From assembly GCF_029504745.1 (NCBI RefSeq), contig NZ_JAQFIQ010000027.1, forward strand, positions 1,418 to 33,417: a stretch of DNA of 32,000 bases, read 5' to 3'. Below, one piece after another: positions 1 through 32,000 of this stretch. The notes beneath the pieces were generated by a model. The model saw nothing but the letters and a program-made list of their open reading frames with translations, had not been told where the DNA came from and ran no database searches. Made by a program: the position numbers and the translations under genes. This DNA is from Breznakia sp. PF5-3. Its GTDB lineage: Bacteria; Bacillota_I; Bacilli_A; Erysipelotrichales; Erysipelotrichaceae. Numbering within the stretch: the first letter of the stretch is position 1; every line of letters starts with the position of its first letter.

Positions 1-873
1 AGGAGCCCAAGCATAAAGAGCCTTCTTTAAATCAATAACTTCTTTTTGTGGTTCCACCTCTAGACGATATGCATCAGGAACAGGGTGCTTTTTACTATGA
101 TATTTCGCATAAGCAAAGGTTGTAATTAAAGAACAGACACTACCAACAATCACAGGTAATTCAGCACCAATGAAGCGAGCAACAAGGATTTCTGGCAAAA
201 TATATGAAATAGCTGATAATGTTGTTAATAGGGTTATACCTTTTAATGATTTGAATCCTTTTCCTGTTAAAATAACCATTAAGAAAGGAGATATAAAAAG
301 TAATGGTGTAGCTTGTATTGTTTGAACAAAACCCAAAATAATTGGATCTAAATGGGTTAGGTTTGAAAGCGTTACTGTGGGAATACCAATGGACCCAAAC
401 ATGGTTGGCATTCCATTGGCAATCAAACATACAAGAATTGCTTTTACGGGTTGAAATCCCAGTGCACATAACATACTTGCAGGAATAGCAATGGCAGTTC
501 CAAATCCAGCAATACCTTCAAGAAACCCTCCAAAACACCATCCAACAAGAAGCACTAAGATACGCTTATCATAACTAACAGAGGTAATCATTGATTTAAT
601 TGTATTCATCGCCCCAGAATAAACGGTTAGATTATATGTGAATACCGCAGCAATGATGACTAGGATGATGGGCCATAAAGCCATAGCAAAACCTTCCAAA
701 GCAGCACTACTGGCATCTAAAAGGGACATTTTCCACACTAAAATAGCAAGGAAAAAAGCAATTACAAGTGCTATGATACTTGCTTTAAAGCCTGCCATTT
801 TAAATTTTGTAAGTGCTATGATCAACCATATGATTGGAGCCAAAGCTAAAAGAAACATTAAAAATAGTTGCAT
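1..873 (-). CDS. lctP: L-lactate permease (LctP/LldP family), N-terminal 291 codons; gene runs off the left edge
   Basis: Absent from the ORF track because it has no stop in the window. Hand translation of the minus strand from ATG 873-871 (GGAG upstream) stays open to position 1: MQLFLMFLLALAPIIWLIIALTKFKMAGFKA...LWPIILVIIAAVFTYNL...LVGWCFGGFLEGIAGFGTAIAIPASML...ARFIGAELPVIVGSVCSLIT...ALYAWAP. These blocks match conserved LctP blocks remembered from E. coli LldP ([32 protein letters not shown], RAWTP). Confidence 0.85.
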   Translation of the reverse strand, partial: MQLFLMFLLALAPIIWLIIALTKFKMAGFKASIIALVIAFFLAILVWKMSLLDASSAALEGFAMALWPIILVIIAAVFTYNLTVYSGAMNTIKSMITSVSYDKRILVLLVGWCFGGFLEGIAGFGTAIAIPASMLCALGFQPVKAILVCLIANGMPTMFGSIGIPTVTLSNLTHLDPIILGFVQTIQATPLLFISPFLMVILTGKGFKSLKGITLLTTLSAISYILPEILVARFIGAELPVIVGSVCSLITTFAYAKYHSKKHPVPDAYRLEVEPQKEVIDLKKALYAWAP

Positions 874-990
874 ATATATTCTCCACAGTTTTTATTTTAG
901 AATGTAATTATAAAAAAGTCTAATTATATAACTATAAAATAAAACAATAAAAGAATTATACCATGATTTCTTTATGATGTAGAATGAAAG

Positions 991-999
991 TGGTATAAT
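991..999 (+). promoter_or_regulatory. extended -10 element (TGgTATAAT) upstream of tmk
   Basis: TGGTATAAT at 991-999, followed by SD GTGAGGT and ATG 1021. The -35 region is weak (TTTATG). Confidence 0.35.
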
Positions 1000-1020
1000 A
1001 AAAAAGAATGTGAGGTTGTT

Positions 1021-1644
1021 ATGAATAAAGGAAAATTTATTACGTTTGAAGGTAATGATGGTTGTGGGAAAACAACGATTTCAAATAGAGTATATAATCA
1101 ATTACTGGAAGATGGGTATGATGTTATTTTTACTCGTGAACCAGGTGGAATAGATATAGCAGAACAGATTAGAGAAGTGATTTTAAATCCTGAAAATACC
1201 GCTATGGATGCAAGATGTGAAGCACTGTTATATGCTGCAGCACGACGTCAACATTTGATTGAAAAGGTACTTCCAGCACTAGCTGATGGAAAAATTGTTA
1301 TCTGTGATCGGTTTATTGATTCATCCTTAGCTTATCAAGGCGCTGCTCGGGGTCTTGGAATGGATGAAATATATCAAATCAATGAATTTGCCATTGATGG
1401 GAATATGCCATATGCAACAATTTTATTACGGGTAGATGCCGAAACAGGATTAAAACGAATTGCATCTCGTAAAGATAAAGACCGTCTTGATGTAGAGGGA
1501 GAGAAATTTCATAAATTAGTTGCACAGGGATATGATGAAGTAGCAAAACGTTATCCACAACGCATTCATGTAATTGATGCAACTTTAGATGAAGATGAAG
1601 TTTTTAAAAATACATATATGCTAGTCAAGGAATTGGTGGAATAG
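1021..1644 (+). CDS. tmk: thymidylate kinase
   Basis: 207 aa with P-loop FITFEGNDGCGKTT, TREPGG and DRF.DSSLAYQG motifs typical of Tmk. Sits in the conserved tmk-holB context. Confidence 0.93.
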   Translation: MNKGKFITFEGNDGCGKTTISNRVYNQLLEDGYDVIFTREPGGIDIAEQIREVILNPENTAMDARCEALLYAAARRQHLIEKVLPALADGKIVICDRFIDSSLAYQGAARGLGMDEIYQINEFAIDGNMPYATILLRVDAETGLKRIASRKDKDRLDVEGEKFHKLVAQGYDEVAKRYPQRIHVIDATLDEDEVFKNTYMLVKELVE

Positions 1645-1645
1645 C

Positions 1646-2611
1646 ATGTTTCAAGAGGTATTAAAGGCAGAACATCCCCAAGTCTATACGATTTTAAAGA
1701 ATGCTTTATTAAATGATCGCTTAGCGCATGCATATATGTTTGTTGGTGATAAAGGTGCTCCTAAAAAAGAAACAGCATATTTATTAGCACAAAGCTTGGT
1801 ATGTGATGAAGAAGGATTTGGATGTGAACAATGTGATGCATGTTTACGTGTTCAACATAATAATTATGCGGATATGGTATATTTAGATGGTAGTGAAATA
1901 TCCATTAAGAAAGAAGATATCATTCGTTTAAAAAGTGAGTTTTCAAAGACCAACGTTGAACAAAAAGGAAAAAAAATATACATCATCGATGGTGCTGAAT
2001 ATGCAACAATCAGTGCATTAAATAGTTTGCTTACATTTTTAGAAGAACCAGATTCACAAACCATTGCCATCTTACTTGTGGAAAATAGTGATCGTATTTT
2101 GGATACAATTAAATCAAGGTGTCAAATGATTACTTTTCATAAGATGAATAAAGAAGAGTGTTTTATAAGAATTAAGGAAGAGTATGATATACTAGATGCA
2201 TATCTATTAAGTCATATAGGACTTCATCAAGATAAGCTAAAAGCGATGGAAGAAAGTGAAGAATATCAGCATGCACGTTATGTATTTAAAACATATATAG
2301 AAAAGTATTTAAAACATTATTTAGATGCTAGTGTGTTTCTTCAAAAAGATGGTTTTGCGAAAAGTAAAAGAGATCAAAAGCTTGTTCTTCATTATGTTTT
2401 GGATATGATGAATTTATTAGCAAAAGATGCACTTATACACAAACGAATCAAAGAAGCTTGGTATGATGAAATGCTAGAACTTATGGATGAGCACACAGCT
2501 GAACACATTTTAGTTGTAGCAAATAGAATCAAGGACAAAAATATAAAATCAGTAAATTTAAATTTATTGGTTGATCAATTTATATATGAAATGGAGGAAT
2601 ATGATGAGTAA
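1646..2611 (+). CDS. holB: DNA polymerase III delta' subunit
   Basis: 321 aa with N-terminal L.HAYMF.G..G motif, a Cys cluster (CDEEGFGCEQCDAC) and SRCQ. Lies immediately after tmk, as in most Bacillota. Confidence 0.85.
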   Translation: MFQEVLKAEHPQVYTILKNALLNDRLAHAYMFVGDKGAPKKETAYLLAQSLVCDEEGFGCEQCDACLRVQHNNYADMVYLDGSEISIKKEDIIRLKSEFSKTNVEQKGKKIYIIDGAEYATISALNSLLTFLEEPDSQTIAILLVENSDRILDTIKSRCQMITFHKMNKEECFIRIKEEYDILDAYLLSHIGLHQDKLKAMEESEEYQHARYVFKTYIEKYLKHYLDASVFLQKDGFAKSKRDQKLVLHYVLDMMNLLAKDALIHKRIKEAWYDEMLELMDEHTAEHILVVANRIKDKNIKSVNLNLLVDQFIYEMEEYDE

Positions 2612-3431
2612 AAATTATAACTTTACACATGTTGTTTCTGTAAGTTTTGATGAGAATGGAAGAACTTATACATTTGGTGCTGAATCATCAGATTTTGCAA
2701 ATGGTGAAAAAGTGGTAGTGGAAACAGTTCGTGGAATCGAGATGGCAACAGTATGTGGAGATGTCATAAAAATTGATGATTATCATAATAATTTAGAGTT
2801 AAAACCAGTTTTACGAAAAGCTAACAAAAAAGATCATCAGAATTATGAGCAAAACATTGAAAAAGCAAAAGAAGCAATGAAAATCTGTGACAATGAGATT
2901 AAAAAAATTGGTTTGGATATGAATTTAATCGAGGCCGAGTATACACTGGATCAAAGTAAAGTAACCTTTGTATATGTTTCGGAAGAACGGGTTGATTTTA
3001 GAGAGTTATTAAAAAGTCTAGCAACTATTTTTCACTGTCGTATAGAATTGCGTCAAATCGGACCTAGAAATAAGGCGAAGATGGTAGGTGGAATTGGACA
3101 ATGTGGACAAGAGTGTTGTTGTAGTCGGTTTATGAATGATTTTTCGATGGTTTCAATTAACATGGCAAAGAATCAAATGTTGGCATTGAATATCCAAAAA
3201 CTTTCAGGACAGTGTGGAAAGTTAAAATGTTGTTTGCGTTTTGAAGATGAATTATATAAAGAAATAAAAAAAGATCTACCAAAAATAAACTCAAGGATTG
3301 AATATAATGGGAAGCAATATCGCATTACTAGTTACAATGTCTTAATGCAACAGGTAAAGATTGAGAATAATGAAGATGTACAGTTTTTAGAATTTAGAGA
3401 TCTTTGGCCGGATATGAAATACTATGATTAA
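2601..3431 (+). CDS. ricT: PSP1-domain protein, stage 0 sporulation YaaT/RicT homolog
   Basis: Conserved position after holB. Has the PSP1-type core (CRIELRQIGPRNKAKMVGGIGQCGQECCCSRF...LSGQCGKLKCCLRFE). Start moved from track position 2571 to ATG 2601/2604, directly after SD GGAGG (2594-2598). Confidence 0.85.
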   Translation: MMSKNYNFTHVVSVSFDENGRTYTFGAESSDFANGEKVVVETVRGIEMATVCGDVIKIDDYHNNLELKPVLRKANKKDHQNYEQNIEKAKEAMKICDNEIKKIGLDMNLIEAEYTLDQSKVTFVYVSEERVDFRELLKSLATIFHCRIELRQIGPRNKAKMVGGIGQCGQECCCSRFMNDFSMVSINMAKNQMLALNIQKLSGQCGKLKCCLRFEDELYKEIKKDLPKINSRIEYNGKQYRITSYNVLMQQVKIENNEDVQFLEFRDLWPDMKYYD

Positions 3432-4275
3432 AAGACAAAAGAGTTTTCATAACACAGCTTCAACGTTATATTTAGTAGCAACGCCAATTGGGAATTTACA
3501 AGAGTTGACACCAAGAGCAATCGAGATTTTAAATCAGGTAGATATTATTGCTGCAGAGGATACAAGAAATACGATAAAGATGTTGAATTATTTTGATATA
3601 AAAACGAAATGTATTTCTCATCATCTACACAATGAAAAAGAAAGTATTAAAGGAATTCTTCAATTATTAGAAGATGGAAAAGATATAGCACTTGTTAGTG
3701 ATGCGGGTTATCCATTATTATCTGATCCAGGGCAAGAGTTAGTACAAAGAGTAATTGATGAAGAATATAATGTTGTCCCTATTTCGGGAAGCAGTGCAGC
3801 CTTAAATGCCCTTGTCGCAAGTGGTATCTGTGCGCAACCTTTCTTATTTTATGGTTTTTTGGATGCAAGCGAAAGTAAAAGAATGAAAGCATTGGTAGAA
3901 TTAGAAGATCTTCCCTATACAATTATTTTCTATGAAGCACCTCATCGAATTGAAAAAATGTTGCGGAGTTGTTTAGAAATATTAGGAAATCGTAAAATTT
4001 GTTTAGCACGTGAATTAACTAAAAAATATGAAGAATTCTTACGTGGAACGATTGAAGAAGTATTATCCGTTATTGATGAGGTAAAAGGAGAGATGGTCGT
4101 AATTGTAGAGGCTGTTGAAAAAGAGAAAGCAATTTTACCTGTTCCAATATTAAAAGAAAAAGTAGATAATTACATTGAAAGAGGATTCAGCAGTAAAGAA
4201 GCAATAAAAAAAGTAGCTCAAGAACAAGGGTTGTCTAAGAACTACTTATATCGTGAATATCATAATTTAAATTAA
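3424..4275 (+). CDS. rsmI: 16S rRNA (cytidine1402-2'-O)-methyltransferase
   Basis: 283 aa with LYLVATPIGNL.ELTPRA...L..VD.IAAEDTR and SDAGYPL.SDPG, typical of the RsmI tetrapyrrole-methylase fold. Overlaps the ricT stop by 8 nt. Confidence 0.9.
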   Translation: MIKRQKSFHNTASTLYLVATPIGNLQELTPRAIEILNQVDIIAAEDTRNTIKMLNYFDIKTKCISHHLHNEKESIKGILQLLEDGKDIALVSDAGYPLLSDPGQELVQRVIDEEYNVVPISGSSAALNALVASGICAQPFLFYGFLDASESKRMKALVELEDLPYTIIFYEAPHRIEKMLRSCLEILGNRKICLARELTKKYEEFLRGTIEEVLSVIDEVKGEMVVIVEAVEKEKAILPVPILKEKVDNYIERGFSSKEAIKKVAQEQGLSKNYLYREYHNLN

Positions 4276-4311
4276 CTATCTGGCTAATATACATAGTCAG
4301 ATAGTTTTTTT
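4274..4311 (+). terminator. hairpin plus T-run after rsmI (overlaps the 3' end of the convergent SEDS gene)
   Basis: AACTATCTG (4274-4282) pairs with CAGATAGTT (4298-4306), followed by TTTTTTT. Confidence 0.45.
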
Positions 4312-5507
4312 GCTTTTAGACTAGCATTCATAACGATTCCAAATGCAAGCATATATGATAATAGTGAAGATCCCCCTGATGAAATTAATGGGAGGGTAAT
4401 TCCCGTAATCGGGAAGAGACCGATTACCATTCCAATATTTTCTAGTTGTTGAATGATTAACATTCCTAAAAATCCAATAATCATTAATTTTTCAATATTA
4501 TTTTTACTTCGTGAGGCGATTAAGAATAATCGCAAATCCAAAGCGACACAAAGACCAACAATAAAGATACATCCTAAGAATCCAAAGTTCATCCCAATAG
4601 CTGCAAAGATAAAGTCAGTATGTGCTTCTGGAATACTGATGACATCAGCTTGAAAACCATGACCAGTTAAGCCACTAGAACCAAGGGATAAGATAGAAGA
4701 ATATAGTTGTAAACCAGCACTTGTTGAATATTGTTCTGGATATAGCCAACCATAGATTCGCTTTACTTTATAACTAGAACCGAATATTTTGGTAAATAGT
4801 GTTTGATTAAAATAGAATAAATAAAAGAATGTAACTAGTGCTACGACAACAAGAATGGTTCCAATAATAATCCATTCTCTACGAATACCAGAACATATTA
4901 CCATTAATAAAATAGTAAGAATGATAATAAGGAAAATCCCTGTATCTGGTTGCAATAGAATTAATGCTAATGGTGGTAATAGCCATTTTCCAAGTTTAAG
5001 GAAAAGTTGAATATCACTTTCAAAAGAATCTTCTCGTTTATCTTCGTTGTGATCTACAATCGTGTATGCAGATATGATAATAAGAATAACTTTCATGAAC
5101 TCCGACGGTTGGATCGTTCCAATGAAGGGGAACTCTAACCAAGCGGTGGCTCCATTAACCGTTTTTGCAAAGGGAAGTGTCATTCCTAAAAAACGTTGAA
5201 AAATATGTAAATCAAGAAATAAATATATTAGTAAAGCTAAAAAGATAAAATATCCGATTCTAGCAAAAGTATTAAGATTATCATTTCCTAGGTACATGAT
5301 GATAGCAATAACAATAATACCAATGATGTAAAATTGAATTTGTTTTCCTAAAATTCCATTGAATCCACCAGTAGGTACATAAGCAGGAACTAGTGGAAAG
5401 GCAGCATAAATTGCAATGATACTTGATATAAAAATCAACACTAGGATAATTGTAAGAATGAAATCAAACTTTTGCGGTTGACGGACTTTCGATAATTGTT
5501 GTTTCAT
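4284..5507 (-). CDS. SEDS-family cell-cycle/shape protein (FtsW/RodA/SpoVE)
   Basis: 407 aa polytopic membrane protein. The C-terminal part (LPITGITLPLISSGGSSLLS) is the SEDS signature. I cannot tell FtsW from RodA. Confidence 0.85.
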   Translation of the reverse strand: MKQQLSKVRQPQKFDFILTIILVLIFISSIIAIYAAFPLVPAYVPTGGFNGILGKQIQFYIIGIIVIAIIMYLGNDNLNTFARIGYFIFLALLIYLFLDLHIFQRFLGMTLPFAKTVNGATAWLEFPFIGTIQPSEFMKVILIIISAYTIVDHNEDKREDSFESDIQLFLKLGKWLLPPLALILLQPDTGIFLIIILTILLMVICSGIRREWIIIGTILVVVALVTFFYLFYFNQTLFTKIFGSSYKVKRIYGWLYPEQYSTSAGLQLYSSILSLGSSGLTGHGFQADVISIPEAHTDFIFAAIGMNFGFLGCIFIVGLCVALDLRLFLIASRSKNNIEKLMIIGFLGMLIIQQLENIGMVIGLFPITGITLPLISSGGSSLLSYMLAFGIVMNASLKAKKLSDYVY

Positions 5508-5926
5508 AAAATCTTCTCCATCATTCGATGCTCAATATCAGCATCTAAATATATATCACCATAGGCAATAAAACCATTTTTTTCATAAAAAGGAATTGCT
5601 ACAGTTTGTGCTCCTAAAACAAGTTTTTCAGCTTGTTCTTGATGAGCTATTTTTTCAATCTCCTTTAGCATAAATGAGCCACAGTGTTTATTACGAAATT
5701 CTTTTAACACAGCAACACGACCAACGTGCCAAGTTGTTCCATGACGAATGACACGACAAGTAGCAATTGGCTTATTGTCGCTGTAAACAAGGTATTGATT
5801 ACAGGTTTTGTCTTCTTCATCTAACTCGATCAGAGGATCAACACATTGTTCTTTGACAAATACTTTGATACGGATTTCCATAAGTGAAAAATATTCAAAT
5901 TGTGTAGTTGCTTTTGTGAATCTCAT
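5504..5926 (-). CDS. GNAT-family N-acetyltransferase
   Basis: 141 aa from ATG 5926-5924, preceded by a perfect SD AAGGAGG. Has a GNAT core (VGRVAVLKEFRNKHCGSFMLKEIEKIA...A..FYEKNGF). Its stop overlaps the SEDS start (ATGA). The track's longer 219-aa version runs over the opposite-strand promoter and M-box. Confidence 0.75.
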   Translation of the reverse strand: MRFTKATTQFEYFSLMEIRIKVFVKEQCVDPLIELDEEDKTCNQYLVYSDNKPIATCRVIRHGTTWHVGRVAVLKEFRNKHCGSFMLKEIEKIAHQEQAEKLVLGAQTVAIPFYEKNGFIAYGDIYLDADIEHRMMEKIL

Positions 5927-5948
5927 GGATTTCCTCCTTCTGAATTTT

Positions 5949-5978
5949 GCATATGTATATGGTATCACAGAAATGATT
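5949..5978. repeat. perfect 9-bp inverted repeat ATGGTATCA-N12-TGATACCAT in the divergent intergenic region
   Basis: Read directly from sequence. Lies 23 nt upstream of the GNAT start codon (minus strand) and 39 nt upstream of the mgtA-leader -35 (plus strand). Confidence 0.6.
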
Positions 5979-6016
5979 TTGATACCATGGTAGATATATA
6001 AAATCATGTGTAAAAG

Positions 6017-6045
6017 TTGACAAAGGAATATAGAGGTTATATAGT
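6017..6045 (+). promoter_or_regulatory. sigma-A-type promoter for the M-box/mgtA transcript
   Basis: TTGACA (6017-6022), 17-nt spacer, TATAGT (6040-6045). The riboswitch starts about 15 nt downstream. Confidence 0.6.
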
Positions 6046-6059
6046 ATAAACGTAATAGA

Positions 6060-6212
6060 AATACCCGGTAGGTGAGATTCCTACAAGGATACGGGCTACT
6101 GCCGCAAAATAGTGGAAACACTATTCGCTGGTCAACAGGTGTTATCGCATAAAAAGGTTTCATCTAATGTAGTTTCATCGCCTTGTAGAGTCAAAGCTCA
6201 AACGGTGGCGAT
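6060..6212 (+). promoter_or_regulatory. M-box (ykoK-type) Mg2+ riboswitch aptamer
   Basis: GGUAGGUGAGAUUCCUACAAGGAUACGGGCUACUGCCGCAAAAUAGUGGAAACACUAUUCGCUGGUCAACAG...GAGUCAAAGCUCAAACGG follows the B. subtilis mgtE M-box as I remember it (GUUAGGUGAGGCUCCU..UGGA.AUACGCUGCUGCCCAAAAAUGUC...GACGCUAAUGGGUCAACAG...GUGCUAAAGCUC). Sits upstream of a Mg-type P-type ATPase. Confidence 0.85.
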
Positions 6213-6221
6213 GTGATTTTT

Positions 6222-6260
6222 AATCCCATACTGCTTTTTGAGCGTGTGGGATTTTTATTT
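6222..6260 (+). terminator. intrinsic terminator, expression platform of the M-box
   Basis: AATCCCATA (6222-6230) pairs with TGTGGGATT (6245-6253, one G-U), followed by TTTTATTT. Confidence 0.75.
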
Positions 6261-6458
6261 GAAAAAGGAAACGAGGTGAAGAAAAATGGACGATGGTAGT
6301 GTGCTGAGAAAATATAAATATTTTATGATTTCAAAGAAAATGTCGAATACATTCGTCTATTTTCTTTGCGACAGTGTATAGATTAGTTTATGTTTTCATT
6401 GCAGACTATTGTTAAAACATTCCTATGAAATTAAAACGAAGAATAGGAGATGAGGACA

Positions 6459-9155
6459 ATGGCAAAAAGAATAAATAGAGCAAGTGAAGTTCGCTTACAA
6501 GAACACAAAGAAGCAATTAAAAACAGATTGTTGGAAGCTTCAAAAATGAATAATGATGAAGTGCTTCTTAAATATCATACAACAATGGATGGTTTAAGCG
6601 ACACACAGGTAGAAAAGAATGTGGAAATGTATGGAGAAAACATCATTTCTAAAAACAAAGAAGATTCGGTATTTAAAAGATTATATGATGCATTCATTAA
6701 TCCTTTTACAGTGATTTTGATTGTATTGGTTGGTGTATCTTTTTTAAGTGATGTAGTTTTGGCTGCACCAAAAGAAAGAGATTATACAACAATTATCATT
6801 ATTTCTTGTATGGTATTTATCAGCGGTATTTTAAGGTTTGTGCAAGAATCACGTTCAAATAATGCAGCAGAAAAATTAAATGAAATGATTGAGACAACTA
6901 CAAAAGTCAAACGGTTGAATGAACAAGAAAAAGAGATTCCACTTGATGAAATAGTAGTAGGAGATATTATTTATTTTTCAGCAGGAGATATGATTCCTGC
7001 TGATATGCGTGTACTTAACGCAAAAGATTTATTTGTAAACCAAGGATCATTAACAGGAGAAAGTGAACCTGTAGAAAAGTTTGCAAACAATAAAATAAAA
7101 GGAACACTTACTGAAACAAGCAATTTAATTTTTATGGGAAGTAATGTTGTAAGTGGTTCAGCAATTGGCGTGGTATTATCGGTAGGAGATGATACAACAT
7201 TTGGTTCCATTGTTGGAGATGTAAATCAAAAAGCCCCAGAAACAAGTTTTGAAATAGGAATTAATAAAGTTTCGTGGGTGTTAATTCGTTTCATGTTGGT
7301 TATGGTACCAATTGTTTTTGTGATTAATGGACTTACAAAAAATGATTGGTTACATGCCCTTATGTTTGCTATTTCAATTGCTGTGGGATTAACTCCAGAA
7401 ATGTTGCCAATGATTACAACGACATGTCTTGCAAAAGGTGCAGTAGCAATGTCAAAGAAGAAAGTGATTGTGAAAAACATGAATTCCATTCAAAATTTTG
7501 GTGCAATGGATATATTGTGTACAGATAAAACAGGAACAATAACGGTTGATAAAGTAGTATTGCAACATAATTTAGATGTACATGGAAATGAAGATGATCG
7601 TGTATTACGACATGCATTTTTAAATAGTTATTATCAAACAGGATTGAAAAATTTTATTGATTTAGCAATCATTAATAAAAGTAAGCAAAAGGATATTGAT
7701 GATATTGTAATTGATCGTTTTGAAAAAGTGGATGAAATTCCTTTTGATTTCAATCGTCGTAGAATGAGTGTTGTAGTTAGTGATAAAACCGGAAAAACAC
7801 AATTGATTACCAAAGGTGCAGTTGAAGAAATTCTTAGTGTATGTTCATTTGTTGAATATCATGGAGATGTACAACCAATTGACGAGAATATTAAGGATAA
7901 GGTATTAAAGGTTGTTGAGCAGTTGAATCATGAAGGAATGCGTGTAATTGCAGTTGCACAAAAGAGTAATCCTGCAGTGGTTGGTGCTTTTGAAACAAAA
8001 GATGAAAAGGATATGGTATTAATTGGATATTTGGCATTTTTAGACCCGCCAAAGGAAACAACAAAAGAATCCATTCGAACGCTTGTTGAGTATGGAGTAG
8101 AAGTAAAAGTTCTTACTGGCGATAACGATATGGTTACGAAAAGTATCTGTAGACAAGTAGGTATTGATGTTAAAGAGGTTATTTTGGGTAGTGATTTAGA
8201 TGAAATGAGTGATGAAGAAGTTAAGAAGGAAGTTAAACATGTTGATGTATTCGCAAAATTATCACCATCACAAAAAGCAAGGTTAGTAAAACTAATGAAA
8301 GACAATGGAAATGTTGTTGGCTTTATGGGAGATGGCATCAATGATGCTCCAGCGATGAACCAATCAGATATTGGAATTTCGGTAGATACAGCAGTAGATA
8401 TCGCAAAAGAATCAGCAGATATTATTCTATTAGAAAAAGATTTGATGGTTCTTGAAGAAGGTATTATCGAAGGACGAAAAACATATGGAAATATGATTAA
8501 ATACATTAAGATGACAGCAAGTTCAAACTTTGGAAATATGTTTTCGGTTTTGGTTGCTAGTGCCTTTTTACCATTTTTACCAATGAGTGCAGTACAGTTG
8601 ATTTTCTTAAACTTAATATATGACTTATCTTGTACAGCAATTCCTTGGGATAATGTGGATCTTGAATATCTTAAAAAACCAAGAGATTGGAATGCAGATG
8701 GAATTGCAAGTTTTATGAAGTGGATTGGACCTACTAGTTCCATTTTTGATATTACTACTTACATATTATTATATTTTGTAGTATGTCCTGCTGTAACAGG
8801 AGGATTATTATTCCATCAAATAAGTGATCCAAATATACAACTACAGTATATCGCAGTATTTCAAACAGGATGGTTAATTGAATCTATATGGACACAAACC
8901 TTGGTTATTCATATGATTCGAACACCAAAGATTCCTTTTTTCCAAAGTAGAGCATCACTTATGGTTGGTGTATTTACAAGTATATCAATAGTTGTGGTAA
9001 CGGTTATTCCATATACTATTATAGGAGAAATGTTACATCTTACTCCATTACCATTGCTATATTATGGTTGGTTATTATTAACGATAGTATTATATATGGT
9101 TTTGGTTACGATTGTGAAAAAATACTATATTAAAAAGCACGGTGAACTATTATAA
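6459..9155 (+). CDS. mgtA: magnesium-translocating P-type ATPase (MgtA/MgtB family)
   Basis: About 898 aa with P-type motifs [14 protein letters not shown], MxGDGxNDAPA ([12 protein letters not shown]) and an MgtA-like size and N-terminus. An M-box lies upstream. Start placed at ATG 6459 (9 nt after AGGAG 6445-6449) rather than 6450, which abuts the SD. Confidence 0.85.
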
Positions 9156-9304
9156 AAGCTGATGATTTTATAGTATAAGTTTTATATTGGAGATATATAG
9201 CATATAATAAAAGAACAAAATGCTCTTTTATTATAACTTTTTCTCTTAAATTACTTAATAATAAAATGTTTAGAGTATATAATAGTAGTGAGGTAAGATA
9301 CAGT

Positions 9305-9985
9305 ATGAAAAAAATATTAATCATTGAAGACGAAGCGAGTATTAGAAAACTGGTTGCATATGATTTAAAACAAGTAGGTTATGATGTATATGAAGCAGAA
9401 GATGGATTGCAAGCAAAGGAAATGATAGAGAATGATACTTATGATTTGCTTTTAATCGATTGGATGATTCCCCATATAAGTGGAATCGAATTGGTTAAAC
9501 ATTTTCGTGCAAGAGATGTACATAGCGTTTTTATAATGCTGACAGCAAAAGATGAAGAAGAAAATATTCTTGAAGCGTTTGAAGCAGGTGTAGATGATTA
9601 TGTTTCAAAACCTTTTTCGCCTCGTGTATTGTTAGCACGTATTAACTCACATTTAAAAAATAAAGAAAGCACTAGTAGCAATGTATTCGCAGATCTTGAG
9701 ATTGATGAAAAGAAACGAAAGGTTATGATTGGGAATGAAGAGTTGATTCTAACCAAAAAAGAGTATGATCTTTTATGTTACTTTATTATGAATGCAAACA
9801 TTGTATTATCTAGAGATCAGATTTTAAATGATATTTGGGGATTTGATTATGATGGAGATACAAGAATTGTAGATGTTCATACATTTAAATTGCGTAGCAA
9901 ATTAAAAGAAAGTCAAGTTGAAATCAACTCGAGTCGAGGAGTTGGATATATTTTGGAGGAAAAGAATGAAGAAAGAAAGGATTAG
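9305..9985 (+). CDS. phoP: OmpR/PhoB-family response regulator, PhoP-like by context
   Basis: Receiver domain (KILIIEDE...DLLLIDWMIP...LTAK) plus winged-helix output (LTKKEYDLL...VDVH...LR.KL...RGVGY). Start at ATG 9305 after GAGGT. Lies directly upstream of an HK and the pst operon. Confidence 0.65.
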   Translation: MKKILIIEDEASIRKLVAYDLKQVGYDVYEAEDGLQAKEMIENDTYDLLLIDWMIPHISGIELVKHFRARDVHSVFIMLTAKDEEENILEAFEAGVDDYVSKPFSPRVLLARINSHLKNKESTSSNVFADLEIDEKKRKVMIGNEELILTKKEYDLLCYFIMNANIVLSRDQILNDIWGFDYDGDTRIVDVHTFKLRSKLKESQVEINSSRGVGYILEEKNEERKD

Positions 9986-11186
9986 TGAAATCCTAACGGT
10001 TTTAGTTTTTGCATTATTAGCATTGGGTGTATTTCAAATTCACCCATTTTTAGTAGTGCTAGCAATGACTGCTACATTTATATATATTCTTTATAGAAAT
10101 GATAATGAATTTGAACAACGCTCACGGATGGAAAGCAATCAACTAGCAAATCGCGTGAAAACAACAGCCTCGGATGCATATTTGAAACAAAAGCGATTAT
10201 ACACACTTGTAGCTAATATTCCATTACCTCTTGTTTTGTTGAATATAGATGGAAAAGTAGTTCTGTATAATTCTTTTTTTGAGGTTTTTCGTGATAACAA
10301 GGATGATCGCGAATTGACGTATAATAAAAATGATTTTGAAAAAGACATTCATAAGTTTGTAAATGATGCTTTTATTTTTGAACGGAATATCGATAAAACA
10401 ATGAGTGTTAAGGGAAAAGAATATCAGGCAATCAGTGTTCCCATTACGACAGAAGGGAAGTTTAGTGGTTGTGTTGTGTTGTTTCAAGATATTTCAAAAG
10501 CGAAAGAAAAGGAGCAAATGCAAAAGGAATTTATTGCAGATGCTTCTCATGAATTAAAAACACCAATTAGTGCAATTAAAGGAATGATTGAAATTTTAAA
10601 TCGTGATTCTTTTGATGATGAAGAAATAAGAAAAGAATTTATGATTCAAATTCAAAAAGAAAATGATCGTTTAGAAGCCATTGTTAGAGACTTATTACAA
10701 TTATCTAGGCTATCTAGTGATGTACTTGTATTGAAAAGAGATTCTATGGATTTTACAAGAATTCTTGATGCAAGTATATCTTCTTTACAACAAAAAGCAG
10801 AAAATAAGGGCTTGAAAATTGTAGCAGATTATCAAACCCATGAGGATGTCTTTGTAGACTTTGAACAAATGGAAGTAGTGGTAAATAATTTGTTGAATAA
10901 TGCGATTGCATATAGTGATTCAGGGACGATTACTTTACGAACATATAAAAAAGATGATTATTATGTATTTGAAATACAAGATGAAGGAAGAGGTTTAAGT
11001 GAAGAAAATACGCATAAGATTTTTGAACGGTTCTATCGAGTCGATAAAGCTCGCTCTCGCTTGAGTGGTGGTTCGGGATTAGGTTTATCAATTGTAAAAT
11101 CAATTTTAGAAGCCCATAATGCAATTTTAGAAGTGGAGAGTGAGGAGAATAAAGGGTCCGTTTTTAGAATTTTAATAAAGTATTAA
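9966..11186 (+). CDS. phoR: sensor histidine kinase, PhoR-like by context
   Basis: N-terminal TM segments, H-box FIADASHELKTPISAIKG, N box (NLLNNAIAYS), G boxes (DEGRGL, GGSGLGLSIVK). ATG 9966 follows GGAGGA and overlaps the regulator's stop. Confidence 0.65.
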   Translation: MKKERISEILTVLVFALLALGVFQIHPFLVVLAMTATFIYILYRNDNEFEQRSRMESNQLANRVKTTASDAYLKQKRLYTLVANIPLPLVLLNIDGKVVLYNSFFEVFRDNKDDRELTYNKNDFEKDIHKFVNDAFIFERNIDKTMSVKGKEYQAISVPITTEGKFSGCVVLFQDISKAKEKEQMQKEFIADASHELKTPISAIKGMIEILNRDSFDDEEIRKEFMIQIQKENDRLEAIVRDLLQLSRLSSDVLVLKRDSMDFTRILDASISSLQQKAENKGLKIVADYQTHEDVFVDFEQMEVVVNNLLNNAIAYSDSGTITLRTYKKDDYYVFEIQDEGRGLSEENTHKIFERFYRVDKARSRLSGGSGLGLSIVKSILEAHNAILEVESEENKGSVFRILIKY

Positions 11187-11190
11187 TAAG

Positions 11191-11223
11191 ACGCTAGATA
11201 TTAGTATATATCTAGCGTTTTTA
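11191..11223 (+). terminator. intrinsic terminator after the kinase gene
   Basis: ACGCTAGATA (11191-11200) pairs perfectly with TATCTAGCGT (11209-11218), followed by TTTTT. Confidence 0.8.
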
Positions 11224-11282
11224 ATGCTTAACGAATGAAAAATTGAAAGTATAAAAATGAGGTTTGAAAACACTCGCTTTTT

Positions 11283-11336
11283 TTAACCCTTTTTTAACAA
11301 TTCCTTGATTTTTATTTAATCTAAGACATGTATGCT
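11283..11336 (+). promoter_or_regulatory. Pho-box array and -10 of the pst promoter
   Basis: Four hexamers at exact 11-bp phasing: TTAACC (11283), TTAACA (11294), TTGATT (11305), TTAATC (11316). The first two match the B. subtilis PhoP half-site TT(A/T/C)ACA. TATGCT (11331-11336) is a candidate -10, and there is no canonical -35. Confidence 0.6.
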
Positions 11337-11360
11337 TAAAGTGTAAAAGGGAGGCTTGAA

Positions 11361-12170
11361 ATGAAAAAATTTCTTAGCGTGTGTGTACTATGCAGTATGT
11401 TATTAGTTGGTTGTGGTGGGAAAGCATCTGGTAGTGAAACATCTGAATTTGTAGTTGGAGGATCAACATCAATTCAACCATTGATGGAGCAAATAGCAGA
11501 AAGTTACAATAAGAGCAAATCAGGAAAAATTACTGTTCAAGGTGGTGGTTCTAGTGTAGGAACTAAAGGGGCAATGGATGGAACGTTTAGTGTTGGAATG
11601 GCATCGAGAGCATTAAAGGAAGAGGAAGAAAAGAGCTTAGAAGGAACTGTAATTGCGCTTGATGGAATTGTCATAATTGTGAATAAAGATAATCCAATTA
11701 CAAATATTACCTTAGAACAAGCGAAACAAATTTATACAGGGAAAATTACAAATTGGAAAGATATAGGTGGCAAAGATCAGGAAATTGCCGTTGTCTCTAG
11801 AGAAGAAGGTTCAGGGACAAGAGATGGGTTTGAATCGATTGTTGGATTTGAATCATCACAACTCATTGCGAATGCGGATATTCAAAATGCAACAGGAGCA
11901 GTTATTAGTAATGTATCTGGTAATAAACAAGCAATTGGATATATCTCAATGGGTTCAATGTCAAATAACATTAAAGGATTAACCATTGATGGTGTTGAAG
12001 CAAGTGAAGCTACTATATTAGATGAAACCTATAAATTACAACGGCCATTTATGTTGTGTGTAAAAAAAGGTGATGAGTCAGCAAAAGCATTATTTGACTT
12101 TATTTTCTCAGATGAAGGAAAGCAAATCATTCAAGAACATAAATATATTCCAGTAGAAAGAGAAGGCTAG
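11361..12170 (+). CDS. pstS: phosphate ABC transporter substrate-binding lipoprotein
   Basis: Lipoprotein signal with lipobox LLVGC. PstS-type blocks (GSTSIQP, GGGSSVG, SREEGSGTR). First gene of pstSCAB. Confidence 0.9.
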   Translation: MKKFLSVCVLCSMLLVGCGGKASGSETSEFVVGGSTSIQPLMEQIAESYNKSKSGKITVQGGGSSVGTKGAMDGTFSVGMASRALKEEEEKSLEGTVIALDGIVIIVNKDNPITNITLEQAKQIYTGKITNWKDIGGKDQEIAVVSREEGSGTRDGFESIVGFESSQLIANADIQNATGAVISNVSGNKQAIGYISMGSMSNNIKGLTIDGVEASEATILDETYKLQRPFMLCVKKGDESAKALFDFIFSDEGKQIIQEHKYIPVEREG

Positions 12171-12221
12171 AAAATAGTTGGCACATTATCTAATGTGCTT
12201 TTCCTATAGAGAGGAGAATGT

Positions 12222-13112
12222 ATGAAATCAATAGAATATAAAAATCGATTAGATAGTGTGTTTAAAAAAATAGTTTTCTTTTTTACGTTTGTTTCCGTTA
12301 TTGCATTAGCAGCAATTCTAATCTTCACACTTTTAAAAGCACTACCGTTATTTAAAGAAGTAGATATCATATCTTTTATTACTTCTGATGTATGGTCTCC
12401 ATCAAATGGTCAGTATGGAATCTTGGCTTTTATTGTTGCTAGTGTTTTAACTACGTTGGCTGCTGTTTTAATTGGCATTCCGATAGGGTTGTATACGGCA
12501 ATCTTTATTAGTGAAATTGCACCTAAGAAAATCAGTAACTTTGTGTTGTTTTGTATTGAAATATTAGCAGCTATTCCAAGTGTTGTATATGGATTTTTCG
12601 GTTTAACAATGGTTGTGCCATTGATACAAAAAATCTTTCATTTACGTAGTGGATCGACATTGTTAACAGCATCGATTATCTTAGCATTGATGATTTTACC
12701 AACCGTAGTATCTTTATCAACTTCAGCATTGAAGAGTGTTCCAAAAGCAATTGAAGAAGGTTCTTTGGCTTTGGGAGCAAGTAAGATACAAACGATTTTT
12801 AAAGCTAAAATTCCATATGCTAAAAGTGGTATCCTAACATCTTTCTTATTAGGATTGGGAAGAGCATTAGGTGAGACAATGGCAGTGATTTTAGTGGCAG
12901 GTAATTCTAATATGATGCCAATTCTTAATCCTCTATATGAAGCATTCTTGAATGGAGGAAGAACGCTTACAGGAAATATTGTGATGGAATTAGCATATGC
13001 AAGTGGAACGCATGAAGCAGCGTTATTTGCAACAGGAGTAGTTTTATTTATATTTGTAAGTTTAATTAATGTAGTCATATTAGTTGTTAAGAAGAGAGGT
13101 GTTACCTCATGA
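12222..13112 (+). CDS. pstC: phosphate ABC transporter permease
   Basis: 296 aa polytopic protein with the EAA-type loop (EGSLALGASKIQTIFKAKIPYAKSGI). Confidence 0.88.
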   Translation: MKSIEYKNRLDSVFKKIVFFFTFVSVIALAAILIFTLLKALPLFKEVDIISFITSDVWSPSNGQYGILAFIVASVLTTLAAVLIGIPIGLYTAIFISEIAPKKISNFVLFCIEILAAIPSVVYGFFGLTMVVPLIQKIFHLRSGSTLLTASIILALMILPTVVSLSTSALKSVPKAIEEGSLALGASKIQTIFKAKIPYAKSGILTSFLLGLGRALGETMAVILVAGNSNMMPILNPLYEAFLNGGRTLTGNIVMELAYASGTHEAALFATGVVLFIFVSLINVVILVVKKRGVTS

Positions 13113-13960
13113 GTAGAAAAGTAAAAGATTCCATACAATTAGGTTTCATTTATATAGCAAGTGCAATTAGTATTTTATCTTTATTGCTTATTGTTGGGTT
13201 TGTATTAAAGAACGGATTAGCTCATGTAAATCTAAGTTTCTTATTAAATTATTATAGTGTTAGTGGCAAAGATAGTGGTATTTTACCAATGTTGATAGGA
13301 ACCCTATATATTGTATTATTGACATTGCTTATCGCTACACCAATTAGTATCTTTAGTGCTATTTATTTAAATGAATATGCTAAAGATAATAGAATTACAC
13401 GAATAATTCGCTTTGCTATCGATGGACTTGTAAGTGTACCAAGTATTGTTTATGGATTGTTTGGTTTTAGTTTGTTTGTAACGATTCTACAACCACTTAC
13501 AGGAGGATATTCAATTCTTTCTGGTTCTTTGACTTTAACCATTATGATCTTGCCTATTTTGATTAAAACGATTGAAGAAACATTAAAAACAATACCAAAT
13601 AATATGAGAGAAGCATCCTTTGCGTTAGGGGCTAGTAAAGTACAAACCATTTTTAAAGTAATCTTGCCAACTAGTTTAAGTGGAATTATTAATGCAATAA
13701 TTTTAGGAATGGGAAGAATTATTTCCGAGAGTGCACCTTTGTTACTAACTGCTGGTATGGTATATTACATGCCTGAGGGAATTTTCTCTTCTAGTCGAAC
13801 ATTGACAACACATTTATATTATCTTGCAAGTGAAGGTGTTAATGATGAAGCACGAGCACAAGCATATGCAACGGCAACTATCTTGATTGTTATGATTGTT
13901 ATATTGAATCTTCTTACAAGATTGATTGCGAAAAGAATTCATAAGAAAGTAGGTAAGTAA
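13109..13960 (+). CDS. pstA: phosphate ABC transporter permease
   Basis: 283 aa polytopic protein with loop [27 protein letters not shown]. Overlaps the pstC stop by 4 nt. Confidence 0.88.
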
Positions 13961-13961
13961 A

Positions 13962-14720
13962 ATGGAAGATATAAAATTTAATGTGAAAAACCTTAATTTA
14001 TACTATGGTGATTTTCAAGCTTTAAAAAATATAAATCTAGCAATTAGATCTAATAAAGTAACAGCATTAATTGGGCCATCTGGGTGTGGGAAGTCGACAT
14101 TTCTTAGAACCTTGAATCGAATGAATGATTTGGTAGATAATGTGCGAATTGATGGAGAAATTGAATTTGACAATCATAATTTATTATCAAAGGATATTGA
14201 TGTAATTGCACTTAGAACAAAGGTGGGAATGGTTTTTCAAAATCCAAACCCATTTCCAATGAGTATCTTTGATAATGTTGCATATGGTCCAAGATGTCAA
14301 GGAATTAAGGATAAAAAGGAGTTAGCAGCGATTGTTGAAACATCGTTAAAGCAAGCGGCATTATGGGATGAGGTAAAAGATCGATTAAATAAGAATGCAA
14401 TGGGTATGTCAGGAGGACAGCAACAGCGATTATGTATTGCTCGAGCAATTGCAATGAAACCGGAAGTTATCTTGATGGATGAACCAACAAGTGCATTGGA
14501 TCCAATTGCAACAAAGAAAATCGAGGAATTGATTGATATCTTAAAAAAAGATTATACAATATTAATTGTAACGCACTCGATGCAACAGGCATCACGAGTA
14601 AGTGATGATACAGCTTTCTTCTTATTAGGTGAGGTTATAGAGTTTGATTCTACATTAAAATTATTCTCGAATCCAAAACATAAGAAAACCGAAGAGTACA
14701 TTACTGGTAGATTTGGATAG
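13962..14720 (+). CDS. pstB: phosphate ABC transporter ATP-binding protein
   Basis: Walker [10 protein letters not shown], signature LSGGQQQRL, Walker [12 protein letters not shown], and a PstB-typical N-terminus ([13 protein letters not shown]). Confidence 0.93.
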
Positions 14721-14730
14721 GAGGCAAACA

Positions 14731-15384
14731 ATGATTAAATTAGATAGAAAATTAAAGAAATTAGAAACAAGTGTTATTCATATGGGAGAACAGGTTATTG
14801 AGCAACATCGTCGTTGTGCACAGGTGCTTACAAATTATGATGATACGCTTGCACAGCAAATAGTTGATAATGATGAAATCATTAACAATTATGAAGTTAA
14901 CATCAATGATCAAGCAATTGCAGATATTGTATTGCTTCGTCCAGTCGCAACGGATTTGAGAAGAGTGTTGGTAGCAATCAAGATTGCATCTGATTTAGAA
15001 AGAATTGGTGATTATGCAAAAGGATTGGCAAACTATATTTTAAAAAATGAGAATGAAGAGGAGTATCATAGTTTATTAAATCATGCGGTAATCATGGAAA
15101 ATAAATTGATTCAGATTTTACAAGATGTTATGAAGTGTTATAAAGATAAAGATGCTCAATGTGCTTATGAAATTCCCAAACAAGATGAGGAATTAAATAA
15201 ATTGCTTCGTGAATTCCGTCATAAATTAGTAGCAGAAAAGAATCCTAATTTAAGACATGTATTTTATCTTTCTAATTTATTTCGTAATATTGAGCGAGCA
15301 GGAGATCACAGTGTTAACATCTGTGAGCATATCGTATATTTATGTAAAGGAATTCAATATGATTTTGATAAAGTTTCTCAGTAA
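14731..15384 (+). CDS. phoU: phosphate signalling complex protein PhoU
   Basis: Two PhoU repeats with A.DLERIGD.A and RNIERAGDH motifs. ATG 14731 follows AGGAGG. The track start 14713 is TTG inside pstB. Confidence 0.9.
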   Translation: MIKLDRKLKKLETSVIHMGEQVIEQHRRCAQVLTNYDDTLAQQIVDNDEIINNYEVNINDQAIADIVLLRPVATDLRRVLVAIKIASDLERIGDYAKGLANYILKNENEEEYHSLLNHAVIMENKLIQILQDVMKCYKDKDAQCAYEIPKQDEELNKLLREFRHKLVAEKNPNLRHVFYLSNLFRNIERAGDHSVNICEHIVYLCKGIQYDFDKVSQ

Positions 15385-15414
15385 TGAGAAGCTTTTTTTG
15401 TTTATCATAAAGTT

Positions 15415-15443
15415 AAAAAAATAGGCAATAATGCCTGTTTTTT
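15415..15443 (+). terminator. short GC-clamped hairpin with flanking A- and T-runs after phoU
   Basis: AAAAAAAT-AGGCA-ATAA-TGCCT-GTTTTTT. The stem is only 5 bp, so this is weak. Confidence 0.45.
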
Positions 15444-15460
15444 GGTATTATTTAAGTATA

Positions 15461-15477
15461 TTCACACAACGTTCACA
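15461..15477 (+). promoter_or_regulatory. direct repeat TTCACA-N5-TTCACA (OmpR/PhoP-type binding-site geometry)
   Basis: TTCACA at 15461-15466 and 15472-15477, 11-bp phasing. Lies about 70 nt upstream of the second response-regulator gene. Confidence 0.45.
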
Positions 15478-15544
15478 AAGAAACCCCATGAACTCCATAC
15501 ATGATAAGGGTTTCTCATATATAATGTAGAAAGGAGTGATAACG

Positions 15545-16234
15545 ATGAAAAGATTATTAATTGTAGATGATGAAGCGAATATTCGTGAAATCATAAAAAA
15601 GTATGCAAAGTTTGAAGGATATGAATATTGTGAAGCAAAAGATGGATTAGAAGCAATCGATGTTATGAAGAAAAATGAGCATATTGATTTGGTTATTATG
15701 GATGCAATGATGCCAGAATTAGATGGTTTTAGTGCTTGTAAAGAAATTCGCAAGTTTAGCAATGTTCCGATTTTGATGTTATCAGCACGAGGTGAAGAAT
15801 ATGATCGAATTCATGGGTTTGAAATCGGTGTTGATGATTATGTGGTAAAACCTTTTTCACCTAAAGAGTTGATGATGCGAATTGCGGCAATAATGAATCG
15901 TTATCAAAATTCAAATAATGTAGATAAATTCATATATAAAACATTTGAAGTGAATTTTACTTCAAGGGTTGTGAAAATTGACAATGAAAGAGTTGAACTA
16001 TCTCCAAAAGAATATGATTTATTATTTTATTTGATTAATAATAAAGATATTGCTTTAACTCGTGAGCAATTAATCTCAAAGGTATGGGGTTATGATTTTT
16101 ATGGAGATGATCGTACATTGGATACACATATTAAATTGCTTCGTAAGAAATTGCAGCAATATAGTACAACCATTGTGACGTTGAGAGGAGTAGGTTACCG
16201 TTTTGAAACTAAAGAAGATGAAGCTGAGGACTAA
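15545..16234 (+). CDS. OmpR-family response regulator (second pair)
   Basis: Receiver domain (RLLIVDDE...DLVIMDAMMPELDG...LSAR) plus winged helix (LSPKEYDLL...LDTHIKLLRKKL...RGVGYRF). ATG 15545 follows AAAGGAG. Confidence 0.88.
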   Translation: MKRLLIVDDEANIREIIKKYAKFEGYEYCEAKDGLEAIDVMKKNEHIDLVIMDAMMPELDGFSACKEIRKFSNVPILMLSARGEEYDRIHGFEIGVDDYVVKPFSPKELMMRIAAIMNRYQNSNNVDKFIYKTFEVNFTSRVVKIDNERVELSPKEYDLLFYLINNKDIALTREQLISKVWGYDFYGDDRTLDTHIKLLRKKLQQYSTTIVTLRGVGYRFETKEDEAED

Positions 16235-17684
16235 AGTATTTGCTTATATACTTATATTTGCCATGATAATCATTGCATTATTATGGGTTTTTCAGATTGT
16301 CTTTTTAGATGACTTTTATAAGATGATAAAGACACGCCAAATTCAAAGTACAGTAGATGAAATAGCAGATCATATACAGGATAATGTTGAAAGTAATGAA
16401 ATGGAATCTTTTTTATACTCTACAGTAATCAATGGAGAGTATTGTATTCAGGTATGGGAGAAGGATAGTGAAGCAAATGGTAAAGAATACTATACACGCT
16501 TATATCAAGACGTTTTGACGAATCCTGGAATTTGTGGATATCAAAATGATACTTCAATATCTGTGGAGGATCATGATTTGTATATGCAGGCAAGTGAAAA
16601 TGATGGAGAAGCGACAATGTCTTCATCAAATTCCATATCATTACCATCTGGGGTAAAAATCAAAAATGATTTTGATGGAATTACAGTCGGAAGAATAATT
16701 TATACAGAAGATGATACAAAGTATTTTTTAATTGTAAATTCACGAATTTCTCCAGTAAATGAAACAGTGGATACACTAGTTCAACAGCTTGGGATTATTA
16801 CAACGGTATTGTTATTATTAGCATTTGCTATTGCATTAATTATTGCAAATAATGTTTCAAGGCCAATTCAAAAGATTACAGCGAAAGCGCGTCATCTAGG
16901 AAAAGGTGATTTTGATATTCATTTTGATGGGAAGGGATATTTAGAGATTGAAGAGTTAAATGATACATTGAATTATGCAGTACAGGAATTAGGTAAGGTT
17001 GAGAATTTAAGAAATGAATTGATTGCTAATATGTCACATGATCTTCGTACACCATTGACGATGATTACTGGATATAGTGAAGCAATACGTGATCTTCCAG
17101 GAGAAGATACAAAAGAGAATATTCAAATTATCATTGATGAATGTACACGTTTAACAAATTTAGTAAATAGTATTTTAGATTTGTCTAAAATTCAATCAAG
17201 AGTAGAAGAGTTAAAGACAGAGAAGTTTAATTTAAGCGAACAAGTAAGAACAATTTGTGAAAGATTTGATACGTTATTGAAAAAAGATGGGTATGAGATT
17301 CAATATATACAAGATACAGAGGAGGATGTATATGTTGAAGCGGATCAAGAGAAAATTAGCCAGGTAATTTATAATATCATAGGTAATGCTGTCCATTATA
17401 CAGGCGAGGATAAAAAAATATACGTTCGTCAAACTTGTATGAATGACATTGTGAGAATAGAAATCGAGGATACAGGAAAGGGTATCAAGGAAGAAGATAT
17501 TCCTTATGTATGGGATCGTTATTATAAACTAAAGACAAATCATAAGCGACAAGAATTAGGTACGGGATTAGGTCTTAGTATCGTAAGGGGTATTTTGGAA
17601 TTGCATGCTGTACGATATGGCATTATAAGTGAAAAAGGAAAAGGGGCTAATTTCTATTTTGAATTTCCCAAAGTGAAAGAATAG
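16218..17684 (+). CDS. sensor histidine kinase with ~160-aa extracytoplasmic domain and HAMP
   Basis: Two TM spans (aa ~8-30 and ~195-215), H-box LIANMSHDLRTPLTMITGY, N box (NIIGNAVHYT), G boxes (DTGKGI, GTGLGLSIV). ATG 16218 overlaps the regulator's 3' end. Confidence 0.88.
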   Translation: MKLRTKVFAYILIFAMIIIALLWVFQIVFLDDFYKMIKTRQIQSTVDEIADHIQDNVESNEMESFLYSTVINGEYCIQVWEKDSEANGKEYYTRLYQDVLTNPGICGYQNDTSISVEDHDLYMQASENDGEATMSSSNSISLPSGVKIKNDFDGITVGRIIYTEDDTKYFLIVNSRISPVNETVDTLVQQLGIITTVLLLLAFAIALIIANNVSRPIQKITAKARHLGKGDFDIHFDGKGYLEIEELNDTLNYAVQELGKVENLRNELIANMSHDLRTPLTMITGYSEAIRDLPGEDTKENIQIIIDECTRLTNLVNSILDLSKIQSRVEELKTEKFNLSEQVRTICERFDTLLKKDGYEIQYIQDTEEDVYVEADQEKISQVIYNIIGNAVHYTGEDKKIYVRQTCMNDIVRIEIEDTGKGIKEEDIPYVWDRYYKLKTNHKRQELGTGLGLSIVRGILELHAVRYGIISEKGKGANFYFEFPKVKE

Positions 17685-17738
17685 GCATTTGTGATTTTTT
17701 GATATATAATGGTTATAACAACCATTTGGGGGATTACA

Positions 17739-18149
17739 ATGAAACGAATAATGACAATATTTTGTTTGTTTTTCTTGTTGGCAGGATGTCAAGCAAGTGG
17801 AAAAACAAATGATACAACTGAAAATAAAAAGGAAATACATATGGAACTTTATATAAGAGATATGGATAAAAAAGTTGAAGTAAAGGAAAAGGATTGCAAA
17901 GAACTTCAATCTTTACTTGATATATGCCCATATGATGGGGATCAATATCATGAAGAAGATAATCCAGAAGGATATCATTTGCATATGGCAGATAGTGAAT
18001 ATGTATTAACAATTATGGAAGGTAAAGAAGTTCTTAAAAAAGTATACATATGGAAAGATGGAGATCATGTGAAAATAGATGAAAATTGGCATTTTGTTGA
18101 TGAAGCCAAAGATCAGATTTTAACGATTCTTCAATCATATGAAAAATAA
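17739..18149 (+). CDS. small lipoprotein of unknown function
   Basis: Starts MKRIMTIFCLFFLLAGCQASGK with lipobox LLAGC. ATG 17739 follows GGGGGA. No recognisable domain. Confidence 0.6.
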   Translation: MKRIMTIFCLFFLLAGCQASGKTNDTTENKKEIHMELYIRDMDKKVEVKEKDCKELQSLLDICPYDGDQYHEEDNPEGYHLHMADSEYVLTIMEGKEVLKKVYIWKDGDHVKIDENWHFVDEAKDQILTILQSYEK

Positions 18150-18172
18150 GGTATCGAAAGATATCTTTTTTC
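18148..18172 (+). terminator. small hairpin plus T-run after the lipoprotein gene
   Basis: AAGGTATC-GAAA-GATATCTT (one G-U), followed by TTTTTC. Confidence 0.45.
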
Positions 18173-18212
18173 TTGGGTTGTGTTGGATTGTTGCTGTATT
18201 TATAAATAGTTA

Positions 18213-18221
18213 TGCTATAAT
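18213..18221 (+). promoter_or_regulatory. extended -10 (TGcTATAAT) placed so that transcription should start at the rnmV ATG
   Basis: TGCTATAAT at 18213-18221. Only 6 nt (CTTAAT) separate it from ATG 18228, and no SD is present. Confidence 0.5.
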
Positions 18222-18227
18222 CTTAAT

Positions 18228-18767
18228 ATGAAGCAAAAAGAGGTTATTGTCGTAGAAGGTAAACATGATTCACAAAAATTAAAATCTTTTTTTGATGTAG
18301 ATACAATAGAAACAAATGGGCTTCATCTATCTAAAGAAAAGATAGAATGCATCAAGAGTTTGAATGAGAAGCGTGGTGTTATTTTGTTTTTGGATCCTGA
18401 TAGTGCAGGTGAACGTATTCGTAAACGCTTAAATGATGCAATACCAAATTTAAAAAATGCTTTTATTGATAAAAAAAGATGCAGAACAACAAAGAAAGTT
18501 GGAATAGAACATGCTGATAAAGAAGCTTTGAAAGAAGCTTTAGAGCATGTTTTAACATATGATAAAGAAATAAGAGAATCGTTGTCTTATGAAGCGTACC
18601 TCAGTATGGGGTTTCAGGGTCAAGAAGATTCACGAATGTTGAGAAGAAAAGTTGGAGAATTACTTTTTTTAGGTGAATGTAATAGCAAGACACTGTTTAA
18701 GAGGTTGAATATGTTTCAAATAACAGATGTGGAATTAAAGAAGATTGTTGAGGATATATATGAATAA
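18228..18767 (+). CDS. rnmV: ribonuclease M5 (Toprim domain)
   Basis: N-terminus MKQKEVIVVEGKHDSQKLK closely parallels the B. subtilis RnmV N-terminus as remembered (MKIKEIIVVEGRDD). Has the LDPDSAGERIR Toprim motif and the rnmV-rsmA context. Confidence 0.88.
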   Translation: MKQKEVIVVEGKHDSQKLKSFFDVDTIETNGLHLSKEKIECIKSLNEKRGVILFLDPDSAGERIRKRLNDAIPNLKNAFIDKKRCRTTKKVGIEHADKEALKEALEHVLTYDKEIRESLSYEAYLSMGFQGQEDSRMLRRKVGELLFLGECNSKTLFKRLNMFQITDVELKKIVEDIYE

Positions 18768-19605
18768 AATAATTGCGACTCCCTCTAATACCAAAGAGAT
18801 ATTAGAGACTTATGATTTATATGCCAAAAAGAATTATGGACAGAATTTTTTGGTTGAATCTCAAATAGTTGATAAAATTGCAAAGCATGCAGTATTAAGT
18901 GAAAATAGTGTCGTTATTGAAATTGGACCTGGAATAGGAGCATTAACTCAATTTCTAGCAAATTATGCAAAGCAGGTTATTGCTTTTGAAATAGATGAAC
19001 GACTGATTCCTGTTTTAAAAAACACCTTAAGTGATAAAGATAATGTAGAAATCATTCAAGAAGATTTTCTAAATATTGATTTAGATGAAATAGTGAAAAC
19101 GTATTCGGAAGTGGTAGTAGCGGCAAATCTTCCTTATTATATTACAACTCCTATTTTGTTTAAAATATTTGAAAGTAATGCCAATATAAAACAGATAACT
19201 GTAATGATGCAAAAAGAGGTTGCAGATCGTTTCAGTGCAAAGGTAAATTCTAAGGATTACAATGCTTTAAGTATTATTGCGCAGTATCATTATGATATAA
19301 AAACAATCATGAAAATAAGTAAACATGTATTTAATCCAAAACCTAATGTTGACAGTGCTGTTGTACAGTTTACATATCGACCAAATACATTGGTTGATGA
19401 TGAGAAAGCTTTTTTTCTAATGGTGAAAGCATGTTTCAAACAGCGAAGAAAAACTATTTTAAATAATTATGGAGAGTATTTGAATGACAAAGAAAAAGCA
19501 CGGCAATATTTGCAAAGTGCCAATATTGATATAAAAAGTAGAGCAGAAAGTTTAACAAGAGAAGCTTTTGTTCGTTTATATGAGGTAGAAAAAAATGGAA
19601 GTTAA
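18760..19605 (+). CDS. rsmA: 16S rRNA (adenine1518/1519-N6)-dimethyltransferase
   Basis: KKNYGQNFL, SAM motif VIEIGPGIGALT, NLPYYITTPI. ATG 18760 follows GAGGAT. Confidence 0.92.
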   Translation: MNKIIATPSNTKEILETYDLYAKKNYGQNFLVESQIVDKIAKHAVLSENSVVIEIGPGIGALTQFLANYAKQVIAFEIDERLIPVLKNTLSDKDNVEIIQEDFLNIDLDEIVKTYSEVVVAANLPYYITTPILFKIFESNANIKQITVMMQKEVADRFSAKVNSKDYNALSIIAQYHYDIKTIMKISKHVFNPKPNVDSAVVQFTYRPNTLVDDEKAFFLMVKACFKQRRKTILNNYGEYLNDKEKARQYLQSANIDIKSRAESLTREAFVRLYEVEKNGS

Positions 19606-20437
19606 GGCTTATGCGAAAATTAATTTAACCTTGGATGTGATTAGGAAAAGAGAAGATGGGTATCATGAAATGGATATGATTATGACACCGATATCTTTAT
19701 ATGATACCTTAGATGTAGAAGTTGCTGATCAAGATACTTTTTCAAGCAATGTAGAAGGATTAAGGTTTGATGAGAATAATACCATTTATCGGGCTGTTTC
19801 TTTGATGAGAGAGCATTATCAGATAGCAGAGCACTTTTGTATTACATTAGACAAACGCATCCCCATGCAGGCTGGATTGGCTGGAGGTAGTGCTGATGGA
19901 GCAGCAATGTTGATTGCAATCAATCACTTATGTAACTTACAACTAAGTGAACAAGAACTTGTTCGTATTGGCGTGAAGATTGGCGCAGATGTTCCCTTTT
20001 GCTTATTAAATAGATTAAGTAGAGTACAAGGGATTGGTGAAAAAATACATCCTATTTCTTCACAGTTAAATAAACACATTTTACTTGTAAAGCCACAAAG
20101 TGGTGTTTCAACAAAAGAAGCATTTCAAAATATTGATTTTAAAGTATGTGAACATCCTAATGTGAGTTTAGTAGAGAAAATGTTAACCCAAAATGATGAA
20201 CAATTTGTCAAACATTTGGGTAATACATTACAACAACCTGCAATAAAGTTAAATAAAGACATTGCAGATGTTCGAAAAGCTATGCAACAATTTCCCTTTG
20301 ATTGTGTGTTGATGTCAGGAAGTGGATCTTGTGTGTTTGCTTTATCGGATGATATCGACTTAATAGTAGAGGCAAAGAGGCATTTAAAAAATACATATGA
20401 TTTTGTAGAAAGTTGTTCCATGGTGAAAAATAGTTGA
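19595..20437 (+). CDS. ispE: 4-diphosphocytidyl-2-C-methyl-D-erythritol kinase
   Basis: AYAKINLTLDV, the GHMP-kinase motif PMQAGLAGGSADGAA, and MSGSGSCVFAL near the C-terminus. Confidence 0.9.
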   Translation: MEVKAYAKINLTLDVIRKREDGYHEMDMIMTPISLYDTLDVEVADQDTFSSNVEGLRFDENNTIYRAVSLMREHYQIAEHFCITLDKRIPMQAGLAGGSADGAAMLIAINHLCNLQLSEQELVRIGVKIGADVPFCLLNRLSRVQGIGEKIHPISSQLNKHILLVKPQSGVSTKEAFQNIDFKVCEHPNVSLVEKMLTQNDEQFVKHLGNTLQQPAIKLNKDIADVRKAMQQFPFDCVLMSGSGSCVFALSDDIDLIVEAKRHLKNTYDFVESCSMVKNS

Positions 20438-20445
20438 GGTAGATT

Positions 20446-21231
20446 ATGGCGCTGTTTAAGAAAAAAGAAAAGAAATTAAAGAAAATTAGTGAAGATTGGG
20501 AATTTTATTATACAGAGATAGATGATAATGTTGCCTCAATTCGTTTGGATATGGGGTTAGAAACATTTTCTGAATATACTAAGTTAAAAAACACATATGT
20601 TTTTAGTGTTTTTTATGATGACCAATATCCAAATGGATTTCCAACAAAAGAATCAACAGCGATGTTACATGCTATTGAAGATAGCCTAGAAGCAAGATGG
20701 GGGATATATGATATCTATAGTGTTGGGATGATTACAGGCAATGGGCAACGAAGCTTTGTATTCATGAGTGAGCATGAAATGTCTTGGGAAAAGATGTGTT
20801 CCAAAATTATGAAACGTAGAAAGCATATTAAATTTTCAATGAGAATTTTAAGAAATGATAAAGGTCGCTATTATGAAGAAATATTATATCCAGATGTATA
20901 TGGAATGGAATGGATAAAAAATCGGAATATCTGTCAACGATTAGGAGATCAAGGAGAAACGTTTAGTGAAGAGCGAATCATCGATTTCTATACGTGCTTT
21001 CCAAAACAAGAGGATGCAGAAAAATTTGTTGCAATGCTAACATCAGAAGATATGAAGTTAACAGACTTTGATATTAATCTAAATGAAAAAAAGGAATATT
21101 TAGTATATTTTAGAACCTTTGATATTCCTAGTCAGGAAATAATGAATCAGTATAGTAAAAGGCTACTTACTTTAACAATTCAAAACCATGGAAAGTTTGA
21201 GGGTTGGGGGACAACGATTATAAAAGAATAA
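20446..21231 (+). CDS. DUF695-like N-terminal domain fused to an RraB-like (regulator of RNase activity B family) domain
   Basis: 261 aa. The N-terminus (WEFYYTEIDDNVASIRLDMGL...FPTKEST..L..IED.L) resembles DUF695. The C-terminus ends ...GKFEGWGT, resembling the RraB-family G.YDGWG ending. Family assignment is from memory of these profiles. Confidence 0.5.
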   Translation: MALFKKKEKKLKKISEDWEFYYTEIDDNVASIRLDMGLETFSEYTKLKNTYVFSVFYDDQYPNGFPTKESTAMLHAIEDSLEARWGIYDIYSVGMITGNGQRSFVFMSEHEMSWEKMCSKIMKRRKHIKFSMRILRNDKGRYYEEILYPDVYGMEWIKNRNICQRLGDQGETFSEERIIDFYTCFPKQEDAEKFVAMLTSEDMKLTDFDINLNEKKEYLVYFRTFDIPSQEIMNQYSKRLLTLTIQNHGKFEGWGTTIIKE

Positions 21232-21272
21232 AAGAGTTGTTTTTCTTATTTGATTATGCCATTATATAGGAT

Positions 21273-22151
21273 ATGAAAACAGTAAAAGCAAAAACGATTT
21301 TACAAAATATGAAATATGGAAATCAATGGTTTGGTTCAGATTATAATATGAACTTATACCGTGGTTGTTGTCATGGTTGTATTTATTGTGATAGTCGTAG
21401 CAATTGTTATCGAATTGATAATTTTGATGAAGTGACAGTAAAAGAAAATGCATTAACAATTTTAGATCGGGAATTAGCATATCGAAAAAAAGGGGTTGTA
21501 GGTTTAGGTGCAATGTCAGATCACTATAATCCATTTGAAAAGGATTTGGAAATTACAAGAGGAGCCTTAAAGCTTATTGAGCAAAATGGTTATGGTTTAT
21601 CATTAGAAACGAAAAGTGCAACGATTACTAGAGATATTGATCTTTTTAAAAAAATACAAGCAAAGCACAATGTAATTTTAAAACTGACAATTACTTGTAC
21701 AGATGATCAATTATGTAAAAAGATAGAGCCTAATGTATCGATAGCAAGTGAACGATTTAAAGCTGTGAAGCAGTTGAGTGATGCTGGGTTGTTTGTAGGA
21801 ATTTTATTTACACCATGGTTACCATTTATTACGGATACAGAAGAGAATGTCCGTACGCTTGTTAAACAAGCACATGAAGCAGGTGCTCACTTTATCTATG
21901 CATCTACTGGAGTAACCTTAAGAGAAAATCAGATGGAGTATTATTTTCAACAATTAGATAAATTGTTTCCAGGATTGAGTGATAAATATCGACAGGTTTA
22001 TCGTGGAAGATATGCATGTAATACGTTGAATAAGAATTTATATAAGATTTTTGAACAAGAATGCAAACGATATGGTATGCTTTATAAAATGCAAGATATT
22101 ATCAATGCTTATAAAAAACCAAGAGGAATTGTTCAAGAAAGCTTGTTTTAA
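21273..22151 (+). CDS. radical SAM protein, SplB/DNA-photolyase-like (COG1533-type)
   Basis: CxxxCxxC cluster in YRGCCHGCIYCDSR near the N-terminus. Size 292 aa. Exact substrate unknown. The SD is poor, so the start is uncertain. Confidence 0.7.
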   Translation: MKTVKAKTILQNMKYGNQWFGSDYNMNLYRGCCHGCIYCDSRSNCYRIDNFDEVTVKENALTILDRELAYRKKGVVGLGAMSDHYNPFEKDLEITRGALKLIEQNGYGLSLETKSATITRDIDLFKKIQAKHNVILKLTITCTDDQLCKKIEPNVSIASERFKAVKQLSDAGLFVGILFTPWLPFITDTEENVRTLVKQAHEAGAHFIYASTGVTLRENQMEYYFQQLDKLFPGLSDKYRQVYRGRYACNTLNKNLYKIFEQECKRYGMLYKMQDIINAYKKPRGIVQESLF

Positions 22152-22155
22152 TATG

Positions 22156-22184
22156 TTGAGAGAAATGTAGAATTTTGTTATTAT
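22156..22184 (+). promoter_or_regulatory. sigma-A-type promoter of aroD
   Basis: TTGAGA (22156-22161), 17 nt, TATTAT (22179-22184). SD AGAGG lies 7 nt before ATG 22206. Confidence 0.5.
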
Positions 22185-22205
22185 ATGCAATATAGAGGTA
22201 TTTAT

Positions 22206-22943
22206 ATGGAAAGATTCAAAATAAAAAATATAGACATAGGAAGTGGAAAAACAAAGATATGTGTTCCAATTACAGGAACAACACAGGATGAAATAATTAA
22301 AAATGTAAAAGCTATAGCAAAAACACATGCAGATATGGTAGAATGGCGTAGTGATTATTATGAAGATTGTCATGATATCAGTAAAGTTGTTGAAGTGTTG
22401 AAAATGATTAATGAATGTATTCCAGAGAAACCGCTTATTTTCACTTTCCGAACAAAATCGGAAGGTGGGCAAATCGCAATTACAGCACCAGAATATTTAT
22501 TGCTTTATAAAACAGCGATGCTTAGTAAGAAAGTGGATTTTGTAGATGTGGAAGCACTTCGTGAAGAGGCAGTAATCAAAAATATTTTGAAGCATGCGAA
22601 AACGGCAGGAATTAAAGTGATTTTATCGCATCATGATTTTGCTTCAACACCACCTGAGGAAAAGATAGTTCAACGTTTAAAAATAATGAAAGAATTTGGT
22701 GCAGATATATGTAAGGTTGCATATATGCCAAGAAATGAAGCAGATGTACAAGCGCTTATCAGCGCAGCTGAAAATGCTAAACAAAATAATTTATTATTTA
22801 TTGCGATATCTATGGGTGTGTTAGGCGAAGTTACAAGGATAAGAGCAAATGCACTTGGATCTTGTGTTACCTTTGCTTATGTAAATAAGGAGAGTGCACC
22901 AGGTCAAATTGATGTTGAAAAGTTATACAGTATATTGGAATAA
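22206..22943 (+). CDS. aroD: type I 3-dehydroquinate dehydratase
   Basis: 245 aa with KICVPITG, VEWR.D, SHHDF..TP and the Schiff-base lysine context CKVAYMP. Confidence 0.88.
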   Translation: MERFKIKNIDIGSGKTKICVPITGTTQDEIIKNVKAIAKTHADMVEWRSDYYEDCHDISKVVEVLKMINECIPEKPLIFTFRTKSEGGQIAITAPEYLLLYKTAMLSKKVDFVDVEALREEAVIKNILKHAKTAGIKVILSHHDFASTPPEEKIVQRLKIMKEFGADICKVAYMPRNEADVQALISAAENAKQNNLLFIAISMGVLGEVTRIRANALGSCVTFAYVNKESAPGQIDVEKLYSILE

Positions 22944-23018
22944 ATAAAAATTTATATGAAATAGAAATAAGGAAATAAGAATAGGATTTCAAAAGAAATA
23001 CTATATTTATATTTAATG

Positions 23019-23074
23019 AAGGGCAAACTATCATCTTTTACTTTTTTTAGTTAAGATATGTTGCCCTTTTATTA
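23019..23074 (+). terminator. long imperfect hairpin plus T-run after aroD
   Basis: AAGGGCAA (23019-23026) pairs with TTGCCCTT (23061-23068), with inner pairing ATCTT/AAGAT, followed by TTTATT. Confidence 0.45.
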
Positions 23075-23134
23075 TGCAATAAAGGGGTGATAATCTTAAC
23101 TATTTTAATTTTATATAGAAAAAAGTGTAAGATG

Positions 23135-23163
23135 TGAACCTTTTTGATGTAAAAAGTGTCTAA
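23135..23163 (+). promoter_or_regulatory. ECF-type promoter copy P1 (TGAAC-N18-GTCTAA)
   Basis: TGAAC 23135-23139 and GTCTAA 23158-23163, followed by TTAATGAAGGG. Same motif, spacing and downstream bases as P2 and P3. Lies 54 nt before the sigma-fragment ORF. Confidence 0.6.
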
Positions 23164-23216
23164 TTAATGAAGGGATAATTATTTGGAAGTAAAGTAAATA
23201 GGAAGGAAGTGCAAAT

Positions 23217-23564
23217 ATGGAAATCGGATCAGATGTTATTCTAGCAGTAAAAACAGAAATCGAAAATATGCCAGTAAAATATAAATTTATTGCATTGCTT
23301 TGGTATTTTGAAGAATTTACTGTTGTAGACATTTCAAATATTTTGAATATTCCAGAAGAAATCGTGGAAATTAGAATTGATAAAGTAGAAAGTATGATTC
23401 GTCCTACAATTTTGGTAGAAGGAATGACTTCGGCAAGAAAGTATTCAAAACATTTTCCTGTTGTGGTTTCAAAGGCGTTTGATTTGATTATTAAGAGTTA
23501 TCAGATGCCTGCTGAAACAGAGAGTAGAATATATGTAAACATTTTAAATACATGTCTTTCATAA
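23217..23564 (+). pseudogene. truncated paralog of the sigma fusions: region 4 plus juxtamembrane segment only (115 aa); gene remnant or sigma4-only protein
   Basis: ILAVKTEIENMPVKYKFIALLWYFEEFTVVDISNILNIPEEIVEIRIDKVESMIRP aligns with SF1 ISTIKTEIENMPNTLVQVAQLRYFEDFTTREISEIMDIPEGTVKTRLNKVRKIIQP. Region 2, the TM span and the C-terminal domain are missing, and the GTVK.R helix is degraded to EIVEIR. The ORF is intact with an SD-like GGAAGGAAG. Confidence 0.55.
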
Positions 23565-23592
23565 AATGGAAAAAATATATATAGAAAAAAGT

Positions 23593-23630
23593 AGCAGATA
23601 GAACAACGTGTTTTATTTGCTTTTTATTTT
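23593..23630 (+). terminator. hairpin plus T-run after the sigma-fragment ORF
   Basis: AGCAGATA (23593-23600) pairs with TATTTGCT (23614-23621, one G-U), followed by TTTTTATTTT. Confidence 0.45.
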
Positions 23631-23771
23631 GAAAATGAAAATTATGCTATTTAAGTGAAAAATAGCATAGAATATTACACAATTGTAAATACTTATGGTA
23701 TGCTTTTAGTATGGAATTATTCTAATCAAAATTAGCAAATAGAAGATAAATGTTTATTTTTTTATAAAAAA

Positions 23772-23800
23772 TGAACGAAAAGAATAATGAAATTGTCTAA
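23772..23800 (+). promoter_or_regulatory. ECF-type promoter copy P2 (TGAAC-N18-GTCTAA)
   Basis: AATGAACGAAA...TTGTCTAAAT with TGAAC 23772-23776 and GTCTAA 23795-23800. Lies 75 nt upstream of the SF1 start. Confidence 0.65.
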
Positions 23801-23874
23801 ATTAAGAGGAAATTTGAATTTATTAAGGAAATATGCTAATTTTGTTTTGAATAATAAAAAAAAGGGAGCACATA

Positions 23875-25191
23875 ATGGGTAAAAAAAGTATTGATGTGAA
23901 ATATGTAAAACGATTGAAACAAGGCGATCCTGAAGCTTTTGAAGAAATCTTTCGTTTTTATAAAGACTCTATATATTATTTTTCCTTAACCTTTTTGAAG
24001 AATCGAGCAGATGCGGAAGAAATTGTTCAAGAAACCTTTATAACAGCAATGAAAAATATTGGTTCTTTGGAAAAACCGGCATCATTTCATTCTTGGCTTC
24101 ACAAAATAGCGTATAATAAATCAATGACCCTCTACAAAAAGAATAGCAAGAATGTACAACTAGATAGTGATTTTGATCTAGAAAACATGATTGAAGGAGA
24201 GGAAGGTCCAGCTGGTATGTTATCGCGTAATGAACTAATTTCAACTATAAAAACCGAAATTGAAAATATGCCTAATACATTAGTTCAGGTCGCACAATTG
24301 CGTTATTTTGAGGATTTTACAACCAGAGAGATTTCTGAAATAATGGATATTCCTGAAGGAACGGTTAAAACAAGGTTAAATAAAGTTAGAAAGATAATTC
24401 AACCAAAGCTTGATACAAAAGGGTTTTCTCCTGCAAAATATTTTTCATTTGCGTTTACACCAATAATGTTTAGTGCTTTCCAACAAATTATTGATTCACA
24501 TACTTTGTCAAATGCAGTAGCAAATAAGATGTTTGAAAATATGTCAGTAGCAATTGGTGGAGCGGCAGGATTAGCTGCAAGTGCAGGCGCAGCAGCAGGT
24601 TCTGCAGGTGCAGGTGCATCAAATGCAAGCAATGGATTGCTTACAGCAGCCAAGGTTGCAGTGGCAGCTGTTGCTGGAGGGTCTGGTGTCTATGGAGTTT
24701 ATAATGTAGTGCAATCAACAGGGCCTAATGTAGAGCAAATTTCATATTATAATGAAATAACGAATAAAGATATTGAGGTTGAAGTAATATTAAGTAAAAA
24801 AGAAAATGAAGAAGATATAAAAATATTGTATAATGGTAATGATGTAACATTTACTGCTGAAGACAAGACATTGACATTTGTAGCGAAAGCAAATGGTGAA
24901 TATGTAGTAGAAGTTGGCGGAACACAAAATATATTTACAATTTCCAACATTGATAAACAATCACCGGAGTTGATATCTGTCGAAAAGAGTGGAAATAGTG
25001 TGGTATTTTCATATAATGATGATGTTTCAGGAATTGATTTTGAAAAATCATATATTACTGTAAGTACAGGGGAAAAAATAAGCTTACCAACTAATAACGT
25101 AATCAATGGTGATTATAGTGGTAGTATAAAAGTAAACTTATATGATAAAGCGGGGAATGTTGCAGAATATGAAGTAGATTTAGATGCATAA
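23875..25191 (+). CDS. ECF-type sigma factor fused to a hydrophobic (predicted TM) span and a beta-rich C-terminal domain (SF1, 438 aa)
   Basis: aa 1-178 are sigma-70 region 2 (FYKDSIYYFSLTFLKNRADAEEIVQETF...FHSWLHKIAYN) and region 4 (VAQLRYFEDFTTREISEIMDIPEGTVKTRLNKVRK). aa 225-279 are Ala/Gly-rich and hydrophobic (…GLLTAAKVAVAAVAGGSGVYGVY). aa 280-438 show alternating-strand patterning with a DKQSP junction. SD AGGGAG lies 6 nt before the ATG. Confidence 0.8.
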   Translation: MGKKSIDVKYVKRLKQGDPEAFEEIFRFYKDSIYYFSLTFLKNRADAEEIVQETFITAMKNIGSLEKPASFHSWLHKIAYNKSMTLYKKNSKNVQLDSDFDLENMIEGEEGPAGMLSRNELISTIKTEIENMPNTLVQVAQLRYFEDFTTREISEIMDIPEGTVKTRLNKVRKIIQPKLDTKGFSPAKYFSFAFTPIMFSAFQQIIDSHTLSNAVANKMFENMSVAIGGAAGLAASAGAAAGSAGAGASNASNGLLTAAKVAVAAVAGGSGVYGVYNVVQSTGPNVEQISYYNEITNKDIEVEVILSKKENEEDIKILYNGNDVTFTAEDKTLTFVAKANGEYVVEVGGTQNIFTISNIDKQSPELISVEKSGNSVVFSYNDDVSGIDFEKSYITVSTGEKISLPTNNVINGDYSGSIKVNLYDKAGNVAEYEVDLDA

Positions 25192-25208
25192 TATAAATGG
25201 AGATGAAT

Positions 25209-26549
25209 ATGAAAAAAATAAGAAAAATAAAAATATTCTTTCTAATTGCAATAATGTTATTTGGAACCATTTTGGCGAGTAGCATTTTTCGTGCATCCAT
25301 AAGTGCAGATGATGAAACTAAAGTACATGTAAATGTCTATAGTAATTTATATTATAATAACAATGGTAATTATGAGGATATTCCAGTAGAAGGATTACCT
25401 TATGAAGCAGATGTAGTATTAGAAATACATGCTTCTACAAAGAAAGAATATGAAACGGTAATTGATTATAAAGATAAAGTAGGAACAGTAGTATATTCAT
25501 ATTATGATGGAGTGTTAAAAATTGATGATCGCAATGCTACACAAGAAGAATATGAAGCATTTATTGGCAATGGGATGTCAGATGTACTTTCAAGTAAGGA
25601 AAGAATATATACTTTACATTTGAAATCAACAGGTGAAGATGAAGGGTTGATAACTTGTGGTATTAATTTTCTTTTTAGACATCCAAGTGGAACAATTAAA
25701 TATTTGTATACATTGAAGCATAAAGGTTTATTTCATGGCGAAACATATGCTGTAAATTTTTATGATTATGATGGTTCTGTAATAAAAAGTGAACGTGTAA
25801 AACCAGGAACAGCTGTAGAAGTTCCAACGGTTAAAAGAGAAGGATATAATTTTCTTGGTTTCAATACGCTTGAAAATGGAACAGGTGAATATTATAAAGG
25901 TCAAGAAATAGTTGAAGATATGTCATTTTATGCTATTTATGAAAAAAAGATATATCGGGTAAATTATTATGTGGATGATGAATTATATACAACACGAGAA
26001 GTTGCTCATGGTGAAGATGCAGAAAATATTAAATTAAAAGACACAGCGAGTCGTAAATTTGTTGGATGGGACAAGAGCTTAAATAATGTTACTAGTGATT
26101 ATGATGTACATGCAGTATTTAAAACAATTAAACCTATACCAAGTCCGCCAAAAGATGCAGAAAAACCAAGTACAGATACTTCTATAAAAGAAAAGGAAGT
26201 TATTGCGAAGCCAAGTGAGGCAGTAACCCCAAAAGCAGAAATAGAACAAAAAGAACCATCAAAAAAAGATGAAAAAAAGGCAGCGAAAGTAAAAGCTAAA
26301 ATTAAAAAAACAAGTTCTATTGAAGGAAATGATACATTAGAAGCAGATAATAAAGCAGCTATAATAAATAATGATGATAATGCAGAGGTGATTGATTCAG
26401 AAGAGAAAGTATCAGCTTCTGTGGCAAGCAAAGAGGTGGGTTCATCAAAGGATGACACATTAATGAAACTATTGCCGTTTGCTGTTTCAACATTAAGCAT
26501 GTTGGTATTGTTATTATTGACGGTAAAAAGTAAGATTTTTAAAAGATAA
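25209..26549 (+). CDS. secreted/surface protein with two Listeria-Bacteroides (Flg_new-type) repeats, a K/E/P-rich stalk and a C-terminal hydrophobic anchor
   Basis: Signal peptide MKKIRKIKIFFLIAIMLFGTILASSIFRASISA. Repeat 1 is YAVNFYDYDGSVIKSERVKPGTAVEVPTVKREGYNFLGFN...SFYAIYEKK and repeat 2 is YRVNYYVDDELYTTREVAHGEDA...RKFVGWDKSLNNVTSDYDVHAVFK. The tail is LLPFAVSTLSMLVLLLLTVKSKIFKR, with no LPXTG. ATG 25209 lies 6 nt after GGAG and 17 nt after the SF1 stop. Confidence 0.7.
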   Translation: MKKIRKIKIFFLIAIMLFGTILASSIFRASISADDETKVHVNVYSNLYYNNNGNYEDIPVEGLPYEADVVLEIHASTKKEYETVIDYKDKVGTVVYSYYDGVLKIDDRNATQEEYEAFIGNGMSDVLSSKERIYTLHLKSTGEDEGLITCGINFLFRHPSGTIKYLYTLKHKGLFHGETYAVNFYDYDGSVIKSERVKPGTAVEVPTVKREGYNFLGFNTLENGTGEYYKGQEIVEDMSFYAIYEKKIYRVNYYVDDELYTTREVAHGEDAENIKLKDTASRKFVGWDKSLNNVTSDYDVHAVFKTIKPIPSPPKDAEKPSTDTSIKEKEVIAKPSEAVTPKAEIEQKEPSKKDEKKAAKVKAKIKKTSSIEGNDTLEADNKAAIINNDDNAEVIDSEEKVSASVASKEVGSSKDDTLMKLLPFAVSTLSMLVLLLLTVKSKIFKR

Positions 26550-26571
26550 GTAAAAAAACTTATCTTTTTTT
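26544..26571 (+). terminator. intrinsic terminator overlapping the surface-protein stop codon
   Basis: AGATAAGT (26544-26551) pairs with ACTTATCT (26558-26565), followed by TTTTTT. Confidence 0.7.
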
Positions 26572-26580
26572 AAAAATAAA

Positions 26581-26609
26581 TGAACGAAATGCTATTTTTA
26601 CTTGTCTAA
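26581..26609 (+). promoter_or_regulatory. ECF-type promoter copy P3 (TGAAC-N18-GTCTAA)
   Basis: AATGAACGAAA...TTGTCTAAAT with TGAAC 26581-26585 and GTCTAA 26604-26609. Lies about 400 nt upstream of the SF2 start. Confidence 0.65.
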
Positions 26610-26901
26610 ATAATGAGGTGGATAGAGAAGCTAGATGTATAAGAAACTTGATGCAATGAAAGAAGTAATAAATTTATGACCTAATATATTATGACCAAAT
26701 ATACTATACAACTTCTGGAGGGGCGTTATATATCGTAGATAAATAACTTGTATTATAATAATCAAAATTTTTAGACATTACACTCACATAATTGTTCATC
26801 GGAGGGGGATGAACCTAAGCGTATGGGAAGATAGGATTTTAGATAATAATTGAAATCTTATACATCTACAAGCATTGTTTAAGGCAGATTATTGAATTGA
26901 A

Positions 26902-26939
26902 AAGGAAAAGGTTCGTTTAACGAACTTTTTCCTTTTTAT
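26902..26939 (+). terminator. strong intrinsic terminator inside the P3-to-SF2 leader
   Basis: GGAAAAGGTTCG (26905-26916) pairs with CGAACTTTTTCC (26922-26933, one G-U). Flanking A/T pairs extend the stem, followed by TTTTT. Confidence 0.75.
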
Positions 26940-26953
26940 GCGAGGTGTTTTAA

Positions 26954-26982
26954 TTGTATTTTTATAGCGAGTGTGGTATTAC
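26954..26982 (+). promoter_or_regulatory. possible sigma-A-type promoter directly upstream of SF2
   Basis: TTGTAT (26954-26959), 17 nt, TGgTATTAC (26974-26982). Both hexamers are imperfect. Confidence 0.3.
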
Positions 26983-27007
26983 TATTGTGGGGAAAGCAAG
27001 GAGTAGT

Positions 27008-28285
27008 ATGAAGAGGCGGCAGATTGATACAAAGTATATAAAGCAGCTTAAGGAAGGCGATGAGTCTGCTTTTAACAAGGTTTTTGATTTTTACAAGGAT
27101 TCAATCTATTTTTTCGCATTGTCATATGTGAAAAATAGAGCGGATGCAGAGGAAGTAGTTCAAGAAGTATTTATTCAAGTATTAAAAAGTATACATACAC
27201 TAAAGAAGCTTGATTCTTTTGGATCGTGGTTGCATAAAATTGCTTATTATATGGCGATTAGTATTCAGCGCTCAAAAGGAAATCAACATATCCAATTAAA
27301 TGAAGAATACGATATAGAGAATATGGTAGTGGAGAAAGAAGGACCAGACAAGATGTTATCGAAGAATGAAATGGTGGAAAGGGTGCGTGAGGAGATCGAG
27401 AAGATGCCCCCCAAACTGACTAGGATAGCACAATTACGGTATTTTGAGGATTATTCAACAAGAGAAATTGCAGAAATTGTTGATATTCCAGAAGGAACGG
27501 TAAAATCAAGATTAAATAAAATAAGAAGAATGATGAAGCCGATTTTAGAGACAAATGGAATATCACCAAGCAAATATTTCTCATTTGCACTTACACCACT
27601 TATTGTGGAGGCAATGCAGTTGATAATGAATAAAAATAGTATGCCACAGGATGTAGGGGTTGGAATAAAATCACATGTATTAGCTAATGCTGGAAGCATA
27701 TGGCAAGAGTTAGCGAGCAATGAAAGTGTTCGTCAGGGGTTATCAAATATGACCAAAGCAGGATTAGCTTTAGCTACAGGTGGAGCTGGACTAATAGGAC
27801 TCAATGTTTTAAATGAACAACAAGGGATGCATATTGAAAAGGTGAATATACCAACTGAAATTTCTAAATATCCAATTGATGTGGAAATCCAAGTAGATAA
27901 AAACATTAATGATGAACATGTGGAAGTTGCCCATGAAAATGAAAACATCCACTTTGATGTGGAGAATGATAGACTCATTTTTGAAGCCAAAGAAGATGGT
28001 GATTATACAATTCAAGTAGATAATGATAAAATGATTATTCATGTAGAGAATGATGGAAGGAAACCACCTATATTTGTAGAAGTAGAACAAACAGAAGGTG
28101 GAATTCAATTGAATGTAGTAAAAGGCGAACGAATTTTGAATTATGATGATTCTTATATTATCTATCAAGGAGAGCAATATTCTTTTGATGAGCATGGTTT
28201 TATAGAAGGTGAGTTTGAAGGCGATATTCAGATTTATATTGTTGAAGAGGATGGACCAACAACCCAAATTCACCAACAAATTTAA
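27008..28285 (+). CDS. ECF-type sigma factor fused to a hydrophobic (predicted TM) span and a beta-rich C-terminal domain (SF2, 425 aa), paralog of SF1
   Basis: Region 2 is FYKDSIYFFALSYVKNRADAEEVVQEVF...FGSWLHKIAYY. Region 4 is IAQLRYFEDYSTREIAEIVDIPEGTVKSRLNKIRR. The hydrophobic span is KAGLALATGGAGLIGLNVL (aa ~249-268). The ~155-aa C-terminal part is collinear with SF1 but much more diverged. ATG 27008 lies 5 nt after AAGGAG. The track start 26954 is TTG inside the putative promoter. Confidence 0.8.
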   Translation: MKRRQIDTKYIKQLKEGDESAFNKVFDFYKDSIYFFALSYVKNRADAEEVVQEVFIQVLKSIHTLKKLDSFGSWLHKIAYYMAISIQRSKGNQHIQLNEEYDIENMVVEKEGPDKMLSKNEMVERVREEIEKMPPKLTRIAQLRYFEDYSTREIAEIVDIPEGTVKSRLNKIRRMMKPILETNGISPSKYFSFALTPLIVEAMQLIMNKNSMPQDVGVGIKSHVLANAGSIWQELASNESVRQGLSNMTKAGLALATGGAGLIGLNVLNEQQGMHIEKVNIPTEISKYPIDVEIQVDKNINDEHVEVAHENENIHFDVENDRLIFEAKEDGDYTIQVDNDKMIIHVENDGRKPPIFVEVEQTEGGIQLNVVKGERILNYDDSYIIYQGEQYSFDEHGFIEGEFEGDIQIYIVEEDGPTTQIHQQI

Positions 28286-28289
28286 TATT

Positions 28290-28323
28290 AAAAAAAGGCA
28301 ATTACTAGATGGTAATTGCTTTT
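28290..28323. terminator. bidirectional terminator between convergent SF2 and rarA
   Basis: AAAAAAA-GCAATTAC (28298-28305)-loop-GTAATTGC (28312-28319)-TTTT. Confidence 0.65.
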
Positions 28324-29587
28324 AACGTTTTTTTAGATTTGCCAATTTTGAGGTTCTTTGTTTCTGTTTTAATTTTTTCCAATTAGAGGCCAATGCTTTT
28401 TCATATTGGCTATTTTCATTTGGGTGATAGAAAGATTCATTCTTTAGCTCATCAGGCAAATATTGTATTTGATCTACTAGATCTAGTCGTGAATAATCAT
28501 ATTTATCCTCTTCCTTCATGCCTACAGGAGTAAGACGTAAATAAGATGGAACAGGATATGCATGATTTTTGATATGTGGCTTCACATTATCAATAGCATT
28601 GATTGCAGATTTACTCTTTGGTGACAAGCAAAGATCAATGATTGTATGAGCCAATGGGATGCGACCTTCAGGAAATCCAACTCGTTTGGATGCATCAATT
28701 GCCTGAATGCATCGACTTACAGCAGCTGGATTGGCGAGACCAATATCTTCATAAGCGGTTACGAGAAGCCTTCGTTCAATAGATTCTAAATCGCCAATTT
28801 CAATAAGAATTGCTAAATAGTATAGTGCTGCATCCACATCACTTCCACGAATAGATTTTTGAAAAGCACTCAGCAAATCATAATGATAATCTCCATCACT
28901 ATCAGAACTGATGTTAGGAATAAAGGCATACTTCTCTACTAGCTCTTCATCAATATCATTGCTAGCAACACTACAGATTTCTAAAATATTCAAAGCATAA
29001 CGAATATCTCCATTGCTTTGGGTTGCAATAAGCGCTAATGCTTTATCAGATATCTTTACTTTATCATTTAATCCATCCGGGCTTTTTACAGCTCGTTTTA
29101 ATGCTTCAACAATATCCTCTTTTTGTAACGCTTTGATTTCAAAAAGATGGGTACGACTACGAATTGCTGGATTGATTGAAAATAAAGGGTTTGCCGTTGT
29201 AGCACCAATCATGATAATACTACCATTTTCAATATGTGGTAATAAAAGATCTTGTTTATCTTTATTTAAGCGGTGAACTTCATCAATGATGACAATCATC
29301 CCAGGGAAGAATTTTGCTTCTTCAAAGATGATATCCAATTCTTTTTTATTTCCAGTTACAGCATTAAACAATCGATATTTTATATCCAATTCATTTGCTA
29401 AAACCATTGCTAGAGTAGTTTTACCAGTTCCTGGAGGTCCATAAAAAATCATTGAAAACAATTGTTTTTCTTCTAAACAGCGAGTAATTATTTTGTTTTC
29501 TCCAATTAGATGTTTTTGCCCGATGATATCCTCTATTTTTTGAGGACGCATTCGAAACGCTAAAGGTTTTTTTATCGTATTTTCCAT
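28322..29587 (-). CDS. rarA: replication-associated recombination protein A (AAA+ ATPase, MgsA/RarA)
   Basis: 421 aa with PLAFRMRPQKIEDIIGQKHL, Walker A GPPGTGKTT, Walker B IIDEVHR, and a C-terminal MgsA domain (HYDLLSAFQKSIRGSDVDAALYYLA). Confidence 0.9.
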   Translation of the reverse strand: MENTIKKPLAFRMRPQKIEDIIGQKHLIGENKIITRCLEEKQLFSMIFYGPPGTGKTTLAMVLANELDIKYRLFNAVTGNKKELDIIFEEAKFFPGMIVIIDEVHRLNKDKQDLLLPHIENGSIIMIGATTANPLFSINPAIRSRTHLFEIKALQKEDIVEALKRAVKSPDGLNDKVKISDKALALIATQSNGDIRYALNILEICSVASNDIDEELVEKYAFIPNISSDSDGDYHYDLLSAFQKSIRGSDVDAALYYLAILIEIGDLESIERRLLVTAYEDIGLANPAAVSRCIQAIDASKRVGFPEGRIPLAHTIIDLCLSPKSKSAINAIDNVKPHIKNHAYPVPSYLRLTPVGMKEEDKYDYSRLDLVDQIQYLPDELKNESFYHPNENSQYEKALASNWKKLKQKQRTSKLANLKKR

Positions 29588-29607
29588 ATATCTATTTTAT
29601 CATACTA

Positions 29608-30168
29608 TTACAAAAATAAATGCTCAATTAAGATTTTGATACCTAAAAAGACAAGAATGGAGCCACCGAATATTTCAGCATATTTTTGAAAGATAGTACC
29701 TAATTGTTTACCCATAAATACACAAAATAAACTTAATATAAATGTAACGATACCAATAATGGAACTTGCATAGATAATATTAACATTTAAAAAAGCAAAA
29801 CTAACACCTACTGCAAGTGCATCAATACTAGTAGCAATACCTAAGACGATGATATCTTTAAAGGTAAGTGATGTATCACATTTTTCTTCTTTCATTGTCA
29901 ATGATTCCTTAATCATTTTAATACCTATAATAAATAATAAAATAAAGGCAATCCAGTGATCTATACTTTGGATATATGAGGTGAACTTTGTTCCACATAG
30001 ATATCCAATAATTGGCATAAGTGCTTGGGAAAACCCAAATGTAAAAGCAAGAATAAAGGCGTATTTTTTTGTTTCTTCTTTTTTAAAACACATTCCTTTA
30101 GCAATGGATACAGCGGATGCGTCCATAGCTAAACCAACGCCGGTTAAAATAATTGTAATAATATCCAT
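29608..30168 (-). CDS. mntP: manganese efflux pump MntP
   Basis: 186 aa, six-TM duplicated-domain protein with GLAMDASAVSIA and SIDALAVGVSFA motifs. A yybP-ykoY riboswitch lies immediately upstream. Confidence 0.88.
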   Translation of the reverse strand: MDIITIILTGVGLAMDASAVSIAKGMCFKKEETKKYAFILAFTFGFSQALMPIIGYLCGTKFTSYIQSIDHWIAFILLFIIGIKMIKESLTMKEEKCDTSLTFKDIIVLGIATSIDALAVGVSFAFLNVNIIYASSIIGIVTFILSLFCVFMGKQLGTIFQKYAEIFGGSILVFLGIKILIEHLFL

Positions 30169-30186
30169 AATAATGTCTCCTTTTAA

Positions 30187-30306
30187 GAAAAAAAGACTTA
30201 TACGAAAAAATCGTATAAGTCTCGTTTTTTACAATAAGCCAGATCTGAAAAGATCAATATGTTGACTTAAACACTTGTCGAAAGACAAGATAACTACTCC
30301 CTTATG
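30187..30306 (-). promoter_or_regulatory. yybP-ykoY (Mn2+) riboswitch with terminator expression platform
   Basis: The minus strand reads AUAAGGGAGUAGUUAUCUUGUCUUUCGACAAG...GUCAACAUA...GGCUUAUUGU...CGAGACUUAU. It has the conserved GGGAGUAG and GAGAC blocks and AUAAG/CUUAU closing pairing. Next comes terminator AGACTTATACGA/TCGTATAAGTCT plus a U-run (plus-strand 30187-30222), whose 5' arm overlaps the aptamer 3' strand. Confidence 0.8.
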
Positions 30307-30314
30307 ACTATGCT

Positions 30315-30343
30315 ATTATATCAATATTTAAAAGAAGATTCAA
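30315..30343 (-). promoter_or_regulatory. sigma-A promoter of the riboswitch-mntP transcript
   Basis: Minus strand TTGAAT (30343-30338), 17 nt, TATAAT (30320-30315). The aptamer starts about 10 nt downstream. Confidence 0.65.
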
Positions 30344-30393
30344 TGAAAAGTTTCTTTCCAACATTTATGGTATAGTAAAGGCAGGTGATAAAA

Positions 30394-31356
30394 ATGAAAC
30401 AAATTCGTTATGGTATTCTTAGTGCAGCAACGATTGCACCAAGATTTATGAAAGGTGTAGAACTTAGTAAATATGGTGTGTTAGAAGCAGTAGCTTCTAG
30501 AGATTATAAAAGAGCGGAAGAGTTAGCAAATCGTTTTCATATTAAAAAAATATATGCTGATTATGATGCATTGTTTATGGATGAAGAAATCGATATTATC
30601 TATATTCCAACACCAAACTTTTTACATTATGAGCATTGTATGAAAGCTTTGAAAGCTGGTAAACATGTTGTTTGTGAGAAGCCTTTTATGTTGGAGGAAA
30701 AGCAGGCTAAAGAGGTTTTTGCTTATGCTAAAAAGAAACATCTCTTTGTTATGGAAGCACAGAAATCAGTGTTTTTACCAATTACAAAATGGTTGAAGCA
30801 AGCAATCTTAGAAGAATTGATAGGAACAATCGATTTTGTTCGTCTATCTTCGTATTATGCAGCAGGGGATGATAAGAGTAACTGGATGTATAGCCATCAA
30901 AAGGGTGGTGGGGTTTTTTATGGAAGTGGAAGTTATACAATTGAATATATGAAATATTTGTTTGATAAACCGATTGTTTCTTCGCAAGGAAGTGCGTTAA
31001 TTGGACCAACGGGAGTGGATGAAATAGGAACAATAAATCTAAATATAAATAATCAACATTTAGTGACAACAACGATTTCTAGATATGCTCCACTAGAGCA
31101 GGAAGCAATTTTCTATGGTCGTATAGGAAAGATTAAAATACCATATTATTGGCGTCCTAAACAAGCAATTATTGAATATAATGATGGAGAAAGTAAACTT
31201 ATTGAAATGGATTTTGAAAGTGAGTTTGTGTATGAAGTAGATCATATTAATGAATGTCTTGATAAGGGTCTATTAGAGAGCCCTATTATGCGACAAGAAA
31301 TCACTTTGGAATGTATAAAAATCATTGAAGATATTGTAAGAAAAGGGTATCGATAA
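30394..31356 (+). CDS. Gfo/Idh/MocA-family NAD(P)-dependent oxidoreductase
   Basis: N-terminal Rossmann IRYGILSAATIA, the family motif HVVCEKPF (EKP), about 320 aa. ATG 30394 follows AGGTGA. Confidence 0.8.
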   Translation: MKQIRYGILSAATIAPRFMKGVELSKYGVLEAVASRDYKRAEELANRFHIKKIYADYDALFMDEEIDIIYIPTPNFLHYEHCMKALKAGKHVVCEKPFMLEEKQAKEVFAYAKKKHLFVMEAQKSVFLPITKWLKQAILEELIGTIDFVRLSSYYAAGDDKSNWMYSHQKGGGVFYGSGSYTIEYMKYLFDKPIVSSQGSALIGPTGVDEIGTINLNINNQHLVTTTISRYAPLEQEAIFYGRIGKIKIPYYWRPKQAIIEYNDGESKLIEMDFESEFVYEVDHINECLDKGLLESPIMRQEITLECIKIIEDIVRKGYR

Positions 31357-31360
31357 TTGT

Positions 31361-31387
31361 TTAGCACTTCAATTGACAAAGCGCTAA
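31361..31387 (+). promoter_or_regulatory. CIRCE-like inverted repeat (possible HrcA operator) overlapping the hsp20 promoter
   Basis: TTAGCACTT-N9-AAGCGCTAA versus the CIRCE consensus TTAGCACTC-N9-GAGTGCTAA (8/9 and 7/9). The spacer contains TTGACA (31373-31378), with TATACT (31395-31400) 16 nt downstream. Confidence 0.45.
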
Positions 31388-31470
31388 TACAGAGTATACT
31401 ATAGAATTGTAGTTAGGGTATATACTCTAACGGTAAGTATTTTATTTTGGAAGGAAAAGAGGCGATATTT

Positions 31471-31887
31471 ATGAAATTCTTACCAAGTTTTAACGTATTT
31501 GATGATGTGTTTGATGATGCATTCAGAGGTTCATTCTTTAGTAAACCAGCTACTAATATGAAAACAGATATTAGTGAAAAAGATGGAAACTATTTCTTGA
31601 ATATGGAGTTGGCAGGTTATGATAAAGATGATATCAAAATTGCATTAAAAGATGGTTACTTAACCGTAACAGCAACTAAAAAAATGAATGATGAAAAGAA
31701 AGATGATGAAGGAAATGTGATTCGTCAAGAGCGATACAGTGGTACATGCTCACGTAGCTTCTATGTATCTGATGCAGTAAAAGAGGATGATATTAAAGCT
31801 AAATTTGAAAATGGTGAGCTAAAGATCACCGTTCCAAAAGCAGATAAAAAAGAAATTGAAACAAATAAATACATTTCAATCGAATAA
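31471..31887 (+). CDS. Hsp20/alpha-crystallin small heat-shock protein
   Basis: 138 aa with alpha-crystallin domain blocks (MKTDISEKDGNYFLNMELAGYDKDDIKIALKDGYLTVTA...RSFYV...I.AKFENGELKITVPK). ATG 31471 lies 8 nt after AAAGAGG. Confidence 0.88.
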   Translation: MKFLPSFNVFDDVFDDAFRGSFFSKPATNMKTDISEKDGNYFLNMELAGYDKDDIKIALKDGYLTVTATKKMNDEKKDDEGNVIRQERYSGTCSRSFYVSDAVKEDDIKAKFENGELKITVPKADKKEIETNKYISIE

Positions 31888-31905
31888 AGAAAGCCAGGTA
31901 CTATC

Positions 31906-32000
31906 TGAAGTGCACCCCGTTATTTGGACACCCAAATAAAAGGAGGTGCATTTTTATATGTCGAAGTTACTAAGAGAACAGAAGATACAATTATACAAAG
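31906..32000 (+). mobile_element. probable left end of an IS3-family (IS150-group-like) insertion sequence, truncated by the window edge
   Basis: The terminal sequence TGAAGTGCACCCCGTTATTTGGACACCC resembles IS3/IS150-type left inverted repeats (TG...ACCCC....TTGGAC) as remembered. SD AAAGGAGGTG is followed by ATG 31958, encoding MSKLLREQKIQLYK, like the N-termini of IS3-family OrfA HTH proteins. Only 14 codons are visible. Confidence 0.35.

Follow-up and report, generated by a model that had tools for sequence, protein, structure and literature searches.

Transmembrane hybrids of extracytoplasmic function (ECF) sigma factors have been described in several groups. IutY of Pseudomonas putida (ECF243) combines a cytosolic ECF sigma factor, one span and an extracytoplasmic C-terminus without a separate anti-sigma gene; experiments established that it is released by sequential proteolysis, first by Prc and then by RseP (PMC5411451). 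It is of the Gram-negative FecI/FecR type, carries a FecR-like C-terminus, and acts in iron uptake with a TonB-dependent outer-membrane receptor (PMC5411451). SCO4117 (ECF52) from Streptomyces coelicolor has been studied genetically (PMC5826349), and a mechanism like that of the IutY-type hybrids is predicted for ECF48 and ECF53 (PMC8999054). In ECF52, ECF48 and ECF53, an ECF sigma factor is followed by a zinc-finger anti-sigma domain, a C-terminal span, a Pro-rich region and an extracytoplasmic, carbohydrate-binding domain; autoregulation has been described and proteolysis proposed (PMC5826349, PMC8999054). ECF52 has been reported as exclusive to Actinobacteria (PMC5826349, PMC8999054). No Firmicutes group with one span and an Ig-like tail appears in the main text of PMC7826278.

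The closest characterised sigma core to the proteins presented here, in sequence (NCBIfam best hit) and in structure (5wur), is SigW (ECF30) of Bacillus subtilis. SigW is a soluble sigma factor, and its zinc-finger anti-sigma factor RsiW is encoded by a separate gene downstream. The pair is a paradigm of regulated intramembrane proteolysis, in which cleavage by RasP exposes an Ala-rich degron. SigI-RsgI of Clostridium thermocellum consists of paralogous Firmicute sigma-sensor modules with diversified extracellular sensors, targets in surface or extracellular assembly, and transmembrane signalling by proteolysis (PMC10328401). SigI is not an ECF sigma factor, and the sensor RsgI, encoded separately, has an anti-sigma domain of its own and a periplasmic domain that undergoes autoproteolysis.

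The window analysed here, 32,000 nucleotides from the insect-gut bacterium Breznakia sp. PF5-3, harbors two neighbouring sigma-fusion genes at one locus, SF1 and SF2 (Table 1). Both reading frames have the coordinates originally predicted and run from sigma region 4 to the C-terminus without a stop. The SF2 start is probably the ATG at 27008, 3' of an AAGGAG ribosome-binding site; a longer reading frame extends from a TTG at 26954. The SF1/SF2 family is an uncharacterised family from Erysipelotrichales. It is new as a variant without FecR or zinc-finger anti-sigma domains, while its design principle is known: the novelty considered in the original prediction does not extend to the fused sigma factor as such, given IutY, SCO4117/ECF52 and ECF48/53.

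Table 1. Features of the sigma-fusion locus (positions in the window)
Feature	Position	Strand	Remarks
ECF-type promoter-like motif TGAAC-N18-GTCTAA	23135..23163	+	exact; 5' of small sigma4-only gene
Small sigma4-like ORF, 115 aa	23217..23564	+	Pfam, NCBIfam; just upstream of SF1
Terminator-like hairpin and T-run	23593..23631	+	3' of small gene
ECF-type promoter-like motif	23772..23800	+	5' of SF1; L085 equivalent at 4357
SF1 ORF	23875-25191	+	438 aa; uninterrupted
SF1 ECF sigma core (sigma2 and sigma4), aa 1-178	23875..24408	+	Pfam, NCBIfam
SF1 post-sigma4 segment, aa 179-228	24409..24558	+	SPAKYFSFAFTP motif; helices at aa 194-208 and 213-228
SF1 Ala/Gly-rich low-complexity stretch and weak span, aa 229-279	24559..24711	+	candidate span aa ~254-279
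SF1 tail, two tandem Ig-like beta-sandwich modules (aa 280-358, 359-438; modelled)	24712..25191	+	including stop
Flg_new membrane/surface protein, 450 aa	25197..26549	+	starts 5 nt after SF1 stop
ECF-type promoter-like motif	26581..26609	+	~400 nt 5' of SF2; equivalents in L085 (7685) and L093
Conserved non-coding leader	26610..26897	+	invariant block TGGAGGGGCG.TAT at about 26718-26733
Strong terminator-like hairpin, 19-bp stem and U-run	26898..26941	+	~70 nt before SF2 start
SF2 ORF	27008-28285	+	425 aa; uninterrupted
SF2 ECF sigma core, aa 1-179	27008..27544	+	Pfam, NCBIfam
SF2 post-sigma4 helices and weak span	27545..27829	+	candidate span aa ~250-269, 27755-27814
SF2 tail, two Ig-like modules (modelled)	27830..28285	+	including stop; 22% identical to SF1 tail
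Bidirectional terminator-like hairpin	28294..28323	.	between SF2 and convergent rarA-like gene

Sigma70_r2 (PF04542) and Sigma70_r4_2 (PF08281) were found above gathering scores in SF1 and SF2 and, as anticipated, were confined to the N-terminal ~178 aa (aa ~27-176). The TIGR02937 model (sigma70-ECF) yielded 91.3 and 101.5 bits, respectively, against a cutoff of 42.9. Regions 2 and 4 occur without region 1 or 3, placing both proteins among the ECF (group 4) sigma factors. The motifs KNRADAEE, SWLHKIAY, AQLRYFED and IPEGTVK are all present, as are the linker SP.KYFSFA.TP and the junctions NIDKQSPE and ENDGRKPP. The sigma2-sigma4 linker is short and of low confidence in the AlphaFold model. The best structural match of the SF1 core is SigW (5wur) with 32% identity. 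An assignment as SigW was rejected for SF1 and SF2: NF007223 scored 119.6 and 115.6 bits (cutoff 209) and TIGR02948 106.7 and 102.8 bits (cutoff 243). Unlike SigW, neither protein has an RsiW-like partner; the gene directly downstream of SF1 encodes a Flg_new surface protein instead. The modelled core aligns on compact, anti-sigma-bound sigma factors (SigW-RsiW, CnrH-CnrY, EcfG-NepR) with a TM of ~0.7, but on holoenzyme forms with only 0.3-0.4; this compact conformation may be an AlphaFold default.

SF1 and SF2 share 55% identity over the sigma core but only 36% over the post-sigma4 helices and 22% over the tail, as expected from the predicted contrast of a conserved sigma half and a diverged C-terminal half. 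The promoter-recognition segments are nearly identical. Together with the 22% tail identity, this makes SF1 and SF2 look like two sensors with one regulon; the earlier proposal of sensors diversified on a fixed output fits these segments and the common promoter motif described below. [quoted passage not shown]

SF1 contains no cysteine and hence no HxxxCxxC motif, and no HxxxCxxC protein is encoded in 22900-28400. Pfam and NCBIfam gave no anti-sigma family match at the locus, Pfam found no FecR domain (PF04773) in SF1 or SF2, and the post-sigma4 profile matched none of the solved anti-sigma domains. The profile of the SF1 post-sigma4 segment matched sigma fusions from Clostridia instead (probability 72%, E 3.4e-5). 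The predicted absence of a canonical anti-sigma gene is thus borne out, whereas the accompanying statement that no small protein lies next to the sigma gene is inaccurate, as a conserved 115-aa ORF is located upstream and the gene of a conserved membrane protein 5 nt downstream of SF1. Lacking any cysteine for a zinc finger, SF1 does not match ECF52, ECF53 or ECF48, from which it also differs in its post-sigma4 segment, the Ig-like modules and its origin from Erysipelotrichales, outside the Actinobacteria. From IutY, the two proteins differ in the missing FecR domain, a predicted tandem Ig ectodomain, the Gram-positive lineage and the surface-protein neighbours. They share with it the putative order of sigma factor, span and extracytoplasmic C-terminus in one polypeptide, with a span that is marginal in SF1 and SF2.

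The best 19-residue Kyte-Doolittle window reaches 1.48 in SF1 and 1.33 in SF2, below the classical threshold of 1.6 for a membrane span, and SF1 aa 229-278 were modelled with a pLDDT <50 and no confident helix. Among 103 relatives, 82 have a window of >=1.6 at the same position (maximum 3.4), mostly with Lys or Arg just before it. The membrane span predicted for SF1 and SF2 is therefore clear at the level of the family and only marginal in the two proteins themselves. A low-complexity Ala/Gly/Ser stretch of 25-50 residues, predicted to be disordered, separates the post-sigma4 helices from the span. Such low-complexity stretches are also present in the distant Clostridia fusions. Two weak hydrophobic stretches rich in Ala and Gly are present in the SF1-type clade.

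The tails comprise ~155 aa in both proteins, and two beta-rich modules join at NIDKQSPE. The SF1 tail showed no significant sequence match in Pfam, NCBIfam or PDB. The best Pfam match was Big_13, below the gathering threshold (E 0.014; 16.3 bits, cutoff 27) and in one of 16 members. A model of the SF1 tail alone was confident (pLDDT 92.9, pTM 0.78), and Foldseek matched it to tandem Ig domains (E ~1e-4), in agreement with the two small beta-sandwich modules proposed before. The tail is Ig-like by modelled structure only, with no Ig-family assignment by sequence.

A search with the tail alone yielded 118 clusters, nearly all of 410-465 aa, with the match at the C-terminus and the layout of SF1 and SF2; clustered at 50% identity, the family numbers at least 118. 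A sigma domain was present in all ten distant members tested. Named members come from Breznakia and Coprobacillaceae. The layout of sigma factor, linker, span and beta-sandwich tail in a single polypeptide is real and conserved across these clusters. In contrast to SF1, the distant hits P0045-P0069 carry a Cys-rich motif after sigma4.

The 450-aa protein encoded after SF1, a conserved downstream Flg_new membrane protein, had been overlooked in the original prediction. It has an N-terminal signal or anchor sequence, a conserved domain of ~120 aa, Flg_new repeats and a low-complexity stalk; the C-terminal membrane anchor is accompanied by a short, basic tail. Homologs are located directly 3' of the sigma fusion in L081, L083, L085 and L086, and a secreted or surface protein follows it directly in these loci and in L088, L090 and L092. 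Of the family members examined, only SF2 types and L091 lack such a neighbour.

ECF-type promoter motifs had likewise escaped notice. The exact motif TGAAC-N18-GTCTAA occurs four times in the window, with 0.15 occurrences expected. Allowing one mismatch at an 18-nt spacer, 13 sites were found in 115 kb of family loci, compared to 2.5 +/- 1.3 in simulations; all 13 are on the coding strand and 12 lie upstream of module genes. In L083 and L084, the motif precedes the ortholog of the small gene, and the L085 ortholog has it with one mismatch. The module genes include surface-protein genes in L083 and L086; in relatives, the motif stands upstream of genes for large or giant adhesin-like surface proteins. 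The motif was further found upstream of 11 unrelated ECF genes and is thus a genuine ECF-type promoter motif. It is of a similar type as the SigW promoter, TGAAAC-N16-CGTA. The motif has AAC in the putative -35 and GTC in the putative -10 element, its position 5' of SF1, SF2 and orthologs would be that of an autoregulatory promoter, and SF1 and SF2 appear to switch on neighbouring genes for cell-surface proteins. The leader between the third motif and SF2 has no conserved ORF and matched no Rfam family. It ends at a hairpin with a dG of -22.7 kcal/mol (z -5.2); L085 and L093 have hairpins at the equivalent relative position with different stem sequences.

The small gene, also not noticed before, encodes a paralog of SF1 aa ~118-225 with sigma region 4 and the two post-sigma4 helices, and lacks region 2, a membrane span and a tail. 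Its recognition helix is acidic (IPEEIVEIRIDKVE). The small-gene family has nine clusters of 111-117 aa with 52-75% identity, across which ISNILNIPEEIVEIRIDKVE is invariant or nearly so. By analogy to PhyR, this sigma-derived domain may have lost its DNA-binding character and could mimic a sigma factor in a protein-protein interaction. PhyR itself is an anti-anti-sigma factor that acts by sigma mimicry: its receiver is joined to a complete sigma2-sigma4-like domain, and it titrates NepR (PMC7826278, PMC8999054). The 115-aa protein has sigma4 and two helices only and no receiver, and the analogy serves as a lead.

It is proposed, as a fairly probable reading, that SF1 and SF2 are one-polypeptide, membrane-anchored ECF sigma factors that stay inactive until proteolytic release and then drive genes with TGAAC-N18-GTCTAA promoters. 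The sigma2-sigma4 core and the two conserved post-sigma4 helices would reside in the cytoplasm, joined by a flexible Ala/Gly-rich tether to one weakly hydrophobic, Gly-rich span, and the two tandem Ig-like modules would be exposed outside the cell. Sequestration at the membrane would keep the tethered sigma factor inactive. The post-sigma4 helices might form a minimal in-cis inhibitory segment, a speculative role since no recognisable anti-sigma domain was found in SF1 or SF2. By analogy, the Ig-like ectodomain would sense a cue, plausibly tied to the co-encoded surface proteins or their ligands, that leads to ectodomain trimming and an intramembrane cut by a site-2 protease. The freed sigma factor would direct RNA polymerase to SF1 with the downstream Flg_new gene, to SF2 and to the sigma4-only gene, and in relatives to genes for giant adhesin-like proteins. 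The release of IutY by Prc and RseP is a precedent (PMC5411451), and the same is predicted for ECF48, ECF52 and ECF53 (PMC8999054); signalling by proteolysis would also be shared, by analogy, with SigI-RsgI (PMC10328401). No protease gene was found in the window, and a signal peptidase gene is adjacent in one distant locus only (L091).

Alternatively, the sigma factor may be active while still anchored, as are ToxR, CadC and TcpP, and be switched by ligand binding or oligomerisation of the Ig modules without proteolysis. We know of no sigma factor that has been shown to work while tethered to the membrane. The long disordered Ala/Gly/Ser tether, recurring in the Clostridia fusions, could reach RNA polymerase and DNA, and no anti-sigma domain was detected. 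The targets are secreted or membrane proteins, whose co-translational insertion would draw DNA near the membrane. Site-2 proteases such as RseP and RasP, however, prefer Gly-rich, weakly hydrophobic spans, which the span of SF1 and SF2 resembles. IutY, the sole characterised sigma/anti-sigma hybrid, requires proteolytic release (PMC5411451), and activity in the tethered state is considered unlikely.

Quite unlikely as well is a two-component system in which the Flg_new (or LRR) partner is the true regulator and shields the Ig-like tail from proteolysis until displaced. Outer-membrane transducers are described to protect anti-sigma factors from proteolysis (PMC11637429). In most loci, the partner gene follows the sigma fusion directly, with a gap of 5-20 nt or an overlap, and the partner has a conserved N-terminal extracellular domain. 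SF2 types and L091 (P0151), on the other hand, have no surface-protein gene directly after the fusion, the partner type varies by clade (Flg_new versus LRR/Endotoxin_C2) at a constant tail domain, and the short cytoplasmic tail of the partner leaves no room for an anti-sigma domain. The partner gene may be no more than the first target of the sigma factor. Such a role refines rather than excludes the explanation by a membrane-anchored, released sigma factor.

Very unlikely is that SF1 and SF2 are not membrane proteins and that the Ig-like tail is a cytoplasmic extension touching the sigma core, as in ECF41 and ECF42. The tandem Ig-like fold is typical of extracellular proteins, and the adjoining surface-protein genes likewise suggest an extracellular role. 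In the SF1 model, a disordered stretch parts the tail from the core, on which it does not pack. The hydrophobicity below 1.6 and the low AlphaFold confidence in this stretch would agree with a soluble protein, and the two weak stretches of the SF1-type clade could in principle form a hairpin, but in most relatives a clear span occupies the homologous position. Among the modes of ECF regulation, C-terminal regulatory extensions rank second in frequency (PMC7826278).

A merger of ordinary sigma and anti-sigma genes by sequencing error has a negligible probability and is effectively refuted, as no supporting evidence was found, two independent paralogs lie in the window, and the same continuous layout recurs in at least 103 full-length homologs, which stem from many samples and assemblers and in part from Breznakia isolate genomes.

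Sigma factors of the SF1/SF2 type may represent a large and so far unrecognised class of transmembrane sigma factors in Firmicutes. This class would combine the post-sigma4 segment, tether and span with swappable ectodomains (Ig-like in the SF1/SF2 family; LRR, CAP and others in Clostridia), inhibition by tethering only in the complete absence of an anti-sigma domain, an adjacent adhesin-like target, feedback by a sigma4-only mimic with an acidified recognition helix, and a sigma-dependent sRNA or attenuator before the second paralog. Taken jointly, this extension is tentative and rather doubtful.

[quoted passage not shown] Among fused transmembrane sigma factors, the release mechanism has been studied only for the Gram-negative IutY. 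The small sigma4-only protein could represent a new type of sigma-mimic regulator, and one-gene sensor-output modules could serve synthetic biology as orthogonal parts. The SF1/SF2 family is a compact Gram-positive example from a gut symbiont, in which the promoter motif is defined and the adjacent surface or adhesin-like proteins are the evident output, and SF1 and SF2 are natural paralogs differing mainly in the sensor. Questions that become testable are whether tethering alone controls a sigma factor, what the Ig-like ectodomains sense, and how giant surface proteins are regulated in gut Erysipelotrichales.

SF1 and SF2, the two paralogous sigma fusions of the window (GC ~31%), are the ORFs of the original prediction. 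A longer alternative ORF of SF2 has a TTG start at 26954. The closest database match of the window is Breznakia sp. OttesenSCG-928-G09 with 100% identity; Breznakia belongs to the Erysipelotrichaceae. In both proteins, Sigma70_r2 and Sigma70_r4_2 score above the Pfam gathering thresholds within aa ~27-176, limited to the N-terminal part as had been expected, and the other ~260 aa have no Pfam match. The generic ECF model TIGR02937 of NCBIfam reaches 91 and 101 bits (cutoff 42.9). The best specific model, SigW, remains at ~116-120 bits, far under its cutoff of 209, and the non-sigma halves match no NCBIfam family. Aligned end to end, SF1 and SF2 are 38% identical, with 55% identity in the sigma core, 36% in the two helices after it (the post-sigma4 segment), 26% in the Ala/Gly and span stretch and 22% in the C-terminal ~155 aa (the tail). 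Given the ORFs, the domain placement and these regional identities, the sequence description of the original prediction was correct, including conserved sigma halves and more diverged C-terminal halves.

Features of the window, with counterparts in the compared loci of relatives (L-numbers)
Feature	Position	Strand	Remarks
SF1	23875-25191		ORF, 438 aa
SF2	27008-28285		ORF, 425 aa counted from the ATG behind an AAGGAG site
115-aa ORF	23217-23564	+	stand-alone paralog of SF1 aa ~118-225 (sigma region 4 and two post-sigma4 helices)
Motif TGAAC-N18-GTCTAA	23135-23163	+	upstream of the 115-aa ORF
Motif TGAAC-N18-GTCTAA	23772	+	upstream of SF1
Motif TGAAC-N18-GTCTAA	26581	+	upstream of SF2
SF2 promoter and leader region	26581-27007	+	also L085 7685-8000 and L093 69-438
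Hairpin	26898-26941	+	dG -22.7, z -5.2
Flg_new partner	25197-26549	+	homologs in L081, L083, L085 and L086
Rest of window, ordinary housekeeping	1-22950 and 28322-31887		tmk, holB, PSP1, rsmI-like, FtsW/RodA, GNAT, P-type ATPase, two-component system, phosphate-binding proteins, ispE, radical SAM, aroD, rarA, mntP, Gfo/Idh/MocA oxidoreductase, Hsp20

A full-length search yielded ~19 close relatives of 416-446 aa, the named ones from Breznakia. An exhaustive search with the non-sigma part only (SF1 aa 180-438) yielded 118 clusters at 50% identity, nearly all of them 410-465 aa long and matched at the C-terminus. An N-terminal ECF sigma domain was present in all ten distant representatives checked. 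Named family members are Breznakia or Coprobacillaceae MAGs. The scan of a genome collection returned mostly generic ECF sigmas, with L001 as the sole locus holding a full-length relative. A stop or frameshift between region 4 and the span, which the original prediction had raised, is ruled out together with a two-gene artefact, since the tail is essentially confined to the fused sigma layout and more than 100 homologs have the identical continuous layout.

An AlphaFold model of SF1 built on the family alignment shows two more helices behind those of the sigma domain (aa 194-208 and 213-228); confidence is low for aa 229-278 and high for the beta-rich tail. Modelled alone, the tail (pLDDT 92.9, pTM 0.78) consists of two modules meeting at the NIDKQSPE junction. 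Foldseek searches of the PDB with the SF1 tail gave only generic tandem Ig-like domains (E ~1e-4), among them c-MET IPT, Ig1-2 of sDscam and NCAM, myomesin, and the Fn3-like modules of intimin and CbhA. The model and these matches bear out the proposed two small beta-sandwich modules. Sequence relatives of the tail were not found in the PDB, and Pfam gave scattered sub-threshold matches only, e.g. Big_13, on 16 tails.

The hydrophobic span is the weakest element of SF1 and SF2, the best 19-residue Kyte-Doolittle windows reaching 1.48 and 1.33, respectively. A rival explanation takes the tail as a cytoplasmic extension, the proteins lacking a true membrane span. In 82 of 103 full-length relatives, a window at the equivalent position (median residue 242) scores at least 1.6; the highest score is 3.4, and Lys or Arg usually stands just before the span. 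One span, with a cytoplasmic N-terminus and an outward-facing tail, can therefore be predicted for the family as a whole, and we infer it strongly for SF1 and SF2 themselves. The claimed membrane span thus stands at the family level, but is only marginal in the two proteins for which it was proposed.

In the most economical reading, SF1 and SF2 would be one-polypeptide transmembrane sigma factors activated by regulated proteolysis. The tethered sigma would be inactive; regulated proteolysis would free it from the membrane, and the freed sigma would drive its own expression and that of the adjacent surface-protein genes. Proteolytic release is proposed on precedent. In IutY, the sigma and anti-sigma domains share one polypeptide, which Prc and RseP process (PMC5411451), and ECF48, ECF52 and ECF53 are predicted to act like IutY (PMC8999054). 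SF1 and SF2 have a Gly-rich span of low hydrophobicity, with an Ala-rich stretch just ahead of it. Spans with destabilised helices are preferred by site-2 proteases, and in RsiW Ala-rich ends act as Clp degrons. The weak Gly-rich span and the preceding Ala-rich stretch are consistent with proteolytic release.

A rival to inhibition by tethering is a sigma that is active while still attached to the membrane. The modelled sigma core superimposes better on compact, anti-sigma-bound structures than on holoenzyme forms, which gives weak support to a putative inhibited resting state. No canonical anti-sigma domain was found in the linker, where Pfam and NCBIfam had no matches; their only hits were the sigma models. 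A zinc-finger anti-sigma domain is excluded in SF1, which contains no cysteine. Compared with PDB sequences, the post-sigma4 profile matched nothing but spurious sums of TALE repeats, with E > 400 for every stretch.

In L085, a locus of another species, the gene order is exactly that of the window: radical SAM, DHquinase, a 114-aa ORF, sigma fusion, Flg_new protein, second sigma fusion, rarA and mntP. Elsewhere, a gene for a Flg_new membrane protein comes immediately after the sigma fusion, at times overlapping it, and giant surface proteins (891-4841 aa) come next. LRR/Endotoxin_C2 proteins follow the sigma fusion in more distant members. In locus L092 (1-11156) the module is repeated in tandem: an LRR/Endotoxin_C2 surface protein comes first, then a 475-aa sigma fusion with a 629-aa LRR protein, and then a 465-aa sigma fusion with a 907-aa LRR protein. 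Such repetition suggests one dedicated sigma per surface protein. As a single case, a distant family member (L091, 54-2747) is flanked by genes for signal peptidase I (Peptidase_S26) and for a sortase; in the cleavage of RsiV, signal peptidase acts as the site-1 protease.

In a further rival reading, the Flg_new partner directly downstream of SF1 would act as a co-regulator. Such partners share a signal/anchor sequence, a conserved ~120-aa N-terminal domain, Flg_new repeats, a stalk and a C-terminal anchor. Only a few of their residues are cytoplasmic, and, judged by sequence, they cannot contain a classical anti-sigma domain. The extracellular N-terminal domain, with the pattern YYDGVLKIDGRNAS..EY, lies ahead of the repeats and the membrane anchor and matches no Pfam or NCBIfam family. 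Homophilic sensing via a tail domain in neighbouring surface proteins was rejected: in seven loci, the tail HMM matched sigma fusions only. PADLOC defence-system models gave nothing meaningful. The response regulator and histidine kinase genes at 9266-11186 overlap by ~68 nt if the kinase starts at TTG.

The pattern TGAAC-N18-GTCTAA was first noticed ahead of two genes, SF1 and the 115-aa ORF. Searching the window for it gave four matches (0.15 expected), three of them on the + strand. In seven family loci (115 kb in total), 13 sites were detected with one mismatch allowed and the spacer fixed at 18, all on the coding strand; simulated sequence gave 2.5 +/- 1.3 sites over both strands at the same stringency. 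Of these 13, 12 stand immediately ahead of module genes, namely the small ORF (three genomes), sigma fusions (four loci) and large surface-protein genes (724 aa, InlK_D3-like, in L083/L084; 4841 aa in L086/L087). Eleven unrelated ECF sigma genes from the genome scan likewise have the exact motif in the 150 nt before them, which identifies it as a predicted standard ECF-type autoregulatory promoter. The segments of regions 2.4 and 4.2 are near-identical in SF1 and SF2, so both should read the same promoters. Additional matches at 26772-26798 (-), with a 17-nt spacer and within the SF2 leader, and at 323-351 (+), with a mismatch and remote from the locus, are probably chance, since ~2.5 are expected at that stringency.

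Three species share an ECF-type promoter with a conserved non-coding leader of 220-290 nt behind it, which contains the invariant block TGGAGGGGCG.TAT. A terminator-like hairpin follows at the same position in all three SF2-type loci, its stem sequence different in each. Between hairpin and SF2 lies a conserved AT-rich block, which could be a housekeeping promoter. Leader and hairpin could form an attenuator or a sigma-dependent small RNA. In L083 (13042-13500), a third ECF-type promoter and the start of a homologous leader occur with no SF2 gene after them, which speaks for a transcript of its own rather than a simple 5' UTR. Small ORFs in the leader were rejected as genes, as they are not conserved between leaders. 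Rfam assigned no family on the locus, the sole sub-threshold match being ohsC-like and on the hairpin; the consensus fold of the three leaders gave a signal too weak for a structural reading.

The 115-aa protein lacks region 2, membrane span and tail. Its family comprises nine clusters of 111-117 aa with 52-75% identity. In three genomes, the small gene is preceded by an ECF-type promoter of its own. Where SF1 has its recognition helix (IPEGTVKTRLNKVR), the small protein carries an acidified counterpart (ISNILNIPEEIVEIRIDKVE), and this almost invariant helix is the most conserved part of the small-gene family. The protein may be a sigma4 mimic or decoy. A 152-aa ORF in L092 was rejected as a homolog.

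The novelty implied by the original prediction was overstated, since the principle of a fused transmembrane sigma is already known from IutY, ECF48/52/53 and SCO4117, the last characterised genetically (PMC5826349). The SF1/SF2 family lacks the hallmarks of the fused groups described before. IutY-type systems have a FecR domain and a TonB-dependent receptor, and ECF52/53/48 are actinobacterial with a zinc-finger anti-sigma domain, whereas this family has none of these. SF1 and SF2 also differ from SigW, lying below its cutoff and having no RsiW-like partner. A literature search found no paper on the family. The main text of the ECF reclassification describes no such Firmicutes group, although the family may already be catalogued among the ECF Hub groups.

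The post-sigma4 segment appears homologous to that of Clostridia sigma fusions of 589-764 aa (hhalign probability 72%, E 3.4e-5). These database proteins (P0020-P0043) combine an Ala/Gly/Ser-rich stretch and a single clear span with ectodomains of other kinds (LRR, CAP). The related segment, the Ala/Gly-rich stretch and the differing ectodomains hint at a broader class of Firmicutes transmembrane sigma factors with exchangeable sensors.

Follow-up and report, generated by a model that had tools for sequence, protein, structure and literature searches.

The locus and its genes

The window analysed here, a stretch of 32,000 nucleotides from Breznakia sp. PF5-3 (Erysipelotrichaceae), contains three exact matches to the motif TGAAC-N18-GTCTAA, all on the plus strand, designated P1, P2 and P3 (Table 1). 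P1 lies before a short gene, mini-sigma-4. P2 is 74 nt upstream of a gene encoding an ECF sigma factor fused to a predicted membrane and extracellular part (sigma fusion 1), with the gene of a surface protein next to it, and P3 is followed, 398 nt downstream, by the probable start codon of a second such fusion gene (sigma fusion 2).

In both fusions, Pfam Sigma70_r2 and Sigma70_r4_2 scored above their cut-offs and region 3 is absent, as in ECF sigma factors; TIGR02937 gave 91 bits (sigma fusion 1) and 102 bits versus a cut-off of 43. The best NCBIfam model of the sigma domain is SigW, with scores below those required for a SigW equivalog (NF007223 / TIGR02948: 119.6 and 115.6 bits versus 209; 106.7 and 102.8 versus 243), and SigW/RsiW is the best solved-structure match of sigma fusion 1 (32% identity). 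In this protein, ECF regions 2 and 4 are followed by linker helices, a predicted Gly/Ala-rich membrane segment and a pair of Ig-like beta-sandwich domains; its AlphaFold2 model (mean pLDDT 71.5) shows two helical domains connected by a disordered linker, and then two confident beta-sandwich domains. It has no cysteines, and no FecR-like or zinc-binding anti-sigma domain was detected by Pfam in the sigma fusions. It should be noted that the putative membrane segments of both window fusions are Gly/Ala-rich, only weakly hydrophobic (Kyte-Doolittle 1.3-1.5) and poorly modelled (pLDDT of about 26), which counts against the explanation preferred below; the family alignment places a clearly hydrophobic segment at the equivalent position of homologues, and the predicted topology of the window proteins is taken from these. 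For sigma fusion 2, the mechanical open reading frame begins at TTG 26954, and the N-termini of homologues align from position 27008. For the sigma fusion family, only 19 full-length clusters were found.

Besides its Listeria-Bacteroides repeat, the surface protein has a signal peptide and, at the C-terminus, a membrane anchor; residues 13-31 and 425-443 form hydrophobic segments. In most related loci a homologous partner gene lies directly 3' of the sigma fusion. Every sigma fusion gene examined is preceded, some 25-35 nt 5' of its start codon, by the conserved element TRTGnTAATTT(TA); TGTGGTATTACT, before sigma fusion 2, fits the element found before other fusion genes, e.g., TGTGGTAATTT in locus L085.

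Mini-sigma-4 matches residues 119-223 of the sigma fusion (BLASTP, 36% identity, E 3e-21), i.e., region 4 and the helices that precede the membrane segment, without region 2. Its recognition helix is acidic (EEIVEIRIDKVE, compared to EGTVKTRLNKVR in the sigma fusion). No Pfam family was matched, NCBIfam sigma models matched only in part, and only nine clusters of this protein are present in the collection searched. We rejected the possibility that this unit encodes a sigma factor, since its product is a paralogue with sigma region 4 and linker only, in which the DNA-recognition helix has turned acidic. A non-syntenic copy, in L099, has no P1-like promoter, which also speaks against the preferred explanation.

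Table 1. Positions of motif copies, genes and other elements in the window
Feature	Positions	Strand	Basis or remark
P1, ECF-type promoter, subtype TGAACC-TTTT...TGTCTAAT	23135..23163	+	exact match; predicted start G 23169
Mini-sigma-4 gene, 115 aa	23217..23564	+	BLASTP paralogue of sigma fusion
Terminator-like hairpin and T-run 3' of mini-sigma-4 gene	23593..23631	+	terminator scan
P2, ECF-type promoter, subtype TGAACG-A...TTGTCTAAAT	23772..23800	+	exact match; predicted start G 23806
TATGCTAATTTT, possible extended -10 of a basal housekeeping-sigma promoter	23832..23843	+	conserved element; putative function
Sigma fusion 1, 438 aa	23875..25191	+	Pfam, NCBIfam, AlphaFold2, hydropathy, family alignment
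Surface protein, 450 aa, predicted to be co-transcribed with sigma fusion 1	25197..26549	+	Pfam Flg_new; hydropathy
Hairpin AAGATAAG/CTTATCTT and T-run, terminator-like end of P2 operon	26543..26571	+	read from sequence
P3, ECF-type promoter, subtype GTGAACGAAAT...GTCTAAA	26581..26609	+	exact match; predicted start G 26615
Candidate P3 transcript, about 320 nt, no conserved reading frame	26615..26940	+	conserved block
Conserved block CTGGAGGGGCGTTAT inside candidate P3 transcript	26715..26729	+
Near-copy of motif with N17 spacing	26772..26797	-	probably chance
Intrinsic-terminator hairpin, 19-bp stem, U-rich 3' arm	26898..26938	+	RNA folding
TGTGGTATTACT, possible extended -10 of sigma fusion 2 basal promoter	26972..26983	+	putative
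Sigma fusion 2, 425 aa from ATG 27008	27008..28285	+	Pfam and NCBIfam ECF matches

Dinucleotide shuffles of the window yielded a mean of 0.02 motif matches, and none of 100 shuffles contained at least three. The exact motif search bears out the first-pass annotation, which had reported three copies with N18 spacing and, from a check by eye, no TGAAC at the matching distance from any other GTCTAA: there are six GTCTAA on the plus and five on the minus strand, and only three have TGAAC at N18. Its further observations, that the bases 3' of the -10 are alike at the three sites and that P2 and P3 share AATGAACGAAA and TTGTCTAAAT, also hold in the sequence. When up to two mismatches were allowed, nine matches were obtained versus 10.7 expected; thus, the window contains no additional degenerate copies beyond chance. 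The near-copy with N17 spacing on the minus strand was not found in orthologous loci and is probably a chance occurrence.

Conservation in syntenic loci and the region behind P3

We compared the window with five syntenic loci (L081, L083, L085, L094 and L096), a set of six loci and 91.8 kb. The set contains 17 motif sites, compared to 0.125 expected; every one is intergenic and has the orientation of the genes. The three window sites and the 14 orthologous ones share an invariant TGAAC, GTCT(A/T)A is present at 17 of 17, and the distance from the C of AAC to the G of GTC is 18 nt at every site; the spacers between TGAAC and GTC have diverged and carry little information. The orthologous position is kept for P1 and P3 in all six loci and for P2 in four. 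The P1 subtype is found at the matching position before a gene of 111-117 aa in each locus, the mini-sigma-4 proteins being 60-76% identical. L081, L085 and L094 have the P2 equivalent before their orthologous sigma gene; in L083 and L096 it is lost or degenerate, and the small gene is followed directly by the sigma gene, an observation that runs against the preferred explanation. Sites of the P1, P2 and P3 types are also retained by relatives whose locus has just one sigma fusion; therefore, the cross-activation among three units that had been predicted at first is not required.

P3 follows the surface-protein gene in 6/6 loci, even where no second sigma fusion is visible downstream. P3 is separated from sigma fusion 2 by a strong terminator and, before it, a non-coding block that is conserved as GAGGGG[CT]G[GT]TAT. 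Each of the six loci has this block 95-121 nt 3' of GTCTAA and at no other place, and equivalent hairpin-plus-U terminators close the P3 region in the five syntenic loci. No open reading frame is common to the six P3 regions. Compared to Rfam, the transcript reached no gathering threshold (the best match was ohsC, 32.6 bits versus 50), and the sub-threshold matches sit on the terminator hairpin, none on the conserved block. A consensus fold of the P3 RNA is unsupported, which is a further point against the preferred explanation, and no target was found within the window.

The first-pass annotation had placed a motif copy in front of each paralogous unit. Unit 1 encodes no sigma factor, and P3 is no plain promoter of sigma fusion 2, being 398 nt off that gene, separated from it by a terminator, and kept in L094 and L096 together with the block and terminator, where the next gene is the convergent rarA and not a sigma gene. 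Since P3 is retained where relatives have no sigma gene at this place, it probably yields an RNA of about 320 nt. This conserved non-coding transcript would mostly stop at the strong terminator, and sigma fusion 2 would be reached from P3 by read-through only. Alternatively, sigma fusion 2 could be expressed from P3 itself, the intervening stretch of roughly 400 nt being a regulated leader whose terminator is overridden on induction. We regard this as rather unlikely, although no other gene intervenes, conditional terminators are a frequent feature of leaders in Firmicutes, and the order P3, block, hairpin, sigma 2 recurs in L085, where protein P0011 is the sigma fusion 2 orthologue. What weighs against the leader is the retention of the arrangement before rarA, its presence in L081 (where the contig ends just 3' of the terminator), the 19-bp hairpin stem, the lack of a match to known leader or riboswitch families, and the separate conserved -10-like element 3' of the terminator.

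Probable recognition by an ECF sigma factor

Distant relatives have two copies of their own AAC-N18-GTC variant, one upstream of the sigma gene and the other upstream of an adjacent gene for a large surface protein (408 to 4841 aa). These variants (GAACCAAT..CTCTA in L086, TGAAC..GCGTCwTAC in L088, TwAAAC..CCGTCyTA in L090, ATGAAC..TGTC in L097 and TCGAACGAAA..GGTCTAAT in L098) retain AAC in the -35 and have CGTC, GTC or CTC in the -10. Because each distant locus has its own variant in duplicate, promoter and sigma covary. The exact motif was also found near unrelated ECF sigma genes from other phyla, with six matches in 848 kb, all 48-137 nt upstream; the hosts are Pelotomaculum, Clostridium, Bacillus and a cyanobacterium. 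GAAC-N18-GTC is present upstream of 16 of 79 unrelated ECF sigma genes, an approximately 8-fold enrichment.

Strict consensus and spacer requirements have been reported for ECF sigma factors, and in the promoter scaffold of the M. tuberculosis sigma-H open complex, known from a crystal structure, GGAACA occupies positions -34 to -29 and GTT positions -11 to -9 (PMC6411747). The geometry of GGAAC-18 nt-GTT is identical to that of TGAAC-18 nt-GTC in Breznakia, although the third base of the -10 is T rather than C, and sigma-H belongs to another organism and another ECF group. By this geometry, transcription is predicted to begin at a conserved G, 11 nt past the G of GTC (Table 1). The sites thus have the AAC-core -35, the GTC/CGT-core -10 and the fixed spacer of solved open complexes, and they lie upstream of, and co-oriented with, ECF sigma or regulon genes, with a terminator between P3 and sigma fusion 2. 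The autoregulated promoters of B. subtilis sigma-W, sigma-M and sigma-X and of E. coli sigma-E (rpoE) are similar in their AAC-containing -35, GTC/CGT-containing -10, rigid spacer and location just 5' of the sigma gene, which results in positive autoregulation. The -35 of sigma-W is TGAAAC, compared to TGAAC in Breznakia, and the gap of the sigma-W consensus is one base shorter than N18.

The original reading of the motifs as ECF-type promoters is strongly supported, because their positions are conserved among orthologous loci, their variants covary with the sigma in distant ones, unrelated ECF genes are preceded by the same motif, and the geometry is that of the sigma-H scaffold. We consider it likely, from these sequence comparisons, that all three are ECF (group 4) promoters and that the ECF sigma domain reading them belongs to the membrane-anchored fusion, or fusions, of the locus. 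They might instead be genuine ECF promoters read by another ECF sigma factor encoded elsewhere in the genome. The generic nature of the exact motif, found before unrelated ECF sigma genes as well, would fit such a reading, and the fact that it is typical of a broad ECF clade counts against the preferred one. Conversely, the covariation with the adjacent fusion, with two matching copies in each distant locus, and the tight co-location of the sites with fusion genes in every locus make a foreign sigma improbable. It is very improbable that the motifs are functionless leftovers of duplication, that they serve the housekeeping sigma as promoters, or that another regulator binds them: the units are paralogous and AT-rich sequence with -10-like strings (e.g., AATAAT) lies 3' of GTC, but TGAAC and GTCT are kept at orthologous positions where spacers and flanks have diverged and the proteins share just 55-60% identity, TGAAC fits TTGACA poorly, the motif halves form no direct or inverted repeat, and the motif recurs before unrelated ECF genes.

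A predicted membrane-anchored sigma and its putative outputs

With recognition by the fusions of the locus as the preferred reading, sigma region 4 would contact TGAAC at about -34 to -30 and region 2 would contact GTC at -11 to -9, across the rigid 18-nt gap. P2 would then drive sigma fusion 1 and the co-transcribed surface protein, so that the locus would be a self-activating switch of the ordinary, textbook-autoregulation kind. Sigma fusions 1 and 2 probably each have, in addition, a weak housekeeping promoter just upstream. In B. subtilis, sigM and sigX combine a housekeeping and an ECF promoter, and this dual arrangement resembles the one proposed here.

At the membrane, the sigma domain is probably silent; regulated proteolysis would free it, the trigger being a signal sensed by the extracellular Ig-like domains, possibly with the partner surface protein. 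In this respect, sigma-W, sigma-M, sigma-X and sigma-E differ: the Breznakia locus has no separate anti-sigma gene, and the sigma carries a predicted membrane and extracellular part of its own in the same polypeptide. Comparable sigma/anti-sigma hybrids are IutY of Pseudomonas putida (ECF243) and SCO4117 of Streptomyces coelicolor (ECF52), which join an ECF sigma, a membrane segment and an extracytoplasmic domain in one polypeptide, as is predicted for the Breznakia fusions; activation of such membrane-fused sigmas by regulated proteolysis has been demonstrated for IutY and proposed for ECF52 (PMC8999054). Unlike them, the Breznakia fusions have no FecR-like domain or zinc-binding anti-sigma motif, they carry two Ig-like domains as their predicted outer part, and the host is one of the insect-gut Erysipelotrichaceae.

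P1 would express the conserved sigma-4-only paralogue, which is predicted to be unable to bind DNA any longer and is probably a feedback modulator. For comparison, PhyR is a sigma-like mimic in the alphaproteobacterial general stress response (ECF15). It also resembles part of an ECF sigma without acting as one and modulates a sigma pathway, as mini-sigma-4 putatively does; however, PhyR has a receiver domain and both sigma-like regions, whereas mini-sigma-4 has only region 4 and linker helices and is closely paralogous to the sigma of the locus (PhyR is mentioned in PMC7826278). The candidate P3 RNA, in turn, can be set beside short non-coding RNAs that are transcribed from an ECF promoter inside or beside the regulon and stop at an intrinsic terminator. 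Such sigma-E-dependent small RNAs of enterobacteria include MicA, RybB and MicL; they have no sequence or Rfam similarity to the P3 RNA. As far as we checked, neither the sigma-4-only paralogue nor the candidate sigma-dependent small RNA has a described counterpart in Firmicutes.

The promoter motif alone is a clean, ordinary case of an autoregulated ECF sigma. TGAAC-N18-GTCT(A/T)A nevertheless provides a validated search pattern with which to look for the regulon of these membrane-anchored sigma factors, a small and unstudied family of Breznakia and its relatives, and it leads to very large surface proteins in related genomes. We tentatively suggest, as a serious possibility rather than a favoured conclusion, a three-output circuit that is undescribed for ECF sigma factors: one membrane-anchored sigma whose outer domain is Ig-like would drive, from near-identical promoters, itself together with its partner surface protein, a DNA-blind sigma-4 mimic acting back on the pathway, and a dedicated G-rich small RNA. 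If true, this would be an adhesion-linked cell-surface signalling system in insect-gut Erysipelotrichaceae, in relatives of which the motif would also control giant adhesin-like surface proteins.

Motif copies in the window and in syntenic loci

An exact search of the 32-kb window (G+C content, 32%) for TGAAC-N18-GTCTAA returned three matches, all on the plus strand (P1, P2, and P3; see the table). In 100 dinucleotide-preserving shuffles, matches averaged 0.02 and never reached three; thus, the three identically spaced copies recorded in the first-pass annotation are borne out, and the longer strings it quoted are found in the sequence as described. GTCTAA occurs six times on the plus strand and five times on the minus strand, with TGAAC at the right distance in only three of the 11, namely, P1-P3, in agreement with the earlier reading that no other GTCTAA was so accompanied. 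Allowing up to two mismatches, we found nine matches in the window compared to 10.7 expected, i.e., chance level, which indicates that there is no halo of weaker copies. A near-copy with a 17-nt spacer lies within the P3 region in the opposite direction and shares sequence with a minus-strand ORF of 31 aa; the relatives lack this near-copy, which is probably due to chance.

Coordinates of the motif copies and associated features (loci other than the window are denoted by L-numbers)
Feature	Locus	Coordinates	Strand	Remarks
P1	window	23135-23163	+	predicted start 23169
Small protein gene	window	23217-23564	+	115-aa ORF, starts 53 nt after P1
P2	window	23772-23800	+	predicted start 23806
TRTGnTAATTT(TA) element	window	23832-23843	+	~25-35 nt before fusion 1 start codon
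Sigma fusion 1 gene	window	23875-25191	+	438 aa, starts 74 nt after P2
Surface-protein gene	window	25197-26549	+	450 aa; signal peptide, Listeria-Bacteroides repeat, C-terminal anchor
Terminator-like hairpin	window	26543-26571	+	3' of surface-protein gene
P3	window	26581-26609	+	predicted start 26615
Candidate non-coding RNA	window	26615-26940		~320 nt
G-rich block	window	26715-26729		
Near-copy TGAAC-N17-GTCTAA	window	26772-26797	-	
Hairpin-plus-U terminator	window	26898-26938		19-bp stem
TRTGnTAATTT(TA) element	window	26972-26983	+	~25-35 nt before fusion 2 start codon
Sigma fusion 2 gene	window	from 27008 (likely ATG)	+	398 nt after P3; alignment of N-termini
Exact motif, control	L021	5895		
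Exact motif, control	L029	5864		
Exact motif, control	L042	5871		
Exact motif, control	L047	5953		
Exact motif, control	L056	5872 and 5931		identical tandem copies, 59 nt apart
Variant GAACCAAT..CTCTA	L086	6938 and 9409		
Variant TGAAC..GCGTC(A/T)TAC	L088	3294 and 8557		
Variant T(A/T)AAAC..CCGTC(C/T)TA	L090	5106 and 6567		
Variant ATGAAC..TGTC	L097	258 and 2829		
Variant TCGAACGAAA..GGTCTAAT	L098	2903 and 5413		
Element AAATCCGTTTTTTTA-N9/10-AATCGTCTATTAT	L092	~6930-6975 and 8340-8375		ends in CGTCTATTAT
Second small-protein copy	L099	7261-7611		non-syntenic

Sigma fusion 1 contains ECF sigma regions 2 and 4 (Pfam; TIGR02937, 91 bits with a cut-off of 43), after which come a weakly hydrophobic Gly/Ala-rich segment and two beta-sandwich domains that are modelled with confidence. 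The sigma part most resembles B. subtilis SigW, with which it shares 32% identity (solved SigW/RsiW structure); the score of the fusion is below the SigW equivalog cut-off. The window originates from a Breznakia species (Erysipelotrichaceae), and a partial NCBI protein of Breznakia sp. OttesenSCG-928-G09 is 100% identical; in that public assembly, the small protein and sigma fusion 1 (P0072 and P0001) are annotated as partial and are located on separate contigs (80,650 and 7,649 nt).

The protein collection contains 19 full-length relatives of the fusion, all from Breznakia-like sources. The contigs encoding them were taken for comparison, and five (L081, L083, L085, L094, and L096) were syntenic with the window. 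The shared gene order is radical-SAM gene, aroD, small protein, sigma fusion, surface protein, and an optional second fusion; it is closed by a convergent rarA in L085, L094, and L096, the L081 contig ends before the next gene, and L083 has a further surface-protein gene in the place of rarA. Across the six loci (91.8 kb, window included), TGAAC-N18-GTCT(A/T)A occurs 17 times, each time intergenic and on the gene strand; first-order Markov shuffles average 0.125 matches and contain two at most. We distinguish the following three types: (i) P1 type (TGAACCTTTT..TGTCTwAT), before the small gene in all six loci; (ii) P2 type (TGAACGA..TTGTCTAAAT), before the sigma gene in four of the six, lost or degenerate in the other two (L083 and L096), whose sigma gene is directly 3' of the small gene; (iii) P3 type (GTGAACGAAAT..GTCTAAA), after the surface-protein gene in all six, with a second such site in L083 before a 724-aa surface protein. 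Information content at the 12 central spacer positions is 0.1-0.9 bits, and the proteins are 55-61% identical between lineages. Low-information spacers between conserved boxes are indicative of selection on the two boxes, rather than recent duplication.

The first-pass annotation had predicted cross-activation among three units. This assumption is not needed because all three promoter types are also found where the locus has one fusion; for the same reason, we rejected an assignment of the P1 and the P2/P3 subtypes to different fusions. The two window fusions differ very little in their recognition helices and therefore probably recognise the same sites.

The motif in unrelated and distant ECF loci

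When genome contigs were searched with the family alignment, generic ECF sigmas dominated the matches, and L001 was the only full-length relative. The other 79 loci (848 kb), which carry unrelated ECF sigma genes and come from many phyla, thereby became an unplanned control set. The exact TGAAC-N18-GTCTAA occurs six times in this set, in Pelotomaculum, two Clostridia, a Bacillus, and the cyanobacterium Xenococcus; each of the six copies precedes the sigma gene by 48-137 nt and is on the gene strand. Of the 79 sigma genes, 16 have the core GAAC-N18-GTC in the 300 nt before them, a density about eight times that elsewhere in those loci. By this placement, the motif is a generic promoter for autoregulation in a broad ECF clade.

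The distant fusions (31-44% identity) have their own AAC-N18-GTC variants, two copies per locus, one before the sigma gene and the other before a neighbouring surface-protein gene. As each distant fusion has its own matching pair, promoter variant and sigma factor change together. The neighbouring surface protein of L097 comprises 408 aa, and those of the other four loci are very large, at 1682 to 4841 aa; the output of the regulon seems to be adhesin-like proteins. No clear motif match was found in L001 and L092. L092, whose fusion (P0019) is the most divergent at 29% identity, carries another repeated element, before the sigma gene and before an adjacent 1191-aa gene, and additionally a TGAAC-N18-GACTAA site.

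The geometry can be compared to that of a known complex. In the M. tuberculosis sigma-H open-complex scaffold, GGAACA occupies -34 to -29 and GTT -11 to -9, and the C and the G are separated by the same 18 nt as in the window motif (PMC6411747). ECF sigmas are reported there to require near-consensus boxes and a rigid spacer (PMC6411747). The transferred sigma-H register predicts the three starts listed in the table, each a G within a conserved (A)TGAAG-like stretch behind the -10. Taken as an ECF-type promoter, as originally proposed, the motif is well supported by the comparative evidence and is an element of a known kind.

Products behind P1 and P3

The first-pass annotation placed a promoter before each of three paralogous units; its account of units 1 and 3 has to be revised. 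For P1, the paralogy holds, but the 115-aa product is a sigma-4-only protein: it matches residues 119-223 of sigma fusion 1 (36% identity, E = 3e-21) and comprises region 4 and the helices preceding the membrane segment, without region 2. The protein is more conserved than the fusion (60-76% identity across relatives), and it forms only nine clusters, all unannotated, among 5.8 billion proteins searched. The recognition helix, EGTVKTRLNKVR in the sigma, is EEIVEIRIDKVE in the small protein and is now acidic, which makes DNA binding unlikely. A plausible role is that of a putative sigma mimic or feedback modulator, perhaps a decoy bound by the polymerase flap or by a partner of the linker helices. 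A second copy (59% identity) in L099, from the same sample as L085, adjoins a Mutator-type transposase and a peptidase C1/dockerin protein and has no ECF motif upstream.

P3 is indeed located upstream of the third unit, sigma fusion 2, as annotated, but a terminator and a conserved block lie between them, and P3 is kept without a second fusion. The block GAGGGG(C/T)G(G/T)TAT, also written (C/T)TGGAGGGGCG(G/T)TAT, follows every P3-type site 95-121 nt after GTCTAA and does not recur elsewhere in the six loci, and a hairpin-plus-U terminator ends each P3 region. In L094 and L096, P3, block, and terminator are followed by the convergent rarA with no second fusion; L081 likewise has all three, and its contig stops shortly after the terminator. 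None of the six loci has a conserved frame or peptide behind P3. The simplest reading is that the P3 product is a candidate sigma-dependent non-coding RNA; sigma fusion 2 would then be reached by read-through only, or be served by its own promoter. The region matched no Rfam family, and a consensus fold is not supported: the sole RNAalifold element is a G-U-rich hairpin at the block, and it lacks informative covariation; individual folds differ (z-scores -1.1 to -4.1). No convincing base-pairing target of the block was found in the window, and a metagenome search for promoter plus block gave no matches.

Proposed regulation of the sigma fusions

The element TRTGnTAATTT(TA) is conserved before every sigma fusion gene examined, including those in L081, L083, L085, L094, and L096. 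By its sequence, it looks like an extended -10 for basal housekeeping expression; if so, each sigma gene would have a dual promoter.

Hydropathy of the candidate membrane segment reaches just 1.3-1.5 in the window fusions; the topology is deduced from the family alignment, where homologues have clearly hydrophobic segments. We infer that the fusion would be retained at the membrane, its sigma domain facing the cytoplasm and its Ig-like domains the exterior, until a signal, the sensing of which is possibly shared with the co-transcribed surface protein, leads to proteolytic release of the sigma domain. Proteolytic activation of sigma fusions was demonstrated with IutY and has been put forward for ECF52-type proteins (PMC8999054). 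The freed domain would then drive transcription from P2 (self-amplification), P1, and P3. The promoter as such is expected; the parts of interest are the small protein and the RNA attached to it.
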